From a virus: a stretch of 64,000 nt of DNA. The position numbers were made by a program, and so were the translations under genes. Positions 1 through 64,000 of the stretch are shown here, piece after piece. The notes under the pieces are model-generated. The model searched no databases and was not told where the DNA came from. It saw nothing but the letters and a program-made list of their open reading frames with translations. How positions within the stretch are numbered: the stretch's first letter is position 1; every line of letters begins with the position of its first letter. The stretch covers positions 6,076-70,075 of the IMG/VR virus record IMGVR_UViG_3300019477_000133; one strand, given 5' to 3'.

Positions 1-44
1 ACGATAATATATCAGAACCTTTCTCTAAGAGAGTAAAAGCACAG

Positions 45-584
45 ATGAAAGGTTATGCTTCAGAAGAAGCCGAAAAACTCCATAAAAATGATGAGTTTGG
101 AAATGCTACTTTTGGAACAGAAGATGCTGAGAAAGAACGTAAAGAACATGCTGAAAAGCTAAAGAAAGGTAAGACTACTGCTACTGAAATAGGACTTACT
201 GGAAGCAAACTTGACAAAAAAGAAGTAGAAAATTTACAAAAAACTGTTCACGAGAATAAAATTAAAAGATTAACGTTCCATAGAGCATTCTTATCAGAAA
301 ACCATATGTTATCAAATATTCCTGATAGCATGAAAGTTGAAAACAACCGCTTCATTATGAGAGATTCTAATAATACAGAATATCTTGTAGAATGGCATAA
401 TGAAGGTGCGGATGTAAAGAAGAAAATGGGTGATAAGATTATTAATGAAGAAATGAATCATATTAAACATTTGTTTAATTATAAGTGTTCCGATTATAAC
501 AAGAATAGTACCCCTAATAAGAGACTAAACGAGACAAAAGAGTTTGATGATATGCTTGATAAAGCACGTAAACTTATGAAATAA
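45..584 (+). CDS. hypothetical protein, Lys/Glu-rich; may be truncated at the window start
   Basis: 179-aa ORF with no recognisable motif. Confidence 0.4.
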   Translation: MKGYASEEAEKLHKNDEFGNATFGTEDAEKERKEHAEKLKKGKTTATEIGLTGSKLDKKEVENLQKTVHENKIKRLTFHRAFLSENHMLSNIPDSMKVENNRFIMRDSNNTEYLVEWHNEGADVKKKMGDKIINEEMNHIKHLFNYKCSDYNKNSTPNKRLNETKEFDDMLDKARKLMK

Positions 585-610
585 TCTGAACATAAAACAA
601 TGTTTTAAAA

Positions 611-1381
611 ATGAACAAAAATGAAACTGGAACATTGGGTAGGTGGGACAGTATACTAAATTATATTGTCAAAACTATCCAATGGATTGGACATGCAAAA
701 GTTAGCGAACTTGCAAAAATATTATCTTTCTTTACAATCGTAATACTTTTATCAGGTGTAGGTTGGTGGGTCTATAAAATAGGTAATGACCAGAATACTC
801 TTAATAAAATGCTAAATGAAATTGTAAGGAAAGAGAAAGAAGATGAAGCTAATATGAAAATTCGTGATGCGGTAACACCACAGATAAATAACGAATTAAA
901 AAAAATTCTATACACAAGTAATGCTTCAAGAGTTGCTATATTTGAATTACATAACGGTAAGGAAAATGCAACTAATTTACCATTTAGATATGTAGACATG
1001 TCTTATGAGGCAATAAACGAGAATGATAAAGATATAAATTTTGTAAGTGATAGATTTCAAAATATACCTTTAACTCATTATCAAATGCCTTATTATGTTG
1101 CTAAGAATGGTATGTTTATCGGTACTACAGAAGATGCAAGAATGATAGATTCAAGGTTTGCTGGGGTAGTAGATAGTATTGGTGGTAAATATATATCAAG
1201 TGTTATACTTAAAAGTGGTGGGCGTACTATTGGTTTTCTTTGCCTATTTTTTGATAAAAATTTACCATTAAGAAATAAACCCGAAATGAAACAAACTTTA
1301 GAAAAATTAGCAGATATAGTAAGTCCATTACTTGATTTAAAAGTTTTAAAATTAGAAAAAGATAGATATAAGACATGGTAA
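611..1381 (+). CDS. hypothetical membrane-anchored protein
   Basis: 256-aa ORF with a hydrophobic segment near the N-terminus (FFTIVILLSGVGWWVY). Confidence 0.45.
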   Translation: MNKNETGTLGRWDSILNYIVKTIQWIGHAKVSELAKILSFFTIVILLSGVGWWVYKIGNDQNTLNKMLNEIVRKEKEDEANMKIRDAVTPQINNELKKILYTSNASRVAIFELHNGKENATNLPFRYVDMSYEAINENDKDINFVSDRFQNIPLTHYQMPYYVAKNGMFIGTTEDARMIDSRFAGVVDSIGGKYISSVILKSGGRTIGFLCLFFDKNLPLRNKPEMKQTLEKLADIVSPLLDLKVLKLEKDRYKTW

Positions 1382-2073
1382 ATAAAATAAAAACCTTGAT
1401 AAGAAAATATTGGTATATTATTAGTATACTGTGTGTTACATTTTTACTCATTGTTTTAGCATCTAATTGTAATAATAAAATTTCAAAAAGAGATAAAGCA
1501 TTAGTCAATGTTGAATACACTGATAGTAATGGTACTTATCACAAAATATATCAAGAAAAAAAGTTCAAAGATTTAAAAAAGGAAAATAAAGACCTATATG
1601 ATTCTTTGAAAGCATACAAAGACCAAATATCATACTTGACTCAATTCAAATATCAAAAAACTTATAACACAGGTAAAATTACTAACAAACCAGTTAGAGA
1701 AGATGTAGAAAGAGTTATAAACAAGAAAGATACTATTAAGGTATACGAATATAAAAGTCAAGACAATGATAGTTTATCTTATACTTTGAAAATAGGAAGT
1801 ATATCAAGACCAGAATGGTACGAACTTAAAACTACCATCAAAGAGAAATTTACATTGGTAAATAAGACTGCAAGTGACGGAACCAATCACCTAACAATAG
1901 ATACATCTAATAAAGGTAATATAACAGATGTAACCACTTACAAAAAGAAAGAGAAGAAAGGTTTTTGGAAACGGTTTAAAGCTGGACCAAGTGTAAGTGT
2001 AGGGTATGACCCAATTCATAAAAATATGGGCATGACTATTGGAGTTGGAGTAATGTTCGATTTGACTAAATAA
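1375..2073 (+). CDS. hypothetical protein with an N-terminal transmembrane segment
   Basis: 232-aa ORF whose stop overlaps the previous gene; followed by an intrinsic terminator. Confidence 0.45.
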   Translation: MVNKIKTLIRKYWYIISILCVTFLLIVLASNCNNKISKRDKALVNVEYTDSNGTYHKIYQEKKFKDLKKENKDLYDSLKAYKDQISYLTQFKYQKTYNTGKITNKPVREDVERVINKKDTIKVYEYKSQDNDSLSYTLKIGSISRPEWYELKTTIKEKFTLVNKTASDGTNHLTIDTSNKGNITDVTTYKKKEKKGFWKRFKAGPSVSVGYDPIHKNMGMTIGVGVMFDLTK

Positions 2074-2085
2074 TTTTTTATTATA

Positions 2086-2127
2086 AAATCCTTAGATTAT
2101 ATATTGAAAATCTGAGGATTTTTTTTA
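2086..2127 (+). terminator. rho-independent terminator
   Basis: hairpin aatccttagat...atctgaggatt followed by a T8 run. Confidence 0.6.
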
Positions 2128-2146
2128 TTTTTTATAAAAATTATTT

Positions 2147-2341
2147 ATGGTAGTAAACGGTTTAATGTATTTAGAACTCTTTGTGTTCATACTTGCATTT
2201 TTAGAAGTATTCAGAGAAATATTCGGAGTTATAAAAGTAATAAAAATGAGAAGTGGTAAGGTTGAAATTACAGGATGGAGATTAACATATTTAGGTTTTT
2301 CTATATCATATATACTAACCATGATTATTCTTGGATTTTAA
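2147..2341 (+). CDS. small hydrophobic protein
   Basis: 64-aa ORF, two hydrophobic stretches. Confidence 0.3.
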   Translation: MVVNGLMYLELFVFILAFLEVFREIFGVIKVIKMRSGKVEITGWRLTYLGFSISYILTMIILGF

Positions 2342-2355
2342 ACAAAATATAGATA

Positions 2356-2874
2356 ATGTTACAAATAGAAGAATATATTAAAGAATTAGGGGACTATTTT
2401 GAAGGTATTGAACGTTACAATAAAGCCTTAATAGTTAAAGTACTTTTCCCAAATAAATGGGGAGTATATCCAAGTGAAGATGAACGTATCAAACCAGCAC
2501 AATCAGAAACTAATCCAAATGAATATTTCTATTATGCTGATTCAAATGACGTTAAATTAGAAGAGATTTTTCAACTCATTATAGAGACGAAAAATATGAA
2601 TGAAAGCGTGGTAAATAAAGTTCAACTATTAAAGGAAAAAATAGAAGAACTAAAAGACTTCTTTAAAGATAAAACAATTGAAGAATTAGAAACATTGAAA
2701 TTTGTAACTACAAAACCAAAGAAGAAAAGAAAAAAAACAACAAAGAAAATAGATAAGAACGGAGAAACAAATAAAGTTAATGATTTTGTAGAAACAAATG
2801 ATAAAGACACACCAGTAATTAATAATACTGATGCAAACGAATTAGAAATAACCGAAGATAAAGAAACAGAATAA
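2356..2874 (+). CDS. hypothetical protein with a basic KKKRKK patch
   Basis: 172-aa ORF. Confidence 0.4.
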   Translation: MLQIEEYIKELGDYFEGIERYNKALIVKVLFPNKWGVYPSEDERIKPAQSETNPNEYFYYADSNDVKLEEIFQLIIETKNMNESVVNKVQLLKEKIEELKDFFKDKTIEELETLKFVTTKPKKKRKKTTKKIDKNGETNKVNDFVETNDKDTPVINNTDANELEITEDKETE

Positions 2875-3218
2875 TGACACTTATAATTTATATTTTATTC
2901 GCATACGGTCTATCCAATATGCTTGTATATGCAAGTGGACCACTTGATATTATTGATATATTTAGAACAGCAACAAAACGTTATTTGGGACCAATAGGTA
3001 ATGTTTTTGATTGCATGATGTGTACAAGCGCAAATGTAGGATGGGTAACATCATTACTAAATATTTTTATATTCCCAACAATACCATTTACAGCAGGAAA
3101 TATTATCTTTGGTGATAGTTTACCATGGTATATTATTATTTTCATTGACTTATGCTTTACATCTGGTATTGTATGGCTTTTAAATAGCGTACAGGAGGCG
3201 TTAGAAGGTAATGACTAA
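2874..3218 (+). CDS. small membrane protein
   Basis: 114-aa ORF with an overlapping start and several hydrophobic segments. Confidence 0.4.
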   Translation: MTLIIYILFAYGLSNMLVYASGPLDIIDIFRTATKRYLGPIGNVFDCMMCTSANVGWVTSLLNIFIFPTIPFTAGNIIFGDSLPWYIIIFIDLCFTSGIVWLLNSVQEALEGND

Positions 3219-3450
3219 CAACAGTAGCTACGAACTAAATAAAGAGCTTAGAGGACTTAAAAACGACCAAAAAATGACTGAAAGAAATATTGCCCAACAG
3301 CAGGAAAATATAGCTAATAAATTAAATGGTGCAATGGGCAAAGATATGATGGAAGTTATAAGTGGTAAGAAAAAAATAACCATTTCTAAATTGGAAAAAG
3401 TTAAGTACTCTTTGAAAAGAATAACTGATAAAATTTTTGATTTTTTTTAA
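3211..3450 (+). CDS. hypothetical protein
   Basis: 79-aa ORF, start overlaps the previous gene. Confidence 0.35.
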   Translation: MTNNSSYELNKELRGLKNDQKMTERNIAQQQENIANKLNGAMGKDMMEVISGKKKITISKLEKVKYSLKRITDKIFDFF

Positions 3451-3452
3451 TC

Positions 3453-3713
3453 ATGGAACTTACATTAAATAGTTACAAAATATTTGAATTAGGTAATCAT
3501 ATTTCAACATTTCTTCATGATTGTGGCATAACAAAAGGTGGCGTACTCAATATAAAAGTTAATAAAGAAGAACTGAGAAAAATAGATGAAGACTTATATT
3601 ATAGACAAAATCCAAAAGGAGAAGATTTTATTCCATCAGATAATGAAATTCAAATCTCTTTTCCAAACGTTTCAATAATTATACAATGTGCCGTAAAACC
3701 CACAAGTCTTTAG
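3453..3713 (+). CDS. hypothetical protein
   Basis: 86-aa ORF; its 3' end overlaps conserved element A of the duplicated small-RNA locus. Confidence 0.35.
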   Translation: MELTLNSYKIFELGNHISTFLHDCGITKGGVLNIKVNKEELRKIDEDLYYRQNPKGEDFIPSDNEIQISFPNVSIIIQCAVKPTSL

Positions 3714-3966
3714 CTTATGGGATGTAAGGTACTATTTTTTTCTAAAAAAATGCAATAAAAATGTTGTAGTTTAAAAATTTCTTTGTATCTTTACAAAGTA
3801 ATAGCAATTACATCGGCAGGGACTGTCGATTACACGGGTGGAGAGGAAGTAAGAACTAACAATTAGGAAAGTCATTCCTCCGTGAAGCCCGAAGCACATA
3901 AGTCTTTAGACTGAGTGTAGTTCACACAAACAGAAAGCGACAACCATTTAGTTCGTCGCTTTTTTA
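3688..3966 (+). ncRNA. candidate small structured RNA, copy 1. Element A (3688-3733) is separated from the core (3812-3846, ATCGGCAGGGACTGTCGATTACACGGGTGGAGAGG) by a ~78-nt insert with a promoter-like tatctttacaaag. It ends at an intrinsic terminator (3937-3966).
   Basis: the same A and core sequences recur at 47791-47855; potential internal stems (ggagagga/ttcctcc); terminator hairpin gcgac...gtcgc plus T6. Confidence 0.4.
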
Positions 3967-4653
3967 ATTTCTCGTCTTTGTTCTTTTAACTTTTTCTCTA
4001 TCCCAACCAGTTTTCTCTTCAATCTTATTTATCCAATCACCCTTTAACTTGCTTTTATTTAAATCTCCACAAAAAGCAATATAACGAAATTTCTCGTTCT
4101 CACATTTATCCTGTATAGTATTATATAAACGTATACAGTCTTTTTTATTCTTTGTAAGAACTATTTCAATATTCCCATTGGTATCAATAAGTAATTTATT
4201 GTTGTAAACTAATATTTGTTTGAAATTATACTTATTCTTTTTATCCCGATTAATCAAATTGTCAAATATCCATTTAAAATCTTTACGTTCAAATAAAGGG
4301 TGATAACCATATACCCAAAATGTTTCTTCTTTGTCGTAATCATCTTTATCAAATACCCTCCAAGAATTATGGTTTGTTTCGTAATTTATAAACTTTCCAT
4401 ACTCATCTCGTAATCTTACAACTTCATTAGTATTAGAATCGTTATACTCTATAATGAATAATTCATATTTAGTTTCAACAAGTTTTTTATTCTGATGAGT
4501 CCATCGAACAGGGAAAAGTACTTTATTACTTTTACTCTTTAACTCTTCAAAACGTCTGTAAACTCTCTCGATATTACCACACCAGTAAATATCTTCAATC
4601 TGTTTACCATTCTTAGTTAATATAATGTGAAATTTATTCTTCTTAGGTTTCAT
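3964..4653 (-). CDS. hypothetical basic protein
   Basis: 229-aa ORF on the minus strand with no motif recognised. Confidence 0.5.
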   Translation of the reverse strand: MKPKKNKFHIILTKNGKQIEDIYWCGNIERVYRRFEELKSKSNKVLFPVRWTHQNKKLVETKYELFIIEYNDSNTNEVVRLRDEYGKFINYETNHNSWRVFDKDDYDKEETFWVYGYHPLFERKDFKWIFDNLINRDKKNKYNFKQILVYNNKLLIDTNGNIEIVLTKNKKDCIRLYNTIQDKCENEKFRYIAFCGDLNKSKLKGDWINKIEEKTGWDREKVKRTKTRN

Positions 4654-4718
4654 ATTATAAAAAATAAGAATGAAATGATTTTTTTCGATAAATATTTTGC
4701 TAATATTAAAAAGAATAT

Positions 4719-4743
4719 GTATCTTTGCAATGTTAATTTAAAA
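4719..4743 (+). promoter_or_regulatory. Bacteroidetes-type promoter with a -7 TAnnTTTG box. The 25-mer gtatctttgcaatgttaatttaaaa is repeated identically at 57180-57204.
   Basis: exact 25-nt duplicate; both copies sit upstream of an ORF start. Confidence 0.5.
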
Positions 4744-4754
4744 TTTTAATAAAT

Positions 4755-5228
4755 ATGGGCAAGAAAATTTTTGCTACAAGTTCAGACATCGTAGAGATTG
4801 CTGAAGAGAAATTCCAAGAGACTGGTCTTGCATCAGTAGGTGTTAGACTCAATGTCATGTCAACAACTAAGGCTAATAGCGTTGTAGAAGTACGACAGAT
4901 TGGTGCAACTGAGAAGTTTAAGACAAAGAGTGAGTCAGGTATTAATATGATTATCTATGAGGATGCATTTGATAGACTTTCAGATAAGATGAAAGAAGAC
5001 CTTATTGAGGGTGCTTTATCAAAGATAAGTTATGATTCAGAGAAAGACCGCCTTACAGTAGATAATAGTCAGTATGGAGAAGTTCTCCGTATGAGAATCA
5101 AGCATGATGATTATCTGGACACTATTGAGACCTCTTTAATCACTATCGAAGCTATTGCAGAAGAGGAGAAAGAGCGTAAGCGTGAAGAGAAAGAAGACAA
5201 GAAAAATAAAAAGAATATGCAAGCTTAA
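4755..5228 (+). CDS. hypothetical protein with an acidic, Lys-rich C-terminus
   Basis: 157-aa ORF downstream of the promoter motif. Confidence 0.5.
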   Translation: MGKKIFATSSDIVEIAEEKFQETGLASVGVRLNVMSTTKANSVVEVRQIGATEKFKTKSESGINMIIYEDAFDRLSDKMKEDLIEGALSKISYDSEKDRLTVDNSQYGEVLRMRIKHDDYLDTIETSLITIEAIAEEEKERKREEKEDKKNKKNMQA

Positions 5229-5295
5229 AGATTACGAGGACTGTTATAGATATTTTGTAGCAGTTCCTCATTTTATTTAACCAATACAGAATACA

Positions 5296-5901
5296 ATGGA
5301 AAAGAAGTATAAACTTTTAAAAGATGACTATATTGACTTTCATTTATACTATGATAGTGAAGATGAAAGTGAAATGCAAGAAGAATATAGACTTTATAGA
5401 ATACAAGCATTACGAGACTTTGGTGATGTTAAAAAAGGCGAATTAGGTGGATATATCCAAACCCAAAAGAATTTAAGTCATAGTGGAAATTGTTGGGTGT
5501 ATGATAATGCTATAGCTGGAGATGACTCTAAAGTTAAAAATAATGCTAAAGTGATGGATGGAGCTATTTTGAGAGGAGCAGCTGTTGTATCTAAGAACGC
5601 AGTGTTGACAAACAATGCTAAACTTGCGTCTTCTGCTATCGTTACTGATAACGCTGTCGTTGAATTTACTGATATTTATGGAGAAAACGTAATTAAAGAT
5701 AACGCTGTTTTGGATGGTGGTGAAATTTATGGCAATTTAGTTGTGAGTGGAAATGCTAAGTTATCTGGAGGTTTCATTTTCTTTGGTTATAAAAATGGTG
5801 AAATCAGTGGAAATATAGATTTAGAATTTAGTACGATTAGAAAATCATTCCGTGATAAATTTGAAACAAATGAAGAACTATTAAACTACATTAATAGTTA
5901 A
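5296..5901 (+). CDS. hexapeptide-repeat (left-handed beta-helix-like) protein
   Basis: repeats of the type NAKVMDGAILRGAAVVSKNAVLTNNAKLASSAIVTDNAVV... Confidence 0.45.
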   Translation: MEKKYKLLKDDYIDFHLYYDSEDESEMQEEYRLYRIQALRDFGDVKKGELGGYIQTQKNLSHSGNCWVYDNAIAGDDSKVKNNAKVMDGAILRGAAVVSKNAVLTNNAKLASSAIVTDNAVVEFTDIYGENVIKDNAVLDGGEIYGNLVVSGNAKLSGGFIFFGYKNGEISGNIDLEFSTIRKSFRDKFETNEELLNYINS

Positions 5902-5915
5902 TATAAATTAATAAA

Positions 5916-6806
5916 ATGGGCGATATAAGCTTACTAACTAAAATTAAGGACTTTAAAAGTCCATGGTGTTATCAATATCAAAGACGTTTAGATACTTTAG
6001 AAGAAGATAAAGAAATACTTGGATGGACTGATGATGATATAAAAAACATCAATCTTGACGAATTTGAATTTTCTTTTATTACCACCAAAGAAGAAAAGAA
6101 AGAAGCAACAGATTTTATCAAACGTTATGAATGGCTTGGTACTGTAGGTAGTTACCCAACACATTGGTTTGCAGCACGCTATAAAGGAATTTTAGGTGGT
6201 GTAATCATTATGGGTATGCCAAATGCTTTCAGTAAACTTTTAGGTGAGAAGACTAAAGATATAGAACGTCTTATAGCACGTGGCGCAAGTGCATCATGGA
6301 CACCGATGAATCTTGGAAGTAAGTTCTTAATGTGGTGTATCAAGTGGATGACTAAGAATACACAATATCGCCTATTTACCTGTTATAGTGACCTACAAGC
6401 GAAAGAAAATGGTTCGATATACCAAGCACTCAACTTTTACTTTTTAGGGGCTGGAAGTGGAACAAATGTAAGATGTGTTAATCCATATAATCCAGAAAAG
6501 ATTATGACGGATAGAGCTTTTAGGTCAAAAAGTTTCTACAAACGTTATGCTAAAGACCTTGGAATAGAATGGCAGAAGAACTGGTCAAATAGCCAACGTA
6601 TGCTTTGGGAAAATATCCCTGATGACATTGAAAAAGAATTAAGATATTATTCCAAAAAGATGTTTGCCGAATCTGAAAAGATTTATTTTCCATCAAAATA
6701 TAAATACGCTTTTATTTTAGGTAAAGATAAAAGAGAAACGAAACGTTTGAGAAATGAATTTTTAAATAAAAACAAAGTATATGAGTACCCCAAAAGAGAA
6801 AAATAA
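5916..6806 (+). CDS. hypothetical protein
   Basis: 296-aa ORF. Confidence 0.5.
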   Translation: MGDISLLTKIKDFKSPWCYQYQRRLDTLEEDKEILGWTDDDIKNINLDEFEFSFITTKEEKKEATDFIKRYEWLGTVGSYPTHWFAARYKGILGGVIIMGMPNAFSKLLGEKTKDIERLIARGASASWTPMNLGSKFLMWCIKWMTKNTQYRLFTCYSDLQAKENGSIYQALNFYFLGAGSGTNVRCVNPYNPEKIMTDRAFRSKSFYKRYAKDLGIEWQKNWSNSQRMLWENIPDDIEKELRYYSKKMFAESEKIYFPSKYKYAFILGKDKRETKRLRNEFLNKNKVYEYPKREK

Positions 6807-7071
6807 CGAGATTAAAATCGTGAAAAGGTTAGACCCTAAATATAATGAGGTAGGAATAACCGATTTTAAAATGACATATTGGCAGGAAGCTAACACAATA
6901 GATGGTGATGAATTGGAAGGTGAAAGTCTGACATTAACTATGATAAACGCATTAGTTGATGAGAAAAGTTGGTTCTTGAAAATAGAAACTGGTAAAGGTG
7001 GATTTTCTATTAATAAACCCGAAGATTTACAAGCCATCTTAAATGATTTCTATAAAAGATTTAGTGTATGA
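6781..7071 (+). CDS. hypothetical protein
   Basis: 96-aa ORF, overlaps its neighbours by a few nt. Confidence 0.4.
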   Translation: MSTPKEKNNEIKIVKRLDPKYNEVGITDFKMTYWQEANTIDGDELEGESLTLTMINALVDEKSWFLKIETGKGGFSINKPEDLQAILNDFYKRFSV

Positions 7072-7742
7072 AAAATTTAATAAAAGATTTTAGAAAATTT
7101 GCGTTAGATAAAACAAATGTGAAAAGAGACAGTTTGGATTATCTAACAAAAAATATGACACCATATATTCTTGAAGAAAGAAAATTAAACGTCACGCAAA
7201 TGGATGTATTCAGCCGACTCATGTTAGATAGAATAATCTATTTTAGTGGAGAAGTTACACCAGAAGTGTGCGATATGGTTAATGCACAATTATTATATCT
7301 TAATAATTCAGATGGTGATAACGGAAGAGATATACAGTTGTTTATAAACTCTCCTGGTGGTAGCGTTGTTGATGGCTTATCAGTAGTTGACACCATGAAC
7401 TTTATTGATTGTGACGTTTCTACTACTTGTATGGGTATGGCAGCTTCGATGGGGTCTGTATTACTCAGTAACGGTACTATTGGAAAAAGATATGTCTTAC
7501 CTCACTCTCGTGTTATGATTCATCAAGTTAGCAGTAGTATGCGTGGAACTGTTAGTGATATGGAGATTGAATTTGCAGAAACACAAAGATGTAAGAAAGA
7601 TGTGTACAATGTACTCGCACAAAATACAGGACATACATACGAAGAAATGGAAAAACTATGTGATAGAAACAATTGGTTTATTGGTAGTGAAGCCGTTGAC
7701 GAACTACATATTGCAGATAAAGTAATCGAATGCAATAAATGA
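7068..7742 (+). CDS. clpP: ATP-dependent Clp protease proteolytic subunit (ClpP-like, probable prohead protease)
   Basis: ClpP signature INSPGGSVVDGLSVVDTMNFI...TTCMGMAASMGSVLL...RYVLPHSRVMIHQ (Ser/His catalytic context). Confidence 0.85.
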   Translation: MKNLIKDFRKFALDKTNVKRDSLDYLTKNMTPYILEERKLNVTQMDVFSRLMLDRIIYFSGEVTPEVCDMVNAQLLYLNNSDGDNGRDIQLFINSPGGSVVDGLSVVDTMNFIDCDVSTTCMGMAASMGSVLLSNGTIGKRYVLPHSRVMIHQVSSSMRGTVSDMEIEFAETQRCKKDVYNVLAQNTGHTYEEMEKLCDRNNWFIGSEAVDELHIADKVIECNK

Positions 7743-7807
7743 TAAGATTCTGGCAATAAACGTTAATTATTGCCAGAATCCAACTATTTATAAGAAATAA
7801 AGTTTTT

Positions 7808-8218
7808 ATGAAAAAGATAATAAGATTAACAGAAAACGATTTACATAGTATAGTAAAAAATACGTTATCTAAAGTTATCAAAGAAAGTAACAACGAACCA
7901 ATTGATATTACAGAAGGGGTGATTTCTTCTATTTGGGATTCTAACTATGACTTTGATAGATGGGAAGACGGATGGCATAGAGAAGTAGATTTTGCAAATG
8001 AAGCAGGAGAATCATACATATTAGATATATATATTAATCGAGAAGTAAAACCAGGACTGAAGAGTCATGATTACGATGTACCTGACGACCCAGATGAAAT
8101 TAACGTAACCCTTGATATAGATAATATACGAGCTTTTGATGCTGATGGAGAAGAGATATATCCAATAACATTTAATGTAGAACGTATATTAGATAGTTTG
8201 TATGACTATGTTGGTTAA
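7808..8218 (+). CDS. hypothetical acidic protein
   Basis: 136-aa ORF. Confidence 0.45.
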   Translation: MKKIIRLTENDLHSIVKNTLSKVIKESNNEPIDITEGVISSIWDSNYDFDRWEDGWHREVDFANEAGESYILDIYINREVKPGLKSHDYDVPDDPDEINVTLDIDNIRAFDADGEEIYPITFNVERILDSLYDYVG

Positions 8219-8546
8219 ACAACTGTTAAATAAAATATAAGAAAAAAATAATTTAATATTATGGCTTGTGCATGTCAAAAAAGTAGAGTAAATAGTGGTG
8301 TTCCAAAAGTTAAGAGAACTATTACACGTCCTACTTCACCTATCAGAAATGGAAGTGCTGGTAGAAGACGTATTGATAGAAGAGTTCTTAAATAGTGTTA
8401 AAACTATTAGAAAAAATTGCAGGAATAAAACTTTTTTACTACCTTTGCAAAAGAATTAAAAACATATCAGATATTGGTTGAAAATAAAACTTGACAGTCA
8501 ACTATAAGTATACTTAATAGGAATAATTTAAACTAATCTGATATAT

Positions 8547-8632
8547 GGCTCGATGGTGAAACAGGTAAACACGTTGGATTTAAAATCCAATATTCAGAAA
8601 TGGATTTACGGGTTCGACCCCCGTTCGAGCTA
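8547..8632 (+). tRNA. tRNA-Leu(TAA), class II with a long variable arm
   Basis: hand-folded cloverleaf: acceptor ggctcga/tcgagct, anticodon stem ttgga/tccaa with loop ttTAAaa, T-arm acggg-ttcgacc-cccgt; promoter cctttgcaaaag upstream. Confidence 0.7.
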
Positions 8633-8664
8633 CTCTCGAATGTTTCACATTTAAACATAAACAA

Positions 8665-9054
8665 ATGGGAAAAATTATTGTTTATAATTGCAAAGAAGAA
8701 GACCATACTTCAAAACCAAATAACTTCTATATAGGAAGAAGTAAAAATGGAAATCCACTTGGTAATCCATATACATTTAATGGTAAAAGAAGTAATCTTG
8801 CTAAACTAACATTCAGAACACGAGATGAAGCAGTTGATGCTTATCGTAGATACTTTGATAGTGCTTATGGTGTAGACCCATATCTTACACATGATTTTGA
8901 TGAAATATATGAACATTATAAGAACGGAGAAGATGTGTATCTACAATGTTTCTGTAAACCGCTAAGATGTCACGGAGAAATCATAGCTGAGGAATTACAG
9001 AAAAAGTTACTTAGAGAAAAAATGAAAGAAATAAAAAGAAATGCAGAGAAATAA
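8665..9054 (+). CDS. hypothetical protein
   Basis: 129-aa ORF. Confidence 0.45.
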   Translation: MGKIIVYNCKEEDHTSKPNNFYIGRSKNGNPLGNPYTFNGKRSNLAKLTFRTRDEAVDAYRRYFDSAYGVDPYLTHDFDEIYEHYKNGEDVYLQCFCKPLRCHGEIIAEELQKKLLREKMKEIKRNAEK

Positions 9055-9073
9055 ATCTCTGCATTTTTCAATT

Positions 9074-9385
9074 TTAAAAGAAAGGGTTATCCTTTAATGA
9101 AACAATTATATTATGGTATTTCTTACATACTTCAGTGAATTTATCAACTTCTTCTTTACTTAAATTAAACCATTCATTTAAACGATTATATTTCCTATAA
9201 TGTCGATGTAACATCTGTTCCAACTTAAATGGTTTATCACATTCAAAATAATTTGCAATTAATAATTTCTCAGAATTACCAGTTTGTAATTCCTTTAAAC
9301 GTTCATTGATATCATTTTTACGTGTTGAACCTATTTTGTAATGGTTACTATCATTTTCTTCGGTAATTAGGTAAACAAATCCCAT
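9074..9385 (-). CDS. T5orf172 / GIY-YIG-like domain protein
   Basis: pattern GFVYLIT...YKIGST...RLKELQT...EWF typical of the T5orf172 (MUG113) family. Confidence 0.5.
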   Translation of the reverse strand: MGFVYLITEENDSNHYKIGSTRKNDINERLKELQTGNSEKLLIANYFECDKPFKLEQMLHRHYRKYNRLNEWFNLSKEEVDKFTEVCKKYHNIIVSLKDNPFF

Positions 9386-9502
9386 GTTTTTATTAAAAAG
9401 TAGTTACTTTAATAAATTTATCAATATATTTATTAAAGAGGATATAAAAAATAATAGGACATTTTTATGTTCAATAATAATACTTTTTAGTAAAATATAA
9501 AC

Positions 9503-12316
9503 ATGACAAGTAACGTAAAAAGGCATGTGCAGCTGCCAAGAAGCTCACAAAAAGGTAAGAAACCTACAGCAGAAGATTTAAAGTATGGCGAAATTGCTGT
9601 TAACTTTAACGTTGAAGACCCATTCCTCGCTATGAAGGGAAGTGACGACTCAATTATCACAATGGGTTTTAAAGATGGTAAAACTGGACCATGGAAAAAA
9701 GGTGAAGGTGAATATTCTGCAGTGTTAGATAATGGTACACCAACCAGTCCTATTGATACAGTGAATACTGCTACAAAAAGGTATGCTACAGCTGAGGGTA
9801 AAGGTAGTACAGCAAGTGGTGATTACTCTCATGCTGAAGGTAGAGGTACTACAGCAAGTGGTGAAAGTTCTCATGCTGAAGGACAAAATACTACAGCAAG
9901 TGGTGATTCTGCCCATGCTGAAGGCTATAATACTACTGCCAGTGGAATAAATTCTCACGCTGAGGGTAAACATACTACCGCAAGTTTATTTTATTCTCAT
10001 GCAGAGGGTAATAATACTACTGCGAGCGGTGAAAGTTCTCATGCAGAGGGTAATAATACTACTGCAAGCGGTAGTAGGTCTCATGCTGAGGGTAATAATA
10101 CTACTGCGAGCGGTGAAAGTTCTCATGCAGAGGGTAATGGCACTACAGCAAGTGGTAATGCATCTCATGCGGAAGGATATGAAACTACAGCAGATGGAGA
10201 AAATTCTCATGCTGAAGGTAATGATACTACAGCAAATGGAAGTCAATCACATTCTGAAGGTGCTGGTACTAAAGCAATAGGAAGACAATCACATGCGGAA
10301 GGTAATTACACAATAGCAAGCGGTGAAAATTCTCATGCTGAGGGAAATTACACCACAGTCAAAGGTACCAACTCTCATGGAGAAGGAAATCATAAGGTAG
10401 ATTTGATATTAGTTAAAAATATTGCAGTTGGTGATACAAAAATTATTATTGAAAGTAAACGAATGAATATTCCTTCTAATGAGGATTATATTAAAAATTG
10501 TTATATTACAGATGATAATAACATATATAATATTTTAACCATTTCATCATATAATGGAACATTGCCAGCTAATTTCCAAGGTCTTGCAAAAGAAATAACA
10601 GTAGATAAACCTTTGGAAAAAGTATCTAATAATGATACCAATAATCCTACATTTACTTCAGATATATATTCATTTGTAAATATAGCCGTAGGAGAAATAG
10701 ATGGTGGACATTCAGAAGGTAAAAATAATATTGTTTTAGGAGAAGCTGGGCATGCAGAAGGTAAATTTACGATGGCTAAAGGTAGAACATCTCATGCGGA
10801 AGGGTGTAAGACTACGGCAATTGGTGATTATTCACATGTGGAAGGATATACTACTACTGCAGAAGGTATATATTCTCATGCCGAGGGTTATCTAACTAAA
10901 GCAAAAGGTAAAATGTCTCATTCAGAAGGGCTTAGTACCACAGCAGAAGGCGAGAAATCTCACTCAGAAGGAGAGAGTACAACTGCAAGTGGCAGTTATT
11001 CTCACGCAGAAGGTAGTCGCTCCACAGCAAGTGGTAAGAGTTCTCACGCTGAGGGTAATAATACAACTGCAAGTGGACTTTCTTCTCACTCAGAGGGTGA
11101 TTCTACGAGAGCTACTGGTCGATATTCTCACGCAGAAGGTTTTAATACAAATAGTGCAGCAGACTACTCTCACACAGAAGGTGGTGGTGGTATTGCTATT
11201 AGTGTCGCAAGTCACGTAGAAGGTTTACATTATCATGCTTTACAAATAACAGATGACATTGCCGTTGGAAGTACTGAAATGTTTATCTTAGCTTCGGAAG
11301 ATTATTCAGTCAACTTAAATTATTATAAGAATTGTATAATAACGGATAATACTAATACCGTAGCTATTGATGTATTAAGTGCAGAATATGCCTATAATAC
11401 TAAGTTTACCGAATCGAATGAAAACAAACGTATAAAGTTAACTTTAAAAGAAGCATTACCTAAAGCATCTACACGTGCGGAACAAACTGAAGATAACCAA
11501 AAAGATGGATACTTTTATACATGGGATTACAGTATACAGAATAAGGGTACTATAGGAAATTATGGTAGCCACGCAGAAGGGTCATACACAATGGTATATG
11601 AAGATTCTGGTCACGCTGAGGGTAAACTTTCTATATCTAAGGGTAAAATGTCTCACGCTGAGGGTTATCGTACAATTGCAGATGGTAGTGCTGCTCATGC
11701 CGAAGGTTATCAAACAATAGCAAAGGGTGTTAATTCACATGCGGAGGGCGAAAATACTACAGCAAATGGTAATAATTCTCATGCAAGTGGGTTCCACACA
11801 ACAGTTGAAAATGATTCAGAATTTGCTTGTGGTAAATACAATAAGTTTAATGTAAATCAAATTTTTTCAATTGGTGTTGGTACAGCTGATAATGCGAGAA
11901 AAAATGCTTTATATATAACTACAGATGGTGTTATTGGTGGAGATTCACAATTAACTAATGGTGGCACTTCAATGTTTGGTTTGAAGATAAATGGTGGTAT
12001 TCAGGCAAGCGAGGGTATGATATCGCCTACTTATTTAAATTCTTCAGATGAGAGATTAAAGAAGGATATTGAAACAATATCAGAAGATGACATTGATAAA
12101 GTTAAAAATGTTAATTTAAAATCATATGTATTTAAGTCTGATAATAGCAAACATTATGGTGTTATTGCACAAGATGTTGAAAAAGCAGGTTTATCAGAAT
12201 TAGTTACCAATAGTTCTGATGGAATGAAATCTGTTGATTATATTTCTTTATTAATTTTGAAGATTTCAGAATTGGAAAATGAAATAAAGAATTTAAAAGA
12301 ACAGATTAAAAAATAA
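9503..12316 (+). CDS. tail fibre / tailspike with SHAEG-type repeats and a C-terminal intramolecular chaperone (peptidase S74) domain
   Basis: dozens of 14-aa repeats SHAEGnnTTASGxx; C-terminal ...SDERLKKDIETIS...GVIAQDVEK... resembles the S74 autoproteolytic chaperone. Confidence 0.65.
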   Translation: MTSNVKRHVQLPRSSQKGKKPTAEDLKYGEIAVNFNVEDPFLAMKGSDDSIITMGFKDGKTGPWKKGEGEYSAVLDNGTPTSPIDTVNTATKRYATAEGKGSTASGDYSHAEGRGTTASGESSHAEGQNTTASGDSAHAEGYNTTASGINSHAEGKHTTASLFYSHAEGNNTTASGESSHAEGNNTTASGSRSHAEGNNTTASGESSHAEGNGTTASGNASHAEGYETTADGENSHAEGNDTTANGSQSHSEGAGTKAIGRQSHAEGNYTIASGENSHAEGNYTTVKGTNSHGEGNHKVDLILVKNIAVGDTKIIIESKRMNIPSNEDYIKNCYITDDNNIYNILTISSYNGTLPANFQGLAKEITVDKPLEKVSNNDTNNPTFTSDIYSFVNIAVGEIDGGHSEGKNNIVLGEAGHAEGKFTMAKGRTSHAEGCKTTAIGDYSHVEGYTTTAEGIYSHAEGYLTKAKGKMSHSEGLSTTAEGEKSHSEGESTTASGSYSHAEGSRSTASGKSSHAEGNNTTASGLSSHSEGDSTRATGRYSHAEGFNTNSAADYSHTEGGGGIAISVASHVEGLHYHALQITDDIAVGSTEMFILASEDYSVNLNYYKNCIITDNTNTVAIDVLSAEYAYNTKFTESNENKRIKLTLKEALPKASTRAEQTEDNQKDGYFYTWDYSIQNKGTIGNYGSHAEGSYTMVYEDSGHAEGKLSISKGKMSHAEGYRTIADGSAAHAEGYQTIAKGVNSHAEGENTTANGNNSHASGFHTTVENDSEFACGKYNKFNVNQIFSIGVGTADNARKNALYITTDGVIGGDSQLTNGGTSMFGLKINGGIQASEGMISPTYLNSSDERLKKDIETISEDDIDKVKNVNLKSYVFKSDNSKHYGVIAQDVEKAGLSELVTNSSDGMKSVDYISLLILKISELENEIKNLKEQIKK
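9815..10390 (+). repeat. tandem 42-nt (14-aa) coding repeats inside the tail fibre gene; further blocks at about 10748-11183 and 11543-11813
   Basis: periodic tctcatgctgagggtaataatactactgcgagcggtgaaagt-type units. Confidence 0.6.
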
Positions 12317-12352
12317 TATAATAATTACATAACAGGGGTAAGAAAAATATCC

Positions 12353-13303
12353 TTGTTATGTTTTTTAATTTTATTAAACAATATGATATGTGCACATGAT
12401 TTATTTACATATGCAGGTGTAGACAATGGATTTCCAATAGGAGGAGTATTGAAAGGTTATAAAGGATTATGGAAATGTCAAGAACGCAATGAAGAACAGC
12501 TTTACAATTTAGGTGTAAGAGTTTTTGATTGTAGAATCTTTTGGGATGATAATTATTGGAGAGCGTGCCATGGTATTGTTAACCTAAGAGTTACATTTAA
12601 TACTTTGGATGACTTGTGTAAACATTTTGATGACATAGGTGATGGGGATTCTATATATAGAGTTATCTTAGAGAAAGATAATAATGGTGGTGAAACAAAG
12701 TTTAGGGAACAATCAGTAGGTTTATGTGCTAAACATCCTAATTTATGGACATTATTGATTAGATACAAGACCTCTAACTGGTTAAATGATGCTGGAATGG
12801 TAGACAACAATATAGATGGTTTAGTTTCTCGTGGGTATAATTTTGCTAAACTAATGGCATGGGAAAGACCAAATAAAGAATATAATGTACCACCTCCTAA
12901 TTTTAAAATAGAAAATATCACAAGGTATAGTGATTTTAGCATAAAAAGTAATGCTACTAATGGTTTTTTAGAGAATGGTGAATTTCATGAACCAAATCCT
13001 AACCCAACATCATGGGATATGGTTACTAATAAAAATTATGTATATTTTTTAGATTACGCTAACTTATTTATTGGTAATGATAGATGTTTAAATATAAAAG
13101 AATTATATAGTAGATTTGACCTTAATTATAAAGATAACAATGTGGATTTAAAAGAGGTTATTACTGAAAGTGATTTTGGACATAAATTATATAGAATACC
13201 AACAAAAAGTGAATTAAAAGAGATACCCCATTTTATTATCAACAATGAAGAAAGATATAAAGATAATCAATTAGTATTCGGTTCGGATATTACATACAGA
13301 TAA
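12353..13303 (+). CDS. PLC-like phosphodiesterase (PI-PLC X-domain-like) protein
   Basis: motifs CAHD and GVRVFDCRIF...ACHG resemble the bacterial PI-PLC catalytic region (HD ... RxFDxR ... HG); a paralog is at 34704-35348. Confidence 0.4.
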   Translation: MLCFLILLNNMICAHDLFTYAGVDNGFPIGGVLKGYKGLWKCQERNEEQLYNLGVRVFDCRIFWDDNYWRACHGIVNLRVTFNTLDDLCKHFDDIGDGDSIYRVILEKDNNGGETKFREQSVGLCAKHPNLWTLLIRYKTSNWLNDAGMVDNNIDGLVSRGYNFAKLMAWERPNKEYNVPPPNFKIENITRYSDFSIKSNATNGFLENGEFHEPNPNPTSWDMVTNKNYVYFLDYANLFIGNDRCLNIKELYSRFDLNYKDNNVDLKEVITESDFGHKLYRIPTKSELKEIPHFIINNEERYKDNQLVFGSDITYR

Positions 13304-13402
13304 AAAATCCTCCTATTTTATGGGGGATTTTTTTGGTTTTTATAAAAATATTTTGTATCTTTGCACATATTAATTAATTATACATTATATTTTAGAATAA
13401 TA

Positions 13403-14257
13403 ATGAAGAAGAAATATAAGGATATTCCTGGTATGTTTGAAATAAAAGGTGAACCGAAGATTGTAACCGAAATTCGTGCAACCATATTAGATAAGTTCAA
13501 AGATTTGGTTTTTGAAGAAGAACCACATATATATTATTTGAAGAATGACAGAAATAAATTATTCAAATCTGTCACAACACGACTTGGTGAATTTGAACAA
13601 GAGTTTGATTTAGAGACACGAGCTGCCAAACATGCTGAAAAATATGGTAATACTAAAGAGTATTGGAAAGATAATTGGAAAATTAATAATTTAAAAGCAA
13701 CTATAACGGGAACATTATGCCATGAGTATGGTGAATCTTTAGCATACGTAAACGCTGGACACCCAGAACTTATTTTAGATAGTTGCAAACGCAAATATAT
13801 TAAAGATAAAAACTGGTTGATTCCAACACACCCAAAGCAAGAAGCAATACATAAATTTCAATCAGAACTGCATCCAGACTTGCATTTAGTTTTAGCGGAA
13901 GCTAAGATGTTTACAGAAGGACTCAAACAAAATTTAGCAGGTACTGCGGATATATTGTTTTATTACGACGACCCAAAAGGAGAAAAGAGTGGGTTGTGCA
14001 TCTATGATTATAAGACGAATAAAGAATTAACCAAAGCATATAATCGACAAGTTGGTAAGACACTTTTACCTCCATTTGATGATTATATTGAAGAACCTCA
14101 ATCGGTATACACACTTCAATTATCCACATACGCTATCCCATTGCAAGACTTAGGTTTTAAAATTATAACAAGAAGACTAGTTTATTTAAAACCAGATGGC
14201 AACTATGAAATTATACCTCTTGCAGATGAATCAGAACGATTAAGAAAAATATTATAA
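13403..14257 (+). CDS. PD-(D/E)XK family nuclease. Start taken at the ATG at 13403 (MKKKYKD); the ORF track begins at a TTG at 13361.
   Basis: GTADILFYYDD...LCIYDYKT matches PD-(D/E)XK motifs II-III. Confidence 0.45.
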   Translation: MKKKYKDIPGMFEIKGEPKIVTEIRATILDKFKDLVFEEEPHIYYLKNDRNKLFKSVTTRLGEFEQEFDLETRAAKHAEKYGNTKEYWKDNWKINNLKATITGTLCHEYGESLAYVNAGHPELILDSCKRKYIKDKNWLIPTHPKQEAIHKFQSELHPDLHLVLAEAKMFTEGLKQNLAGTADILFYYDDPKGEKSGLCIYDYKTNKELTKAYNRQVGKTLLPPFDDYIEEPQSVYTLQLSTYAIPLQDLGFKIITRRLVYLKPDGNYEIIPLADESERLRKIL

Positions 14258-14259
14258 CA

Positions 14260-14478
14260 ATGGAACAGAAAAAGTATACATTAATCAAACCTTATACGGT
14301 TGATGGATTAGGAACCTTACCAGAGGGTTCAGATATTATTTTATTTAGAGGACTTGTTTATTTTAACGGTGGTTTGTGTAGTAATTATCATGCACAAATT
14401 TTAACTAATCTAATTAATGATAATAAGTTACGAAATGAATATTTGAAAGAGACTCCACCCATTATGAATAAAGTATAA
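14260..14478 (+). CDS. hypothetical protein
   Basis: 72-aa ORF followed by a terminator. Confidence 0.3.
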   Translation: MEQKKYTLIKPYTVDGLGTLPEGSDIILFRGLVYFNGGLCSNYHAQILTNLINDNKLRNEYLKETPPIMNKV

Positions 14479-14482
14479 TACG

Positions 14483-14519
14483 AAAGCCTGAATTAATAAT
14501 TCGGGCTTTAAGTTTTTTT
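14483..14519 (+). terminator. rho-independent terminator
   Basis: aagcctgaatt...aattcgggctt hairpin followed by a T7 run. Confidence 0.6.
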
Positions 14520-14583
14520 AATACTTTAAATTTGTGATATAATAAAAAATATTGTAATTTTGCAGTATTAAAATAATAAGATT

Positions 14584-15186
14584 GTGGATATAATACAAGA
14601 TATTAATTTGTATAATGAAATAGATAAATACGATGTTATATTGATAGGTACCAATATATATAACACTTTATCTCAAGGTTTTCAAAGAGATATAATGTTA
14701 CATTACCCTTTGGTTCATGAAACAAATCTAAGAACTAATTATGGTGATAGAAGAAAGTTAGGCACTATCAAAGAATGTAATATTGGACACACATTATTTT
14801 CATTGTGCTTTATTACTAAAAGTATGAATTTTAGACCAGACATCGAAAAGGATTACTTAGACTATGACGCACTTGAAAGGTGTTTAAAATTAGCATGTGT
14901 TTTGTATAAAGGTAAGAAGATAGCCACCACTCTTATTGGGGGTAGTAGATTTGATGGAAATGGAGATAAAGATAAAATACTCACGATTATAAAAAATACT
15001 TGTAAAGATGTAGATATAACAATATATGATTATCATCAACTATCTAAGCAAGAAAAGAAGAAATTAGAATACAAAGAAGAACAACTTTTGAAGAAAACAG
15101 ACTATAAGAAGTATCGAGAAGTAGTTTCAGAAAGAAAAAAACGAGAGAATAAAATAAAATCTCTCAACGGACATGTCAAATATTAA
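14584..15186 (+). CDS. hypothetical protein (GTG start)
   Basis: 200-aa ORF. Confidence 0.4.
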   Translation: MDIIQDINLYNEIDKYDVILIGTNIYNTLSQGFQRDIMLHYPLVHETNLRTNYGDRRKLGTIKECNIGHTLFSLCFITKSMNFRPDIEKDYLDYDALERCLKLACVLYKGKKIATTLIGGSRFDGNGDKDKILTIIKNTCKDVDITIYDYHQLSKQEKKKLEYKEEQLLKKTDYKKYREVVSERKKRENKIKSLNGHVKY

Positions 15187-15205
15187 AAAAAAATAGTTAT
15201 AAAAT

Positions 15206-15565
15206 ATGATTAAACATATAGAATTAACAAAAGACCACGTAAAGTTATTACATTTTCTTTATTGGCAAATTGATGGTGATAATAAAATTTTCGTAGATAG
15301 AACTCATCTATTCAATTTAGGTTCTCATTTATTAGAGGATATGGCTATGATACTTGGTATGCAAGATACTGCAATAAAGGGTACAGAGGAATCACCAGAC
15401 GGTCGTGCTTTTCCAGAAGAAATAGAGGAATATCTCCTTGGACTGCATAAATATATTGCCGATAACTTATATTATATATTAAGCCTGATTACGACATTCC
15501 AAGGTAATCTAACCGAAGGTAAGTATAAATGTAAGGATAATGATTTGATTTGGACAAAAGAATAA
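15206..15565 (+). CDS. hypothetical protein
   Basis: 119-aa ORF. Confidence 0.4.
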   Translation: MIKHIELTKDHVKLLHFLYWQIDGDNKIFVDRTHLFNLGSHLLEDMAMILGMQDTAIKGTEESPDGRAFPEEIEEYLLGLHKYIADNLYYILSLITTFQGNLTEGKYKCKDNDLIWTKE

Positions 15566-15626
15566 AGACAAAGTGTCATATTCATAAAGTTCCATCTGCC
15601 ATTTTGTCTAATTTAAATAGTCAAAT

Positions 15627-16526
15627 ATGTTCATAAACTTAAAGATTGGTGGTGGTATTAAAGAACGTTCTGAAAGTACCATCAGATATTTCAATGATAT
15701 AAAAAGCTTCCCTATTCTTTCTAAGAAAGAAGAAAGCGATTTGCTTTATACAGTTCATAACGGTTCTGAAAAAGAAGCAATAGAAGCAAGAAACAAACTT
15801 ATCAGTTGCCATCAACGCTTTGTTGTAGCATCTGCTAAACGCCAAATGACACCAGGAGTAGAATTGGTTGATTTAGTTAATGAAGCTAATATTGGTCTAA
15901 TGGAAGCAATTGAAAAGTTTGACCCTAAGAAAAATAGTAAACTTTTATCTTATGCTGCTTATTATATCAAAAGAAATATTGACCAATTCAAAATAAGTTA
16001 CGGAAAAGTAGTGCGTAAGAAAAATGGAGAAAGAATTTATCATTCAGTAGCTAAAACAAGAAGTAAATTAGCACAACAGTTAGAACGTGAACCAACTACA
16101 GATGAAATATCGCAAGCTTTAAAGAAACAATATGGTATCAGAGTACGAAATGCTAATGATATAATTGATGTTAGACTTACACGAATTGATAATAATGAAG
16201 ATAATGAAGAATGTAATGATTATTCATTATCAGAAATGTATGAATTTAACCAAGCAACAGCAGATTTAAATAACTATAATAATACTGTTAATAGGGAAGA
16301 TAAATTATATCGCTCTTCACTAATAATGAGTTGTTTAAATAAACGTGAACGAGATATTATTAAAGAAATATATGGTATAGGTAGTCTTAATAATGATAAT
16401 GAGGAAAGTGATTTAAAATATAACTCGTTGGCAAAAAAATATGGTCTAACAAAAGAAAGAATTAGACAAATACATAGAGAATCTATTCAGAAAATGAAAG
16501 AATATGTTGAAGAACATTCAATATAA
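15627..16526 (+). CDS. RNA polymerase sigma factor (sigma-70 family)
   Basis: region 2-like IGLMEAIEKFDPKKNSKLLSYAAYYIKRNI and region 4-like helix-turn-helix LAKKYGLTKERIRQIHRESIQKM. Confidence 0.75.
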   Translation: MFINLKIGGGIKERSESTIRYFNDIKSFPILSKKEESDLLYTVHNGSEKEAIEARNKLISCHQRFVVASAKRQMTPGVELVDLVNEANIGLMEAIEKFDPKKNSKLLSYAAYYIKRNIDQFKISYGKVVRKKNGERIYHSVAKTRSKLAQQLEREPTTDEISQALKKQYGIRVRNANDIIDVRLTRIDNNEDNEECNDYSLSEMYEFNQATADLNNYNNTVNREDKLYRSSLIMSCLNKRERDIIKEIYGIGSLNNDNEESDLKYNSLAKKYGLTKERIRQIHRESIQKMKEYVEEHSI

Positions 16527-16528
16527 TA

Positions 16529-16555
16529 AAAAAGGTGGTAAGATTACCACCTTTT
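16529..16555. terminator. bidirectional intrinsic terminator between convergent genes
   Basis: aaaaaggtggtaagattaccacctttt perfect hairpin flanked by A and T runs. Confidence 0.6.
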
Positions 16556-16558
16556 ATG

Positions 16559-17035
16559 CTATTTCACTGGTATAATACCTTGAGAAATCATTTTATTAAG
16601 TTTTCTTGCAACTTTATATGTCATAGGGCGTTCATGTTTAAGAATTTTTCTTAACTGAGACTGGGCACCTTCTGGAGTATGAGAAGAAAATACCTTTCTT
16701 GCTGCAGCTGCTAAATCTAAAGTATCCATATTAATTTTAGAAATAATACTATTGGCAAGGTCTTTATTAACTTCAATATTGCTTCGCTTCCAATCATTAA
16801 AGTCATAACGTTGAGTACCACCACCAGAAAGTTTACGTGTTTTAATATCCTTTGTCTTTACAGGTTTCTTCTTATCTTTATTTTTACCACCAACACTATC
16901 AGCAGCCTTATCTCCTTTACGGCTCTTTAAGAAACGTTTAAAAGCATCTAAAACTTCCTTACTAACAGGACGTTTTGCTTCATTAATAAATATCTTATTT
17001 AATTCCTCATTAATTATAGAATCTATTGTATTCAT
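16559..17035 (-). CDS. hypothetical basic (Lys-rich) protein
   Basis: 158-aa minus-strand ORF. Confidence 0.45.
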   Translation of the reverse strand: MNTIDSIINEELNKIFINEAKRPVSKEVLDAFKRFLKSRKGDKAADSVGGKNKDKKKPVKTKDIKTRKLSGGGTQRYDFNDWKRSNIEVNKDLANSIISKINMDTLDLAAAARKVFSSHTPEGAQSQLRKILKHERPMTYKVARKLNKMISQGIIPVK

Positions 17036-17204
17036 TCTTACTTTTATTTAAACTTTAATTATCATATATAAATATTATATCAACCGCTGTTTTAAATAAA
17101 ATATGAATATAAAATAAAAATAAATGTTAATTTTAAAAGATATATTTGGTTTAGTGAAAATAAAATAGTATCTTTGCAACATAAAATTAAAAAAAAATAA
17201 AGAT

Positions 17205-18857
17205 ATGTCACAGAATTTATTTATCGAGGCAACAAAGTACAAACAGTATACTTTTACTGAGAATGGTGCACTTACAATGGCTTCAACAGGAAGCGAGTTA
17301 GCTAATCAGTTTGGTTTAGCTGGTAATTATCGTGGACGTAATATTTCAGATGTATTCTCAGACCAAGAGAAACTTTGGAATGAATCACATGAATATTCTA
17401 CACGTTTTCCTTTCTATCTGCGAATGATTACACGAAAGGTTAAAGTTAATAATGATACCACTACAGACAATGTACAGAGTGGACAAGGTCAGCGTGACGA
17501 AACTTTTAAAAGACTTCTGTGGCTTGCAAAGTATCATAAGGATACTTTCAATAATAACGTGTGGATTTTGCCTCTTATTGGGTCTTGGAAGGATTTATGG
17601 GCTATCATGTATTACGATGAGAAATTTGAAATCAATGCTATTGATAGAGAAATCATCTACAGAATAATTCATGAAGGACTCAAGTGTGATGCACATGTAA
17701 ATCTTGTTAAGAAGTTTATGCCTCGCATTAAGTCAAAATCTCACATTAAGACTGATTGGAATAAGCTTACAAATAAGTATGCCAAAGAATTTGCTAAGTT
17801 ATTCTCATTGTCTTACAAAGAGTATAATCATCTTAAGACTTCTGGAACATCTCATGATTTCCAAAAGTTGATGTGTTCAAGAAATTATGATAAGATTAAA
17901 TGGAATACAATTCCAGGACGTGCATTGAGTATAATTACCAATGGTAAATTCTTAGAGAATCATAACCTTATTGATTCATACACAGAGTGGGTTCTTAAGC
18001 AGGATAATATCAAGTTTACAGGTTATCCATATGAGTTAATCAAAAACTTGAAGAAACATTGTTACATTTATTATAATAGAAAGAATAATATTTCAGTTCT
18101 TCCTAAGTACATTACGACAACCATTAATAAGCAATTTAATGAGTTGATAGAAAAAGGTAAGAATGTCGGTGGTATCAATGGAAATGTATGGTGTGCATTA
18201 GACACATCTGGTTCTATGAACACAGGTGTACATGGTGATACTACAGCATTAGATATATGTCTTTCATTAGGACTTTATTTTTCAACACTTAATACAGGTG
18301 CATTCCATAAGAATGTAATCATGTTTGATGATACCTCTCGTGTATTGCAGCTTAAGGGTGAGTTCTGTGATATGATGAAGCAGATTCCTGATAATGCAAT
18401 GGGTGGAACTAATTTCCAATCAGTTGTTGATGAAATAGTAAGAATAAGAACTAAACATCCAGAGATTCCACTTACAGATTATCCTCAAACACTTTTAGTT
18501 GTATCAGATATGCAATTCAATGCCACAAATAATTATTGGATTCAATCTACAGATGTAGAAAATACGACGAATTATGAAGAGGCTAAGAAGAAGTTGAAGA
18601 GTGTATTCCCAGAGGAATTTGTTGATGAGTTCAGATTCATTTGGTGGAATTGTGCTTCTCGGCATACAGACTTCCCTGCAACAATTAAGGACGGAGGATG
18701 TTATTTCTTGAGTGGTTTTGATGGTTCTATTATTTCTTTACTGTTAGGTGGAGAAGAAGTAGATACCAACACAGGTGAGAAGAAGAAGTTAAGTATGGAA
18801 GAGTTAATGCATAAAGCACTTACTCAAGAGATTCTTAATTATATTGTAGTTGAATAA
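17205..18857 (+). CDS. vWA-domain protein with a TROVE/DUF2828-like N-terminus (Ro60-like architecture)
   Basis: MIDAS motif in WCALDTSGSMN followed by vWA-like alpha/beta segments; ~320-aa N-terminal helical region; promoter tatctttgcaac at 17169. Confidence 0.5.
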   Translation: MSQNLFIEATKYKQYTFTENGALTMASTGSELANQFGLAGNYRGRNISDVFSDQEKLWNESHEYSTRFPFYLRMITRKVKVNNDTTTDNVQSGQGQRDETFKRLLWLAKYHKDTFNNNVWILPLIGSWKDLWAIMYYDEKFEINAIDREIIYRIIHEGLKCDAHVNLVKKFMPRIKSKSHIKTDWNKLTNKYAKEFAKLFSLSYKEYNHLKTSGTSHDFQKLMCSRNYDKIKWNTIPGRALSIITNGKFLENHNLIDSYTEWVLKQDNIKFTGYPYELIKNLKKHCYIYYNRKNNISVLPKYITTTINKQFNELIEKGKNVGGINGNVWCALDTSGSMNTGVHGDTTALDICLSLGLYFSTLNTGAFHKNVIMFDDTSRVLQLKGEFCDMMKQIPDNAMGGTNFQSVVDEIVRIRTKHPEIPLTDYPQTLLVVSDMQFNATNNYWIQSTDVENTTNYEEAKKKLKSVFPEEFVDEFRFIWWNCASRHTDFPATIKDGGCYFLSGFDGSIISLLLGGEEVDTNTGEKKKLSMEELMHKALTQEILNYIVVE

Positions 18858-18917
18858 ATAACTATCAGGATGGTGTGGGATTTAAAAATTTCACATCATC
18901 CATAAAATAAAAGTTCT

Positions 18918-19805
18918 ATGAAAAATTGGGAAAAAATTTTTAATACAATGGTATATTCTACCCTACAATATCTAAATGATTATGGAATTAATAATATGAT
19001 TTTAGGTATTTCTGGTGGTATAGATTCAACACTTGTAGCTGCTATTTGTCATGAAGTGGTAAAACGTTCTGATGGAAAAAAGAAGTTATTAGGATATTCT
19101 CTTATGTGTTCTACTAATCAATCAGATGAAGTAAAAGCAGCAGAAATGGTCGGTAAATCTTTATGCACGGAGTATCAGAGTATTAATTTGGAAGAAGATT
19201 ATAATACTATTTCAAGTAGTTTATCAAATCATTTCAAAGTAGATTCACCAATTGCTAATGGTAATATTAAAGCAAGATTGAGGATGCTATATCTTTATCA
19301 TTGTGCTTCAATTTATAATGGTATAGTTATGGACACTGATAACTATAGTGAACACCAACTTGGTTTTTGGACATTACATGGTGATGAGGGAGACTTTAAT
19401 CCTATTGGCGAATTATATAAGACCGAAATATATGAATTATGCGAATGGCTTTGTACTAAATATTACGTAAATGATAAAGATATCAGGCAAGCAATAGAAG
19501 AATCATATAAATTAACTCCTACAGATGGAAATGGTGTTAAGATGGGTGGTGACATGGCGCAGATTGCACCAGGACTAACTTATAAAGAAGTAGATAGAAT
19601 ACTTTTTGAAACTCAGATATGGGGTTGCCATAAGTATAATGACATCATTCTAAAAAGACTTTCTGAAGAGAAATGGTTTGATGAAGATATTGTCAAAGGC
19701 GTTATTAATAGAGTTAAAAATAGCGCATTTAAACGCAGACATCGTCCATTAAAAATTGATTTGGGGACAGGTGAAATAACACAGCAAATTTGTAAAGAAA
19801 AATAA
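18918..19805 (+). CDS. nadE: NH3-dependent NAD+ synthetase
   Basis: PP-loop LGISGGIDSTLVAAIC; NadE-specific NIKARLRMLYLY...MDTDNYSEHQLGFWTLHGDEGDFNPIG. Confidence 0.8.
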   Translation: MKNWEKIFNTMVYSTLQYLNDYGINNMILGISGGIDSTLVAAICHEVVKRSDGKKKLLGYSLMCSTNQSDEVKAAEMVGKSLCTEYQSINLEEDYNTISSSLSNHFKVDSPIANGNIKARLRMLYLYHCASIYNGIVMDTDNYSEHQLGFWTLHGDEGDFNPIGELYKTEIYELCEWLCTKYYVNDKDIRQAIEESYKLTPTDGNGVKMGGDMAQIAPGLTYKEVDRILFETQIWGCHKYNDIILKRLSEEKWFDEDIVKGVINRVKNSAFKRRHRPLKIDLGTGEITQQICKEK

Positions 19806-20074
19806 TGAATTTAGCACAAATTGAAGAAGTTTTTTCTGATAATAAAATTTCTGTAGGTAGTGTTAAAATAGCATTTTTAATAACTATAGGAGAGTATGTA
19901 CCATACACGCTTAAAATAGATGAAAATAATTTAGAATATTATTATTCTATTAACGTAGATGATATGACATATTCTCCACATATAGAAGAAATTATTAATC
20001 TGTTGAAAGATGACGGATGGGCATTAACAGAAGATAAAAAAGAATTAGTCAAATATATTGATTATACTTCTTAA
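19805..20074 (+). CDS. hypothetical protein
   Basis: 89-aa ORF. Confidence 0.35.
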   Translation: MNLAQIEEVFSDNKISVGSVKIAFLITIGEYVPYTLKIDENNLEYYYSINVDDMTYSPHIEEIINLLKDDGWALTEDKKELVKYIDYTS

Positions 20075-20119
20075 AAAAAATATTACAATTCACATTTTTA
20101 ATTTAAAAATATAAATAAT

Positions 20120-20566
20120 ATGACAAATGTTTTTTCAGTAGGTCGCTTGGGAAAGGACTCAGAGATTAAGAAGACAGGTAATGGTAAGGATTTCCTTTCA
20201 TTCACTGTTGCAGTAGACGAAAGACGTAAGGGTGAAACTGTTACAGATTGGTGGAACTGCTCATGGTATGGTGAGAACGCTATCAAGATGGCACAGTGGC
20301 TTAAGAAAGGTTCGCTTATCTCATTTAGTGGAGATTTTGCAGGTGCACGAATTTATCAGAATAAGAACAATGAGAATGTAGTCTCTTTGGACCTTATGAT
20401 TAATAGTGTAAGTTTTGTGTCAACAGGTAAGGGCAATGGTGAGAATAATACTCAGCAGGCAACTAATACTGGTACTTTTGGACCTACACCTGCAGCAAAC
20501 CCACAACCAACAGCTGCGCCTCAGCCTGCACCAGCACCTGTTAGTGATAATGATTTGCCTTTCTAA
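20120..20566 (+). CDS. ssb: single-stranded DNA-binding protein
   Basis: OB-fold-like N-terminus, Gly/Pro/Gln-rich linker, acidic C-terminal tail ...SDNDLPF. Confidence 0.75.
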   Translation: MTNVFSVGRLGKDSEIKKTGNGKDFLSFTVAVDERRKGETVTDWWNCSWYGENAIKMAQWLKKGSLISFSGDFAGARIYQNKNNENVVSLDLMINSVSFVSTGKGNGENNTQQATNTGTFGPTPAANPQPTAAPQPAPAPVSDNDLPF

Positions 20567-20624
20567 TAGATTTAGAAAGAATATAAAATGAATGGGAAGT
20601 ACTTGTGTACCTCCCATTTTTTGT

Positions 20625-21188
20625 TTACTCATAATGAAACATCTTTAAGCGATTAATCCAACCACTAAGAAAACGTTTTTGAGATTTTTCTTTAATTTCC
20701 TTATCAGTAAGTTTCCTACCTAATTTATTTTCTAATGCAATAACACTATTTTCGGCTATATTTTGGAAATGTTTTAAACGTCGATTCCATAATTTATCAA
20801 ATAATTCTTTTTGATTTGGATAGTCATTAATTTTCATAAGCGTAAGTTTTCCAACAATGCCATCCGCTTTTAACTCAAGTATTTGCTGTGGTAATTTAAT
20901 TCCGTTGATTCCACTCCCCCATAGCCAATCAACAACTAAATTAGCAATTGACTGATTATTAATTTTATCCGCTTGCCACTTATTCCAAAATCTATTTTTT
21001 AAAATATTATCCCACTGTTCTTCAGTTATATTCTTTAAGTCATTTACTGTTTTGTCGTTACCATAAGTTTCTCGAAAAGTTTTTAATGTGATACCATACA
21101 TTGTTGCGCCACCATTATCTATTGGGTCATTAACGAAGCCTCCTTCTACTTTTCTAATAATCGGTTTAAGTTTTCTAAAGTCTGCCAT
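20625..21188 (-). CDS. endolysin, glycoside hydrolase family 108 N-terminal domain plus a peptidoglycan-binding domain
   Basis: KVEGGFVNDPIDNGGATMYGIT matches the GH108 N-terminal signature. Confidence 0.7.
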   Translation of the reverse strand: MADFRKLKPIIRKVEGGFVNDPIDNGGATMYGITLKTFRETYGNDKTVNDLKNITEEQWDNILKNRFWNKWQADKINNQSIANLVVDWLWGSGINGIKLPQQILELKADGIVGKLTLMKINDYPNQKELFDKLWNRRLKHFQNIAENSVIALENKLGRKLTDKEIKEKSQKRFLSGWINRLKMFHYE

Positions 21189-21277
21189 AATATTATTTTA
21201 AGAATTTTTATATATAAATATTTTGTTTTATAACGCTATTTTCGTAACTTTGTGACGTAATTTTAAAAATAATAAAG

Positions 21278-22483
21278 ATGACAGTATCTAAGAAGAAGAG
21301 TAGTGGTAAGACTACAACAAAAACAAGAAAGTCAGATAATATTCAAAATGTAGAAATATCAAATCTTCCTGCAAAGAGAATTGATGAAAACGGAAACGTT
21401 GATACTACTGGTTTGACTACTATTGAGAAGAAGCGGTATAGAGATATAACATCAAGCTTGGATGTAAAGAATCCTATGACTGTTATGTCTTATGGTTCAG
21501 ATTTGCAAAAAGTAATGGATTCATATTCAAGTGAACTTCTCCAACACCAGATGTCATCAACAGTAAGTGGAGATACTTCAAAACTTATTAGTAAATTAAT
21601 GGGTGAACTGGAGAATATTGATGTTAATGATTTTAAGGTCCCTACACGCTTTAAAAAGTTCTTAATGTCATTTCCCCTAACTAAGAGTTTTGTTACCTCT
21701 GTAGCGGAAATAAAAGCGAAATATAACACAATCGAAAAGAATGTAGAGAATATCAAGCAAAAACTTGAAGCAACACGTACAATTGCTTTGCGTGACAACA
21801 ATCTTCTCGAACAACAATTCATTAATAACAAAGATTACGTAAACCAGTTGGAACAATTGATTATTGCAGGTAAGTTCAAAGTGGAAGAACTGGAAGAAGA
21901 ACTGAAAACTATGCGTACAAACGGTTCTGACATGATTGATATTAATGATACTAACAACTTTAAAGAAGCATTAGAAAAGCGTGTTACAGACCTTGTAATG
22001 CTACATCATGCTTTCAATCAATCATTATATCAGATTAGAATTATTCAACAAACCAACCTGCAAGATGCAAATAATACAGAATCACAGGTTTTAATGCTTA
22101 TTCCTTTTTGGAAAAATCAGTTATCACTAACAGTAGCATTATATAACCAGCAGCAAAGTATTAAAGCAAAACAAGCCGTTTATGATGCTATTAATAAGTC
22201 ATTAGTTAGCAACTCAGAAATGATGAAAACTCAATCAATAGAAGTTGCTAAACAGAACCAACGAACAGTTCTGGATGCTGAAACGTTAATGAAGACAACA
22301 AGAGATTTAATCGAAACTATCCAAGGTGTACAAAAAGTACAAGAGGAGGGTAAAAAGAAACGCATGGATGCAGAAGCAAAAATCATTGAATGGGAGAAGC
22401 AAATGAACCAAGCAATTCAAGGACTTACCAATAATAATGAAAGAATTGTGAGTCGAGAATTAATTGGTAATGAAAATAAATAA
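21278..22483 (+). CDS. hypothetical coiled-coil protein (possibly TelA-like)
   Basis: 401-aa, Gln/Asn-rich helical protein; family assignment uncertain. Confidence 0.45.
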   Translation: MTVSKKKSSGKTTTKTRKSDNIQNVEISNLPAKRIDENGNVDTTGLTTIEKKRYRDITSSLDVKNPMTVMSYGSDLQKVMDSYSSELLQHQMSSTVSGDTSKLISKLMGELENIDVNDFKVPTRFKKFLMSFPLTKSFVTSVAEIKAKYNTIEKNVENIKQKLEATRTIALRDNNLLEQQFINNKDYVNQLEQLIIAGKFKVEELEEELKTMRTNGSDMIDINDTNNFKEALEKRVTDLVMLHHAFNQSLYQIRIIQQTNLQDANNTESQVLMLIPFWKNQLSLTVALYNQQQSIKAKQAVYDAINKSLVSNSEMMKTQSIEVAKQNQRTVLDAETLMKTTRDLIETIQGVQKVQEEGKKKRMDAEAKIIEWEKQMNQAIQGLTNNNERIVSRELIGNENK

Positions 22484-22486
22484 TAA

Positions 22487-23020
22487 ATGAATTTGAGAAG
22501 AGAAATAAAAAGGATGACCTATGAATATCTTGATTTTGACCCACCAAGTAGTTTCTATAAATCTGATAAATGCAATCTAATTGAAGGAAAAGAATATCAG
22601 TTAATAGGTACTTCTTGTGAAGGTTTTGAAATGAAACCAAGAACATTTAAATTCATCAAATACATTCATTCTCATGGAGAAGTTATCATTGATGGCGTAA
22701 TCATGAAACAGATAGATGGAGAAACAGGTATACTTTTTTCTTTGTCTAAGAATGATTGCTCTATCTACGATATTCCGTATGAAAGTAATCTTCAAATTTT
22801 TCCATCAACAATGAAATGGAAAATAAAGGATAATAACATAAAATCAGTTAAAAAGAAACATAAAAAATCTGATTATATCCAAAATGCAATATATAAAAAA
22901 TATGCAATAAGAGAACATGATATGAAGTTTGATGAAGCAAAGAAAATATTTGATAACATTACTTGGGAAACCCATAAAACATGGAACGAAATATACGATA
23001 TAAATACATTAGATAAATAA
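22487..23020 (+). CDS. hypothetical protein
   Basis: 177-aa ORF. Confidence 0.4.
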   Translation: MNLRREIKRMTYEYLDFDPPSSFYKSDKCNLIEGKEYQLIGTSCEGFEMKPRTFKFIKYIHSHGEVIIDGVIMKQIDGETGILFSLSKNDCSIYDIPYESNLQIFPSTMKWKIKDNNIKSVKKKHKKSDYIQNAIYKKYAIREHDMKFDEAKKIFDNITWETHKTWNEIYDINTLDK

Positions 23021-23024
23021 ATAT

Positions 23025-24179
23025 ATGAACGAAATAATAGAAAACTTCAAGGAAGAAACAGGATATACCCTTATTATCAAGAATGGAGAACTGTTTTATG
23101 ATGGTAATATTGACTTGAGTGGTAGTGAGATTACTCAGTTACCAGATAACTTAACTGTTAATGGCGAACTTATTTTAAGAAACACAGATATTAAAGATTT
23201 ACCTAATAATCTGACGGTTGGTGATTATCTTGAATTATGGAATACACGTATTGAGAGTATACCTGACAACCTTATAGTAGGTGGTTCTCTTTATCTAAAT
23301 GATACAGGTATTAAGTCACTGCCTAAAAATCTGACAGTTGGTGGATATCTTGATTTATCCAATACACGCATCAAGTCTTTACCTGACAACCTTACAGTGG
23401 GCAGCTCTCTTTTTCTAAATAACACAGGTATTAAGTCTCTGCCTGACAACCTTACGGTGAGGCGTTCTCTTGGATTAAAAGATACAAGAATTACCTCATT
23501 ACCAGATAATCTTACAGTGGGTTGTGTTCTTGATATAAGAGATACACGCATTAAATCTCTACCTGACAACCTTACAGTGGGTGACTCTCTTGACCTAAGA
23601 GGTACTGGTGTCACCTCATTACCAGATAGCCTTACGGTTGGTGGAGTTCTTGATATAAGAGATACAAGAATTACAGATAACGTAGAAGTGAATACGACTC
23701 TTTCTCCAGAACAGCAAAAGAAAATTCATGATTTAGAAAATATGGCTCTTTTCTGGGAGAGAAATGGAGTGAGGTATATTAAAGCCGATGGTATTTTCTC
23801 AGTTATTGATTCTCACCATGGTAATGCATATAAGGTACATGCACTTGGACAAGAAGATAATCCACTTTATCTTATCACTGATGGTGAAGGTCATTGGTCA
23901 CATGGCGCTACTCTTGAGGAAGCTAAAGCTGACCTTATATATAAGATTAATGACAGAGATACTTCTGAATATGAAAAATTAACATTGGATGACACTTTAT
24001 CTTATGAGGATGCAATTGCAGCATATCGCTCTATCACTGGCGCATGTTCAGCAGGAACAATAGATTTCATTGAAAACCGATTACCTACACCGCATAAAGA
24101 AAAGTACACCATTAGGGAAATTATTGAGTTGACCAAAAACGAGTATGGAGGTAAAACTTTTGCAAAGTTTTTTGTATAA
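23025..24179 (+). CDS. leucine-rich-repeat protein (20-aa LPDNLTVGxxLxLxNTxIKS repeats) with a conserved C-terminal domain; paralog of 53309-54454 and 55383-56648
   Basis: about 11 tandem 20-aa LRR units; C-terminus ...KYTIREIIELTKNEYG shared with the paralogs. Confidence 0.55.
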   Translation: MNEIIENFKEETGYTLIIKNGELFYDGNIDLSGSEITQLPDNLTVNGELILRNTDIKDLPNNLTVGDYLELWNTRIESIPDNLIVGGSLYLNDTGIKSLPKNLTVGGYLDLSNTRIKSLPDNLTVGSSLFLNNTGIKSLPDNLTVRRSLGLKDTRITSLPDNLTVGCVLDIRDTRIKSLPDNLTVGDSLDLRGTGVTSLPDSLTVGGVLDIRDTRITDNVEVNTTLSPEQQKKIHDLENMALFWERNGVRYIKADGIFSVIDSHHGNAYKVHALGQEDNPLYLITDGEGHWSHGATLEEAKADLIYKINDRDTSEYEKLTLDDTLSYEDAIAAYRSITGACSAGTIDFIENRLPTPHKEKYTIREIIELTKNEYGGKTFAKFFV

Positions 24180-24337
24180 AAAAATACAAATAGTATTGAT
24201 ATAAAAATAAAATTCCATATATTTATGAATGGATGATGGATGAAAAATAACCATATTGTTGCTTAAAGTACACTTTGTTTTACTTTGATTTTTTAGGTTA
24301 TTTTTCAATGTGGATTTTAATAGAAAGAAGAAAAGGA

Positions 24338-24380
24338 AAGCTGATAATCTGAGAAGACATCAGCTTTTCGCATTTTTTTA
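24338..24380 (+). terminator. rho-independent terminator
   Basis: aagctgat...atcagctt hairpin plus a T-rich tract. Confidence 0.5.
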
Positions 24381-24393
24381 GAAAAAAGTTACC

Positions 24394-24461
24394 GAAAAAT
24401 TTGGAGGTTTCAAAAAAAGTTAGTATCTTTGCATCACAATTAAGAAATAAGAGTTCTTTGA
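24394..24461 (+). promoter_or_regulatory. 68-nt promoter block (gaaaaatttggaggtttcaaaaaaagttagtatctTTGcatcacaattaagaaa...gagttctttga) duplicated at 27324-27391, where it sits 19 nt upstream of tRNA-Lys
   Basis: near-identical duplication; contains the -7-like tatctttgca. Confidence 0.55.
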
Positions 24462-24479
24462 AAAGAAATATTTAGATTT

Positions 24480-24558
24480 GTCAAATATAATTAGGAAACG
24501 TACAGCAAAAGAATTTGAATAGGGTTCATGAGGGTTGGTTCGATTCCAAAATGTGACC
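24480..24558 (+). tRNA. tRNA-like element / possible pseudo-tRNA: acceptor-like pairing gtcaaat/atgtgac and a GGTTCGATTCC T-loop, but no canonical D or anticodon arm
   Basis: starts 19 nt after the promoter block, the same spacing as tRNA-Lys after the duplicate block; cloverleaf incomplete by hand. Confidence 0.2.
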
Positions 24559-24608
24559 GCAATAGGTACGTTTAGTGTATTGGTAGCACGCATTTTGTTT
24601 CCTTAACA

Positions 24609-24681
24609 TGTGACATGGAGAAGTGGCATCTCGGTGGCAAACTTATAGCTGCAGTCATTGGTTCGATTCCAATTGTCGCAA
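24609..24681 (+). tRNA. tRNA-like element, 73 nt: acceptor tgtgaca/tgtcgca, D-stem gaga/tctc, T-arm attgg-ttcgatt-ccaat, anticodon arm not foldable
   Basis: hand fold; likely a degenerate or non-canonical tRNA. Confidence 0.3.
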
Positions 24682-24711
24682 CATTTGAAAACCAATTTTA
24701 ATTTTTAAATA

Positions 24712-25764
24712 ATGAGAATGAAGAAGTTTATTTTTATGACACTCATCTCAATGATGAGTTTTGTTAGTGCAAATGCACAGACAGCACTTCAAAGTACAAA
24801 GTTGATGGATAACACTTATGTAGGTGTAATGGGTGGTGTACACACCAACATGAAGCTTAATAAGGTATTTCCTCTCAACAGTTCAGTTGGAGTACGTGTT
24901 GGAAAAGAGATTAGTCCAGTATTCGGTATCCAATTTGCAGGTGTAGCTGCTCTTGGTGACAATTACGTAAATGACTCTCATACATTTATTAAGGCAGTAA
25001 ACGCTGAAATGAATGGTACAATTAATTGGAGTAACCTCATTTTCGGGTATAATGGTGTTCCTCGCAGATTCGAAGTTAGTTCAGTAACTGGTATTGGATG
25101 GTTGGCATTCCTTAACGGTTCACATCGTTCATATAATAATAATATGGGTGATGGAGACGAACTCACTGCAAAGACAGCACTCGAGTTTGCCTTTAATCTT
25201 GGTAATGCAAGGGCATGGCGTATTTTCGTACAGCCTGGTGTTTATTGGAACATGACACATGGTCCAGGTGATGCTGTACAATTTGGTAGCTCAGCAGCAC
25301 AGATGGGTGTTCAGGTCGGTGTTGATTACAAGTTTAAGACATCTAATGGTACACATAATTTTAAGATGTATAACATTGGTGACTATAACAATGAAATCAA
25401 TACACTTCGTAACGACCTATCTAAGAAGCCAAAGGAAGTTACAAAGGTTGTAGAGAAGATTGTAGAAAAGCAGAATGTTGTTAAGCAGAATGTGTACGTT
25501 ATCGCTTTCGATAATGATAAAGCAGAACTTAGCAATGATGCAAAGAATGTTCTCAATAGTATCGCTGCAAATACAGATGTAACTGTAGAGGGCTATGCTG
25601 ATGGTGTAGGTAGTGATACCTATAATCAGAATCTATCAGAACGTCGTGCAACCACTGTGACTAATTATCTTACACAGCGAAACGTGAATGTACGTAGTTC
25701 AAATGGTTTTGGTAAGACAGGAAAGTACTCAGCACGAGTAGTTATTGTTGAGCCAGTACGCTAA
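24712..25764 (+). CDS. OmpA-family outer-membrane protein (signal peptide, beta-barrel region, C-terminal OmpA-like domain)
   Basis: signal peptide MRMKKFIFMTLISMMSFVSANAQTA; C-terminus ...GYADGVGSDTYNQNLSERRATTV is the OmpA_C signature; locally higher GC. Confidence 0.8.
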   Translation: MRMKKFIFMTLISMMSFVSANAQTALQSTKLMDNTYVGVMGGVHTNMKLNKVFPLNSSVGVRVGKEISPVFGIQFAGVAALGDNYVNDSHTFIKAVNAEMNGTINWSNLIFGYNGVPRRFEVSSVTGIGWLAFLNGSHRSYNNNMGDGDELTAKTALEFAFNLGNARAWRIFVQPGVYWNMTHGPGDAVQFGSSAAQMGVQVGVDYKFKTSNGTHNFKMYNIGDYNNEINTLRNDLSKKPKEVTKVVEKIVEKQNVVKQNVYVIAFDNDKAELSNDAKNVLNSIAANTDVTVEGYADGVGSDTYNQNLSERRATTVTNYLTQRNVNVRSSNGFGKTGKYSARVVIVEPVR

Positions 25765-25800
25765 TACCGAATTAACTGATACTATTAGGTTGTAAAGATT

Positions 25801-25923
25801 ACTATAGTGAGAAGGATGTTATGATTTTATTCACTGCAATGAGATTTTCAGACTCTCACGTTAAATAATAAAATGATTCGAGACTGGAGAGTCTTGCGTA
25901 CTTTTAACTACTTCTCACATAGT
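25801..25923. repeat. long imperfect nested palindrome: outer actatagtgagaag/cttctcacatagt, inner cagactctc/gagagtct
   Basis: inverted repeats read directly downstream of the OmpA-like gene. Confidence 0.5.
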
Positions 25924-26091
25924 GGTCAATACAATTAAAGAAAATAACTATTGGTTACGTACAGCACGAAAAATTATAGTATTTATTTAACTTCCGATGT
26001 ACATAAGTTTTATAAACTTATTCAGTTTGAAATCGCTGTGATGATTTCCGTAACCTAATTTAGTTATTAAACTAAAAGAATAGAAAAAAAT

Positions 26092-26301
26092 ATGAGAATT
26101 GTTATTATCTTGTTGATTATTCTAATTTTTATATCATTTGGTATATTTATCAATGGTATAAGAAATTCTAAACTTAGAACGATACATAATGTTATGGAAG
26201 ATAACGAACATAATGATGAATTACGTAAACGTTCAAATCGTAGAAAAAAAGTTACTATCATAGAAGAGATGCCAGATAATAATGATAACACGGTGGAATA
26301 G
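26092..26301 (+). CDS. small membrane protein (doubtful); its 3' end overlaps tRNA-Arg
   Basis: 69-aa ORF with a hydrophobic N-terminus. Confidence 0.25.
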   Translation: MRIVIILLIILIFISFGIFINGIRNSKLRTIHNVMEDNEHNDELRKRSNRRKKVTIIEEMPDNNDNTVE

Positions 26302-26365
26302 CTCAACTGAATAGAGCAACGGCCTTCTAAGCCGTAGGTTGCGAGTTTGAATCTCGCTTCCATCA
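26292..26365 (+). tRNA. tRNA-Arg(TCT)
   Basis: acceptor ggtggaa/ttccatc, D gctc/gagc, anticodon stem acggc/gccgt with loop ctTCTaa, T-arm gcgag-tttgaat-ctcgc. Confidence 0.75.
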
Positions 26366-26384
26366 CATCATAACTCAATTTTTA

Positions 26385-26425
26385 CCACAAGTTAGATTTG
26401 TTTCTGCTTGTGGTGATTTTTTTTG
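26385..26425 (+). terminator. rho-independent terminator after tRNA-Arg
   Basis: ccacaag...cttgtgg hairpin plus a T9 run. Confidence 0.6.
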
Positions 26426-26442
26426 TATAAAACAATATGCAA

Positions 26443-26500
26443 TTATCAATAAATCCAATTAATCAATAAAAAAGATTGATATGTTGATAAAAAAATCAAC
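26443..26500 (+). promoter_or_regulatory. operator-like direct and inverted repeats (ATCAATAAA x2, TTGATA x2, ATCAAC) upstream of the HTH regulator gene
   Basis: aattATCAATAAAtccaattaATCAATAAAaaagaTTGATAtgTTGATAaaaaaATCAAc. Confidence 0.35.
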
Positions 26501-26534
26501 TTAAGATATATTTATTAATAAAAAAAATAAATAT

Positions 26535-26741
26535 ATGAACGGATTTGAAAATTGGATAAAAGATATATGTAAGAGAAAACGCATGAAATTAAAAGATGTA
26601 TCAACAAAGATGGGTGTTGAACCAGCTTCTTTAACAAGAACATTAAAAGGTGGAAACCCACGATTAGATACATTGGTAAAACTATCAGAAGCGTTAGAAG
26701 TAGAAATAACAGCTTTAATTCCACAGGAAATTAAGCCATAA
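26535..26741 (+). CDS. XRE/Cro-type helix-turn-helix transcriptional regulator
   Basis: KLKDVSTKMGVEPASLTRTLKGGNPRLDTLVKLSEAL is an HTH_3-like helix-turn-helix. Confidence 0.6.
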   Translation: MNGFENWIKDICKRKRMKLKDVSTKMGVEPASLTRTLKGGNPRLDTLVKLSEALEVEITALIPQEIKP

Positions 26742-27079
26742 TAAAAAAAATATTTATAAAATAAGTAACTTTTGATACATAGGTTATATTTATAATAAAA
26801 TTCATATAAAAAATGATACGTACATCAAATAAACAAAGTAATCAGCATAACATATTTGTTACATCCAACAAGTATGATAATGATGCTATGTTTTTTGAAT
26901 ACGACATAAATAATAATAATAATAATAGTATTTCAACAATACGGAATTTATATGAATGTATAACCTAAATTAAAAAGGGTTTTTGCACTTACTTCACTAA
27001 ATATATTTCCAAGCTGTTGAATAAACTTAAACAAAAGTTGATTTAGCAGCTTTTTTAGTACATTTACAATTAGACAATA

Positions 27080-27313
27080 ATGACAGTAGATAACCTTATA
27101 CCATTATTAAATGGTCATGCAGAATTAAGATGTGTCATAGAAAAGAAAATAGCTGAATACAAAATTATAGCTACTGATGGACACGAGTACTTAATAGATA
27201 TAGATATTAGTGACAAGAAAGATGTAAAACCTCAAAAATGCATAAAATGTGAATATATTAACGATTTACTAAGGAAAATCAACCAAAATAATGATTTTAT
27301 AAAAATAAAATAA
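27080..27313 (+). CDS. hypothetical protein
   Basis: 77-aa ORF. Confidence 0.3.
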   Translation: MTVDNLIPLLNGHAELRCVIEKKIAEYKIIATDGHEYLIDIDISDKKDVKPQKCIKCEYINDLLRKINQNNDFIKIK

Positions 27314-27323
27314 AAAAAATCAC

Positions 27324-27391
27324 TGAAAAATTTGGAGGTTTCAGAAAAAGTTAGTATCTTTGCATCACAATTAAGAAACAAGAGTTCTTTG
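27324..27391 (+). promoter_or_regulatory. second copy of the 68-nt promoter block, driving the tRNA cluster
   Basis: duplicate of 24394-24461 with 2 mismatches. Confidence 0.55.
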
Positions 27392-27409
27392 ACTTATTGG
27401 AACAACAGA

Positions 27410-27482
27410 TGCGCTCATAGCTCAGTTGGTAGAGCACCACACTTTTAATGTGGGAGTCTTGGGTTCGAGCCCCAATGGGCGT
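27410..27482 (+). tRNA. tRNA-Lys(TTT)
   Basis: acceptor gcgctca/tgggcgt (two G.U pairs), D gctc-agttggta-gagc, anticodon stem ccaca/tgtgg with loop ctTTTaa, T-arm ttggg-ttcgagc-cccaa. Confidence 0.8.
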
Positions 27483-27496
27483 ACAACTGAAAAAAA

Positions 27497-27649
27497 TAAT
27501 AGGTAGCCGTACTACCGAATTTACGCTTGTGGACTATCCTCCTATGGATGACTGATTGTAGCAATACAATGTACTAAAAAGTAATGATAGGTTGAAGCAA
27601 GAAGTGAAAAGTACCCAAATCATATATTTGCGTAGATTTTCATATACGG
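27497..27649 (+). ncRNA. orphan copy of the ~155-nt structured RNA found immediately 3' of tnpB (omegaRNA-like scaffold); no adjacent tnpB
   Basis: about 95% identical to 33871-34029 apart from an internal hairpin that differs with compensatory changes (attgtagcaatacaat versus attgagtagtaaactactcaat). Confidence 0.55.
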
Positions 27650-27853
27650 TCCTGAGTTCGAGTCCCAGTGGGCAACTCATACATTTACAAAAAGTAATAC
27701 CCATGCAAATGGTTTCTTGGCTAAGAATGATGCTAATTGTAATTTTAAACAAAACTAATTCAGTAATTGATAGAATTTAGTCGACATAAATTCTTGATAG
27801 CTACGTTGGTAACGTTACAACCAAATTATATCCTATTACATATAGGAGAATCA

Positions 27854-27927
27854 CAGTGCATTAGTTCAGTAGGTTAGAATACTGCCCTGTCACGGCATAG
27901 GTCACGGGTTCGAGTCCCGTATGCACT
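27854..27927 (+). tRNA. tRNA-Asp(GTC)
   Basis: acceptor agtgcat/atgcact, anticodon loop ctGTCac, T-arm acggg-ttcgagt-cccgt. Confidence 0.75.
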
Positions 27928-27936
27928 GCATAAAAT

Positions 27937-28031
27937 CTTCTGTGTGCTGTTATGGTATCAGACGTGCGAAAGCAGCATTGGTTTAATCCAAAAGAGCAGA
28001 GCGTTTAGTTGGTTCGAATCCAACCACAGAA
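27937..28031 (+). tRNA. atypical 95-nt tRNA-like RNA: perfect 7-bp acceptor ttctgtg/cacagaa and T-arm gttgg-ttcgaat-ccaac, with an abnormal anticodon/variable region carrying the motif aaaagagcag
   Basis: hand fold; anticodon unresolved; may contain an intron or insertion or be a tRNA-like ncRNA. Confidence 0.3.
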
Positions 28032-28044
28032 GATACTTACAACC

Positions 28045-28166
28045 ACCTCACTTAGCTCAGTTGGTTAGAGCGACGTTACCAAGAATTTTTCCTGTATGGA
28101 AAAGAGCAGCAAAGTTTAAATTTGATTTGTAATCCGTGTGTCATCGGTTCAAGTCCGATAGTGAGG
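28045..28166 (+). tRNA. atypical 122-nt tRNA-like RNA: acceptor cctcact/agtgagg (7/7), canonical D-arm gctc-agttggtta-gagc, T-arm atcgg-ttcaagt-ccgat, ~50 nt extra in the anticodon/variable region. Internal hairpin ttttc-ctGTAtg-gaaaa could be a Tyr anticodon arm. Shares the aaaagagcag...gttta motif with 27937-28031.
   Basis: hand fold. Confidence 0.3.
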
Positions 28167-28176
28167 TGGAATTTTA

Positions 28177-28248
28177 TTAGGGGATGGAGCAGAGGTAGCT
28201 TGCTGGGCTCATAACCCAGAGGTCGGGGGTTCGACTCCCTCTCCCCCA
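28177..28248 (+). tRNA. tRNA-Met/Ile2-type (CAT), copy 1
   Basis: anticodon stem ctggg/cccag with loop ctCATaa, T-arm ggggg-ttcgact-ccctc; one A.C mismatch in the acceptor stem. Confidence 0.65.
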
Positions 28249-28317
28249 ACAACTTAGGAAACAAACAGCAGATTTTCTCTTTTTTTATGGAATAAAAATA
28301 ATAATGTTTCCTTAACT

Positions 28318-28388
28318 TTGAGATATGGTGTAATGGTAACACTGTAGGTTTTGGTCCTGCCATTATAGGTTCGACTCCTATTGTCTCA
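28318..28388 (+). tRNA. tRNA-Gln(TTG)
   Basis: acceptor tgagata/tgtctca, D gtgt/acac, anticodon stem gtagg/cctgc with loop ttTTGgt, T-arm atagg-ttcgact-cctat. Confidence 0.75.
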
Positions 28389-28393
28389 ACAAA

Positions 28394-28467
28394 TGCTTTA
28401 GTAGCTCAGCTGGTTAGAGCACCTGACTGTTAATCAGGAAGTCGCAGGTTCGAGTCCTGCCTGAAGC
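28394..28467 (+). tRNA. tRNA-Asn(GTT)
   Basis: acceptor gctttag/ctgaagc, anticodon stem cctga/tcagg with loop ctGTTaa, T-arm gcagg-ttcgagt-cctgc. Confidence 0.8.
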
Positions 28468-28495
28468 GCATGGAAGTATCTTAAGAAGACTTTCA

Positions 28496-28539
28496 AGAGA
28501 GTGCCACCGAGTAATGCAAGCATAGGTGGACAACACTCT
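28496..28539 (+). other. nested hairpin (gagagtg-ccacc...ggtgg-cactctc) between tRNA genes; possible processing or structural element
   Basis: inverted repeats read directly. Confidence 0.3.
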
Positions 28540-28601
28540 CGTCCAAAGAAGTATGGTATTATGACATTATAAAATAGAGTATTACCTGAATCGCATAATT
28601 A

Positions 28602-28673
28602 TTGCAGGATAGAGCAGTGGTAGCTTGCTGGGCTCATAACCCAGAGGTCGGGGGTTCGACTCCCTCTCCTGCA
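28602..28673 (+). tRNA. tRNA-Met/Ile2-type (CAT), copy 2, with encoded CCA
   Basis: acceptor tgcagga/tcctgca, D gagc-agtggta-gctt, anticodon loop ctCATaa, T-arm ggggg-ttcgact-ccctc, followed by ACCA. Confidence 0.8.
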
Positions 28674-28680
28674 ACCATTC

Positions 28681-28767
28681 TGGAGAGTTGGCTGAGTGGC
28701 TTAAAGCGCTGGTCTTGAAAACCAGAGGACAGTAAAATGTTCCAAGAGTTCGAATCTCTTACTCTCC
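28681..28767 (+). tRNA. tRNA-Ser(TGA)
   Basis: acceptor ggagagt/actctcc, anticodon stem ctggt/accag with loop ctTGAaa, long variable arm, T-arm aagag-ttcgaat-ctctt. Confidence 0.8.
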
Positions 28768-28775
28768 TCTTATAT

Positions 28776-28867
28776 TGGAGATTTAAGCCTAATTGGTAAG
28801 GCAGCAGTTTGCTAAACTGCCAGTAATCGTAGTAATATGGTGTATAGGTTCGAATCCTATAATCTCC
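28776..28867 (+). tRNA. tRNA-Ser(GCT)
   Basis: acceptor ggagatt/aatctcc, anticodon stem gcagt/actgc with loop ttGCTaa, long variable arm, T-arm atagg-ttcgaat-cctat. Confidence 0.75.
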
Positions 28868-29294
28868 GCATTTGCGATTTTTGAATGGAATAATAGAAAA
28901 ACAAAAATGAAGTATGGATTTTGTACCTAAATGGTTTTATTGAGGGATTTTCCCCACATACATTTTTTAGAATAAGGAAATATTTTAGTTTTTCGAAAGA
29001 TTCTATTTTAGAAAAGATTGTATTATTAATTTAAAGAGTAAGTTATGAAAAAGAATTATGTAACACCAGAGGTGGAAATTTACACGGCTTTAGTGGAGCA
29101 GCCATTTATGAGTTTATCTACAGTTAAATTTGGTGACGTGACAAATGGTGGAGAAAATACTGACGAGAACGGTGTACTGCCATCAGATACTCCTACAGAC
29201 GATGAGTGGGGTGAAATTGGTTGGGACTAATTACAACAACTATCGAGAGTATTAATTATCAAGCGTAACAAATTAAAAATGAATAATATAAAAA

Positions 29295-31175
29295 ATGAAT
29301 AAACTAATAGTAAAATCAATGCTACTTATTATAGTAGCAGTACCTATGCTGGTATCATGTAGTTCAGATGATATTGTTGACCACGTGCAATCGGTTGAAC
29401 AGCAAAGTAATGTAACAACTATTTATGTGCACACTCCGCAGAAGCCAGAGACTCGTGCTACGGTAGTGGGTGCTTATGATGTGCCTAATGTAGTAAACAG
29501 CACGTATCCAACATCAGGCAAAATAACAAGTTATAAGTACATTTGGTCCGTTGGCGACAAGCTTTATACGTATGACCCAATCAACGATTTTGTCAGCACA
29601 TTTATATGTAAGTCAGTTGATGGCGATGCAGGAGCTACATTTATTTCTACAAATGCTAAGTGGACTACAGGCAGTAAAATCTACCTGTTTGCATCAAGAG
29701 AGGAGCCTACAGTGATTAACCATAATGAGGTGAATTTCAATTATATCAATCCAGCTAACGCAGGCTTTGCATGGGGAGATGCTGACAAGAACACGGCAGT
29801 GCTTACCAATACAAACTTTACAGGTGTAGGCGAGATAGAAAAGTGCCCAGAACTTGCTAATAATGGTACTCCTGTAAGAATGGAATGTACACTTGATGTT
29901 ACGCCATCTATGACAATGTACTTCCGTGATATGATGCATGATTATCAGAGCGTTTCATTGACACAAAGTGTAAAGAAAGGTGCATACGATGGTTATTATG
30001 ACGGTGCAACATACAACTTGCTTACTAAGAAGTACACTCCAGGCATGCTTCGAAACACATGGCTTACTCTATCAAATAAGAATCCAGATAGTTTCGGCAA
30101 AGGAGTGATTTATATGCCTTTGGCTGAAACGAAGTACGACAAAGTAACTATCTCTCTTATTGGTAAAAACAAGAACATAGAGGGTGATGAGACTACAGTA
30201 CGCAGCATCAATATAAAGAAGAATTTTGATGCAACTGCACAGAGTAACTATTACAACCTCGGCGATATGGCTAAATGGCCTAAGGATGCAGACCATCTAT
30301 ACATCATTGGTGACGCAACACCTTTTGGATGGGCACAGTCTACTTCAAAAACTGATAATAGTACACGTATTTGGCCTTTTACTCAGAAGATGAAGAATGA
30401 AGGAAATGGCGTATTTACATATATTGGTCCAGCTTTAGGTTCTAATGCGCCAACACAAATGTACCAACCATTGGATACAATACATCGGAATATAAGTAGT
30501 GGCAATGGAACATTTAAGTTCTACTTCTTCAATAACGGTCTTTATGAGTGTGCAGGTCTTCTGCGTGATACAGGCAATGAAACTGATAATGTGACTACTG
30601 CTTACTATTCTACTTATGATAATGCAAAACGTTATGCAGATTCTAAGTGGAAAGTAAATGAAGCTAAGGTTCATAAGATTACGGTTAACGTGCGTACTAA
30701 TAAGGTGACAGTAGAACCTTACACAGGTGCACCACTGCCTGAACTGAAGATTACAAAACAAGATGGTGCTAAGGTAACTATCAATAAACTTTGGTTGTTC
30801 GGTTCAGCAACTCCTGATAATGTTAACTATATTTCTACCAGACCCCTCGCATTTAATTATAATGCAGTAGACGACCCAAATCACTTTGTATGGGAAGGCT
30901 ATTTGAAAGCTGGTTATGTTAAGTTTCCCTATATCTTTGGTGATTACGATTTTCATCAGTCAAGTTATTTGATGCCTATAGACGGTAATACTACAGCCCC
31001 ACTTACAGTTGGTGTGTTTTATGTACATCCAGCTTCTATTATAGATGGCACCCCTATGAAAATGAAAGTCGGGGTAGATGGAGGTCATGATAATCAGTGG
31101 AAAATAACTACTCCTGGTAAATACAGAATAGTTGTAGACGTAAATAAAATGGAAGTTACTTTTATAAAGAAGTAA
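29295..31175 (+). CDS. large surface lipoprotein (lipobox LVSCSS)
   Basis: signal peptide plus Cys: MNKLIVKSMLLIIVAVPMLVSCSSDD; 626 aa; locally higher GC than the phage average. Confidence 0.6.
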   Translation: MNKLIVKSMLLIIVAVPMLVSCSSDDIVDHVQSVEQQSNVTTIYVHTPQKPETRATVVGAYDVPNVVNSTYPTSGKITSYKYIWSVGDKLYTYDPINDFVSTFICKSVDGDAGATFISTNAKWTTGSKIYLFASREEPTVINHNEVNFNYINPANAGFAWGDADKNTAVLTNTNFTGVGEIEKCPELANNGTPVRMECTLDVTPSMTMYFRDMMHDYQSVSLTQSVKKGAYDGYYDGATYNLLTKKYTPGMLRNTWLTLSNKNPDSFGKGVIYMPLAETKYDKVTISLIGKNKNIEGDETTVRSINIKKNFDATAQSNYYNLGDMAKWPKDADHLYIIGDATPFGWAQSTSKTDNSTRIWPFTQKMKNEGNGVFTYIGPALGSNAPTQMYQPLDTIHRNISSGNGTFKFYFFNNGLYECAGLLRDTGNETDNVTTAYYSTYDNAKRYADSKWKVNEAKVHKITVNVRTNKVTVEPYTGAPLPELKITKQDGAKVTINKLWLFGSATPDNVNYISTRPLAFNYNAVDDPNHFVWEGYLKAGYVKFPYIFGDYDFHQSSYLMPIDGNTTAPLTVGVFYVHPASIIDGTPMKMKVGVDGGHDNQWKITTPGKYRIVVDVNKMEVTFIKK

Positions 31176-31187
31176 GTATGCTTAACA

Positions 31188-31216
31188 AAGGGGAATTTAA
31201 TATAGTTCCCCTTTTA
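31188..31216 (+). terminator. rho-independent terminator
   Basis: aggggaa...ttcccct hairpin plus TTTT. Confidence 0.55.
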
Positions 31217-31217
31217 A

Positions 31218-31291
31218 GGACTTGTAGCTCAGTTGGTCAGAGCAGCAGTCTCATAAACTGAAGGTCCCTGGTTCAAGCCCAGGCTGGTCCA
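31218..31291 (+). tRNA. tRNA with a CAT anticodon (third copy; Ile2-lysidine- or Met-type)
   Basis: D gctc-agttggtca-gagc, anticodon loop ctCATaa, T-arm cctgg-ttcaagc-ccagg; one mismatch each in the acceptor and anticodon stems. Confidence 0.6.
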
Positions 31292-31309
31292 CTTAAAAAA
31301 ATCAGTAAT

Positions 31310-31570
31310 ATGATAGAAATGATATTATGTTTATTACTTGGAATTATTATTGGAATCATACTTTTTCCAATTGGAATATTTTTAAGAGCAAAAAATTCAG
31401 GTTGGGATGACAGTAATGTTTTTAATATTTTTCATGTATTATTTCATTTGGCTTTGCATCCAGATGATTTCACTAAGATGTATTACAAGAATGGTAGTAA
31501 ACCATTCTGGTATCTGACGAAAGATGAGTTCTCAGAAGTTTTAAGAATAAGACCAACTTCAGAAGAATAG
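31310..31570 (+). CDS. small membrane protein
   Basis: 86-aa ORF with a hydrophobic N-terminus. Confidence 0.3.
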   Translation: MIEMILCLLLGIIIGIILFPIGIFLRAKNSGWDDSNVFNIFHVLFHLALHPDDFTKMYYKNGSKPFWYLTKDEFSEVLRIRPTSEE

Positions 31571-31594
31571 ATATTAATTTAAATCAAAGCATAT

Positions 31595-32422
31595 ATGAAG
31601 AAAATTGTTACGTTTATTGCTACTGCAATCTTTGCTGTAACAGCATTAACAAGCTGTTCATTTACAAACCCATCATACGATGAAGAAGTAGCTTTAAAGA
31701 TGAAGCCATGGTTTGTTGGTAGTACTGGTGTAGACCCTACCCCTGTTAATGACTTAACATGTATTGCATGGACAACATCAGCTGTGAGTTTCTATATTCT
31801 TCCTCAAAAGGTGGAGTTCAAATTCGATGACTTGCTTTCAAACGACAACACACCTTTGGATGTAAGCATGTATATGGTCTTGCAGGTTCAGAAAGGTCAT
31901 ACTCCTGAATTGTTACAAAACTATGGTGAAGACTGGTATAAGACATTCATTGAACCATATTTCAAGAATAAGGTACGTGAATACGTTTCTACATGTTCTC
32001 CATTTGATTTGATGAGTAATCGTGAAGTACTTATTCAACTTGACACTGAAATTGCTAAGTCAATGAGAATTTATATTCAGCAACTTTCAAAGACAAGAGG
32101 TAACTTCCCTGTTACTATTCAGCAGGTTACTACAGATAGGGTAATGCCTAACAAGGAACAACTTGATGAAATGAACAAGACAGCTGCTGCTATTCAAGCA
32201 AAGCAGACACAGGAGAAGAAAGCTGAAATGGAGTTAGCAAGAGCCAAAGCTGAAAAGAATAAGGCTATTGCAGATAAGGCTTATATGAACGAATTGGCAC
32301 TTTCTCCGCAGCAGTTTATTCAACTTCGTGTATGGGACGTTATCGCAAGTAAGCAGGGTGCTAATATTGATGTACTTGTTGGTTCTGGAGAAACTCCCAT
32401 GTGGAATATTAAACAGAAATGA
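31595..32422 (+). CDS. lipoprotein with a C-terminal coiled-coil (possibly SPFH/band-7-like)
   Basis: MKKIVTFIATAIFAVTALTSCSF lipobox. Confidence 0.5.
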   Translation: MKKIVTFIATAIFAVTALTSCSFTNPSYDEEVALKMKPWFVGSTGVDPTPVNDLTCIAWTTSAVSFYILPQKVEFKFDDLLSNDNTPLDVSMYMVLQVQKGHTPELLQNYGEDWYKTFIEPYFKNKVREYVSTCSPFDLMSNREVLIQLDTEIAKSMRIYIQQLSKTRGNFPVTIQQVTTDRVMPNKEQLDEMNKTAAAIQAKQTQEKKAEMELARAKAEKNKAIADKAYMNELALSPQQFIQLRVWDVIASKQGANIDVLVGSGETPMWNIKQK

Positions 32423-32439
32423 TAATTAAATAATTAATA

Positions 32440-32512
32440 GCTGAATGAGCACGATTGGTTGTGCAACTGATTTGTAATCAGTAGGCTGTGGGTTCGAGTC
32501 CCACATTCAGCT
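32440..32512 (+). tRNA. tRNA-Thr(TGT)
   Basis: acceptor gctgaat/attcagc, D gcac/gtgc, anticodon stem actga/tcagt with loop ttTGTaa, T-arm gtggg-ttcgagt-cccac. Confidence 0.8.
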
Positions 32513-32517
32513 CATAT

Positions 32518-32590
32518 TGAGTAGTAGCTCAGGTGGTAGAGCGATGGTTTGAAGGTCCATGCGTCGGTGGTTCGAATCCACCCTATTCAA
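32518..32590 (+). tRNA. tRNA-Phe(GAA)
   Basis: acceptor tgagtag/ctattca, anticodon stem atggt/tccat with loop ttGAAgg, T-arm ggtgg-ttcgaat-ccacc. Confidence 0.8.
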
Positions 32591-32615
32591 CTAAACATAT
32601 GAAAATATGATATTT

Positions 32616-32688
32616 AGCCCCATCGACAAGCGGTTTAAGTCGCCACTCTTTCACGGTGGAGTCACGAGTTCGAATCTCGTTGGGGTTA
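32616..32688 (+). tRNA. tRNA-Glu(TTC), copy A
   Basis: acceptor agcccca/tggggtt, anticodon stem ccact/ggtgg with loop ctTTCac, T-arm acgag-ttcgaat-ctcgt. Confidence 0.7.
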
Positions 32689-32716
32689 CTAACAATTCTA
32701 AAAAAAAATAATAAAA

Positions 32717-33859
32717 ATGTTAAGAGGGATTAAGATAAGATTATATCCAAACAATACACAAGAGCAGGTACTCAATAAGGTGCTTGGGTGTTACCGTTTT
32801 GTTTATAACCAAATGCTTGCTCGAAAACAGAATGCTTATAAAACAGATAAAACAAACTTATCTGTTACCGATTTATCAAAATGGTTTCATGGAACATTGT
32901 TAAAGGATGAACAATATGCTTGGCTGAAAGAACAGAACACGAAGGTGATGAAACAAGCAATCAGACAAATGGATGGTGCTTACCAAAACTTCTTCAAACA
33001 ACATAATGGTTTTCCAAAATTTAAAACAAAGAAGGATAAACAATCGGCATTATTCCCATATGAAGCCATTTCCAAAAAGAATACATTTGAAACCAAACAT
33101 ATCAGTTTGACAACCTCATTAAAGAATATTAAGTTCCGTTGTTCAGATTTGTATTTCAGAAGATTACAAAAGTATAATAAGAATATAAGAAGTGCTACCT
33201 TATCGAAGACCAAGAGTGGTAATTTCTTCTTATCTATCCTTGTTGAATTGGATGATACTGAATTAAAGAAATTTGAACATACAAACAAGCAAGTTGGTAT
33301 TGACCTTGGAGTCAAAGATTTTGTAATCACGTCTGATGGTGAGGTATTTGATAACAAACATTTTTTCAAAGAGAAAGAGAAAGAAGTAAGGATGCTTCAA
33401 AGACAATTGTCAAGAAAAGTTAAAGGTTCTAACAATTGGAATAAGCAACGTGTTAGAATTGCAAAAGCATTTGAAAGACTTACCAACCAAAAGGAAGCCT
33501 ATATACATAGTGTTGTGAATGAGTTATTAACTTATTATGACACTGTATTTATGGAAGACTTGAATGTGAAAGGAATGCTAAAAAATCATCATCTTGCCAA
33601 AGCTATACAAGAGGTTAGTTTCTATAAGTTCAAGGAAATATTGTTTAGCAAGTCACTTGTTAACGATAAAAGTGTTGTGTTTATTGAAAGATTCTATCCA
33701 TCAAGCAAGACTTGCTCACAATGCGGTTATAAGAAACGAGACTTGAAGTTAAGTGATAGATTTTGGATTTGCCCTGAATGTGGGACAAAACATGACAGAT
33801 ATGTTAATGCTGCCATAAACATATTGTTGGAAGGTCAACGAATACTGGCAGCGGTGTAA
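32717..33859 (+). CDS. tnpB: TnpB (OMEGA RNA-guided nuclease, IS200/IS605 OrfB family), catalytic motifs intact
   Basis: N-terminus IKIRLYPNNTQEQ; RuvC-I VGIDLGVKD; RuvC-II VFMEDLNVKGM; zinc finger CSQCG...CPECG; RuvC-III HDRYVNAAINIL. Confidence 0.85.
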   Translation: MLRGIKIRLYPNNTQEQVLNKVLGCYRFVYNQMLARKQNAYKTDKTNLSVTDLSKWFHGTLLKDEQYAWLKEQNTKVMKQAIRQMDGAYQNFFKQHNGFPKFKTKKDKQSALFPYEAISKKNTFETKHISLTTSLKNIKFRCSDLYFRRLQKYNKNIRSATLSKTKSGNFFLSILVELDDTELKKFEHTNKQVGIDLGVKDFVITSDGEVFDNKHFFKEKEKEVRMLQRQLSRKVKGSNNWNKQRVRIAKAFERLTNQKEAYIHSVVNELLTYYDTVFMEDLNVKGMLKNHHLAKAIQEVSFYKFKEILFSKSLVNDKSVVFIERFYPSSKTCSQCGYKKRDLKLSDRFWICPECGTKHDRYVNAAINILLEGQRILAAV

Positions 33860-33870
33860 TAAAAGAAATA

Positions 33871-34029
33871 ATTAGGTAGCCGTACTACCGAATTTACGCT
33901 TGTGGACTATCCTCCTATGGATGACTGATTGAGTAGTAAACTACTCAATGTACTAAAAAGTAGTGATAGGTTGAAGCAAGAAGTGAAAAGTACCTAAATC
34001 ATAGATTTGCGTAGATTTTCATATACGGT
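33871..34029 (+). ncRNA. candidate omegaRNA (right-end RNA) scaffold of TnpB; begins 11 nt after the tnpB stop codon
   Basis: conserved with 27497-27649 including a covarying hairpin; the position matches where IS605 omegaRNAs are encoded. Confidence 0.55.
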
Positions 34030-34065
34030 GTGACGGTTCGATTCCTTTCGTTCGCTCATTTTCAT

Positions 34066-34137
34066 AGCGCCATCGACAAGTGGTTAAGTCGCTAGCCTTT
34101 CACGCTGGAGTCACGGGTTCGAATCCCGTTGGCGTTA
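34066..34137 (+). tRNA. tRNA-Glu(TTC), copy B (diverged from copy A)
   Basis: acceptor agcgcca/tggcgtt, anticodon stem ctagc/gctgg with loop ctTTCac, T-arm acggg-ttcgaat-cccgt. Confidence 0.7.
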
Positions 34138-34272
34138 CTAATTTGAATGTTGTTCCAATAAGCAAAAAATATATATTCAACAAAATATTATGGATACAAG
34201 TTTTATCACTATTATTATTTGTATTATTGTTGGAATTTTATCAGCAAATTATCTTAAAAATAGTTTTAAAGA

Positions 34273-34707
34273 ATGATAGTACAAGATTTAAAGATAGGTT
34301 ATACGGTTTGTACAGTGACAAGTTTTGGGAGACTAACTATGCCAATGTACATTGCAGGCATTCTTAATGATGGTACTATTTATCTTGACTTCGATAATAA
34401 CGAAGGAGATATGTGGGAAGTTGATATTAAAGATATTGCGCCTGTTAGAATAACGGAAGATATTTTAAGCGATTTCAGTTTTAAAAGAGAATTAAATACT
34501 GAAATGCCTACATATAAAATACCAGATAGTACTATTGAAAGCTATATAGTTGCTACAGATAATGAATGTACATCTTTCTGGTTGACGAATGCTTGTAATG
34601 GAGAATATACAGATAAAAGTATAGGTAATAAGACCTTCAAGTACATACACGAATTGCAGGAATTATTTTATCAAAAATTCAATAAACTTTTACTTATCAA
34701 TATATGA
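34273..34707 (+). CDS. hypothetical protein
   Basis: 144-aa ORF. Confidence 0.35.
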   Translation: MIVQDLKIGYTVCTVTSFGRLTMPMYIAGILNDGTIYLDFDNNEGDMWEVDIKDIAPVRITEDILSDFSFKRELNTEMPTYKIPDSTIESYIVATDNECTSFWLTNACNGEYTDKSIGNKTFKYIHELQELFYQKFNKLLLINI

Positions 34708-35348
34708 AACTACTTGGTTCACATAATAGTTTAAGTTATCTTAGACCTAAAAAATGGTATATGTATCCTTTCATTTTTACTGCTAAATGTCAGAAAGTGA
34801 ATTATAAGGAACAATATAAAAACTATAATATTAGAGTATTTGACCTTAGAGTATGGTTTGACAAGGATGGTAACTTAGAAGTACGACATGGTGCAATGGT
34901 ATATAACATTGACCTAAATGGTGTGTACGAGTTTTTACATTATCTTAATAGTAAGACAGATTCCTATGTAAGAATTATACTTGAAGAAGATAATTTGTCA
35001 AAGCGAGAGAAAAATTCCGCTTGGAAAGAAATACTATTTGAAAAGTTTTGCACTTCTATTGAGACTTTATTTACAAATGTTTATTTCTTTGGTGGAAGAA
35101 GAAAGTTTGATTGGTTGAGAATACATGATTTTAAACATGATGATATTCCTCTTTTAGACTTATATTCAAGTACTACAAGATTTTTTGGTAAAGCAATTTT
35201 TGAAAAAGGAATTAATATGATTCTGAATATGGCAGATGATTGGTATCCTTGGTTGTATGCAAAATTTCACAATAAGAAAAATTATCAGGAATATATAAAT
35301 AATGATAAAGAAGAATGTCTTATGTGTGACTTTATAAACATTAGATAG
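34704..35348 (+). CDS. PLC-like phosphodiesterase (PI-PLC X-domain-like), paralog of 12353-13303
   Basis: GSHNSLSYL and IRVFDLRVWFDKDGNLEVRHG motifs. Confidence 0.4.
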   Translation: MKLLGSHNSLSYLRPKKWYMYPFIFTAKCQKVNYKEQYKNYNIRVFDLRVWFDKDGNLEVRHGAMVYNIDLNGVYEFLHYLNSKTDSYVRIILEEDNLSKREKNSAWKEILFEKFCTSIETLFTNVYFFGGRRKFDWLRIHDFKHDDIPLLDLYSSTTRFFGKAIFEKGINMILNMADDWYPWLYAKFHNKKNYQEYINNDKEECLMCDFINIR

Positions 35349-35351
35349 AAT

Positions 35352-35915
35352 ATGAAAATAGGATTTTTGCTTGGTAGTTTCGACCCGATACATATTGGTC
35401 ATGTGCAAATGATTAATAGTGTTCTGAATAGTGGCTTTGATAAAGTTATAGTTGTACCAACTGTTCAGAATCCATGGAAGGATTCTAAAGCTACTGATTT
35501 TGCTTATCGTTGCCAAATGATAGAGAATGCAATTTCACATTTTGGAGATAAATGCTGCCTTTCTAAGGATGAATTATTGGTTGATGGTACAAACTATTCA
35601 TATAAAGTATTATCGCTTCTTAGAGAGAAATACAAAGACAATGAGTTATTTATCATAGCTGGTTCTGATTGTGTTAATGACATACCGAAATGGAAAAATT
35701 ATAATTCAGATATAGAACCATATTTTTCTATTGCTGGATTAAAAAGAAATAAGACGGATGAAATTCCAGATTATGCGATACCAATAGAACAAGATATTGT
35801 TATTCCTATTTCCTCGACATACATAAGACGAATGGTAAAAGAAAAGAAAATTTTTTTTCCATATATAAATGCTGAAAATGAAAAGTTGATAAAAAAGTTG
35901 AATTTGTATCATTAA
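35352..35915 (+). CDS. nadD: nicotinate(amide)-nucleotide adenylyltransferase
   Basis: N-terminal nucleotidyltransferase motif GFLLGSFDPIHIGHV (GxFxPxHxGH). Confidence 0.7.
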   Translation: MKIGFLLGSFDPIHIGHVQMINSVLNSGFDKVIVVPTVQNPWKDSKATDFAYRCQMIENAISHFGDKCCLSKDELLVDGTNYSYKVLSLLREKYKDNELFIIAGSDCVNDIPKWKNYNSDIEPYFSIAGLKRNKTDEIPDYAIPIEQDIVIPISSTYIRRMVKEKKIFFPYINAENEKLIKKLNLYH

Positions 35916-36225
35916 CATTTTATTGAACGAGAAATACATATTCATCTACATTTTTTCAAACAACTTTGACTTTAATCAAGAATAATAGCATTTTTATAAA
36001 ATAGGCATATCAAAAACGATATATATTAAATTCAACAAATATATATTATTGCGAATGAGTTGATTAACAGCTTAATTTGGAAATAATTAGAAAAAATAGT
36101 GAAGTGAGAATTATGTTGAATTTATTAAAAAAAACATTCAAGTGGTATTGTAACAGAATGGAAATGACTTATGGTAAAGTTATCCAAGCAGGATTTACCC
36201 CTTGTATGTAACGAAACAAAAAGTA

Positions 36226-36253
36226 AAGAGTGGTTGTTAGCCACTCTTTTTTA
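36226..36253. terminator. intrinsic terminator at the 3' end of the minus-strand LRR gene
   Basis: agagtgg...ccactct hairpin with flanking T and A runs. Confidence 0.5.
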
Positions 36254-36258
36254 TTATA

Positions 36259-37227
36259 TTAATCTTCAATTGGTTTGATTAAATCTTTGTATTGTTCCCA
36301 ACCATTAGTTGCATTTTTGTATGCATCTACAGAATCTCTTGGAACAAGTACTTCTTTAAATTGCCAGCCACGTTCTATCGTAGGTGGCTCTTTAGCTAAA
36401 ATAGTTAATGATAGGTTGCTTCTATTAGTAGAACGACTAATATATTTAATTGTTGCTGGTAATGTTAATGTTTCCAATGATGTACACATTGAAAATACAT
36501 CATTTTCAATCCTTTCTAAATTGGTCGGTATAATTACTTCGGATAAACTCGGACAATCTGAGAAGAGAAGTCTATTCAACGTTACAAGATTACTAGGAAG
36601 TATGACACGTCTTAATAAGTGGGAATGATAAAACACAGCATAACCTAAATCAGCATTTGAACCAGTTTCAAAAACTACTTCGGTCAATTTAGGACAATAT
36701 CCAAATGCTGTAGCTATTATTCTTTCTAATGTATTTGGAATAAAAACTGTTTGTATATTAGTTTTTTCAAAAGCTTGATTGTATATCGTTTTTACTGTTC
36801 TTGGTATTGTAAGCGACGATATTGATGTATTATACAACATTTTGTTACCGATTACATCTCCTGTAAAATGAGTCATATCAGCTTCAGTAATTAATTTACT
36901 ATTATTTCCTTGAAATACTGTTGTAAAAGTATAACGAAATTCACCATCACAATCTAAAATGTTCCACCCTTTTTGTAATAATACGTCTTCTTCTGAAACT
37001 TTTAAGATTTCATCAGATAACAATGGATTAATCTTAACACCATCACCATCAACATAAAGTCTTATATAGTTATTGAGAGATGGTTTATTATAACTTACCC
37101 CCCCCCCATTTAGTACATAACTGACATGTGGTTCAATGTAATCTGAAGAGTTTAAGAATACATCACTTACTGATTTTTCTGCAAATAATTTTAAATGTTT
37201 CATATATACAATTTTAGTTATTATCAT
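36259..37227 (-). CDS. BspA-type leucine-rich-repeat surface protein
   Basis: repeats IPNTLERIIATAFGYCPKLTEVVF / LPSNLVTLNRLLFSDCPSLSEVIIPTNLERIENDVFSMCTSLETLTLP; contains a G10 tract on the coding strand. Confidence 0.6.
   Translation of the reverse strand: MIITKIVYMKHLKLFAEKSVSDVFLNSSDYIEPHVSYVLNGGGVSYNKPSLNNYIRLYVDGDGVKINPLLSDEILKVSEEDVLLQKGWNILDCDGEFRYTFTTVFQGNNSKLITEADMTHFTGDVIGNKMLYNTSISSLTIPRTVKTIYNQAFEKTNIQTVFIPNTLERIIATAFGYCPKLTEVVFETGSNADLGYAVFYHSHLLRRVILPSNLVTLNRLLFSDCPSLSEVIIPTNLERIENDVFSMCTSLETLTLPATIKYISRSTNRSNLSLTILAKEPPTIERGWQFKEVLVPRDSVDAYKNATNGWEQYKDLIKPIED
37098..37107 (-). repeat. homopolymeric tract: C10 on the + strand, G10 on the coding strand, encoding GGG inside the LRR gene
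   Basis: read directly: ttaCCCCCCCCCCattt. Confidence 0.8.
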
Positions 37228-37441
37228 TAATAAATATCTATCTGAATATATAATTTAATATTTGTTAACTATTAATATTTGGATAAATAAAAACATTTAG
37301 TTAACTTTGCAATTGTTATTTGAAAAGATGATGAAATAAAAAAAATTAGTAAATTAGACATAAATATGATGCATGATAGTAAATTTTTTAAAAGTAAAAT
37401 ATATTTTAAATGTTTGTTTTTCAACAAGCTATAGATAGTAT

Positions 37442-37741
37442 ATTGTTAGAAGTATTGTACCGAAAGGTAATCACAACTTGTGGGACATGGAGGAAAAACG
37501 ACCACTTATTGTTAGAAGTATTGTACCGAAAGGTAATCACAACTATGTCGCAGAACTATCAATTGAAACTGGAATTGTTAGAAGTATTGTACCGAAAGGT
37601 AATCACAACGGACAACAAGCAGATAACACACGTTATAAGATTGTTAGAAACTCTTTACCGCAAGGTAATCACAACGTAGGGCAAAAGACAATTAACGCCT
37701 TGAATGTTGTTAGAAATAATATACCGCAAGGTAATATAAAG
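37442..37741 (+). CRISPR. CRISPR mini-array 1: five 36-nt repeats (ATTGTTAGAAGTATTGTACCGAAAGGTAATCACAAC; the last two degenerate) and four 30-nt spacers; the repeat 3' end GGTAATCACAAC is Cas13b (VI-B)-like
   Basis: exact 66-nt periodicity, spacers all 30 nt and unrelated to each other; repeat hairpin TACC-GAAA-GGTA with a GNRA loop; repeats degrade toward the 3' end. Confidence 0.85.
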
Positions 37742-38112
37742 TCAAACCGTTACAATTTGTAACACCTTTTAAAAAAATACATATTAAACATATGACAAAT
37801 CAAGAAGAATATAATATAATAATGTCTGTAAAAAATAAAATAAAAAAACAGATATTAAGAAATTCATATCAGTTACAAAAGTTAGACATGAAGGATTACC
37901 CGATATATTATTTTCTTTCTTAACAACGAAAGAAAATGTATTAGATTACACTATTAGCTATAAACTATCCAGATATTCAAATACAGAAAGTGTTGTTATA
38001 TCATGTGGAGTTTTATCTGGCAATATTAGTAAGTTAGTTAACTTTTTTACAACAGTATGTAAAATATTAGATGATTCCCAATATTATAATATTGAAATAA
38101 TAGATTTAAAGG

Positions 38113-38727
38113 ATGAATAATTTTTCAATTAAAGACAATAAAGGACAAGAACATTGGATTAGTCGTTCTGTTAGTGTGGTCATGTTTGTGTTTTGCAAGA
38201 ACTTGCGTGGAGAATGGTGTGTCTTGGCTTCACAGCGTGGCGAAGGCACTCCAGACCCAGAGTATATAAATGCATGGAATTGTCAGTGTGGTTATCTTGA
38301 TTATAACGAAACAACCAAAGAAGCAGCACAACGTGAGACATTGGAAGAAACAGGAATAAAAGTACCATCACATTTAATTAAGTTTTGGTCCTTTAATGAT
38401 AACCCTAACGATGATAAACGTCAAAATATTACATTTAGATATTATGCGGTGTATCAGCATGCAATTATTGATGACTTTAAGTTTTCAAAACAGAATATGG
38501 AGAAGAACGAAGTCGGTGCGATTACTTGGGTTAACCTAAAAAATATAGATAAAATGCGTTGGGCGTTTAATCATGACAAACTGATTAAAGGTGCTGCAGT
38601 GAAAGCAGGTATTATACCTTTTAAAATGAAATTACGTTTATGGTGGGAAAATTTTAAATTAGGATTTCGCACAAGATTAATTGAGTTACGTCAAGAATTT
38701 CATCAAAAAGACAACTTTATATATTAA
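38113..38727 (+). CDS. Nudix hydrolase
   Basis: Nudix box GYLDYNETTKEAAQRETLEETGI (GX5EX7REUXEEXGU). Confidence 0.65.
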   Translation: MNNFSIKDNKGQEHWISRSVSVVMFVFCKNLRGEWCVLASQRGEGTPDPEYINAWNCQCGYLDYNETTKEAAQRETLEETGIKVPSHLIKFWSFNDNPNDDKRQNITFRYYAVYQHAIIDDFKFSKQNMEKNEVGAITWVNLKNIDKMRWAFNHDKLIKGAAVKAGIIPFKMKLRLWWENFKLGFRTRLIELRQEFHQKDNFIY

Positions 38728-39168
38728 ATTTGCAAAATAATTTGTATAATTGAAATAAATATAGTATATTTGCAAAGTGATTTTTAAATCACATAATAAT
38801 AATAACGGTTGAGGAGATTACTCTTAGACCATTTTTTAATTAAATATTTAAAATAAAATGAAGGCTTTAATTATTATGTTCACAGCTTGCGTAGCACTTA
38901 CTTTTGCTGCGTGTGGTAACAATGTAAAGACTAATACAACTCAGAAGGATTCTGATACGACTGTAGTTGATAGCGTTGATACTGTTACTGTAGATTCAGT
39001 TGTTGCAGATTCTATCGTGAAGTAAGTTTTTTTGCAACTTATGTTCAATATAGCTTTGAACAACATTTTAGCCTTGGTTATTCCAAGGCTTTTTTGTTTT
39101 TATTAACATTTTATTTTTGGTAGTAAAATATTTTGCTTGTATCTTTGCAACATAAAATATAAATTAAC

Positions 39169-39459
39169 ATGAATAGATTCGATTTAAATTTATCAAAACA
39201 TGCCATTCAAGAGATACTTGATGCAAATGGATATGAGATTAAGACATTATTGGTATATTATAGTCCTTTCAGTGATGCATATGATTGGGACAATAGAACA
39301 TCTTTTAGTGTACAACGAGAATATGCTTTCAAGAAGAATAATATGCCAGAAGAAGCAGAGCGTGAAAAGCCAATTTTAGAAGATTTAAAAGAATATGAAT
39401 TGGATAACGTTTTGAATAAAATAATAACTGAATCAATAGTAAGAATATGTTTAAGTTAA
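39169..39459 (+). CDS. hypothetical protein
   Basis: 96-aa ORF after the promoter gtatctttgcaacat. Confidence 0.35.
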   Translation: MNRFDLNLSKHAIQEILDANGYEIKTLLVYYSPFSDAYDWDNRTSFSVQREYAFKKNNMPEEAEREKPILEDLKEYELDNVLNKIITESIVRICLS

Positions 39460-39977
39460 TTGTTTGTACAAATTTGGTTGGTGCCATTGGAAAAGATAAT
39501 AAATTACTTTACCATATTAAAAATGATATGGATAATTTCAAGCGTTTTACCGATGGTAATACTGTGATTATGGGTATGAATACCTATTTGTCTTTACCTA
39601 ACCAGAAACCACTTAAGAATAGAACTAATATTGTTCTTACATCAAATCCTAAATTATGTACTGAGAAATTTGGTAATACAAGTGTCCACTTTGTAAACTC
39701 AATTAATGGTGCTCTCACGTTAATGCGTCATCTTAACATAAAGGATGAAGATGTATTTGTAATTGGAGGTTCTTCTATATATAATGCATTCTTGGATGAG
39801 AATCTTATCAGTGAAGCATATGTTACTGTTGTTGAAGATAAGACAGAAGGAGATGCTTATTTCCCTTTAAAAGAATTTTCTAAAAATAAGTGGAAGAAAA
39901 TTTATGAATCTTCACCTCAAGCAGACCAAGATTTAGTTTTTAAATTTTTAATTTATAAAAACATCGGTAATGAATAA
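39447..39977 (+). CDS. folA: dihydrofolate reductase
   Basis: LIVCTNLVGAIGKDNKLLYHIKNDMDNFKRFTDGNTVIMGMNTY...NRTNIVLTS matches the DHFR N-terminal signature. Confidence 0.75.
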   Translation: MFKLIVCTNLVGAIGKDNKLLYHIKNDMDNFKRFTDGNTVIMGMNTYLSLPNQKPLKNRTNIVLTSNPKLCTEKFGNTSVHFVNSINGALTLMRHLNIKDEDVFVIGGSSIYNAFLDENLISEAYVTVVEDKTEGDAYFPLKEFSKNKWKKIYESSPQADQDLVFKFLIYKNIGNE

Positions 39978-40242
39978 AGAAGAATTGAAATTTAACTGTA
40001 AATCTTTATCCAATTTATTCATATCTCAATATTTGGATAAAATCAATAAAAGTGATAGATTTTTATTAGACTATCATACTGTTGATGATAAAGTGAATTA
40101 TAAAGAAACAACTACAGAAAAATTGTCAGATGATTTGTTTGATGCACTTTTAGAATGTAAAAACAAGTATAAATCCATTGATATAGTAGTTGAGAATAAT
40201 GGTTTAAAAACTGTTTTAAACAGTATAGATATCAGACAATGA
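39970..40242 (+). CDS. hypothetical protein
   Basis: 90-aa ORF. Confidence 0.3.
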   Translation: MNKEELKFNCKSLSNLFISQYLDKINKSDRFLLDYHTVDDKVNYKETTTEKLSDDLFDALLECKNKYKSIDIVVENNGLKTVLNSIDIRQ

Positions 40243-40413
40243 GACTTTTTGTAATATCTTGCGTAGTTGCAACAACTATCATATATATACATTTCAGAAT
40301 AACACAATATGTTAGCGCAATTGTGTTTAAAAATGAAGAGAGTGGACTTAGTGTCATCTCCAATCTAATCTTAGTATTCTTGATGATAATTTCATGGATA
40401 CTATATCTCTATT

Positions 40414-41757
40414 ATGAATTTTAGAATGAATTATTCAAAGAAAATATTAAATCCATTAATCACCAAACTCAATATAAACACAGACGAGGATAACACATTC
40501 AAAGAACTTATTTCTTTGACCTATGACAGTCCAAATTATCAGTTATGGGCAGTTAATGCAGTGTATTCAAAATATTGCACTGTAGAGGAAATAAAGAGTG
40601 TTTTAGCATGGGCAAAGTCACATAAACAGTTGATATGTCAATTAAGTAAGCGGACAATTACTGCTTATACATCTCGTTATGCAATTACAATTTTAAAGAA
40701 AGAAATAAAGAACATTCAGTTAATTGACGATGTTAAATCTTTCATTAATAAATTTAATACAATACAGAGAAATTTATTGAAAGAATATCTCAATTTAGAT
40801 AGCTATTCAATATTAAATATTAGTAAAGAAAGAGAGTTAAAAAAGTGGAATAAGATATTTACAAAACTTCAGAAGTTACCAGAAGAACAATTAAATAACT
40901 TTATTTCTACATGTTCTTCACTCCATAATATTACGGAACTATTAGATGCATTCACTTGGTGTATGGATTTAAGTTATAAATGGAATAAAAAAGATTTCAT
41001 AAGTTTTGTTACTAAATCCACTCCTAATTCTCCTATTGTGTACAACAAGGATAATGTAGTTATAGTACATGTAACATCACATAAAGATTGTAACAAATTA
41101 GTAGGAAGTGAAGGACGTACCAAATGGTGTTTCAATTGTAATAAAACGTGCTGGGAATCGTATGTGAATGATACCAATAGTAAGCAGTATTTCTTATTTG
41201 ATTTCTCAAATAAAGAAAGTGAAGAAACATCACATATAGCGTTTACCATTAACAAAGAACTCGGTCTTACAGAGGCATATACAACACATAATTTAAATAT
41301 TATAGAACATGGTAACGATTATGTTAATGAAGTTTTCAATAAAAAAGGAATTAATATAAGTGACTTTATAACTTTAAAACGACCTATTGGATATAAATGG
41401 GAAGAAGAAAGTATAAAAGAAATATTAGAAGATAATGAAAAGGTTAAAGTAATTAATTGTGATAATAATAGATTGCTTATCAGTTCAGAAAATTATGAAG
41501 TATCGCAAAGATTAATACAACATACAATTCTTTATAAACGTTTAATAAAAGAGATACTACATAGAAAGTTATATTTCCTTTATGATTTAAATCTCAAAGA
41601 AGATGACCCTAATTCATTAATATGTATTAAAACGACATTATCGTCTAATGGCAAAGAAGAATTTTTAATGGCGCTTAATCAATGTTATCTAAAAATAGAC
41701 GAAGAATATTTTAAAGAAATACATGTTGAAATTCAAAATATTAGCATCGCTGAATAA
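40414..41757 (+). CDS. hypothetical protein
   Basis: 447-aa ORF. Confidence 0.5.
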   Translation: MNFRMNYSKKILNPLITKLNINTDEDNTFKELISLTYDSPNYQLWAVNAVYSKYCTVEEIKSVLAWAKSHKQLICQLSKRTITAYTSRYAITILKKEIKNIQLIDDVKSFINKFNTIQRNLLKEYLNLDSYSILNISKERELKKWNKIFTKLQKLPEEQLNNFISTCSSLHNITELLDAFTWCMDLSYKWNKKDFISFVTKSTPNSPIVYNKDNVVIVHVTSHKDCNKLVGSEGRTKWCFNCNKTCWESYVNDTNSKQYFLFDFSNKESEETSHIAFTINKELGLTEAYTTHNLNIIEHGNDYVNEVFNKKGINISDFITLKRPIGYKWEEESIKEILEDNEKVKVINCDNNRLLISSENYEVSQRLIQHTILYKRLIKEILHRKLYFLYDLNLKEDDPNSLICIKTTLSSNGKEEFLMALNQCYLKIDEEYFKEIHVEIQNISIAE

Positions 41758-42059
41758 CTATAATTCAGTGGTGCTATTTTTTTATTAAAAAAAGTTACTA
41801 AAAATTTGTTAAATCAAATAAATTTATGTATCTTTGCATAGATAAAAAAACTTTTATGAATAATGATAAAAAGAAATGGTTAGACGAAATATGCAGTTTA
41901 ACATATAGAGATATATTTAATTTCCTTAAAGATTATTTGGAAGAAAATACATCTATAGAAGAAGATAAATGTATTGCTAATTCATTTGAATATATAATGA
42001 AAATATATAAGGAAAGTACAGGTAATTTCCCATATTAATTAATAAAAATAAAAAGAGAA

Positions 42060-42824
42060 ATGAGTGCAAACGGAAGTAAATTCTTTACCGCTATGGTCAT
42101 TGGAGAGGAACCTGATAAGTTGATGAAGAAATATGATAAATCCTTAAAAGTTGAACCATACGTTAAATACAAGTATCTTGATGCAAAAAAGATGCAGAGT
42201 GCAACTATTAAATCTATCGAAGCAATTTTGTCAGACCCAAAGAAATTTGGACTCAGCCAGTTTAGTATTGATATGCTGACTGAAAGAAAGAAGATTATAA
42301 ATAATATGACATCTTTCGAGTATTACCAAAGTGTTACAGATGGCATGTTTTATGACGGAGAAGGTAATGCGTTATGTGAAGATAATCCAAACGGAAAATG
42401 GGATAATTGCTCATTAGGTAAGAATTTTGCTGTACCAATTATTACAAAAGACGGCAAAGAGGTCTATCAAGCAAGAAACAAGGATATTGACTGGGACTCA
42501 GTAATGACACGTGATGAGTCGTTATATAATGCTACATGGGAAATGATAGTAGAAGGGCGTGACCCAGAAACTCCAGAGGAAACTTCTATATATCATGCAA
42601 TGAATGATAAACAGGAATATTTTTCCAACTTTAAGAATAAAGAAGATTACGTAACTTATTCTTGTTCTTATTGGAATTATGCTTATTTAGATGAGAATGG
42701 ATGGAAAGATATTGATGATACAGGAAAAGAACAAGAATGGATTAAAAAGTTTTATAATAACTTTATAAAACAACTTAAACCAGACGCTCTTATCAGTATA
42801 TACGAATATAGTAGAAGAAATTAA
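42060..42824 (+). CDS. hypothetical protein
   Basis: 254-aa ORF. Confidence 0.5.
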   Translation: MSANGSKFFTAMVIGEEPDKLMKKYDKSLKVEPYVKYKYLDAKKMQSATIKSIEAILSDPKKFGLSQFSIDMLTERKKIINNMTSFEYYQSVTDGMFYDGEGNALCEDNPNGKWDNCSLGKNFAVPIITKDGKEVYQARNKDIDWDSVMTRDESLYNATWEMIVEGRDPETPEETSIYHAMNDKQEYFSNFKNKEDYVTYSCSYWNYAYLDENGWKDIDDTGKEQEWIKKFYNNFIKQLKPDALISIYEYSRRN

Positions 42825-42900
42825 CATATATTAATATGAAATCCTTGATGAAATAAATTATTTTTATTACCTTTGCAACATAACTTTTAAATACATAAAA

Positions 42901-43881
42901 ATGGAAGATTTAGTTACAAAGCAACTTAGGAAACGTTTCCTCAAGGATTTTAATCTACCTATCCAAGTAATACAAGACCCTTACTTTACAGAGCGTCTTG
43001 AACTATGCGGTGCTACTCAAGATTATAATAATCTTCTTGAATACATCGACACCAATTATAGTGGTAGTTATAGAGCATTCTTAGATGCTTATGCACAAAT
43101 AAGAGATGAAATTGTTACTTCATGTTACAACTCAGAAGCGTTTAAACTGTTCAACAACAGTGACATTAAAGGTGAAAATCCATTGATTCCACAACGGAAC
43201 TTGTATACTGAAGAACAAGATGGAAATAGTTTTGTAAGCGTTGATTTAAAGAAAGCAAACTTTCAAGCACTTAAATATGTTAATTCCGAAATAGTCCTTA
43301 ATACTGATACATATGAAGGATTTATAGGAAAGTTCACGGATAGTGAATATATTAAGAAGTCAAAATATACAAGACAAGTTATCTTTGGAAAACTTAATCC
43401 GAAAAAGACAATTAGTATAGAGAAACGTATTATTAATAAAATTTATAAGACGCTTAATGATAAGTTCAATCTGACTGAATATTTAGAACCATATTCTATG
43501 TGTACAGATGAAATTATCTACAAAGTGAAAGATAACAATAATAACGTATTGACAGATTTGCTGTGTGATAAATCTTTAATGATGATGGAACAAATTATTA
43601 AAGACACACTCGGGTTTGAAGTACGCATTAATTATTTCGGTCTTAAGTTACATCAATTCAAGCTTGCTACATCGGAAGCAAAAGTCAATTCTTTCACTAA
43701 ATTGAATCATGTAACAAATGAGGTGTCTTATGCGTGTATTCCATCTACATACTATCCACAGATTTACAAATTAATTAATGGTTTAGATGTAACTAAGAAT
43801 GACCTTGTTTTTTATTATGAACATGAGTTGGCGACATTCTTAAACCCATTGGTAAAATTAAATAAAGATAATGAAATTTAA
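42901..43881 (+). CDS. hypothetical protein
   Basis: 326-aa ORF after the promoter acctttgcaacat. Confidence 0.5.
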   Translation: MEDLVTKQLRKRFLKDFNLPIQVIQDPYFTERLELCGATQDYNNLLEYIDTNYSGSYRAFLDAYAQIRDEIVTSCYNSEAFKLFNNSDIKGENPLIPQRNLYTEEQDGNSFVSVDLKKANFQALKYVNSEIVLNTDTYEGFIGKFTDSEYIKKSKYTRQVIFGKLNPKKTISIEKRIINKIYKTLNDKFNLTEYLEPYSMCTDEIIYKVKDNNNNVLTDLLCDKSLMMMEQIIKDTLGFEVRINYFGLKLHQFKLATSEAKVNSFTKLNHVTNEVSYACIPSTYYPQIYKLINGLDVTKNDLVFYYEHELATFLNPLVKLNKDNEI

Positions 43882-45172
43882 AATCAAAGATAAAAAGATA
43901 GAAAAAACCATCCATACAATACGTGCACTTATCAAAGGAACCAAATTTGAAGGTGTTACGTATGTTGTAGGTGGTTTTGTACGTGATACGTTAATGGGAG
44001 AAGTATCTAATGATTTAGACATTGTTGTTAATCTCCCGTCTGGTGGAATAGATTTAGCGAATACTTTAACAGAGTTGGATAATAGTCATAGTGACTCTAA
44101 TCCTATTGTATATCCTAAGTATGGTACCGCAAGCTTTCATTTAAAGAATAATGATGAATATTCTGATGTTGTTATTGAGTCTGTGGAAACACGGAAAGAA
44201 CAATATCATTCAGAATCACGTAATCCAGAAACATGTTTTGGAACTTTAGAAGAAGATGCATTTAGAAGAGACCTTACAATTAACGCATTGTATTACAATA
44301 TCTCAACAGATAAAGTAGAAGATGTTACTGGAAAAGGACTTGATGATTTGAAAAATCATGTTATCAGAACTACAAATGATAACCCTAACATAGTTTTCTT
44401 TGATGACCCATTGCGTATAATGAGAGTTATCAGATTTGCAAATAGATATGGCTGGAATATAGAAGAGAAGACGTGGAAATCATTGCAAGAATGTGCTTCA
44501 AGAATAAAGATTATTTCTAAAGAAAGAATACGTAATGAGTTGAATAAGATAATTGCCAATAAAGACTGTATAAATGGTTTGAATTATTTAAAAGATAGTG
44601 GTATTTTATCTTATATTCTTCCCGAACTATTTGAACAATGTTTTGTTCCATGTTCACAGGACTTTAATAGTATGTTTGATAAAATAGTTACAATATGTAG
44701 TCAAGCACCTATATGTTTATATACTCGTCTTTCAATTCTATTATCATTTTGCAAAACAGATAGCGCATGTGAAACTATTCTATCTCATCAAAAGCAACCG
44801 AATGTAATAATAAAGCATGTGCAGAATGCACTGTTAGGTAAAAACTTCAGAAGAGAAGACGAAGAATTAGAAGTATCTTTACGTAGATTATATAAGAAAT
44901 GTAACCAAAATATAGATAATGCATTATGGGTGTATCGAGTTTTTACAGATGAAGAAACTTATAACGAAACGGTAAATACGTGGCTAAAGATAAAAGATAG
45001 TGCTAAAATTTATCTTCCGATAGATGGAAATGAAATCTTCTCATATCGTGCAGATATTACAAATAATGACAGAAAATTATTAATTGATTATCTACACGAA
45101 GAACAATGCAAAAATCCTTTCTTAACAAAAGAAGAATGTGTTGAATTAATTAAACAATATCAGTTACATTAA
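43871..45172 (+). CDS. cca: tRNA nucleotidyltransferase (CCA-adding enzyme) / poly(A) polymerase family
   Basis: head-domain motif YVVGGFVRDTLMG...NDLDIVV (GGxVRD ... DxD); FRRDLTINALYY matches motif RRDxTINA. Confidence 0.7.
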   Translation: MKFKIKDKKIEKTIHTIRALIKGTKFEGVTYVVGGFVRDTLMGEVSNDLDIVVNLPSGGIDLANTLTELDNSHSDSNPIVYPKYGTASFHLKNNDEYSDVVIESVETRKEQYHSESRNPETCFGTLEEDAFRRDLTINALYYNISTDKVEDVTGKGLDDLKNHVIRTTNDNPNIVFFDDPLRIMRVIRFANRYGWNIEEKTWKSLQECASRIKIISKERIRNELNKIIANKDCINGLNYLKDSGILSYILPELFEQCFVPCSQDFNSMFDKIVTICSQAPICLYTRLSILLSFCKTDSACETILSHQKQPNVIIKHVQNALLGKNFRREDEELEVSLRRLYKKCNQNIDNALWVYRVFTDEETYNETVNTWLKIKDSAKIYLPIDGNEIFSYRADITNNDRKLLIDYLHEEQCKNPFLTKEECVELIKQYQLH

Positions 45173-45180
45173 AAAAATAA

Positions 45181-45747
45181 ATGAATATGAATAAATTACT
45201 ATTGATTGTTGACCCACAATACGATTTCATTAATGGAACGTTGCCTGTGGATAAAGCTGAACAGAAGATGAATGCTTTGTGTGAATACATTAAGAAACAC
45301 AATGACTACAAGACTATAGTTATTACAGCAGACTGGCACCCAGAGAGCCATTGCTCTTTTAAAGAAAATGGTGGAGAGTGGCCTAAACACTGTATCGCCT
45401 ATACACATGGTGCTGCCATTTATGAACCAATTATTCAAATTCTAAGAGATTTAAAAATAAATTATAAAGTTCTTACTAAAGGAACGGACTCTAAAGAAGA
45501 AGAATATTCTGTTTTTCTTAATGATGAGTCATATGATTGGTTGACTAAAACAGTAGCTAAAGAAAATATTGACCAGATTGATATCTGTGGTATTGCTGGA
45601 GATGTTTGTGTACATGATACATTAGTAAGTGGTATAAATGAGTTTGGAAACGAGAAATTTAATATACTTATGGATTACTGCCCATGTATAAATGATGATT
45701 TTTTACTTAAATCTCTTAATGTAAATAAAACTTATGGCAAGAATTGA
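45181..45747 (+). CDS. pncA: nicotinamidase / isochorismatase-family hydrolase
   Basis: LLLIVDPQYDFINGTLPV N-terminus plus a conserved Lys/Cys context (ITADWHP...H, GIAGDVCV). Confidence 0.6.
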   Translation: MNMNKLLLIVDPQYDFINGTLPVDKAEQKMNALCEYIKKHNDYKTIVITADWHPESHCSFKENGGEWPKHCIAYTHGAAIYEPIIQILRDLKINYKVLTKGTDSKEEEYSVFLNDESYDWLTKTVAKENIDQIDICGIAGDVCVHDTLVSGINEFGNEKFNILMDYCPCINDDFLLKSLNVNKTYGKN

Positions 45748-45955
45748 AATGGAATATGATGAGTATGAACGATTAGAAAAAAGTGTGAAAGTACTTCAAG
45801 ATAACGTTTATACATTACAGAACGAAATCAATGAGAAAAATAACTTAATTGACAGTTATAAAGAAACTCTTAAAGATATTAAAGAAAGTACACTTATTGA
45901 TAGAGTTCTAAATTGGAAAGATTATTTGAATGATATTAATGAGTTAAACAATTAA
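45734..45955 (+). CDS. hypothetical small coiled-coil protein
   Basis: 73-aa ORF. Confidence 0.3.
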   Translation: MARIEMEYDEYERLEKSVKVLQDNVYTLQNEINEKNNLIDSYKETLKDIKESTLIDRVLNWKDYLNDINELNN

Positions 45956-45967
45956 AATTAAACAAAA

Positions 45968-47149
45968 ATGATTAAATCAATTTTAGATACAGATTTGTAT
46001 AAATTCAGTACTTCATATGCTTATTTTCATAAGTTTAATAGAGCGGAGGGAACATTTAAGTTTAACGACAGAAACAAAGAAGATTGGAGAAACTATCCAA
46101 ACTTTATGGATGAGATTGAGATACAAATTGAAAACTTATCCAATATTCGTCTTACAAATGAAGAAAGAGATTGGTGTGTTGAGAACATTGATTATATACC
46201 AGAGAATTATTGGGAATGGCTAAGTACTTTTCGTTTCAAACCAGAACTTATTAAGATGTGGCTGGATGACGATGGTGTCTTCCAGTGTGAGGTGACGGAT
46301 AAACTCTATCGTGTGACATTATATGAGATAGCTATTCTTGCCACATATGCCGAAGTAAGAAATCGAGTATTAGGAAATAAGATTAACATGGAGAAAACTA
46401 TGTTAAAATTAGAAGATAAGATTTCTTATGCTAATATGAATAGCCTCTGTTTTTCTGAATTTGGAACACGTAGACGATATAGTTTTAATGTACAAAATGA
46501 AGTCGTTAAACGACTAAAAGAAAAGTGCCCTGTATGTGCTGGAACAAGTAATGTGTATTTGGCAAAGAAACACCACATGCGACCTACTGGTACATTCCCT
46601 CACGAATGGATGATGTTTCATGCTGCTGTGTATGGATATAAGCGTGCGAACTACATGGGGCTTGAGGACTGGATTGATGTATATGAAGGTAATCTTGGTA
46701 CTGCGCTAATTGATACATATACTACTGAGTCGTTTCTTAGAACCTTAACCTTGCAGCAAGCTTTGCTTTTGAGAGGTTTCCGCCAAGATAGTGGTGATGA
46801 GTTTAAGATTGGTAATATGATTATTAAACGTTTACAAGAATTAGGAATCGACCCTAAGACTAAATTGCTTATCTTCTCAAATGCCCTTACATTTGAAAAG
46901 TATAAAGAAATTCATGATTACTTTAATGGACGTATTATGGTCTCAGCTGGAGTTGGCACAAATCTAACTTGTGATACAGATATCAAAGATTACAAACCAG
47001 CAAATATTGTCATGAAATTATCAAGAGCGAGATATAGTAGTAAAGACCCTTGGGAAAAGTGTATCAAAATTAGTGATGATATAGGCAAACACATGGGAGA
47101 TGCTAAGGAATTTGATAAAGCCATGAGTGATTTGCATTTGTCTGAATAA
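45968..47149 (+). CDS. pncB: nicotinate phosphoribosyltransferase
   Basis: N-terminus ILDTDLYKFSTSYAYFHKF matches the NAPRTase signature (LDTDxYKxxM). Confidence 0.7.
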   Translation: MIKSILDTDLYKFSTSYAYFHKFNRAEGTFKFNDRNKEDWRNYPNFMDEIEIQIENLSNIRLTNEERDWCVENIDYIPENYWEWLSTFRFKPELIKMWLDDDGVFQCEVTDKLYRVTLYEIAILATYAEVRNRVLGNKINMEKTMLKLEDKISYANMNSLCFSEFGTRRRYSFNVQNEVVKRLKEKCPVCAGTSNVYLAKKHHMRPTGTFPHEWMMFHAAVYGYKRANYMGLEDWIDVYEGNLGTALIDTYTTESFLRTLTLQQALLLRGFRQDSGDEFKIGNMIIKRLQELGIDPKTKLLIFSNALTFEKYKEIHDYFNGRIMVSAGVGTNLTCDTDIKDYKPANIVMKLSRARYSSKDPWEKCIKISDDIGKHMGDAKEFDKAMSDLHLSE

Positions 47150-47211
47150 TTTGGCATAGATATTGTAATAATGAAAGTAAAAAATAATTTATTAATAAAA
47201 TATATAAAGTT

Positions 47212-47754
47212 ATGAGATTAGAAGATTTAATTTTTACGACTCCAAAAAATCTTGAAGATGTATTTAAAAGTGTTTGGGAAATGGATAAAAAGAAAGATTT
47301 ACATAAAGGTGTAAAGAGTGCTTGTGAAACAGGTTTCGATAAAACCTGTGGAGGCATTGGCTCATTATTGGGTTTGAAGAAAAAGTGGAATGAAGATGAT
47401 ACCACATATTCTGTTTGTGTGAATTATAATAAGGAAACTGACCTTATTAGCCATAAGTACACAAACGATACTTTAACTATAAATGTAAGTTCAAAAGATG
47501 ATACAGATAGTTCTTCTTACATGCTTTCTATCCCTGAAGATGCACGTAATTCCAAACTTCTCTATGAATATCTTGAAGATAGGAAAAAGATGAAGTTTAC
47601 TATTACAAAGGATGTTAATACAAAACGTAAGCAAGAGTATGAAAAGACAATGCAGGATTATCGTCAGAAACTCAAAGAAGTTGAAGAACTTAAGAAGAAG
47701 GAAACTGAGTTGAACGAGTTGCGAAAGAAGTTGTCTGAGTTCAATCAAAAGTAA
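47212..47754 (+). CDS. hypothetical protein with a C-terminal coiled-coil
   Basis: 180-aa ORF. Confidence 0.4.
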   Translation: MRLEDLIFTTPKNLEDVFKSVWEMDKKKDLHKGVKSACETGFDKTCGGIGSLLGLKKKWNEDDTTYSVCVNYNKETDLISHKYTNDTLTINVSSKDDTDSSSYMLSIPEDARNSKLLYEYLEDRKKMKFTITKDVNTKRKQEYEKTMQDYRQKLKEVEELKKKETELNELRKKLSEFNQK

Positions 47755-47790
47755 TATATGATTCACCATATAAATGGAAATTTATAATAT

Positions 47791-48009
47791 GTGCCGTAAA
47801 GTCCACAAGTATTTAGATTGTGGAATGTAAGACACTATCGGCAGGGACTGTCGATTACACGGGTGGAGAGGGGGTAAGAGCCGACCTTTTGGAAAGCCAT
47901 TCCTCGGTGAATCCCGAAGCCTATGAACATTTAACTCATGGGTAGTCCACGAACCATTACATTAAATAATGTTAAAAACGGAGCTATAATTTGGTAGTTC
48001 CGTTTTTTT
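47791..48009 (+). ncRNA. candidate small structured RNA, copy 2: element A fused directly to the conserved core (47829-47863), a divergent 3' part, and an intrinsic terminator (47976-48009)
   Basis: shares A and core with 3688-3846; terminator hairpin aacggagct...agttccgtt plus a T7 run. Confidence 0.45.
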
Positions 48010-48162
48010 ATTGTATCTTTGTAGTGTAAAATTAATATTAAATCAATAAAGAAATGGAAAAAGAAGAATACGTTTTTGAATCAACCATTATTAGTCTATC
48101 TAATAATGATACAGAAACAGTTAGTACAACAAATGGATTTAAAGAATATTACTATTAGTGTT

Positions 48163-48534
48163 ATGGATAAGTTTAAATTAGTTTTTATTGGCATGATAAC
48201 TTTATTAACTTTAGCTTCATGCACTTCAGATTATTATTACGATGATTATTACCACGATATTCCAACACCTGAAATAATGATAGGAAAGTGGGTTAATCAA
48301 GATTATACATCGCCATACAAAGAGATATACCTATATCGTAATGGTACATACAATGTTAGATATCATTCAAACATTTTAACCACAACATTTACTGGACGGT
48401 GGTATTACAGAGATAGGTACTTATATTTTGCAGGAGAAATCAAAGATAAATTATACATATATTCTTTAGAATACCCACATATATATTTCTCAAACGGTTC
48501 TGTTTGGAGAAAGATAAGAGTTGAAGGGTGTTAG
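48163..48534 (+). CDS. small lipoprotein (start adjusted to the internal Met MDKFKLVFIGMITLLTLASC)
   Basis: lipobox LASCTSD; first of three tandem small lipoproteins. Confidence 0.45.
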   Translation: MDKFKLVFIGMITLLTLASCTSDYYYDDYYHDIPTPEIMIGKWVNQDYTSPYKEIYLYRNGTYNVRYHSNILTTTFTGRWYYRDRYLYFAGEIKDKLYIYSLEYPHIYFSNGSVWRKIRVEGC

Positions 48535-48577
48535 TTAGTTAATTAGTTAGTTTTTTTATTAAAAATTTATCAAAGTT

Positions 48578-48913
48578 ATGAAGACATTTATTAAAGTCAC
48601 AGTTTTTTTATTTGCATTAGTACTCACATTTACCTCTTGCAGTAAGGATGATATTGCACAAGAGTATAACCATCCAGAAGTAATTGTTGGAACATGGTTT
48701 CAGCATGGTGGCGAAAGCTATATAAAGTTTGAATCCAATGGAAAGTATAATAAGGTGGATAAGTCAAAGCGTCCGTTTAGAAGTAGTAACGGTGATTGGG
48801 GTCAGAAAGGTAAGTACGTATACTTAATCCAATATAATCACATCATTGATAGTTTGGAAATACAGTCATATACTCAACTTAAGGACTCAAAGGGAAATTA
48901 TTATACACGATAA
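48578..48913 (+). CDS. small lipoprotein
   Basis: MKTFIKVTVFLFALVLTFTSCSKDD. Confidence 0.45.
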   Translation: MKTFIKVTVFLFALVLTFTSCSKDDIAQEYNHPEVIVGTWFQHGGESYIKFESNGKYNKVDKSKRPFRSSNGDWGQKGKYVYLIQYNHIIDSLEIQSYTQLKDSKGNYYTR

Positions 48914-48925
48914 AAAAATAGAGTT

Positions 48926-49204
48926 ATGAAAAAGATTATATTATTATTAGTATTAGTATCTTCATTGATGTTAACTGCTTGTGAAAAAGCAGGAACACCA
49001 GTACAAACTAATGGAGCAAAACATGAATTTGATGTACAACTTCTATTTGAAGTTGATGGAGTAAAAGTATATCGCTTCTTCGATTTAGGAGAATATATTT
49101 ACTTTACTAATGCCAATGGTAAGACATCATATGTAACGGGCAGTAAAGTTAGTGAAAGAAAGACGAGTCTTAATAACAGATTAGAAAATGATGACAATGA
49201 TTAA
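48926..49204 (+). CDS. small lipoprotein
   Basis: MKKIILLLVLVSSLMLTACEKAG. Confidence 0.45.
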   Translation: MKKIILLLVLVSSLMLTACEKAGTPVQTNGAKHEFDVQLLFEVDGVKVYRFFDLGEYIYFTNANGKTSYVTGSKVSERKTSLNNRLENDDND

Positions 49205-49709
49205 AGATAAATTAGATGAACTGATTAAGAATGCAACCAAGTCAGGAAATGTTAACGCAAGAAGAATACTTAAACTCTTCAAATCAGAATTAATTGATTA
49301 TACTTTAAGTGAAATTAAAGATTCGCAAATTCAAGTACCAACTAATCTAACTGATGAAGAGAAAACAGAATACATCTCCAATAAGAAGAAAGAAATGAGA
49401 ACACTGACTGATGCAGTGGAAATAAATATTCTTCAAAAGTTGATTAAGAAACTGAACGATGAATTAACTTATGCCATTAAGTTGAATAGATATGAAACTG
49501 TAAATGATGTAAATGAACAACTCTTAATTCTCAAAGAACTTCTCCCTCCACAACCATCAGAGAATGAAATTGTGGAATTTATTAATAACGAATTTCCAAA
49601 TGGTTTCACTAAGAAACAAATGAGAGATGTTATAACAAGTGTGAAAAATAAATTCTCTTGTATAGATGGTGGATTAGTTGCGAAATTGTGTAGTAGCTTA
49701 GCAAAGTAA
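49188..49709 (+). CDS. hypothetical protein
   Basis: 173-aa ORF. Confidence 0.4.
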   Translation: MMTMIKDKLDELIKNATKSGNVNARRILKLFKSELIDYTLSEIKDSQIQVPTNLTDEEKTEYISNKKKEMRTLTDAVEINILQKLIKKLNDELTYAIKLNRYETVNDVNEQLLILKELLPPQPSENEIVEFINNEFPNGFTKKQMRDVITSVKNKFSCIDGGLVAKLCSSLAK

Positions 49710-49818
49710 TAGAATAAAAAAAAATGAGTAGAAGTTCTGTAAAAGTGATGTCTTATAGTTATTTTTTGAAATTAAAATCATATATAAATACTTATATATC
49801 AGTCACTTATACAGAGCC

Positions 49819-50249
49819 TACTGTTAGAAACGTTAAACCGCAAGGTAATCACAACGTCAATCATGGTAATGAATTGGCAATAAACACTGTTAGAAACGTT
49901 AAACCGCAAGGTAATCACAACTGTAACGTAATTGTCTGAAATATTTGTATTACTGTTAGAAACGTTAAACCGCAAGGTAATCACAACAGCACTACCAATT
50001 ATTATTTGATTTTTTTACTGTTAGAAACGTTAAACCGCAAGGTAATCACAACAGTCATTTACTAATTCAAATACTTCAATCGACTGTTAGAAACGTTAAA
50101 CCGCAAGGTAATCACAACGGCGTGGCAAGTGTTAAGGCAGCGTCTGAGACTGTTAGTAACCATTTACCGAAAGGTAATCACAACAATTATGACATTGCAA
50201 GGGAAGTAATGAAGACTGTTAGTAATATTAAACCGAAAGGTAATTCAAA
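49819..50249 (+). CRISPR. CRISPR mini-array 2: seven 36-nt repeats (ACTGTTAGAAACGTTAAACCGCAAGGTAATCACAAC; the last two degenerate) and six spacers of 29-30 nt
   Basis: five identical repeats then two decayed repeats; hairpin AACC-GCAA-GGTA; followed by hairpin ggggt...acccc. Confidence 0.85.
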
Positions 50250-50301
50250 GGGGTTTAATTCGACCCCTATATAAAATAAAGAAATTAAACATATTATATT
50301 T

Positions 50302-50925
50302 ATGGTGGATTTAAATAAGAAAATTTTAAACGAGGCTATAGAGGCTTGTTTAAAAGAAATGTACAGATGTAGTCAACCTTCAGCTGATTATGACAAGTTA
50401 AAGGAGGGAGCTAAAGAACACCCAGAAGAAGAGAAAGAATTTCCAACATTTAAACGTTATTACCTGTCAACAGAACAGTTTAAGTATATTTTAAAGAAAT
50501 ATGCTGAAGCTTATCATCTTACTCCTGAGTGGAGAAATAACATAGAAACTATCATAAGTGACTTTGAAACAGGAAGCATTAAACGAGATTATAAGAAAGA
50601 TAGCTATGGAAATATGGTTTGCGAGTATATTCCTACACCTCCTTTAAAAGAACGTATTGGGCAAGAAAATACCAAAAAAGTATTAGAAATGATAGATGAA
50701 ATATCTCATTTCTGTAAACGAGATATGGATGCACAGTATTTTTCTTCTGCAATTAGTCTTGGTCATTCTCCATCTTCCAATCTTAAGGAAGTGAAGGAAT
50801 ATTGGAATAATAGAGGCGTTGAAATAGAATTTGAAGAAAGAAATTGTGAGGAAGATACTTTCTTTGATATGGATTGGTTTGAGGTAACTTCATTAAAAGA
50901 ATTAGAAAAACATTTAAACGAATAA
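50302..50925 (+). CDS. hypothetical protein
   Basis: 207-aa ORF. Confidence 0.45.
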   Translation: MVDLNKKILNEAIEACLKEMYRCSQPSADYDKLKEGAKEHPEEEKEFPTFKRYYLSTEQFKYILKKYAEAYHLTPEWRNNIETIISDFETGSIKRDYKKDSYGNMVCEYIPTPPLKERIGQENTKKVLEMIDEISHFCKRDMDAQYFSSAISLGHSPSSNLKEVKEYWNNRGVEIEFEERNCEEDTFFDMDWFEVTSLKELEKHLNE

Positions 50926-50926
50926 A

Positions 50927-51178
50927 ATGATTAGAAGGAAATCTCCGTTAACTAAGAAAAAGAAAGAACCTATTGTTATCGGACTATGCCGAGATTGTGC
51001 GCATGCAACATTACTACAATGGGATAAGGACCCTTTAATTACTGATTGTGAACGTGGTAGAATGGTCGGTAGCATGACTGGTTGCGAAAAATGGGTGGAA
51101 TGTAAGGACAAAAGAGAACCAATACATTTAACACGTGGTCAAATCTTCGCTGATAATCAAATTAAAAATAAGGAGTAA
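50927..51178 (+). CDS. small Cys-rich (zinc-ribbon-like) protein
   Basis: CRDC...CERG...CEKWVEC cysteine pairs. Confidence 0.35.
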   Translation: MIRRKSPLTKKKKEPIVIGLCRDCAHATLLQWDKDPLITDCERGRMVGSMTGCEKWVECKDKREPIHLTRGQIFADNQIKNKE

Positions 51179-51549
51179 TGAAGTACATAAAAGAAATAAT
51201 ACAGTTAGAAGTGTTTGATGAAAGAGAAATAACTTATATCAGATGTAAATCATATCCAGGTAAAGTTACTGGCTTTAAATTATTTGGTATTAATTTTTTC
51301 GGAAAAGTTTCATCTGAATGGCGTTTTTCGGACGGAATAGATGATTATACTGAAGAAGAATTAGTTAGAACCTATCATTGCTGGATTGATAAAGATAATA
51401 AATGTGCCATTAGAAAACCATATATCACAATTCAATATGGCATTCATGATTATGATACAGAAAAAGTATATTTTGAACATTACAGAGAAGCACAAATAGA
51501 AGCAGAAAAACTTGCGATGCTATTTAATTTAAAAAAGATTGATAAATAA
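51178..51549 (+). CDS. hypothetical protein
   Basis: 123-aa ORF. Confidence 0.4.
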   Translation: MKYIKEIIQLEVFDEREITYIRCKSYPGKVTGFKLFGINFFGKVSSEWRFSDGIDDYTEEELVRTYHCWIDKDNKCAIRKPYITIQYGIHDYDTEKVYFEHYREAQIEAEKLAMLFNLKKIDK

Positions 51550-51792
51550 AAATATGAGATTTATTATTAATGAAAACATCCCTTTAATTTGTAATTATCC
51601 CAAGGGTTTAAAAAGAATATCTAATAAATATGTAAATCCAAAATTGTATGGAAAGATAAAAACTCTTAAAGATAATGATAGATAAATGTAGAACATGTAT
51701 TTATCAAAACAGTTGTGCCATAGCCTATTCTCATAATACTATGTGTGATGGAATTAAATTGGCAACTAATTGTACAAAATATCAGCCGATAA

Positions 51793-52458
51793 ATGCAAAG
51801 TAAAAGAAAAGATGATATGAATATTGAACGTGAAGTGGCAGGCTTTACAGACAAATATTTATATCCCAAACTTAAATTAAACATAACACGTACAGATAGT
51901 AAGCAAGAACAACTACAAGGTTATGATTTAATCGTAGATGTGGGTGACAAGAAATGGTATGTGGATGAAAAAGCAGCTATACATTTTGCTAACATACGAC
52001 TTGATAGTTTTGCTTTAGAAGTAAGTAGCCTAAATAACCCTAATGGCTTAGGTTGGTTGTTGGATGAATCTAAAAAAACAACTCACTTTGTATTTCTATG
52101 GTTAGATAAAGCAGAAATTCCAAAACTACCCAACGAATTTAAATATGATTATACTAAAATAACAAGTAGTAATATAAAACAAATACATTATGCATTTGTT
52201 AAGAAGACTGATTTACTTAACTACTTGAATGGAATTGGTTGGGAGAAAGAAACAATAAACCGTCAATCGGCTATTATAAGACAGCGTGACTGCTTAAAAT
52301 CCAACCAATGGGTAAATATGTCTGGAGATAACAAAAAGAGTTCAGAAGTGAAATTTTATTATTCTAAGCATCTAAAAGAAAAACCTATTGGAATAATGTT
52401 ACATAGATGTGCATTTGATAAGATTGCAGGCAATATGTGTGGTAATATAATTTTATAA
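51793..52458 (+). CDS. hypothetical protein
   Basis: 221-aa ORF. Confidence 0.4.
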   Translation: MQSKRKDDMNIEREVAGFTDKYLYPKLKLNITRTDSKQEQLQGYDLIVDVGDKKWYVDEKAAIHFANIRLDSFALEVSSLNNPNGLGWLLDESKKTTHFVFLWLDKAEIPKLPNEFKYDYTKITSSNIKQIHYAFVKKTDLLNYLNGIGWEKETINRQSAIIRQRDCLKSNQWVNMSGDNKKSSEVKFYYSKHLKEKPIGIMLHRCAFDKIAGNMCGNIIL

Positions 52459-52470
52459 AACAAAAAATAT

Positions 52471-53193
52471 ATGGAAAAAATTAATGTTATAATGTTTACG
52501 GACAAGTTTAATGATTCTCAAGAAAATGAGCCAAAGAAAGAATGTTGTAAATCTAATTTAAATGTAGATTTCTTCAAAGAGTTACTTAATAACTGTGATT
52601 ATCAATACTTACCATCAGTTATTAAATGCTATTGTAATAGACTTAAGAAATTGGGCTATGCAGAAATTGCCATTCAACTTGAGATAGAATTACTTAAAAT
52701 TTATCAGCGTAATAATGGTATGACTACGAGAGAAGTTGATAATATTACAGAACATCCAACTTTTACTCAAAATTATATTACATTTAAAACTGGACATAAT
52801 AGACATCATGAAGTTAGTCGTAGATTAGCTAATAGATTGAAGAGAGAATATAATATTCCAGAAGAGAATATTACATGGCTTCCTCACAATCAAACTTTAA
52901 AGTTTAAACACTTCAATTTTGATGTAACGCTTGATTCAACTATTAATAAGATTATTCAACAGTTGTTTACATCAGACAATCATTCTGTTAAGTTGGATAA
53001 TATATACAAGGCTGATTGGGAAATTTTATTCCTCATGGTTTCACAACGTCTTACTAACGAACATCGGTGGGTTAACTTCGAATGGATTGCTAATGATAGA
53101 ACTATTCGTCTTACAGGTAACTTCAAAGAAACAGAAGAATATAAACGTGGATTAATGGTTGATGCATTCAATTTTATAATGAAAACTGTATAG
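52471..53193 (+). CDS. hypothetical protein
   Basis: 240-aa ORF. Confidence 0.45.
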   Translation: MEKINVIMFTDKFNDSQENEPKKECCKSNLNVDFFKELLNNCDYQYLPSVIKCYCNRLKKLGYAEIAIQLEIELLKIYQRNNGMTTREVDNITEHPTFTQNYITFKTGHNRHHEVSRRLANRLKREYNIPEENITWLPHNQTLKFKHFNFDVTLDSTINKIIQQLFTSDNHSVKLDNIYKADWEILFLMVSQRLTNEHRWVNFEWIANDRTIRLTGNFKETEEYKRGLMVDAFNFIMKTV

Positions 53194-53308
53194 TAATAAG
53201 AGAGAGAATTATAAAAATATTCTCTCTTTTTTATTTTTTAACATATCATTTTCTATTAATTAATATTTTATTCGTATATTTGCATAGAATATTAAAAACA
53301 ATAATGTT

Positions 53309-54454
53309 ATGAAGAAAGAAAAAGATAATGTTCAAAATAGTAGCGATTATGATAAGCTATTGAAACAAAATGACGGAACCTGTAAAGTGACCATAGAAAA
53401 TAAAGAGGGAGTAATATTGCCCGACAATTTATTTATCAAAGAATTGCATATAAATAACTGTAGTAACATAGTATTACCAGCTAATCTTCATGTGACAGGT
53501 GATTTATTTATAGGTAATTCCAATAATATTACATTCGATGAGTCTACACAAATAGATAAAGATTTAATTTTAAAATATTGCTACGATATTAGTATTCCTT
53601 CATCTGTTAAACTTAATGGAGGTGTTAAAGTACGCAATGTTCAATTTAATACATTTACTTTACCATTAGTTGTAAAAGGAAGTTTGTATCTAATAAATAC
53701 GAACATCTCCTCATTACCTGACAATTTAATCATTAGAGATGATTTTAGGATAGAAAGTAACTCTATTAAAGAACTTCCATTAAATCTAAGAGTTGGTCAT
53801 AGTATTTATCTCCAGCACAGTACAATTAATAGAATACAAAATGGTCTTATCTGTGAAAGACTTATTCTACCAGATAATGTAGTTACATTTCCAGACGAAT
53901 ATATTATTACAAATGAGATAGGTGGTAAGTATGAGACGTTAGATAAATTAGATTTTAAGAAACATCCATGTCAGACTATTGCTATTCCTGATAATGGTTT
54001 CTACGAGCATCCTATTTACGAAGGATATAGAGCTAACATTTGTATGGGTTTGCCTATTTTGATAGAGAAGGAAAAAACTCGTATTTGGACAATGTATGAT
54101 AAAGAATATATGTATCCTAATGGACGTATATTAGAAATTATCAAGAAGAATGGGAATGTATATTTTTGTAAAAGTATTGTAAATAATAAAAGAAATTTCT
54201 GTATAATTCAAATTGATGAAGATGTGTTCATTTGTGGTAAAAATTTAACAGATGCTAAACTAAAATTAATAAGATATTCTTTCCAAAAAACATTTTGGAA
54301 GATTATGTATTTTGACACCAATATGAAAGTTCCGCATGATATAGCCAAAGCAATATTAGGAATGTTTAAACATTATTTAAAAATCAACAATGATGTATCA
54401 TTACCAGTTAAAGATGAATATACAATTGGAGAAATTATAGAATTAACGAATTAA
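53309..54454 (+). CDS. LRR-like protein with a conserved C-terminal domain (paralog family of 23025-24179)
   Basis: LPDNL/LPANL repeats; C-terminus EYTIGEIIELTN. Confidence 0.5.
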   Translation: MKKEKDNVQNSSDYDKLLKQNDGTCKVTIENKEGVILPDNLFIKELHINNCSNIVLPANLHVTGDLFIGNSNNITFDESTQIDKDLILKYCYDISIPSSVKLNGGVKVRNVQFNTFTLPLVVKGSLYLINTNISSLPDNLIIRDDFRIESNSIKELPLNLRVGHSIYLQHSTINRIQNGLICERLILPDNVVTFPDEYIITNEIGGKYETLDKLDFKKHPCQTIAIPDNGFYEHPIYEGYRANICMGLPILIEKEKTRIWTMYDKEYMYPNGRILEIIKKNGNVYFCKSIVNNKRNFCIIQIDEDVFICGKNLTDAKLKLIRYSFQKTFWKIMYFDTNMKVPHDIAKAILGMFKHYLKINNDVSLPVKDEYTIGEIIELTN

Positions 54455-54472
54455 ACGAATCATTAAAAGTTT

Positions 54473-54937
54473 ATGACAAAGAAAGATATTATAAATTTTT
54501 TAGAAAAGTATAATGATGACGATGAATTGTGTATCGTTTTAGATGAAGATAAAGAGAACAACTTTGTTTATACATCTAAAGAAAAAGATATGCTTGGTGT
54601 ATATAAGGAAGTTATCCGATTCCTTTCAGAAAATCATATAACATTCGATATCATGGCTTTATGCGAAATGATTTGTTCTGACAATATTGATAGTCTCTAT
54701 TCTCTTGGATATGTGAATGTAAATCATGTAATCAAGGATAATAAATTACATTTCAGAATATCTCCAAAAGACTTGGAAGAAAATGATAAACTTGAAGATG
54801 TACTTTTCGACTACCAAGATGGTATGGGCATATATCAAAGAACTCAATGGGAAGATAGCTATTATGGTTATTTACTTCTTCCATTAGGTACTGGTCTTCG
54901 AATGGATAGATTCTTTTGCGTTTATTTTACGTGCTAA
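54473..54937 (+). CDS. hypothetical protein
   Basis: 154-aa ORF. Confidence 0.35.
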   Translation: MTKKDIINFLEKYNDDDELCIVLDEDKENNFVYTSKEKDMLGVYKEVIRFLSENHITFDIMALCEMICSDNIDSLYSLGYVNVNHVIKDNKLHFRISPKDLEENDKLEDVLFDYQDGMGIYQRTQWEDSYYGYLLLPLGTGLRMDRFFCVYFTC

Positions 54938-55113
54938 AAATTAAAAATAATATAATATATGACACAAGAACAACAAATTTTCATTGCAACTTTACACTTT
55001 GTAACTTCATGGGCGGTGAGAAATGGTAAAAGCCCAATAGATATACCTGAAGATGTGCTAAAACAATATAAAGAAGAAGCAGAAGTTTTATGTAAAGTAT
55101 ATAATCTGTTGTA

Positions 55114-55410
55114 ATGGAACAAATTATTTGCTCTGCCATTTGGTATAATGATAACAATTACTATCCACATCAAGAAATATATGGTGTGGATAGTGGATTT
55201 GTAATTGGTGGTTTTAGACATAATAATATTATTGGTGCTTTTCCTACCAATAATAAACATAGAAATGATGAGAAAGAATATAAAACTATACAAGGATTTA
55301 TAACATCTACTGGTAGATTCGTGGATAGAAAAGAAGCAGCTGTAATCGCATATAATTCAGGTCAAATTAAAGAACAAGTTAAGTGGTTATTTTCCGAAGA
55401 TTTATATTAA
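55114..55410 (+). CDS. hypothetical protein
   Basis: 98-aa ORF. Confidence 0.3.
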   Translation: MEQIICSAIWYNDNNYYPHQEIYGVDSGFVIGGFRHNNIIGAFPTNNKHRNDEKEYKTIQGFITSTGRFVDRKEAAVIAYNSGQIKEQVKWLFSEDLY

Positions 55411-56648
55411 ATAGTATGACGAATAGTGAAATTATACTTAAATTCAAAGAAGAATATAATAAAGAACTTCAATATATTGATGAACGCTTTATTTGTGATG
55501 GAGATATAACGATTACTCATAAAGATGAAGTTTGGTTGCCAAACAACTTAACTATCAATGGATGTTTAACTATCAAGTTGTGTTGTTTAGTATTTCTTCC
55601 AGACAACCTATATGTTAGAGATGATATTTGTGTTGAATGTTGTAAAATTCTATTGATTGGTAATCATACAACATTTAACGGAGTTACCACTATTTCATAT
55701 TGTTATATAACTTCATTACCAACAAACTTAAAATTAAACGGAAGTGTCAATTTATCATTTTTACCATTAAGAATATTACCTGACTGGAAAGAAATAAATG
55801 GAACTTTATCTATTGATAATGTATCTATTGAAGAATTACCAAAAAATTTGATTATTAAAGGTTATCTAAATATAAAAGGTGGCTCTTTGAATAAACTTCC
55901 AGAAAATTTAGTTGTGTATAATACAATTGATATATCAATGAGTAATATAAGTGAGTTACAAAATGGATTAATATGTAGAAATATAATTTTACCTGATAAT
56001 AGGGTTTGCTTCCCAGAAGAATTTATCGCTATAGATTCGTTAAAAGGAACACCTGAAAGTTTACGGGGTCTATCATTACTTAAATGTCCAACACGTAAAT
56101 TGATTGTAGATAAACCTTGGTTATTCAAACCTAAACATAAATCACAATATGAATACTTTAGTAGAGAAAATAGAGAATTATGGGTATTAAAAAATTTAGG
56201 TGTTATCTGGAAAATTAATGGCAAAGAATATTTTCATAGCGATTATGATTCTTTTTTAGGTGAAATAATTGAACAAAATGATAATGTGTTTAAAATAAGG
56301 CATTTCTATAATAATAAAGAATACGTAGTTACAACTGATGGGGTTGATAATTGGGGAAGAGCAGAAACTGTGGAAGAAGCAAAGAGCAATCTGAACCAAG
56401 TACTTAAGAGGAGATATGTCCACGACTACAAATATTATACACAAGCAAAACGTCTTTCTATCTCGGATATATCAGAGTGTTTTCAAAACATCACAGGTTT
56501 AAGTCAAACTGAAACTTTTAATACTCTTTATAAAGTTCTACCAAAACCAATCCAAGATACATATACAATTGGAGATATAATGGAATATACATCAGACGAA
56601 CATTGCACTTTCAATTTTACAGAATATTTTAAAAATAAAAATGAATAG
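55383..56648 (+). CDS. LRR-like protein with a conserved C-terminal domain (paralog family)
   Basis: LPDNLYV / LPKNLII repeats; C-terminus DTYTIGDIMEYTSDE. Confidence 0.5.
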   Translation: MVIFRRFILNSMTNSEIILKFKEEYNKELQYIDERFICDGDITITHKDEVWLPNNLTINGCLTIKLCCLVFLPDNLYVRDDICVECCKILLIGNHTTFNGVTTISYCYITSLPTNLKLNGSVNLSFLPLRILPDWKEINGTLSIDNVSIEELPKNLIIKGYLNIKGGSLNKLPENLVVYNTIDISMSNISELQNGLICRNIILPDNRVCFPEEFIAIDSLKGTPESLRGLSLLKCPTRKLIVDKPWLFKPKHKSQYEYFSRENRELWVLKNLGVIWKINGKEYFHSDYDSFLGEIIEQNDNVFKIRHFYNNKEYVVTTDGVDNWGRAETVEEAKSNLNQVLKRRYVHDYKYYTQAKRLSISDISECFQNITGLSQTETFNTLYKVLPKPIQDTYTIGDIMEYTSDEHCTFNFTEYFKNKNE

Positions 56649-56736
56649 AAGACATATAATATTGATATATAAAGGTGAATTTTTGAGTTTTATTTTCTCT
56701 GTAAACAATTATATATTAAATACTTACATGTAGTTT

Positions 56737-57102
56737 ACTGTTAGAAGTATTATACCGCAAGGTAATCACAAGAAATCAATTGACGATATAATGAGAATTG
56801 ACACTGTTAGAAGTATTATACCGCAAGGTAATCACAACATGCACGAACATTTCAAAGGTTTTAATTACGTTGTTAGTAATCCTTTACCGCAAGGTAATCA
56901 CAACGAACACCCTGCACACTATTGAAGAGAACGAGTTATTAGTAATACTATACTGAAAGGTAATCACAACTACAATTGGTCATACCTCAGACGTGCAGCA
57001 ACTGTTAGCAATACTGTACCGCAAGGTAATTACAATGAGATAATCGTGGACCATTATACACGTGCTGATTTTAGTAATACCTTACCGAAAGGCAACTACA
57101 AT
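56737..57102 (+). CRISPR. CRISPR mini-array 3: six 36-nt repeats (ACTGTTAGAAGTATTATACCGCAAGGTAATCACAAC, progressively degenerate) and five 30-nt spacers
   Basis: exact 66-nt periodicity; spacers unrelated to each other; repeats decay toward the 3' end. Confidence 0.85.
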
Positions 57103-57179
57103 TCATAGAAAACTATTATTAACGCAATATCTTAAGAAAAAAGATACATAATTATTTGGTATTTACTAAATTTATTCGT

Positions 57180-57204
57180 ATCTTTGCAATGTTAATTTAA
57201 AACA
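57180..57204 (+). promoter_or_regulatory. promoter; exact duplicate of the 4719-4743 25-mer, with a -7 TAnnTTTG box
   Basis: gtatctttgcaatgttaatttaaaa. Confidence 0.5.
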
Positions 57205-57212
57205 TAAATAAA

Positions 57213-58004
57213 ATGGAAAAGGAAATTACACCTCATGAGTATTTTCTACAGTTAAAGACTAATGTAGAAAGTATTGACAATGAAAAGTTAAAGCAATCAT
57301 TTAATAACATCTGCTTATTGGCAGAAAAGTATAAAAAGACAGGTCAAATTAAATCTTTGGAGAAACTTAAATTCCTTGCAGAAGTAATGCAGAAGGAAGA
57401 AAAGTTGTTGGAAATTGGCGTTGATAAATTTATTTATAGAAGTGTTATCGAAGATTATATTGATAATGTTTCAAAAGATGTAGTAAAGATACAAGATTTG
57501 GAAGTGTACATGCGTGAGGTACCAGATGAAATCGTAGAAGTTATAGAAAAAACAAAAGACATCTTTGATAAATTTTATGTAGTGTTTACTGATTATACTG
57601 GTCAAGAAGAAAGAAAAGTAGAACAAGAACGTAGAGATAGAGACCCGATTCTGTTTGGTGTTTTTACCGATAGAAAAGTTGTGTCTGATAGATTCTATTA
57701 TCTGGGTGATTGGGAGGATGAATTTTGTGACCTTACATTAGATAAATTGGTTGCTGAATATAAAGCTGAGAAGCATCAAGACCCAGCAATAACTATCACA
57801 ATGCCTGCTACGACAGATGAATTGATTAATACTCTTAAACAATATACTGAAACTAACAAGAGCAATACACCTGACGATATTCATCGTAATAATAATCATT
57901 TTACATTAAGTAGCAATCGGGATTTATCATCAAATGAATATTTTAAAAAGAATAAAGGTTTCTTTGGTCGTATAAAATCCATTTTCAGTAAAAATGAAAA
58001 GTAA
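57213..58004 (+). CDS. hypothetical protein
   Basis: 263-aa ORF. Confidence 0.45.
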   Translation: MEKEITPHEYFLQLKTNVESIDNEKLKQSFNNICLLAEKYKKTGQIKSLEKLKFLAEVMQKEEKLLEIGVDKFIYRSVIEDYIDNVSKDVVKIQDLEVYMREVPDEIVEVIEKTKDIFDKFYVVFTDYTGQEERKVEQERRDRDPILFGVFTDRKVVSDRFYYLGDWEDEFCDLTLDKLVAEYKAEKHQDPAITITMPATTDELINTLKQYTETNKSNTPDDIHRNNNHFTLSSNRDLSSNEYFKKNKGFFGRIKSIFSKNEK

Positions 58005-58344
58005 TGTTGATTTAACCATAAATAGAGATTTTTCAAGACGTTTGTTAAATTTAGACATAACAGATACTCGTTTAGAAGGAAGAAGAAAACCTTTTGACCA
58101 AGATGAAATAGAAGATTTTGTCTATATCGCACCATGGTTTCCAAAAGGGAAAAGAGTTATGTGGCAAGGAAACAATTACTTTGAGACAATAGAATATGAA
58201 TGTGTCAAAGAAGACGAAGAAAAAATTCCTTGGAAATTTAATAACCCAAATTGTAATATAGATGATTATTATGAATCATGGTTTACCGAACATTTATTTG
58301 ACAAACCAGTGATTAAAAGTGAAACTGAGATATTAATTAGATAA
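57994..58344 (+). CDS. hypothetical protein
   Basis: 116-aa ORF. Confidence 0.35.
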   Translation: MKSNVDLTINRDFSRRLLNLDITDTRLEGRRKPFDQDEIEDFVYIAPWFPKGKRVMWQGNNYFETIEYECVKEDEEKIPWKFNNPNCNIDDYYESWFTEHLFDKPVIKSETEILIR

Positions 58345-58347
58345 TGT

Positions 58348-58878
58348 ATGGGTGTAAATTATTATTTAAAGAAAATCCCTTCTAAAGAACGAAAAGAAGA
58401 ACTTATAGAGGCTGTTAAAAAAGATGATGTTAATACAATAAGAAACCTTACCAATAATATGTATAACAATCTTATACATTTAGGTAAGAGTTCTATCGGT
58501 TGGCAGTTCAATTTTAATCCGAATTACGAATTACAATTTAATTATGAAACTGGTGAAATAGAAATTATCTATGCTTTTCCATTAACAAGAGAAGGAATTG
58601 ATAAATTTATACGTCAAGACGGATATATAATTGTAGACGAAGATGAAGAAGATTCTATGATTCCAACTATTAGTCCTGATGAGTTTTGGAAAAAGGTTGA
58701 CAGCAAAAAGAATGATATTGTTGAGATGGATGATGCAAGTAATTCTTATTGGAGAGATACTAACAAGAATACTTATATTAACTTTCTGAAAAAAGATTAT
58801 CCTAACGGAGATTATAGTTACCATAATAGTTTTGTTAACGATGGACTTCGTTTCTCATACAGTACTGAATTTTCGTAA
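58348..58878 (+). CDS. hypothetical protein
   Basis: 176-aa ORF. Confidence 0.4.
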   Translation: MGVNYYLKKIPSKERKEELIEAVKKDDVNTIRNLTNNMYNNLIHLGKSSIGWQFNFNPNYELQFNYETGEIEIIYAFPLTREGIDKFIRQDGYIIVDEDEEDSMIPTISPDEFWKKVDSKKNDIVEMDDASNSYWRDTNKNTYINFLKKDYPNGDYSYHNSFVNDGLRFSYSTEFS

Positions 58879-59005
58879 AAATATATAATAATCCACTAAT
58901 ATTTTGGTGGATTATTTTTGTTTTATATATTTTAACTAAATTTATTTTGTAGTATCCAATTCTTTTCTTAACTTTGCAAATATAATAATCAAATAAAAAT
59001 AAATT

Positions 59006-61153
59006 ATGCGTACTTTACTAATTCTTAGAGGTTGTATGGGCAGTGGTAAGTCTACTTTCATTAAGGAAAATGGTCTTACTGATTACACATTGTCAGCCGA
59101 TGATATACGTTTAATGTTTCATTCTCCAAAGATGAATGAAGAGGGCGATATGACTATTAGCGCACGTTCCGATAAAATGGTATGGGATACATTGCATACT
59201 ATGCTTGAGAACCGTATGCGTAATGGTGATTTCACTGTTATTGATGCTACACATAAGACATCTAAGGCTGTATCTAAGTATGTAGAATTAGCTGACAAGT
59301 ATCGCTATAATTGTTATCAGCATAATGTCGAGGCAACCTTGGATGAATGTTTGGAACGTAATTTGTTACGTGACCCAGTAAGACGTGTTCCAGACATTGA
59401 TATTCGTCGTGCATACAATATGCTTCAAGAAAATAAGTTGTCTAATCGTTTCAAGGAAGTTAATGATGTAGATGACATTCTCAATTATTACATTACCGAT
59501 GCTTCTGCATACAAGGAAGTAAAGATTATAGGTGATGTACATGGTTGTCACACATGCCTTTTAGAAGCTATTGGTGGCTCTTTAAACCCAGACGTGTTAT
59601 ATGTATTCGTTGGTGATTATTTCGACCGTGGTATCGAAAATAAAGAAGTGTATGAGTTCCTATTGTCACATTATAATGATGACAACGTGGTCCTTCTTGA
59701 AGGAAATCACGAGAAGCATATCTGGCGTTTGATTAACGGTGAGGAGATAACTTCAGAATACTTCAAGATGACACTTGATGAGATAACCAAGGTTTATCCA
59801 TTGGAACAGGTTCGTAAGGAGTTAAAGAAAATTTACTATCGTATGCGTCAGTGTTTTGCATTCACATACCGTGGTAAGAAATACTTGGTAACACATGGTG
59901 GACTTACATCTGTTCCAAATCTTACAACTATTCCAACAAACGACATGATTAAGGGTGTTGGGGGATATGATATGGAAGTAGATAAGATATATGAAGATAA
60001 TTATTTGCTTGGGAAGTGTCAGGACTTTATACAAGTACATGGTCATCGCAATACTCTTTCTACCGAACATTCAATTTGTCTTGAAGATTGTGTTGAATTT
60101 GGCGGTAACTTAAAGGTTTTCTCTATAACACCAGAATATGCTTCTATATTAAAATACGAAAATAAAGTGTTTAGTATAGATAATATGAATGCTTTTCAGC
60201 AAGTAGTATATAAGGTTGATGACCCAGAAGTTAAGAAGATAATGAATAGTCGTCTTGTTAATGTAAAGGGTTGTAAGCATAACATGTACTCTATCAACTT
60301 TAATCGTAATGCATTTATTGGAAAGAAATGGAACTTTGCTACTATCAAGGCACGTGGTTTATTTGTTGATAAGAATACAGGAGAAGTAAAGATGCGTTCT
60401 TATGATAAGTTCTTTAATATTGATGAACATAAGACAACTAAGAGAAATAAACTTGAAGAAACTCTTAAGTTCCCAGTAAAAGTAACGATAAAGGAGAATG
60501 GATATCTTGGAATTATGTCAGTAGTAGACAATCAGTTAGTATTTGCTTCCAAAACAACTGACAGTGGTCCTTTTGCTGAACGTTTTGAACGTATTTTTAA
60601 CGAAACTGTTAGTAAGCACGATAAAGACCTATTGAAGAATATCCTGAAGAAAGAGAATGCTTCGGCTGTGTTTGAAGTGATTAGTCCTACAGAAGACCCA
60701 CATATTATTAGATATGAAAAGGAAGAAGTGGTATTGCTGGACATTATCCATAATGTGCTTAACCTTGGTGAAAACTATACAGAAGAGTCAGATAAGTTCA
60801 AGAATTTCTTAAGAGAAAATACATCTTTGAGAATGCCAGACGAATTAGTTATTAATACTAATGATGAGTTATGGGAATACCTACGGACTAATATAGGAAC
60901 TAATGATTCCGTAGAAGGTGTTGTAGTCACAGATGCTACTGGATTCAAGTTTAAAGTAAAGTTCAATTACTATCTAATGGTGAAGAACCTTAGACGTATT
61001 ACTCAGATATTCAGAAAGTGTAAGCGTGATGGTACGCCATTTAACGAAAAAATATGTCGTAATGATATGGAAAAGAATTTCGTTAATTTCCTTGAAAAAG
61101 AAGATGATGGAGAAATGAGTATCATTGATTTATATGATAAATTTCAAAAATAA
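59006..61153 (+). CDS. pnkP: polynucleotide kinase-phosphatase with a C-terminal nucleotidyltransferase (ligase-like) domain (bacterial Pnkp-like RNA repair enzyme)
   Basis: P-loop LILRGCMGSGKSTF; calcineurin-like phosphoesterase motifs GDVHGC / GDYFDRG / GNHE; ligase motif I-like KVTIKENGYLG. Confidence 0.65.
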   Translation: MRTLLILRGCMGSGKSTFIKENGLTDYTLSADDIRLMFHSPKMNEEGDMTISARSDKMVWDTLHTMLENRMRNGDFTVIDATHKTSKAVSKYVELADKYRYNCYQHNVEATLDECLERNLLRDPVRRVPDIDIRRAYNMLQENKLSNRFKEVNDVDDILNYYITDASAYKEVKIIGDVHGCHTCLLEAIGGSLNPDVLYVFVGDYFDRGIENKEVYEFLLSHYNDDNVVLLEGNHEKHIWRLINGEEITSEYFKMTLDEITKVYPLEQVRKELKKIYYRMRQCFAFTYRGKKYLVTHGGLTSVPNLTTIPTNDMIKGVGGYDMEVDKIYEDNYLLGKCQDFIQVHGHRNTLSTEHSICLEDCVEFGGNLKVFSITPEYASILKYENKVFSIDNMNAFQQVVYKVDDPEVKKIMNSRLVNVKGCKHNMYSINFNRNAFIGKKWNFATIKARGLFVDKNTGEVKMRSYDKFFNIDEHKTTKRNKLEETLKFPVKVTIKENGYLGIMSVVDNQLVFASKTTDSGPFAERFERIFNETVSKHDKDLLKNILKKENASAVFEVISPTEDPHIIRYEKEEVVLLDIIHNVLNLGENYTEESDKFKNFLRENTSLRMPDELVINTNDELWEYLRTNIGTNDSVEGVVVTDATGFKFKVKFNYYLMVKNLRRITQIFRKCKRDGTPFNEKICRNDMEKNFVNFLEKEDDGEMSIIDLYDKFQK

Positions 61154-61549
61154 AAAATATGATTTGTAAAATTATTATTTTAGCAGTGCTAATGATGCGA
61201 TTAGGTGTAAATTTAGCTTGGCACGGTCAGACAAGACAAGTTAAATTTAGTTTTTGGTGGACTTTAGTGTCAACTACTATATCTGTAGGACTTCTGTATG
61301 GTGCTGGGTTATTTGATTAATTAACGTAATTTAACGTGGGTTATTTGCATAATCCACGTTTTTTGTTTATCTTTGTAGCGTCAATAAATGAATTGAAGTT
61401 ATGAATTTAGATTTTACTTACTGTAAAGGTGGGAAGTTAAATACTTGCAAAAGCTGTAAACGATTTACAAACGAACTTCCTCAAGAAATGGTCATGATGT
61501 ATGTACCAAATGATTATATCAAAGAGTGTGATTTGTTCATAAATAATGA

Positions 61550-62305
61550 TTGATAGATATGGAGACAGAAAATATAAATTATGAAAAGTTTTTGGTTGTG
61601 GAAAACAAAAAACATTACTCTATAGCATATAACTCTTCCAATTACTCTACAGCATTAAATAATGCGAGTGAGTCTATATCTGTCAATACAGGTGGAAATG
61701 CTTGGGCTTGTAGTTGTGGTGAGTTTTCCATTTCCGCTACATTAGCTTATAAATCTTGTTCATTAAATAATGGTAGGGCTTCTTTAGCTATTTCTTCTGG
61801 TGCATATTCAAAAGTTATTACGTCTGGATATGAAACAATAGGTTCTATAACTGGTAGCCGTTCAGAATGTCACGTAAAAGGAGATAGAAGCATTTCGGCA
61901 TCTACAGCCATAGAAAGTTCGTGTAAAAATAATGGTTATTGGGCAATTAGCTGTGCAACCGCAGATTATTCTGAAGCATCTAATTATGGAATTTGGTCGT
62001 TGTCAGCTGTTACAGGATATGGTAGTGTTGCTTTAAATAGTGGAGATTGTTCAACATCCGTAGCAAGCACTCATAATTCAAAAGCTGTTGTTGAAGGTAA
62101 GGAATCAGTTGCCATTACTACGGGAGTTAATTGTGCAGCAAAAGGAAATGTTGGATGCTGGTTAGTTTTAACAGAAAGAGAGAAAAGACGAAAAGAACTT
62201 AGTCCTATCAAAAATATTAAAGTTGTGAAAGTTGATGGTGAAATTATTAAACCAAATACATTTTACATTTTAAAAGATAATGAAATTGTCGAAATTAAAG
62301 AATAA
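61550..62305 (+). CDS. hypothetical Ser/Cys/Gly-rich repeat protein
   Basis: 251-aa ORF with quasi-repeats SxxAxxSGxxS and multiple Cys residues. Confidence 0.4.
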   Translation: MIDMETENINYEKFLVVENKKHYSIAYNSSNYSTALNNASESISVNTGGNAWACSCGEFSISATLAYKSCSLNNGRASLAISSGAYSKVITSGYETIGSITGSRSECHVKGDRSISASTAIESSCKNNGYWAISCATADYSEASNYGIWSLSAVTGYGSVALNSGDCSTSVASTHNSKAVVEGKESVAITTGVNCAAKGNVGCWLVLTEREKRRKELSPIKNIKVVKVDGEIIKPNTFYILKDNEIVEIKE

Positions 62306-62310
62306 AGTAT

Positions 62311-62652
62311 ATGAAAGAAAAAATAGACAAACTGGTAAATGAAGTTAGAAAGAATTTTTCTATTATTAATAAAACTTTAAAAGAAATGGAAGAATCTTTT
62401 ATTTTCAAAGGCTTTGAAGATAATTTACCAACAGTTGAACAATATAGTGATGGGTATTCAATTTACTTATTAGACGAAAATGAGACAGAATTACCTGTTG
62501 AATATGCTGCTGTTATAATGGATGAAATAGGTTACATCACTCCAGAATGTTTTGAACCAATTATCTGCAGCAAAATTATGCGAGGAGAATATAAAGAGAA
62601 AGACTTATTAAATTTTCAAGAATTTTGTAAACATCTTTTAATTAAGAAATAG
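62311..62652 (+). CDS. hypothetical protein
   Basis: 113-aa ORF. Confidence 0.35.
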   Translation: MKEKIDKLVNEVRKNFSIINKTLKEMEESFIFKGFEDNLPTVEQYSDGYSIYLLDENETELPVEYAAVIMDEIGYITPECFEPIICSKIMRGEYKEKDLLNFQEFCKHLLIKK

Positions 62653-62653
62653 T

Positions 62654-63634
62654 ATGATTAAAGAATTTAAAACGAGAACAGGATGTATCTTTAGTGATGA
62701 TGTTAATCGCTTAGAATGGCTTTACGTTGGTGACTATGGTAAGGAGAATAACATCAAGGCGAATTTCTTAGGACTTAATAAAGAGATTAATGGCGTGAAA
62801 CATCATGACGTAGATTTGACTGACAAAATGGTCGTTACTATCTCTACTCAAAAAGGTTGTCCTATGCGCTGCATGTTCTGTGATTGTCCTAAAGTAGGTT
62901 ACAATGGTAATGCAAGTATGGAGGACTTATGGTTCCAAGTTGCTCATGCTATCAGGAATAGTGGTTGTGAATATACCAAACGTTTTAACCTCCATTTGGC
63001 AAGAATGGGAGAACCTTCTTTTAATGCTTCGAGAGTTTTATCTTTTCTCGATAAGAAGTTACAAAATACTGTTTCAAATAGTATGAAAGCTGATGTTATT
63101 CATCCAGTATTTACGACAATGCTACCAAAAGCAAAAAAAGATGATTTAACTTCAATTCTGAATGATTTTTGTGCTATTAAGAATGAAACTTATTTAGGTG
63201 AAGCAGGACTACAGTTGTCAATTAATTCTACAAGTGATAATCAACGTAATGCGTTATTTCGTAATCGTTCTTGTTCGCTTGTTACTATTTCTAAGATAGC
63301 AGATAGATTACCTATGCCTGTTGGACGTAAATACACATTGAATTTCCCAGTAACAGCTGAGACTAAACTTGACCCAGTCGTTTTAAATAATCTGTTCGAT
63401 AAAGATAAATTCATAGTAAAAATTACTCCTATTCATGAAACAAATGAAGCAAAAGATTTCAATCTTCAGACACAAATGGGATACTACAAATACGATGTTT
63501 ATCGTCAGTTTGAACAACCGCTTTTAGATGCAGGATGGGATGTAATCGTCTTTATTCCATCATTGGAAGAAGACGAAGATAGAATTACATGTGGAAATGC
63601 TTTGTTGCATGATTTTATTAATAAACAGTATTAA
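62654..63634 (+). CDS. radical SAM domain protein
   Basis: CxxxCxxC cluster motif in TQKGCPMRCMFCDCP. Confidence 0.65.
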   Translation: MIKEFKTRTGCIFSDDVNRLEWLYVGDYGKENNIKANFLGLNKEINGVKHHDVDLTDKMVVTISTQKGCPMRCMFCDCPKVGYNGNASMEDLWFQVAHAIRNSGCEYTKRFNLHLARMGEPSFNASRVLSFLDKKLQNTVSNSMKADVIHPVFTTMLPKAKKDDLTSILNDFCAIKNETYLGEAGLQLSINSTSDNQRNALFRNRSCSLVTISKIADRLPMPVGRKYTLNFPVTAETKLDPVVLNNLFDKDKFIVKITPIHETNEAKDFNLQTQMGYYKYDVYRQFEQPLLDAGWDVIVFIPSLEEDEDRITCGNALLHDFINKQY

Positions 63635-63689
63635 TTCAATATTCTAAATAAATTAGGATATATTAAATAACCGTATAAAGATATCAATT

Positions 63690-63977
63690 ATGTTTAAACC
63701 AAATTTTGAACCAGAGAAGTGGCAAACAGGTATTCCACCAAAGTCAACCAATATGTATGGATTACCAAAATTGTATTTGTGTCAGACGTTAAATCTTGAT
63801 TCCGCATTTGGTTATAGATATTCCTACCAAGTAGGGTTTGTAAACGAAGATAATAAATGGAATTTGGAGGATAATAGTATGTGTCATGTTACAAGATATA
63901 CACAAATTATTTGTAAAGAAACGATAGAACAACTTGTCGAAGATATACAGAAAGTTCAAGAAAAAGAAAAACAATAA
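63690..63977 (+). CDS. hypothetical protein
   Basis: 95-aa ORF. Confidence 0.3.
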   Translation: MFKPNFEPEKWQTGIPPKSTNMYGLPKLYLCQTLNLDSAFGYRYSYQVGFVNEDNKWNLEDNSMCHVTRYTQIICKETIEQLVEDIQKVQEKEKQ

Positions 63978-64000
63978 ATTTTAATTTACACTAATATGGA

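Follow-up and report, generated by a model that had tools for sequence, protein, structure and literature searches.

A TnpB–omegaRNA locus of the IS607 family in a phage tRNA operon, a probable homing element that looks recently disabled

Homing by TnpB nucleases and their omegaRNAs has reportedly been demonstrated for transposons that reside on bacterial chromosomes and on plasmids. Among natural proteins, the closest structural relative of the one described here is the TnpB of ISDra2, an IS200/IS605 element. The catalytic centre of ISDra2 TnpB consists of D191, E278 and D361 (PMC10097598), and mutation of any one residue of this triad abolishes activity in both TnpB and Cas12 (PMC10705468). 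Elements of a second family, IS607, end in GG and insert at GG (PMC13565253), and IS607-family TnpA/TnpB systems have a RAGATH-18-type reRNA and a TAM of AGGAG or GAGGG (PMC11061315; reviewed in PMC13565253). Phages are known to encode TldR, a homologue of TnpB that has a damaged RuvC site and no accompanying transposase (PMC10705468), while T4 SegB and other free-standing phage homing endonucleases are encoded, like the gene investigated here, within phage tRNA clusters. TnpB/omegaRNA systems and IS607 are therefore already known as parts. Their setting at this locus, namely a phage tRNA operon with guides of tRNA sequence, solo omegaRNAs, a natural allele series and an apparently fresh catalytic knockout, was not described in the literature searched, and the paper on the Jug phage mentions neither TnpB nor tRNA.

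The window, which is the whole 64 kb stretch of viral DNA that was analysed, contains one tnpB gene and two copies of a recurring RNA element among tRNA genes. The features of the locus are as follows.

27331–27362, + strand: Bacteroidota-type promoter motif TTTG-N20-TATCTTTG, 48 nt upstream of tRNA-Lys(UUU)
27411–27484, + strand: tRNA-Lys(UUU), with T-stem allele TTGGG/CCCAA
27497–27650, + strand: solo omegaRNA scaffold (copy 2), lacking an upstream tnpB, starting 12 nt after tRNA-Lys and ending ...ATATACGG(T)
27651–27679, + strand: guide 2, a 3' fragment that resembles tRNA-Lys, comprises T arm and acceptor strand, and reads TCCTGAGTTCGAGTCCCAGTGGGC with the preceding T (27650)
32616–32689, + strand: tRNA-Glu(UUC) copy 1, directly upstream of tnpB
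32717–33859, + strand: tnpB, a 380 aa ORF with D196, E281 and the CxxC...CxxC zinc finger retained and with Tyr (Y362) in place of the RuvC-III Asp
33870–34029, + strand: omegaRNA scaffold (copy 1), directly 3' of tnpB, ending ...ATATACGG(T) and supported by covariation
34030–34058, + strand: guide 1, what remains of a disrupted tRNA-Gly(UCC), namely its 3' third (end of the variable loop, T arm and acceptor strand)
34066–34138, + strand: tRNA-Glu(UUC) copy 2, the 5' end of which would bound the guide tail at 36 nt if RNase P processes the transcript

An earlier note on this DNA, made from the letters alone, had read the ORF at 32717–33859 as a TnpB, and this identification was confirmed by matches to three Pfam families, all above the curated cut-offs (HTH_OrfB_IS605 PF12323, 2.2e-18; OrfB_IS605 PF01385, 2.4e-23; Cas12f1-like_TNB PF07282, 3.5e-19), and by the ISDra2 TnpB structures 8BF8, 8EXA and 8H1J in the PDB, which match residues 5–372 (E=1.6e-50). 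The HTH/REC, RuvC and zinc-ribbon (TNB) domains were all found by Pfam and PDB comparison, with the same domain order and length as in ISDra2 TnpB. The note had also credited the protein with all TnpB hallmarks and had called the nuclease intact. The RuvC-I residue D196, the RuvC-II residue E281 and the zinc finger are indeed present, but the RuvC D-E-D triad is incomplete, as its third residue is a tyrosine. Y362 is encoded by the codon TAT at 33800–33802, two residues before NAA in the context HDR-Y-VNAAINIL (HDRYVNAAINIL), and corresponds in the alignment to residue 361 of the 408-aa chain in ISDra2 numbering, the position of the catalytic D361. The residue aligned to D361 is Asp in 43 of 45 family members and Asn in one, and is Tyr only in the window TnpB. 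A large protein search returned 6721 relatives at E<=1e-60. The nearest of them, P0002, is 96 % identical, retains Asp at this position (D362) and comes from HMP contigs, where its gene lies at the same syntenic site. The nuclease can thus no longer be described as intact.

Comparison of the window tnpB (P0001) with the P0002/L174 gene identified 33 synonymous and 17 nonsynonymous codon differences, equivalent to a dN/dS of ~0.16 by rough estimate. This indicates that tnpB has been under purifying selection and that the D to Y change is recent; in the window phage the change looks like a very recent inactivation. An identical Y362 protein was also found on an ENA contig (L177), a place which the look-up counts for two samples (ENA+JGI), and this makes a simple sequencing error less likely. 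The substitution predicts loss of RNA-guided DNA cleavage, and the Y362 TnpB has probably retained RNA and DNA binding while losing the ability to cut.

The ~155-nt element that follows tnpB is an omegaRNA scaffold, succeeded by a guide, and its location at the 3' end of the gene is shared with ISDra2. The earlier note had pointed to a second occurrence of this segment and to a covarying internal hairpin as a sign of structured RNA, and both observations held when extended to the family. Segment 33870–34029 recurs at 27497–27650 and is near-identical there except for a replaced hairpin tip, which is paired in both copies (ATTGAGTAGT/ACTACTCAAT versus ATTGTA/TACAAT). A 40-mer from the segment occurs exactly twice in the window, with 0 occurrences expected. 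Both copies end ...TTTTCATATACGGT and each is then followed by sequence resembling the 3' half of a tRNA. A scan of IMG/VR with the TnpB protein identified 39 loci, and these, combined with loci found by a 25-mer of the RNA core and other loci that were fetched, provided 81 distinct element-plus-flank combinations. All 81 copies keep an omegaRNA block of ~130–155 nt up to ...TAC(G/T)(G/A)T, beyond which the flanks are unrelated, and the right end (RE) reads ...TACGG in most of these distinct copies from phage contigs. Four helices with compensatory changes were detected by RNAalifold in a 34-sequence alignment. With a hand-added 3' hairpin, the structure comprised 32 pairs, in which 96.9 % of cells were paired and 18 of which showed compensatory changes. 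None of 500 shuffles was as good on any measure, and pairing fell to 41–52 % in slid-partner controls. Single-sequence MFE folds did not reproduce the covariation-supported structure and were set aside. A comparison with omegaRNA covariance models had also been proposed; no Rfam family matched the omegaRNA at E<=1 in 26000–35000, where only tRNAs and weak tRNA-overlapping matches, mostly antisense, were returned, and in this respect the RNA differs from those of ISDra2 and of IS607. In Lak-A1, the homologous stretch forms part of the protein-coding frame. A coding C-terminal extension of this type was rejected for the window, where TAA, TAA and TGA stops occur in the Lak-A1 coding frame and the stems covary; the stops indicate that conservation in the window is at the RNA or DNA level.

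The element had been assigned to IS200/IS605 in the earlier note, an assignment that the relatives contradict. The transposases identified beside family members, in a non-exhaustive survey of the loci, are of resolvase type rather than Y1/HUH, and the junctions carry GG rather than an AT-rich TAM 5' of the LE such as the TTGAT of ISDra2. In two family members (L021 and L041), an ORF of 205–208 aa directly upstream of tnpB encodes a MerR-type HTH and a Resolvase domain, as in the serine-recombinase TnpA of IS607, and remnants of this TnpA ORF are present in three others (L012, L013 and L023). The left end (LE) of full copies, for its part, starts GG|GTTATTAAC, and their RE stops at ...TACGG. 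Comparisons of empty and filled sites for tRNA-Gly and tRNA-Tyr agree on insertion at GG without target duplication, the tRNA-Tyr pair showing the same GG junction as the tRNA-Gly site, and, as in IS607, no terminal inverted repeats were seen at the junctions. The junction flanks share GG only; in contrast to the IS607 systems described, they are not otherwise G-rich, and the window copy resides in a phage tRNA operon. Judged from these ends and neighbours, the family is IS607 and not IS200/IS605. A tblastn search found neither tnpA, whose absence nearby had been noted before, nor a second tnpB in the 64 kb window. Full elements have an LE of at least 100 nt, or an LE plus tnpA, whereas in the window copy a 27 nt A-rich spacer (32690–32716) is all that lies between tRNA-Glu(UUC) copy 1 and the tnpB ATG. 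This indicates that the LE and tnpA have been lost and that, unlike a typical IS607 element, the window copy is unable to transpose.

In ISDra2, the guide is the DNA flanking the RE and matches the uninterrupted target, and a corresponding relationship was found for guide 1. The flank had been described as resembling a tRNA T-arm and as the likely guide; GTGACGGTTCGATTCC... proved to be the T arm and 3' acceptor strand of tRNA-Gly(UCC). A search of IMG/VR with the 16-mer GTGACGGTTCGATTCC of guide 1 detected an intact tRNA-Gly(UCC) containing it in seven syntenic contigs (L048, L049, L072, L074, L076, L077 and L085). The tRNA order in these contigs is Thr-Phe-Tyr-Gly-Glu, with tRNA-Gly directly upstream of tRNA-Glu. 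The intact gene reads ...AAGCT(G/A)GG|TGTGACGGTTCGATTCCGTTCGTTCGCTCA (empty-site form ...CT(G/A)GG|TGTGACGGTTCGATTCCGTTCG...) and the window junction reads ...ATATACGG|TGTGACGGTTCGATTCCTTTCGTTCGCTCA, which places the RE at the GG of the tRNA-Gly variable loop and makes the guide the rest of the tRNA. Guide 1 matches the intact tRNA-Gly at 16 of 16 positions for the first 16 nt after GGT and at 32 of 33 overall, with GG preceding the match. The window contains neither tRNA-Tyr nor the 5' part of tRNA-Gly. Its junction is shared, together with an identical 33-nt flank, by L042–L045 and the sister contigs L174–L176. The flank could alternatively have arisen by duplication of the preceding tRNA's 3' end, as at integrase att sites; this origin was rejected, the fragment being tRNA-Gly and not tRNA-Glu or tRNA-Phe.

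The earlier note had raised two possible roles for a TnpB guided in this way. Homing into tRNA loci is backed by the comparison with uninterrupted tRNA-Gly(UCC) genes in related phages, while cleavage of host DNA found no such backing. GG followed by the 16 nt of guide 1 had 19 matches in 185,579 species genomes (one genome per species), against an estimated ~17 by chance, and none of these matches was in Bacteroidota. The predicted cognate targets of guide 1 are sister phages, not the host. The 16-mer alone, without the GG, is present in many unrelated viral and prophage tRNAs. A single T-arm allele of tRNA-Gly(UCC) was found in the seven phages, without escape diversity, indicating that there is no sign of ongoing selection by guide 1.

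The second omegaRNA copy retains 30 of the 32 family pairs and was found at this site in every related contig that extends over it. At least 16 solo omegaRNAs were confirmed among the 81 copies, and pairing was similar in solo and tnpB-linked copies (95.7 % and 96.2 %, respectively). Guide 2 matches an intact tRNA-Lys(UUU) at 23 of 24 positions in six contigs (L043, L044, L045, L074, L077 and L085), and the match is preceded by GG in five of them and by AG in L043. The window's own tRNA-Lys differs from guide 2 at guide positions 3, 6, 14, 16 and 19. The opposite combination of guide and tRNA-Lys allele was observed in L043 and L044, and a third combination in L179. Four phages have a guide derived from tRNA-Lys, and in each of them guide positions 3 and 6 are mismatched to the allele that the phage itself carries. 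Among nine phages, tRNA-Lys(UUU) occurs with four T-stem alleles, all perfectly paired, compared to one or two alleles for every other single-copy tRNA of the cluster. This allele pattern fits escape from RNA-guided targeting, in a small sample, and may alternatively be due to gene conversion between paralogues; a duplicated tRNA 3' end in the style of an integrase att site is also possible at the tRNA-Lys site. Fragments of tRNA 3' ends also occur in such clusters without a linked omegaRNA, and these count against a homing interpretation of the locus.

Related phages carry a series of states of the tRNA-Gly region, as listed below.

L072, L076 and L085: empty site, with the order Phe-Tyr-Gly-Glu
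L048, L074 and L077: mini-element before Tyr, in which a short LE and an omegaRNA without tnpB lie between Phe and Tyr and the terminal GG of the RE forms nt 1–2 of tRNA-Tyr
L049: the same mini-element, with its RE directly against the anticodon arm of tRNA-Tyr
L043 and L045: mini-element abutting the tRNA-Gly fragment
L022/L044, L174 and the window: tnpB and omegaRNA, abutting the tRNA-Gly fragment

Across the mini-elements the left junction stays the same, whereas the flank of the RE shrinks stepwise, and the guide changes at each step. The same kind of series was observed at the tRNA-Lys site. TnpA-mediated adjacent deletion, cut-and-repair and independent events are three possible origins of the series. 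The element family occupies at least 10 independent sites in or beside tRNA genes.

The Bacteroidota-type promoter motif had 16 matches in the window, compared to 4.2 expected, with 15 of the 16 on the + strand, and this points to a Bacteroidota host. The motif at 27331–27362 is the nearest one upstream of the whole tRNA/tnpB block; no further such motif was found between 27362 and 37278, and no + strand terminator-like site in 27000–35000. A scan for sigma-70 promoters returned fewer matches than in shuffles and was uninformative. Searches of GenBank phages found only the distant Lak megaphages of Prevotella, at ~65 % nucleotide level over tnpB, and a tail-fibre ORF did not help to place the phage. 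Related contigs in IMG/VR and ENA reach 300–400 kb.

The locus is probably a TnpA-less IS607-family remnant, consisting of tnpB and omegaRNA, that became fixed in the tRNA operon of a large gut or oral phage with a Bacteroidota host and that acted as a homing element until it was recently disabled in this phage. The RE sits at the variable-loop GG of the phage tRNA-Gly(UCC) gene, where tRNA-Tyr and the 5' two-thirds of tRNA-Gly, both still present in sister phages, have been lost. As a consequence of this loss, the omegaRNA reads into the T arm and acceptor strand, which become the guide. The element is likely to be transcribed together with the tRNAs, and RNase P acting at tRNA-Glu copy 2, 36 nt downstream, could trim the guide tail. 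The TAM, as read from the junctions alone, would contain GG. In sister phages with an intact D-E-D triad, the ribonucleoprotein would recognise GG and the intact tRNA-Gly(UCC) of co-infecting relatives; cutting of this target would then result in homing, with the element copied during recombinational repair, or else in damage to the competitor's genome. From its place behind tRNA-Lys(UUU), the solo omegaRNA may contribute a second, trans-acting guide directed at the tRNA-Lys allele found in sister phages. The Y362 protein might bind without cutting or have no function at all, and, since Y362 replaces a residue whose mutation abolishes activity, homing would not be able to operate from the window copy. 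A similar situation exists for T4 SegB and other free-standing phage endonucleases, in that related phages without the element carry the predicted target, a tRNA gene, and in that homing or marker exclusion would be expected in co-infection. The two differ in the means of recognition, which would be by an RNA guide rather than by protein, with specificity set by flanking DNA, and in the capacity of solo omegaRNAs to add guides.

An alternative view is that a decaying IS607 remnant without present function is observed, with tRNA-derived guides that are an accident of the landing site. Insertions would be tolerated in a tRNA cluster, tnpA and the LE would be lost first, and tnpB activity would now be disappearing through D362Y. 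The shortened LE, the lack of TnpA, the D362Y substitution and the nested deletions of the flank are all consistent with decay, as is the fact that tnpB has already been deleted at this site in L043, L045, L048, L049 and L074. Against decay stand the excess of synonymous differences between the window gene and its sister allele (33 versus 17), the solo omegaRNAs, which are paired as well as linked ones and persist at the tRNA-Lys site in each of the related contigs inspected, and the non-random pattern of guides and alleles at tRNA-Lys. Loss of all function is for us an unlikely explanation, though one that carries appreciable weight.

The substitution could also mark a nuclease-dead, RNA-guided DNA binder similar to TldR, which would occupy tRNA-Gly or tRNA-Lys genes in the DNA of co-infecting phages, or sequences related to them, so as to block transcription or replication without cleavage. 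Phage-borne relatives of this type are known (PMC10705468), the window ORF is full length with an intact zinc finger and a single catalytic substitution, and the exact Y362 protein occurs on the ENA contig counted for two samples. Against this, the change affects one residue in one allele (Tyr is restricted to P0001), Asp is present in the 96 %-identical sister and in 43 of 45 relatives, and the dead state is not conserved at clade level. TldR has a fixed partner gene or target, whereas the window TnpB has no associated cargo gene and its guide is not aimed at a promoter; moreover, the nearby D360 might partly compensate for the loss of the catalytic Asp. A dedicated binder of this kind is consequently improbable. 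Least credible, and in our judgement very improbable, is a weapon against the host, with host tRNA genes cleaved under the direction of the guides. Many tRNAs have T-arm sequences in common, as shown by the recurrence of the 16-mer in unrelated viral and prophage tRNAs, but the number of species genomes matching GG plus guide 1 is close to that predicted by chance, no Bacteroidota genome is among them, and the exact matches sit in sister phages, in synteny.

The comparative data locate a TnpB/omegaRNA element within the tRNA operon of a phage, and natural samples include its filled, empty and intermediate alleles. The system is suited to testing RNA-guided nucleases as homing or exclusion devices between co-infecting phages, the action of solo omegaRNAs in trans as a possible step to guide arrays, and the interplay of tRNA processing and guide maturation. 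A natural pair of inactive and active forms would be available in the D362Y allele and the 96 %-identical sister with D362. A broader proposal, which we offer tentatively and regard as possible though doubtful, is that large phages of this kind turn TnpB and omegaRNAs on the tRNA genes of their relatives. Four points would agree with it: guides come from tRNA T arms; the TnpB-less omegaRNAs of the tRNA operon would constitute a small set of trans-acting guides; deletions beside the RE would repeatedly make new ones; and tRNA-Lys(UUU), as a target, would escape by compensatory changes in its T stem, with four paired alleles in nine phages and the guide of each phage matching a rival allele and not its own.

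Two tRNA-like genes, at positions 27937–28036 and 28042–28171 of the window, were not called by ARAGORN or Rfam. In each, the acceptor strands are complementary and the T arm is perfect; an additional 25–55 nt lies within, and the two may be tRNA genes carrying an intron or an insertion. A T-arm-like orphan hairpin (GTTGG TTCGATT CCAAA) was located at 24534–24550, approximately 60 nt 5' of tRNA-Lys(CUU), and a block of approximately 60 nt containing a promoter (24400–24460) was present in a second copy at 27333–27400. Three proteins are encoded amid the tRNA genes of the window:

21278–22483, TelA-like protein
24712–25764, OmpA-domain protein
31595–32422, SPFH/Band-7 protein

Further along the window, an ORF of 715 aa (59006–61153) encodes a fusion of kinase (AAA_33), metallophosphatase and T4-type RNA ligase 1 domains, a single-protein tRNA repair module similar to Pnkp/Rnl1.

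A CRISPR-like mini-array was detected at 37442–37675 of the window. It consists of four 36-nt repeats (ATTGTTAGAAGTATTGTACCGAAAGGTAATCACAAC), the last of which is degenerate, separated by three 30-nt spacers, and a promoter motif of the Bacteroidota type was found nearby at 37278–37309. The mini-array is reminiscent of the arrays of Cas13b (type VI-B) in the lengths of its repeats and spacers and in the 3' end. A longer array with the same type of repeat, a period of 66 bp and at least 4.6 copies was identified in a related phage (locus L012, 2382–2875), where it adjoins the 5' side of tnpB.

Additional TnpB-like ORFs of other subfamilies were observed near the homologous element of the Lak-A1 locus (L001, 43–348 and 5136–5891). 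The tnpB of this locus contains an in-frame TAG, which is consistent with amber recoding.

Multiple copies of the element were present on contig 3300045988_152231, comprising loci L007, L016 and L022 and one solo copy, an omegaRNA without tnpB. Stem 1 of the L022 omegaRNA (4150–4303) is a mismatched hybrid of the two family variants (GGTGT...CTACC), which suggests recombination between element copies inside one genome. In the relative L022/L044 (8774–8847 in L044), the orthologue of the first tRNA-Glu(UUC) of the window, which directly precedes tnpB, has the anticodon UUU and was called as tRNA-Lys by ARAGORN, while its body is tRNA-Glu-like. Fragments of tRNA-Lys comprising the 3' portion from the anticodon stem onwards were found in other phages (L178, L181, L183 and L184) without an attached omegaRNA, indicating that there are also other routes by which tRNA fragments form in clusters of this kind.

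Follow-up and report, generated by a model that had tools for sequence, protein, structure and literature searches.

Does a run of ten G residues inside an LRR gene of an uncultivated virus act as a phase-variation switch, or is it a liability or a reading error? The tract lies in a 64-kb stretch of DNA that was analysed as a whole (the window). At 37098-37107 the + strand reads CCCCCCCCCC (C10), and the minus strand, which is the coding strand, carries G10. The coding sequence across it is AAT GGG GGG GGG GTA, read as N-G-G-G-V inside ...VLNGGGVSY..., exactly as a preliminary description of this DNA had stated. Counted from the conserved start, the homopolymer occupies codons 33-36 of the ORF.

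In the 64 kb of the window (31% GC), no G or C run other than the tract exceeds 5 nt. Runs of this kind are expected at ~2e-4 to 2e-3 under iid and first-order Markov models, and G10 is present in 0 of 100 dinucleotide-preserving shuffles. For the hexamer GGGGGG, the shuffles predict ~2.9 matches on the two strands, and the window outside the tract has none. In the other 49 ORFs of the window, GGG accounts for 4.3% of the Gly codons, and three consecutive GGG codons have a probability of ~8e-5. The features of the locus are listed in Table 1.

Table 1. Coordinates of the LRR gene, its G tract and the adjoining elements in the window.
Feature	Position	Strand	Description
G+C-rich hairpin with T-runs on both strands	36225..36249		10 nt beyond the LRR stop codon
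BspA-type LRR protein CDS	36259..37203	-	314 aa + stop; conserved start MKHLKLF
Spacer-matching site, 30 nt	36278..36307	-	conserved LRR 3' end (NGWEQYKDL)
TAAGTTATAA directly 3' of the tract	37088..37097	-	holds the stops of both shifted frames
G10 homopolymer (hypermutable tract)	37098..37107	-	Gly33-Gly35 codons and first base of Val36; in-frame (ON) length
Latent ATG (last two bases of Asn AAT and first tract G)	37107..37109	-	putative start codon
N-terminal 32 codons 5' of the tract	37108..37203	-	most conserved part; remains as a 35-38-aa peptide in OFF alleles
AT-rich intergenic region, LRR start to first CRISPR-like repeat	37204..37440		presumed LRR promoter and array leader
Type VI-B-like mini-CRISPR array	37441-37742		just upstream of the LRR gene; conserved

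The minus-strand ORF of 322 aa that had been described as the gene (36259-37227) is present, but its start has to be moved. In relatives, the ATG at 37227 is replaced by ACG, CTG or an in-frame stop, whereas the ATG at 37203 is conserved. The true start is therefore most likely 37203, and the stretch up to 37227 is probably not translated.

Pfam LRR_5 matches the ORF with E=1e-32 (113 bits, against a cutoff of 27.7 bits). In the AF2 model (pLDDT 82.5), an LRR solenoid begins near residue 118 in the numbering from 37227, and the best PDB matches returned by Foldseek are the Bacteroides BspA-type LRR proteins 4fdw, 4fd0 and 4fs7. Residues 1-49 of the model, which include the tract, have pLDDT below 50, and the tract segment is probably flexible. 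The LRR_5 signature and the solenoid fold are shared with the BspA family (PF13306; Tannerella forsythia BspA and the three structures above). The phage protein differs from this family in its short length, in its own family-specific N-terminal module and in the absence of export signals: there is no signal peptide (maximum Kyte-Doolittle hydropathy of 0.8-0.95 in the first 60 aa), and no lipobox, T9SS C-terminal domain or other secretion tail (no further domain in Pfam at E<=0.1). Its earlier designation as a BspA-like LRR protein is well founded; "surface protein" is a label of the family that these results do not support. The PHROG matches of the protein are to families of unknown function. 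We propose that it is a putative binding protein, dispensable and under selection. An anti-CRISPR role like that of AcrVIB1 was considered and rejected, since AcrVIB1 (13.6 kDa) is far smaller than the 314-aa LRR protein.

The 32 codons upstream of the tract have a mean dN of 0.054, against 0.26 for the remainder of the gene. The N-terminal module occurs in only 11 of 1.8 billion cluster representatives, and its motif is resembled by that of a non-LRR protein (P0032), whose genomic surroundings, a 6-kb contig, hold no informative neighbours. Such a modular and conserved N-terminus would suit a docking role, though it is no proof of one.

The hairpin behind the gene is likely an intrinsic terminator that works in both directions. 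The LRR gene, which is on the minus strand and surrounded by plus-strand genes, would then be monocistronic; terminator-like sites number two in total, against 0.5 expected. On the other side of the gene, the intergenic region presumably holds the LRR promoter together with the array leader. A sigma-70 scan gave 26 matches against 16.5 expected, which is uninformative in AT-rich DNA. The gene lies ~25 kb from the tail-fibre gene, amid genes of NAD and nucleotide metabolism.

Variation of the tract was followed in metagenome loci, 29 of which are related to the window and carry the tract. In all of these, 7, 8, 9, 10 or 11 G's follow one another without a break at the same codon and between conserved flanks, and the tract is retained in subgroups with merely 47-54% protein identity. 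Among these lengths, G7 and G10 alone keep the gene in frame. Sister alleles differ in length: G9 and G11 are found at 99.7% identity, G7 and G8 at 99.3%, G11 and G10 at 98.8%, and G9 and G10 at 98.3%. When the 19 unique alleles are placed on an NJ tree, parsimony requires the length to change at least 12 times and the frame at least 11 times, so the length has changed many times independently. The variation is seen between samples, in consensus sequences. A/T homopolymers in the flanks of near-identical allele pairs make an uninformative control, as these flanks are only 94-97% identical, have IS and array indels and contain just 1-2 long A/T runs.

The same picture is obtained from proteins. 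In seven protein sets, the same C-terminal 205-208 aa occur with more than one tract state, and all three frame states are represented; one of these sets covers four states (G7, G10, G11 and a late-start call). The states implied by gene calls on 127 contigs are G7 in 5, G8 in 24, G10 in 29 and G11 in 27, along with 40 late-start calls (a 3n tract or a cut contig) and 2 interrupted in-frame tracts. The in-frame share is ~28% of these contigs, and 6/17 of the unique tract-bearing alleles are in frame. Two further alleles have AAT GGT AAT GTA in place of the tract, and it follows that poly-Gly is not needed by the protein and that the two parts of the gene are one ORF. The suggestion that the tract is a slipped-strand hotspot is thus strongly supported by natural relatives that carry G7 to G11 in an otherwise intact gene.

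The other two frames of the LRR gene contain 33 and 39 stops, the first of which follow the tract closely: a 3n tract leads into the TAA at 37095-37097, and a 3n+2 tract into the TAA at 37088-37090. G9 accordingly leaves a 35-aa peptide ending NGGG*, and G8 and G11 leave peptides of 37-38 aa ending ...KL*. Because the tract is close to the 5' end, a frameshift there strips all folded domains from the product. Small ORFs of the predicted truncation type (35-52 aa) are called in metagenomes, in accordance with the earlier prediction that a one-nucleotide change would truncate the protein.

The out-of-frame (OFF) alleles are nevertheless not decaying. None of them has a stop in the 32 codons before the tract or in the 275-282 codons after it, and dN/dS is 0.24-0.6, including pairs in which both alleles are OFF. 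The tract is thus a mutable homopolymer inside an ORF, it is polymorphic in close relatives with frame-breaking lengths among the variants, and the OFF variants are otherwise intact and under selection. We therefore have good confidence that G10 is a simple-sequence contingency locus of a large phage, uncultivated and probably infecting a member of the Bacteroidota. The comparative metagenome DNA supports the phase-variation switch that had been suspected from the tract alone.

According to this model, slipped-strand mispairing during phage DNA replication would add or remove G's of the tract. Lengths of 3n+1 (G7, G10) would yield the full 314-aa protein, in which a short linker of Gly joins the conserved N-terminal 32 aa to a small beta domain, followed by the BspA-type LRR solenoid. 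With 3n (G9), translation would end at the TAA right behind the tract, and with 3n+2 (G8, G11) three codons later. Since the gene stands alone on the minus strand and has a likely terminator of its own, switching would be limited to the LRR protein. Alleles would be expected to revert within a lineage, and the phage population would always be a mix of ON and OFF genotypes, a form of bet-hedging. That the switch is adaptive is suggested by the conservation of the ORFs and the retention of the tract.

A different view of the same variation is that the tract is a true mutational hotspot with no adaptive value, a liability that inactivates a dispensable accessory gene, and that the OFF alleles are transient and mildly deleterious. 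The in-frame shares given above, 6/17 and ~28%, are near the 1/3 expected without selection on frame, so there is no sign of ON being favoured; the gene lies in an accessory region outside the structural module, and the tract has been lost in two lineages. On the other hand, one synonymous change from GGG, a codon seldom used in this DNA, to GGT would be enough to stabilise the gene, yet the tract is uninterrupted in all 29 tract-bearing loci, in the window and in the subgroups with 47-54% protein identity. Moreover, intact OFF ORFs with dN/dS below 1 require a frequent return to ON under selection. We therefore regard a purely non-adaptive hotspot as unlikely.

The surroundings of the gene raise a further possibility. 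The LRR gene is always found head-to-head with a phage-borne mini-array of Cas13b type, and the spacing between the last repeat and the tract is conserved across relatives at 313-336 nt. The array has 36-nt repeats and 30-nt spacers with a period of exactly 66 nt, and the repeat ends in ...GGTAATCACAAC at its 3' end. Across relatives, the arrays comprise 1-7 repeats and 28 unique spacers. The repeat/spacer format and the variable spacers are those of type VI-B, but the canonical hairpin is lacking: the fold of the repeat is weak, with z=-0.6, whereas the Bergeyella zoohelcum repeat has -3.4. No cas13b adjoins the array in the window, where the largest ORF (937 aa) encodes a tail fibre. Given the weak repeat fold and the absence of an adjacent cas13b, the array behaves as an orphan mini-array. 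A spacer in the arrays of related phages (L010, L011 and L031) matches the site at the 3' end of the LRR gene with one mismatch. The newest spacer of the window has no match in IMG/VR.

The tract could be a three-state switch within a zone of inter-phage CRISPR conflict. Lengths of 3n+1 may give the full protein with its 32-aa docking peptide, and 3n lengths may give nothing. With G8 and G11, the ATG of AAT|G opens a frame of 282-283 aa (MGG(G)V...) that takes in all of the ORF downstream of the tract, and gene callers did start there in G8/G11 alleles (P0010, P0012, P0019, P0036, P0038 and others); these lengths could thereby yield an N-terminally truncated, fully folded LRR protein. Translation could restart by a ribosome stopping 10-20 nt downstream, or through Shine-Dalgarno-free initiation as in Bacteroidota. 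With a spacer of rival phages directed against the LRR mRNA, the LRR expression state could tune exposure to the RNA-guided exclusion exerted by competitors. We consider a switch of this kind rather improbable.

Returning to the two-state contingency locus, its support depends on the length calls being real. Long G homopolymers are error hotspots on short-read platforms, and if calls at a 10-11-nt G run were unreliable, the polymorphism would be noise. Many of the differences are indeed of +/-1, and some such calls, the G10 of the window included, could be consensus errors. The lengths range over 5 nt from G7 to G11, however, and the step from G7 to G10 is one full codon. Identical alleles from independent assemblies and assemblers share the same length (L003/4/5, L006/7, L092/93/94 and L009/12/27, for example), as is always the case in the six replicate groups drawn from ENA, Logan and JGI assemblies, and identical OFF-state short peptides recur on 13-15 contigs each. 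These agreements argue against a sequencing artefact and make it very improbable as an explanation. The caution that the tract may be an error hotspot is thereby largely set aside for the family and is still pertinent to the exact count in the window.

RNA polymerase slippage can occur at long homopolymers, and a slippery G run could, through transcriptional slippage or ribosomal frameshifting, make two proteins from a fixed genotype, partly rescuing OFF alleles and leaving the conserved 35-38-aa N-terminal peptide as a by-product. Such programmed recoding is barely credible here and was rejected, since it requires a fixed relationship between the upstream and downstream frames, whereas this relationship differs among relatives (0, +1 and -1 are all found among near-identical alleles) and two alleles have a single continuous ORF without the slippery site.

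The phage lineage is uncultivated. Many of the carrier contigs are 300-330 kb long, and a megablast search with 3.5 kb around the LRR gene returned no deposited close relatives. With the Pnkp/RNA-ligase protein, the best tblastn match is at 43% identity, in Fusobacterium phages. No LRR homologue is found in GTDB genomes, and this route therefore gives no prophage or host clue. The GGTAATCACAAC motif at a 66-nt period is found in Bacteroidota genomes only, including B. zoohelcum ATCC 43767, and the host of the phage is probably in this phylum.

Fletchervirus phages are reported to carry tracts of 7-11 G in genes for receptor binding (Sorensen et al. 2021, Cell Rep 35:109214). There, as at the present locus, an intragenic, phage-encoded G homopolymer of 7-11 nt shifts the frame of a putative binding protein, which would give phage populations that mix ON and OFF forms. 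The differences are the host, which here is probably of the Bacteroidota and not Campylobacter, and the gene, which here encodes a BspA-type LRR protein of an accessory region, known from sequence data, and not a demonstrated receptor-binding protein. In addition, Fletchervirus genomes are reported to have tracts in more than one receptor-binding gene, against a single tract in the 64 kb analysed here. There is no sequence relationship either: tblastn of the LRR protein against INPHARED (50,697 phage records) yielded 14 weak, LRR-only matches, none of them from a Campylobacter phage.

A preprint (Gomez, Barrick & Waters, bioRxiv 10.1101/2025.10.21.683753) reports further contingency loci, in T2/T4 and other phages. 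These are likewise homopolymer SSRs, of at least 6 nt and in non-structural genes, whose reversible frameshifts are read as bet-hedging against variable host defences. The preprint covers runs of any base of at least 6 nt in laboratory populations, whereas the present locus, a run of ten G's, is a strong compositional outlier and varies across natural metagenomes. In bacteria, poly-G/C phase variation is known for surface genes of Campylobacter, Neisseria and Haemophilus (for a review, PMC11868660). The phage locus is built like these bacterial contingency loci: a homopolymer of G or C lies close to where the ORF begins, a shifted frame runs into a stop at once, the ORFs of OFF alleles are intact, and the use of a rare codon preserves the tract. 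It differs in that the carrier is a phage and not a cell, and in that the product has no export signal.

Experiments have so far demonstrated phage contingency loci only in Campylobacter Fletchervirus and, in the 2025 preprint, in T-even and a few other laboratory phages. The locus described here is a clean natural example from an unrelated lineage of large phages and suggests that poly-G bet-hedging by phages reaches beyond Campylobacter phages. Its population-genomic signature, consisting of five lengths, the repeated changes on 19 alleles and selected OFF ORFs, is readable from public metagenomes, and the LRR gene family could be used for tracking ON/OFF ratios in metagenomic time series. 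Tract state also affects annotation, as gene callers split the gene into ORFs of 35-52 aa and 205-286 aa in about two-thirds of the assemblies.

The 10-nt G run noted in the preliminary description was confirmed by direct reading of the sequence. Positions 37098-37107 read C10 on the plus strand, and the minus strand reads AAT GGG GGG GGG GTA, encoding Asn-Gly-Gly-Gly-Val within the ORF at 36259-37227. The window has a GC content of 31%, and the next-longest G or C run in the 64 kb measures 5 nt. Under iid and Markov models 2 × 10−4 to 2 × 10−3 such runs are expected, and G10 was found in 0 of 100 dinucleotide-preserving shuffles. The same shuffles predict ~2.9 GGGGGG matches on both strands, versus none in the window outside the tract. 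The observation is thus exact, and the tract is not a product of chance.

In the alignment of 19 close homologues obtained by protein search, the Gly run is the sole indel hotspot, reading NGGGV, NGGV, or NGNV, and several gene calls begin right at it, as MGGGV. We gathered DNA of 31 related loci by looking up the encoding contigs and scanning IMG/VR and JGI metagenomes. An uninterrupted run of 7, 8, 9, 10, or 11 G's occupies the homologous codon between conserved flanks at 29 loci, and three loci, representing two alleles, carry AAT GGT AAT GTR in its place. Of these lengths, only G7 and G10 keep the reading frame. As had been proposed, a one-nucleotide change truncates the LRR protein: G9 leads to a stop at the TAA directly after the tract (35 aa), G8 and G11 to a stop three codons on (37-38 aa), and many contigs have exactly these peptides as called genes. 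All out-of-frame alleles retain 32 open codons upstream and 275-282 downstream of the tract, 33 and 39 stops interrupt the gene's other two frames, and pairwise dN/dS is 0.24-0.6, including pairs of two out-of-frame alleles, indicating that these alleles are not pseudogenes. In G8 and G11 alleles, the AAT|G junction creates an ATG that shares the frame of the entire folded part (282-283 aa), from which an N-terminally truncated isoform without the conserved 32-aa peptide could conceivably be made.

Tract length differs between loci of high nucleotide identity, as in the pairs L010 and L011 (G9 and G11; 99.7%), L008 and L030 (G7 and G8; 99.3%), L001 and L014 (G11 and G10; 98.8%), and L029 and L033 (G9 and G10; 98.3%). 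The 19 unique combinations of allele and tract comprise one G7, one G8, five each of G9, G10, and G11, and two tract-less alleles. Fitch parsimony on their neighbour-joining tree requires 12 or more changes of length and 11 or more of frame, and all tip sister pairs differ. In a wider sample, the members of four 90%-identity protein clusters, states were taken from gene calls on 127 contigs, with protein-based lengths assuming that all Gly codons are GGG, as holds for 29/29 tract-bearing DNA loci. This yielded 5 contigs with G7, 24 with G8, 29 with G10, 27 with G11, 40 with late-start calls (a 3n tract or a cut contig), and 2 with an interrupted, in-frame run (NRGGV), so that ~28% are in frame. 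Seven groups of proteins that are identical over their C-terminal 205-208 aa include more than one tract state, one of them covering four: NGGV (G7), NGGGV (G10), MGGGV (G11), and a late-start call.

The DNA of the relatives provides strong comparative, rather than experimental, support for the suggested phase-variation switch. Probably, slipped-strand mispairing of the DNA alters the tract length and thereby switches this accessory gene, a monocistronic unit, between production of the full-length LRR protein and of a stub of 35-38 aa; the outcome would be phage populations of mixed state.

A mere mutational hotspot could also vary in length, and this reading retains some weight because the in-frame fraction is near-neutral. 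We nevertheless consider it improbable, since the tract is retained and the ORFs are selected in out-of-frame alleles, which argues for an evolved contingency locus. GGG makes up 4.3% of the Gly codons in the other 49 long ORFs (p ~8 × 10−5 for three consecutive), and the run is kept, never interrupted, even in subgroups with protein identity of only 47-54%. A single synonymous change would stabilise the gene, and the two tract-less alleles indicate that a stabilised gene is tolerated. More distant homologues with the N-terminal motif (P0023, P0026) have no G run. The preliminary description had also raised a sequencing-error hotspot. For the family as a whole, a sequencing or assembly artefact is unlikely: five different lengths are seen, G7 and G10 are a full codon apart, and six groups of identical alleles from different assemblers and archives (ENA MEGAHIT-style and scaffold assemblies, Logan, JGI) always agree in length; the caution stands for the window's own single count of ten, which could be a consensus error. 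Programmed recoding was rejected, because near-identical alleles show all three frame relationships.

The closest known system is that of the Campylobacter Fletchervirus phages, whose receptor-binding genes are described as carrying poly-G tracts of 7-11 nt (Sorensen et al. 2021), followed by the contingency loci of T2/T4, a concept proposed for these and other phages (bioRxiv 10.1101/2025.10.21.683753). The present locus resembles both in how it works, but shows no homology to them and involves another protein family and another phage-host system. In contrast to the Fletchervirus products, the LRR product is at most a putative receptor-binding protein. The locus would represent a clear, well-documented natural phage contingency locus beyond the Campylobacter system.

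The ORF starting at 37227, initially taken as the gene, exists, but relatives have ACG, CTG, or an in-frame stop at the position of this ATG, and the ATG at 37203 (MKHLKLF) is invariant among them. The best gene model is accordingly 36259-37203, encoding 314 aa, with the Gly codons at 33-35. It is among the few minus-strand genes of a plus-strand phage genome. The only Pfam match of note is LRR_5 (BspA-type LRR; E = 1e-32). An AlphaFold2 model using 20 homologues (mean pLDDT 82.5; numbering of the 322-aa ORF) predicts a small β domain at residues ~50-117 and an LRR solenoid at 118-322, while residues 1-49, including the Gly run, have pLDDT < 50. In structure, the model comes closest to LRR proteins of Bacteroides described as 'putative cell surface' (4fdw, 4fd0, 4fs7) and to unannotated LRR proteins from uncultured phages. 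The assignment as a surface protein is unsupported: the protein has no hydrophobic N-terminus (maximum hydropathy 0.8-0.95) and no secretion-tail domain in Pfam, so that the term is here a mere family label. The 32-aa N-terminal peptide is very conserved (dN 0.054 versus 0.26). A non-LRR protein (P0032) begins with the motif of this peptide as well, which may be a hint of a modular docking element.

Features of the window around the LRR gene and elsewhere
Feature	Position	Strand	Remarks
Tail fibre, 937 aa	9503-12316	+	YadA-head repeats, C-terminal S74 intramolecular chaperone domain
RNA-repair kit	59006-61153, 17205-18857, 43871-45172		Pnkp (polynucleotide kinase-phosphatase)/RNA ligase fusion, Ro/TROVE-like RNA-binding protein (DUF7788), CCA-adding enzyme
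IS605-family TnpB	32717-33859	+	OrfB_IS605 and Cas12f1-like TNB domains; inside phage genome
NMNAT-like cytidylyltransferase, Nudix hydrolase, NAPRTase-family genes	35352-35915, 38113-38727, 45968-47149		Flank LRR gene and array
Hairpin	36225-36249		T-runs on both strands; past LRR stop codon
Spacer target, conserved 3' end of LRR gene	36278-36307		One mismatch; spacer carried by L010, L011, L031
CRISPR-like mini-array	37441-37742	+	Directly upstream of and divergent from LRR gene
Spacer target, Nudix gene	38588-38613		Spacer in relatives' arrays; 1-3 mismatches
Spacer target, 55-aa ORF	38879-38905		Spacer in relatives' arrays; 1-3 mismatches

The mini-array consists of five 36-nt repeats (ATTGTTAGAAGTATTGTACCGAAAGGTAATCACAAC) at an exact 66-nt period, with degenerate distal copies. 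At this period, the 3' dodecamer of the repeat occurs only in Bacteroidota genomes, including Bergeyella zoohelcum ATCC 43767, whose repeat is the classic Cas13b direct repeat; in both architecture and 3' motif, the array agrees with type VI-B (Cas13b) repeats of this phylum. The window contains neither a cas13b-sized ORF nor any cas gene, making this an orphan array. All relatives with enough upstream DNA have an array head-to-head with the LRR gene (L001-L014, L026-L034, L078, L091, L092, L095). These arrays comprise 1-7 repeats, lie at a distance of 313-336 nt from the tract, and together contain 28 different spacers. Three of the spacers have matches, with 1-3 mismatches, in genes of the same phage family at most 2.7 kb from the array. 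The LRR genes of the LRR-spacer carriers themselves deviate from the spacer at 8/30 positions, amounting to only two amino-acid changes relative to the matching alleles (WEAYKN versus WEQYKD), which looks like self-avoidance or escape and suggests inter-phage targeting. The array fits the known idea that virus-borne mini-arrays serve in conflicts between viruses (Faure 2019, Medvedeva 2019, and Iranzo 2020, as summarised in PMC8616872), with a repeat type that is here RNA-targeting. In a plus-strand transcript of the array, the LRR spacer would be antisense to its target mRNA and the other two spacers sense, and the strand logic is thus inconsistent for an RNA-targeting system.

An LRR homologue labelled TM7 phylum sp. 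oral taxon 352 (P0077; NCBI TWP21248.1) starts MLETLYRKVIT..., a translated CRISPR repeat; in that contig, a deletion or a misassembly has thus joined the array to the middle of the LRR gene. The record also gives a hint of an oral origin, and the TM7 label probably arose as an artefact of binning.

The window comes from a large phage. No close relative was found among deposited phages by megablast of 3.5 kb or tblastn with the LRR and Pnkp/RNA-ligase proteins; for the ligase fusion, the nearest deposited homologues come from Fusobacterium phages (41-43% identity). Many contigs carrying the LRR gene measure 300-330 kb, and some about 415 kb, so that the 128-kb source contig may be a jumbo phage fragment. 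The gene lies in an accessory region ~25 kb from the tail fibre. The NMNAT-like, Nudix, and NAPRTase-family genes together resemble a set for NAD+ salvage or reconstitution by the phage, and TelA and DHFR genes are also present. Sixteen tRNA genes, three of them tRNA-Met, lie between 8547 and 34138, with clusters at 27.4-28.9 kb and 32.4-32.7 kb.

In L003, L004, and L006, an IS607-like pair (serine resolvase and TnpB) lies upstream of the LRR gene and array, adjoining the Nudix gene. This indicates that the element moves within the phage family. A G7 run lies within a distant LRR homologue from another metagenome (L070, 4279-4285) and a C7 run upstream of another (L023, 2835-2841); these may be further phase-variable LRR genes.

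Follow-up and report, generated by a model that had tools for sequence, protein, structure and literature searches.

Phage-encoded CRISPR-Cas is known from Vibrio phage ICP1, whose type I-F system is directed at a satellite of the host and includes cas1 and cas2-3 of its own, and from huge phages. The huge-phage systems usually come without cas1, cas2 and cas4, their arrays are compact, with a median of six repeats, their spacers are aimed at other phages, and some of these phages have arrays without an effector (Al-Shayeb et al. 2020, PMC7162821). Arrays without cas genes also occur in the viruses SPV1 and SPV2 (Medvedeva et al. 2019) as mini-arrays with one or two spacers, whose repeats are identical to those of the host system (PMC11656645, PMC8616872). 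Two further systems bear on the locus that we describe: type I-Fv (I-F2) of Shewanella putrefaciens CN-32 (PDB 5O6U) and the type VI-B arrays of Bergeyella zoohelcum and other Bacteroidota, which serve Cas13b and whose repeats are characterised by two complementary ends, 5'-GUUG and CAAC-3', and a poly-U loop (Smargon et al., bioRxiv 10.1101/092577).

Here we compare with these systems a 64-kb stretch of DNA from a large phage, hereafter the window; together with about 10 kb past its right end, it is the part of this genome that we inspected. The original prediction had described three orphan arrays of type VI-B kind in the window. The three arrays are there, all on the same strand and with 18 repeats in total, array 2 lying at 49820-50250:

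37228..37441, plus strand: leader of array 1, intergenic, after a minus-strand gene for a BspA-type LRR protein
37442..37741, plus strand: CRISPR array 1, five 36-nt repeats and four 30-nt spacers, terminal repeat degenerate
37749..37769, plus strand: hairpin GTTACA-ATT-TGTAAC with a T-run behind it, weak and terminator-like, immediately 3' of array 1, read from the sequence
49710..49819, plus strand: leader of array 2, alignable to those of arrays 1 and 3
49820..50250, plus strand: CRISPR array 2, seven repeats, of which repeats 1-5 are identical, and six spacers, among them one of 29 nt
50251..50268, plus strand: hairpin GGGGTTTAATTCGACCCC, directly 3' of array 2, read from the sequence
56737..57102, plus strand: CRISPR array 3, six repeats and five spacers, a chimera

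The five repeats of array 1 (37442-37477, 37508-37543, 37574-37609, 37640-37675 and 37706-37741) follow one another at exactly 66 nt from start to start and enclose four unique 30-nt spacers, as had been predicted. Repeats 1-3 are identical copies, repeat 4 deviates in its 5' half and has GCAA for GAAA, and repeat 5 has a degenerate 3' end (GGTAATATAAAG), which bears out the predicted degeneration at the leader-distal end. A degenerate pattern of the repeat finds 18 sites in the window, all on the plus strand, against 0.02 expected from shuffled sequence. Array 1 is thus a genuine CRISPR array, borne by a large phage. Rfam at gathering thresholds reported tRNAs only and no CRISPR-DR family in the window, and blastn of the 36-39 kb region against a cultured-phage collection returned no match.

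The leader of array 1 holds TAACTTTGC (37302-37310), a Bacteroidota-type -7 promoter box (TAnnTTTG), and its last ~110 nt can be aligned with the leaders of arrays 2 and 3. The hairpin behind array 1 was missed by a consensus terminator scan because it has too few G-C pairs. A scan for sigma-70 promoters and terminators around array 1 was uninformative for a Bacteroidota-type host. Promoter boxes and the similarity of a protease to that of Lak phages suggest that the host is probably a member of the Bacteroidota or Prevotella-like. This group includes carriers of Cas13b.

The 64 kb contain no cas gene, and the largest open reading frame is a tail fibre gene (937 aa), both in line with the original prediction; nothing within the window can therefore use its arrays. 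No adaptation genes were found either. An HMM built from five verified Cas13b proteins had no match in the window or in the sibling and related loci L011-L054, a motif-limited Cas13b scan of IMG/VR returned no relative, and neither the window nor ~2 Mb of DNA from sibling phages yielded a Cas13b. Cas13b proteins measure about 1100-1200 aa and have two HEPN domains. Among window ORFs of at least 250 aa, the HEPN motif RxxxxH occurs once, in a CCA-adding enzyme. A general Pfam/NCBIfam scan of array-flanking ORFs gave no match relevant to csx27 or csx28.

The likeness to Cas13b repeats, on which the type VI-B assignment had been built, holds for one part of the repeat and fails for the other. Like the VI-B arrays, those of the window have the 36/30 format, stand without cas1/cas2 and share a near-identical 3' end (...AAGGTAATCACAAC): the last 16 nt agree at 14-16 of 16 positions with Cas13b-linked repeats from Bergeyella, Chryseobacterium, Sphingobacterium and Bacteroidales. 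The B. zoohelcum repeat does end in ...GGAGGGTAATCACAAC, as had been stated, and its array adjoins a gene for a 1224-aa Cas13b. In contrast, the 5' 20 nt are unrelated (5-10 of 20 positions, chance level), window repeats begin with AUUG or ACUG and not GUUG, although the CAAC-3' end is present, and there is no poly-U loop, with ...GUACCGAAAGG... where Cas13b repeats have ...AUUUUGRARGG.... The phage repeat type ends in ...ACCGMAAGGTAATCACAAC. When we scanned 185,579 species genomes for the 3' 12-mer of the repeat at array spacing, only Cas13b-type repeats with a different 5' 20 nt appeared. The ...ACCGMAAGG repeat type is found in none of the 10 bacterial loci that were recovered.

Pairing within the repeat divides in a similar way. 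Among 69 unique repeats of the phage family, the terminal pairs 1-36 and 2-35 can form in 38% and 52%, and pairs 3-34, 4-33 and 5-32 are kept in 83-94%; pairs 13-25 and 14-24 of the Cas13b-type internal stem can form in 32% and 46%. Positions 17-28 make up the hairpin UACC-GAAA-GGUA, followed by exactly 8 nt (AUCACAAC) that are nearly invariant across family repeats. The core pairs of this hairpin, 19-26 and 20-25, are kept in 91-99% of unique repeats; it is short, at no more than 3-5 bp, and its pairs 17-28 and 18-27 cannot form in 22-28%. Across all operon clades, and between the three arrays of a single genome, the 3' 14-16 nt do not vary, and the 5' half does.

A different probable owner of the arrays is seen in sibling phages. 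These share 85-97% identity with the window along extended flanking stretches, and their arrays occupy the same three sites. Several siblings carry an effector operon of cas3 (HD nuclease and SF2 helicase), cas6, a cas7fv-like and a cas5fv-like gene, placed between a two-repeat mini-array and the equivalent of array 3 and enclosed by the same genes that flank array 3 in the window. In sibling L055 the order is g55383 homolog, two-repeat mini-array, cas3, cas6, cas7fv, cas5fv, six-repeat array, g57213 homolog; in the window, array 3 alone lies between the same two genes:

55383..56648, plus strand: 421-aa ORF of unassigned function, left synteny anchor, precedes array 3
56649..56736, plus strand: leader of array 3, homologous to the leader of the siblings' two-repeat mini-array before cas3
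56803..56838, plus strand: junction repeat left by deletion of the cas operon, with a body that matches the second mini-array repeat
57213..58004, plus strand: 263-aa ORF (phrog_10081), right synteny anchor, follows array 3

The two anchors have 86% and 94% amino acid identity to the L055 genes before the mini-array and after the main array, and the leader is 81% identical to that of the L055 mini-array over 210 nt. The 263-aa protein is a member of a very large family in phages, of 1583 clusters, and an AF2 model of it (pLDDT 67) resembles helical hairpins only. We had considered g57213-g57994-g58348, whose sizes are suggestive, as a hidden cas1/cas2/cas4 module and dropped the idea, as these genes have no Pfam/NCBIfam matches.

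cas3, absent from the window, lies beside these arrays in six siblings (L034, L055, L021, L056, L131 and L136), and in 14 of 29 array-bearing viral contigs, of which only small flanks were sampled, the operon or parts of it adjoin arrays with repeats of this family. Cas6 of the siblings, encoded for example at 9287-9976 of L055, matches TIGR01877/PF01881 and not Cas6f, Cas3 begins with its HD domain and has no Cas2 part, and the array flanks have no Cas1 or Cas2 Pfam match on record. Cas7fv and Cas5fv occur without Cas8 or Cas11, which is the backbone of type I-Fv. The operon encodes a minimal type I Cascade of the I-Fv/I-F2 kind that has neither a large subunit nor cas1/cas2. The family to which the window belongs is one of ~200-310 kb jumbo phages of Bacteroidota, with a probably Prevotella-like host, that carry their own CRISPR-Cas. 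Within it the operon is polymorphic: two contigs with a protein identical to that encoded at 62654-63634 of the window represent the cas+ form (L136) and the cas- form (L137), Cas7 has no match anywhere in a 210-kb cas- sibling contig, and L134 is another variant that has lost the whole array-3 segment. Our Cas7 scan of IMG/VR used a single-protein query; an alignment-based query gave three loci and was swamped by a low-complexity lysine pattern.

How the window came to be without the operon can be read from array 3. Its first repeat and spacer are the siblings' mini-array before cas3 (the unit as in L019), and its spacers 2-5 are spacers 3, 6, 7 and 8 of the siblings' array after cas5fv (as in L040/L054), inherited with point changes only. 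The transition falls in the junction repeat, whose last base is C and not G and from which point the sequence matches the main array: repeat 2 of L019 ends ...CACAAG, while the window reads ...CACAAC and then ATGCACGA..., as in L040. It follows from this chimera of mini-array and main array that the cas operon was deleted by recombination between repeats. Array 3 is the scar of that deletion, and all three window arrays are therefore orphans. A second cas-less chimera, with a different mini-array allele, is present in L041.

In the family as a whole, the spacers have the properties expected of guide arrays. A length of 30 nt is found in 173 of the 233 family spacers, and one of 29 nt in a further 28. 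At the site of array 1, siblings L029, L049/L050 and L053 have entirely different spacers, array 2 has only its last spacer in common with a sibling (L033), and 4 and 5 spacers of window arrays 1 and 2 are absent from all sampled siblings. Three siblings (L032, L027 and L030) have gained spacers at the leader end over shared trailer-end spacers. Among 173 unique family spacers, 11 match sibling phages, 4 of them in the siblings' cas genes, and a sibling spacer matches the gene of the 263-aa protein at 57368-57397 (28/30). One spacer matches a rival cas7 at 30/30 and the phage's own cas7 at 27/30, the mismatches (positions 2, 5 and 8) falling in the type I seed; mini-array spacers match rival cas3 alleles at 26-28/30 and their own cas3 at 21/30. 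The 11 protospacers lie on both strands, 7 antisense and 4 sense to genes. On their 5' side, every best match has a pyrimidine at position -2, and most have one at -3 (n = 11, several imperfect), an apparent YY-N flank unlike the CC/GG motif of type I-F. The expectation that spacers are directed at competing phages is thus supported by the family, but none of the window's own 15 spacers has a target in ~2 Mb of sibling loci or in the cultured-phage collection. IMG/VR scans with the cores of spacers A1s1 and A2s5 found nothing, and A3s4 found sibling arrays only; a metagenome scan with A2s5 gave one match that fails at all free positions and was taken as chance.

Compared with the S. putrefaciens CN-32 system, the sibling operon has a Cas6 of the general family instead of Cas6f, a Cas3 that is not fused to Cas2, no cas1 that we could find, repeats of 36 nt instead of 28 nt and the order cas3-cas6-cas7-cas5; it is phage-borne, with up to three or four dispersed arrays, and its genes are absent from the window. 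ICP1 and the huge phages likewise encode their CRISPR-Cas. Unlike ICP1, this family has no adaptation genes that were found, and it differs from both in that its operon is I-Fv-like and polymorphic (cas+/cas-), that several spacers are aimed at rivals' cas genes, and that the mechanism of loss is visible as an array chimera. As with SPV1 and SPV2, a virus carries arrays without cas genes and spacers match close relatives, and the idea of superinfection exclusion put forward for those mini-arrays is applicable here. The window arrays, however, have 4-6 spacers (up to 9 or more in siblings), no host array was found to match them, and the matching effector is encoded by sibling phages and, as far as seen, not by the host.

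We consider that the arrays most likely belong to the phage family's own type I system and not to a host Cas13b. Each array would be transcribed from its conserved leader, and Cas6 would cut at the 3' base of the hairpin to leave the 8-nt tag as the 5' handle of the crRNA. Cas7fv and Cas5fv would then assemble on the crRNA, and Cas3 would degrade matching DNA of rival sibling phages, often in their cas genes. In the window phage, the operon was removed when a repeat of the mini-array recombined with one of the main array, and the orphan crRNAs of this phage could work only in trans, with proteins from a co-infecting cas+ sibling or conceivably with a host Cas13b; otherwise the arrays would be recent relics. 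We regard this account as a whole as probable.

The reading closest to the original prediction, that the phage borrows a host type VI-B system in which Cas13b processes spacer-plus-repeat crRNAs and cuts rival phage transcripts, now seems unlikely. The format, the 3' 16 nt and the conserved inner pairs of the terminal helix speak for it, as do the probable host, the lack of an effector in the cas-less phages and the antisense orientation of most protospacers; VI-B loci are also without cas1/cas2 and acquire spacers in trans (PMC8092290). Against this stand the missing 5'-GUUG, poly-U loop and internal stem, the chance-level 5' 20 nt and a repeat type that the 10 recovered bacterial loci do not share. 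The protospacers in sense orientation would be useless for RNA targeting, and none of 70 bacterial Cas13b spacers (from L001-L010) matches these phages, the longest shared stretches being 21 nt. Identical arrays flank a class 1 operon in the siblings, of which array 3 is the deletion scar, and no Cas13b was found in the sequences searched. Equally unlikely is that the arrays are non-functional relics, which persist because the operon was lost very recently and there was no time for decay. The loss must indeed be recent, since cas+ and cas- contigs have a 100% identical neighbouring protein, and the point changes in array 3, the lack of targets for window spacers and the segment lost in L134 would fit. 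On the other hand, all arrays persist in no fewer than two independent cas- lineages, the window type and that of L041, where the leaders are conserved and the leader-proximal repeats identical, and the sibling-absent spacers of arrays 1 and 2 fit only if all of them pre-date the loss.

Two other readings fare worse. An RNA anti-CRISPR decoy, in which repeat transcripts soak up host Cas13b or a rival's Cas6/Cascade and the spacers are irrelevant, had been offered in the original prediction; viral RNA anti-CRISPRs made of repeat units are known (PMC11656645), and 18 repeat copies are kept in a cas-less phage. However, leader-end turnover, strict 30-nt spacers and sibling matches of 26-30/30 are properties of guide arrays, and the sibling arrays are part of a complete effector locus. 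With no specific support, a decoy is highly improbable. A translated tandem repeat had been called unlikely because of stop codons in all frames, which was mistaken, and a 22-residue repeat is conceivable from the sequence of array 1: ORFs of 89 aa (37410-37679) and 94 aa (37478-37762) cross array 1, because 66 nt equal 22 codons. The coding reading is refuted nonetheless, with next to no chance left to it, because the frame is broken in array 2 and the syntenic sibling arrays, where some spacers measure 28, 29 or 31 nt, and because spacer content is wholly different between siblings despite their similar flanks; array 3 has no ORF of at least 60 aa across it.

The type I model alone leaves the strong 3' identity with Cas13b repeats unexplained. 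It is tempting to speculate, with no great confidence, that Cas13b of Bacteroidota, the phage Cas3-Cas6-Cas7fv-Cas5fv system and TnpB, whose genes lie directly upstream of arrays in other phages (L035, L023 and L036), are three unrelated kinds of effector that share one family of ...AAGGTAATCACAAC repeats in the 36/30 format, and that cas-less phages may keep their arrays as 'CRISPR cheaters'. That all three lack cas1/cas2 of their own suggests that they depend on the same host adaptation machinery, which would fix the repeat ends. If so, the crRNAs of a cheater would occupy the Cascade-Cas3 supplied by a co-infecting cas+ sibling (or host Cas13b) and direct it against that sibling, whose cas genes would be a safe non-self target for a cas-less phage.

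A Cas13b-like repeat alone is therefore insufficient to infer Cas13b, and a tempting misassignment is corrected here. The 3' repeat end that the class 1 phage system, bacterial type VI-B arrays and TnpB-adjacent arrays have in common raises the question whether systems that lack cas1/cas2 converge on the repeat that a single host adaptation module requires, and the compact four-gene Cascade-Cas3 could have practical interest. For the phages themselves, we find a family of large phages of Bacteroidota with its own minimal, I-Fv-like type I system and several dispersed arrays, in which cas+ and cas- siblings coexist in nature and the route of gene loss is readable from an array chimera. Phage-versus-phage CRISPR conflict, and the fate of arrays after their effector is lost, thereby become directly testable.

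All three CRISPR arrays of the window lie on the plus strand, and they are genuine, as the original prediction had it: their 18 repeats all occur on that strand, against 0.02 expected by chance for the degenerate pattern in the window.

CRISPR arrays of the window
37442-37741, plus strand: array 1, five 36-nt repeats and four unique 30-nt spacers, start-to-start period exactly 66 nt
49820-50250, plus strand: array 2, seven repeats
56737-57102, plus strand: array 3, six repeats

Repeats 1-3 of array 1 are one identical sequence (ATTGTTAGAAGTATTGTACCGAAAGGTAATCACAAC), while repeat 4 has a changed 5' half and a changed loop and repeat 5 lacks its 3' end. The leaders of the three arrays can be aligned with one another over about 110 nt. 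A TAACTTTGC box lies 132 nt upstream of the first repeat of array 1. Since the preceding gene runs on the opposite strand, this array needs a separate promoter. A gene for a BspA-type leucine-rich-repeat protein (36259-37227, minus strand) sits just upstream of this array. Stop codons had been claimed in all frames here; this was wrong, as ORFs of 89 and 94 aa span array 1 because 66 nt equals 22 codons. What excludes a protein-coding reading is the presence of 28-, 29- and 31-nt spacers in array 2 and in the arrays of siblings (related phage contigs with arrays at the same sites), which disrupt the frame; it is also contradicted by spacers that differ wholly between otherwise near-identical genomes.

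The original prediction saw in array 1 an orphan type VI-B-like array that exploits host Cas13b, or an RNA decoy against it. What it said of a Cas13b-linked repeat 3' end was correct. A scan for GGTAATCACAAC at array spacing, with each species represented by a single genome, gave 10 bacterial loci with repeats of the form GTTG...TTTGRARGGTAATCACAAC, Bergeyella zoohelcum ATCC 43767 among them, and the large ORFs adjoining the arrays in four of these loci are Cas13b (NCBIfam NF038190, 794-853 bits; cutoff 150). However, the likeness is limited to the 3' end of the window repeat: compared with Cas13b repeats, the last 16 nt agree at 14-16 of 16 positions, but the first 20 nt at 5-10 of 20, where chance gives about 6. 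Whereas VI-B repeats have a 5'-GUUG end and a poly-U loop (Smargon et al.), window repeats begin with AUUG or ACUG and have no poly-U loop, and the internal Cas13b-type stem is not kept in the phage repeats. Cas13b was absent from the window and the viral loci in an HMM search and from IMG/VR in a motif-based scan. The 3' match stands, but the claim of an array exploiting host Cas13b lacks support in its original form, with a secondary use of this kind possible. In the array region of the B. zoohelcum locus, on the minus strand, normal repeats are interspersed with the known 'long direct repeat' units described by Smargon et al. (CTCATGAATGCAAAGCATTTGGAGGGTAATCACAAC), spaced 118 nt or further apart.

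The same 12-mer pattern occurs in IMG/VR in 44 stretches on 29 contigs, many of which have two to four arrays. Many match the window at 85-97% identity across long flanks and have their arrays at the same three sites. A four-gene operon, cas3-cas6-cas7fv-cas5fv, adjoins the arrays, whole or in part, in 14 of the 29 contigs.

Proteins of the sibling operon
Protein 1: about 800 aa; Cas3_HD, DEAD and Cas3-like_C_2 domains
Protein 2, Cas6: about 230 aa; TIGR01877, above cutoff
Protein 3, Cas7fv-like: about 380 aa; family profile matches Cas7fv of the S. putrefaciens I-Fv Cascade (E=1.2e-30); also PF28157, Cas7fv-like

The operon forms a minimal I-Fv/I-F2-like type I system whose own traits are a Cas6 of the general family, a Cas3 that is not fused and repeats of 36 nt. 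In all operon clades, and among three arrays of one genome, the 3' 14-16 nt of the repeat are invariant and the 5' half is variable. A short hairpin occupies repeat positions 17-28, and exactly 8 nt (AUCACAAC) lie 3' of it; 91-99% of unique repeats keep the core pairs of this hairpin, against 72-78% for the outer pairs. In type I and type III crRNA biogenesis, Cas6-processed class 1 repeats leave an 8-nt 5' handle. The layout of the phage repeat appears to be that of such repeats, with a predicted cleavage site. A distant operon version, cas3-cas7-cas5, is found at 7582-12532 of locus L057 (IMGVR_UViG_3300021077_000115, 392 kb), followed by a 186-aa Cas6e/CasE-family protein (PF08798) where the other operons have the general Cas6; within the flank seen, arrays of this phage repeat family were not detected.

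In the 222-kb contig L055, the order is a homolog of window gene 55383-56648 (86% aa identity), a 2-repeat mini-array, cas3, cas6, cas7fv, cas5fv, a 6-repeat main array and a homolog of window gene 57213-58004 (94%). Between those two genes the window has array 3 only. The first repeat and spacer of array 3 (AAATCAATTGACGATATAATGAGAATTGAC) are the mini-array unit preceding cas3 in sibling L019, and its spacers 2-5 are spacers 3, 6, 7 and 8 of the post-cas5fv array in siblings L040 and L054.

Junction in array 3
56803-56838: junction repeat, mini-array body with the last base as in the main array

By these identities, array 3 is a chimera of mini-array and main array, and about 6 kb of cas genes were therefore deleted by recombination between repeats. 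Contig L041 has a second cas-less chimera, on a different mini-array allele, and a protein identical to that of window 62654-63634 is encoded on contigs both with the operon (cas+) and without it (cas-). No Cas7 match was found anywhere on a 210-kb cas- sibling contig, and no cas gene in about 10 kb past the window's right end.

In siblings with and without the operon alike, array 3 is always followed by three genes, of 263, 116 and 176 aa (window 57213-58878). By size they resembled cas1, cas2 and cas4, but none had a family match. The product of the first (263 aa; phrog_10081, 'transposase') showed no Cas1-like fold and is a member of a family with 1583 clusters. In another contig (ENA ERZ27318940 k141_354820, locus 4335-6226) the equivalent of window ~54473-58344, comprising three ORFs, array 3 and two downstream genes, is wholly missing. 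Structural variation is thus concentrated around array 3.

We extracted 72 arrays over all loci, a locus-level count that includes some re-fetched overlaps of the same contigs, and obtained 173 unique spacers, most of 30 nt, with a GC content of 36.6% compared to 31.2% for the phage. At site 2, three siblings (L032, L027, L030) have common trailer-end spacers and unlike leader-end spacers, and leader-proximal repeats are identical within each array; together these are a signature of polarised acquisition. Array 1 has no spacer in common with four sampled syntenic arrays, and in array 2 the last spacer alone is shared with a sibling. In the array and operon flanks we saw no cas1, cas2 or cas4 that could supply new spacers. 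Dependence of VI-B on the Cas1-Cas2 of II-C has been shown in Flavobacterium columnare (PMC8092290), and it is possible that phage and VI-B systems have a near-identical repeat 3' end because both rely on one and the same Cas1-Cas2 of the host.

Eleven of the 173 spacers have matches in sibling phages, with 26-30 of 28-30 positions identical, and two of these hit the window itself (49241-49270 at 30/30, 57368-57397 at 28/30); the window's own 15 spacers have no detectable targets. Four of the 11 target cas genes of rival variants. One matches a rival cas7 at 30/30 and its own cas7 at 27/30, differing from the latter at positions 2, 5 and 8, and a spacer of L137, a cas- contig, matches a sibling cas5fv at 26/29. 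Mini-array spacers, directly upstream of cas3, match rival sibling cas3 alleles at 26-28/30 and their own cas3 at 21/30, and could either be directed at the CRISPR loci of rivals, as a weapon, or serve in autoregulation as a guide.

Mini-arrays before cas3 and their targets
L055:6628-6729: mini-array
L034:1689-1790: mini-array
L019:739-840: mini-array
L127:5013-5042: target
L128:5008-5037 and 6093-6122: targets

Of the protospacers, 7 are antisense and 4 sense, so that both strands are represented. Pyrimidines are frequent in the 5' flank, and every best match has one at -2. In this small sample (n=11), these features seem compatible with DNA targeting, a 5' PAM and a PAM-proximal seed. Mixed strands alone do not rule out Cas13b, because spacer acquisition by VI-B arrays can be free of strand bias (PMC8092290).

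The repeat versions that most resemble those of Cas13b lie, on other viral contigs, directly downstream of TnpB genes, which links the repeat family to effectors of three kinds. The TnpB proteins (408-418 aa; OrfB_IS605, Cas12f1-like TNB and HTH domains) are encoded about 110 nt upstream of the arrays on the same strand. These pairs could represent a transposon-to-type-V intermediate or an IS element inserted beside an array.

TnpB genes with arrays
L035:1511-2764, minus strand: TnpB, array at 1032-1397
L023:9655-10908, minus strand: TnpB, array at 9241-9540
L036:3834-5057, minus strand: TnpB, array at 3491-3723

TnpB/IS605-family elements, some with serine resolvases, also occur at differing sites in sibling genomes, which indicates IS activity within the phage family.

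IS605/TnpB insertions
L053:10649-12304
L034:30-1673
L135:4461-6089
L131:13640-14827 and 16246-17451

The window has a GC content of about 30%, and nearly all its ORFs are on the plus strand, with genes for a tail fibre, head maturation protease, sigma factor and exonuclease. Its close IMG/VR relatives are on contigs of up to 210-312 kb; TATCTTTGC, a Bacteroidota-type TAnnTTTG -7 box, occurs just 5' of plus-strand genes at 28 sites compared to 16.3 expected; and the best cultured match of the protease is to Prevotella Lak megaphages (50.5%). The source is therefore a jumbo phage, probably with a Bacteroidota host. Unlike the protease, the Pnkp-like protein is closest to Fusobacterium phages (43%). 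The window also has an RNA-repair set, made up of this Pnkp-like protein, a CCA-adding enzyme, a YqeY/GatB-like protein and a phrog_850 'RNA-binding' protein. It is tempting to speculate that the tRNAs and this set could counter tRNA or RNA damage, e.g., from HEPN RNases such as Cas13. Genes related to NAD are also scattered in the window and could serve NAD reconstitution against NAD-depleting defences. Two ORFs contain internal tandem repeats.

Further features of the window
8547-34138: 16 tRNA genes, spread over this interval
59006-61153: Pnkp-like kinase-phosphatase-RNA ligase
43871-45172: CCA-adding enzyme
49188-49709: YqeY/GatB-like protein
17205-18857: phrog_850 'RNA-binding' protein
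18918-19805: NadE-like NAD synthetase
35352-35915: NMN adenylyltransferase-like protein
38113-38727: Nudix hydrolase
45968-47149: NAMPT-like protein
9791-10348: 42-nt tandem repeat within the 937-aa tail-fibre ORF
23198-23673: 60/120-nt repeat within ORF 23025-24179

Literature searches gave no description of this I-Fv-like phage operon or its VI-B-like repeats, of cas+/cas- polymorphism with an array-chimera scar or of spacers aimed at rivals' cas genes. The best-supported reading is a phage-borne I-Fv-like CRISPR-Cas system serving conflicts between sibling phages: array 1 would be one of its three arrays, and deletion of the cas operon would have orphaned the arrays of the window genome. 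These could be relics, or could be used in trans with host Cas13b or with the proteins of a co-infecting cas+ sibling.
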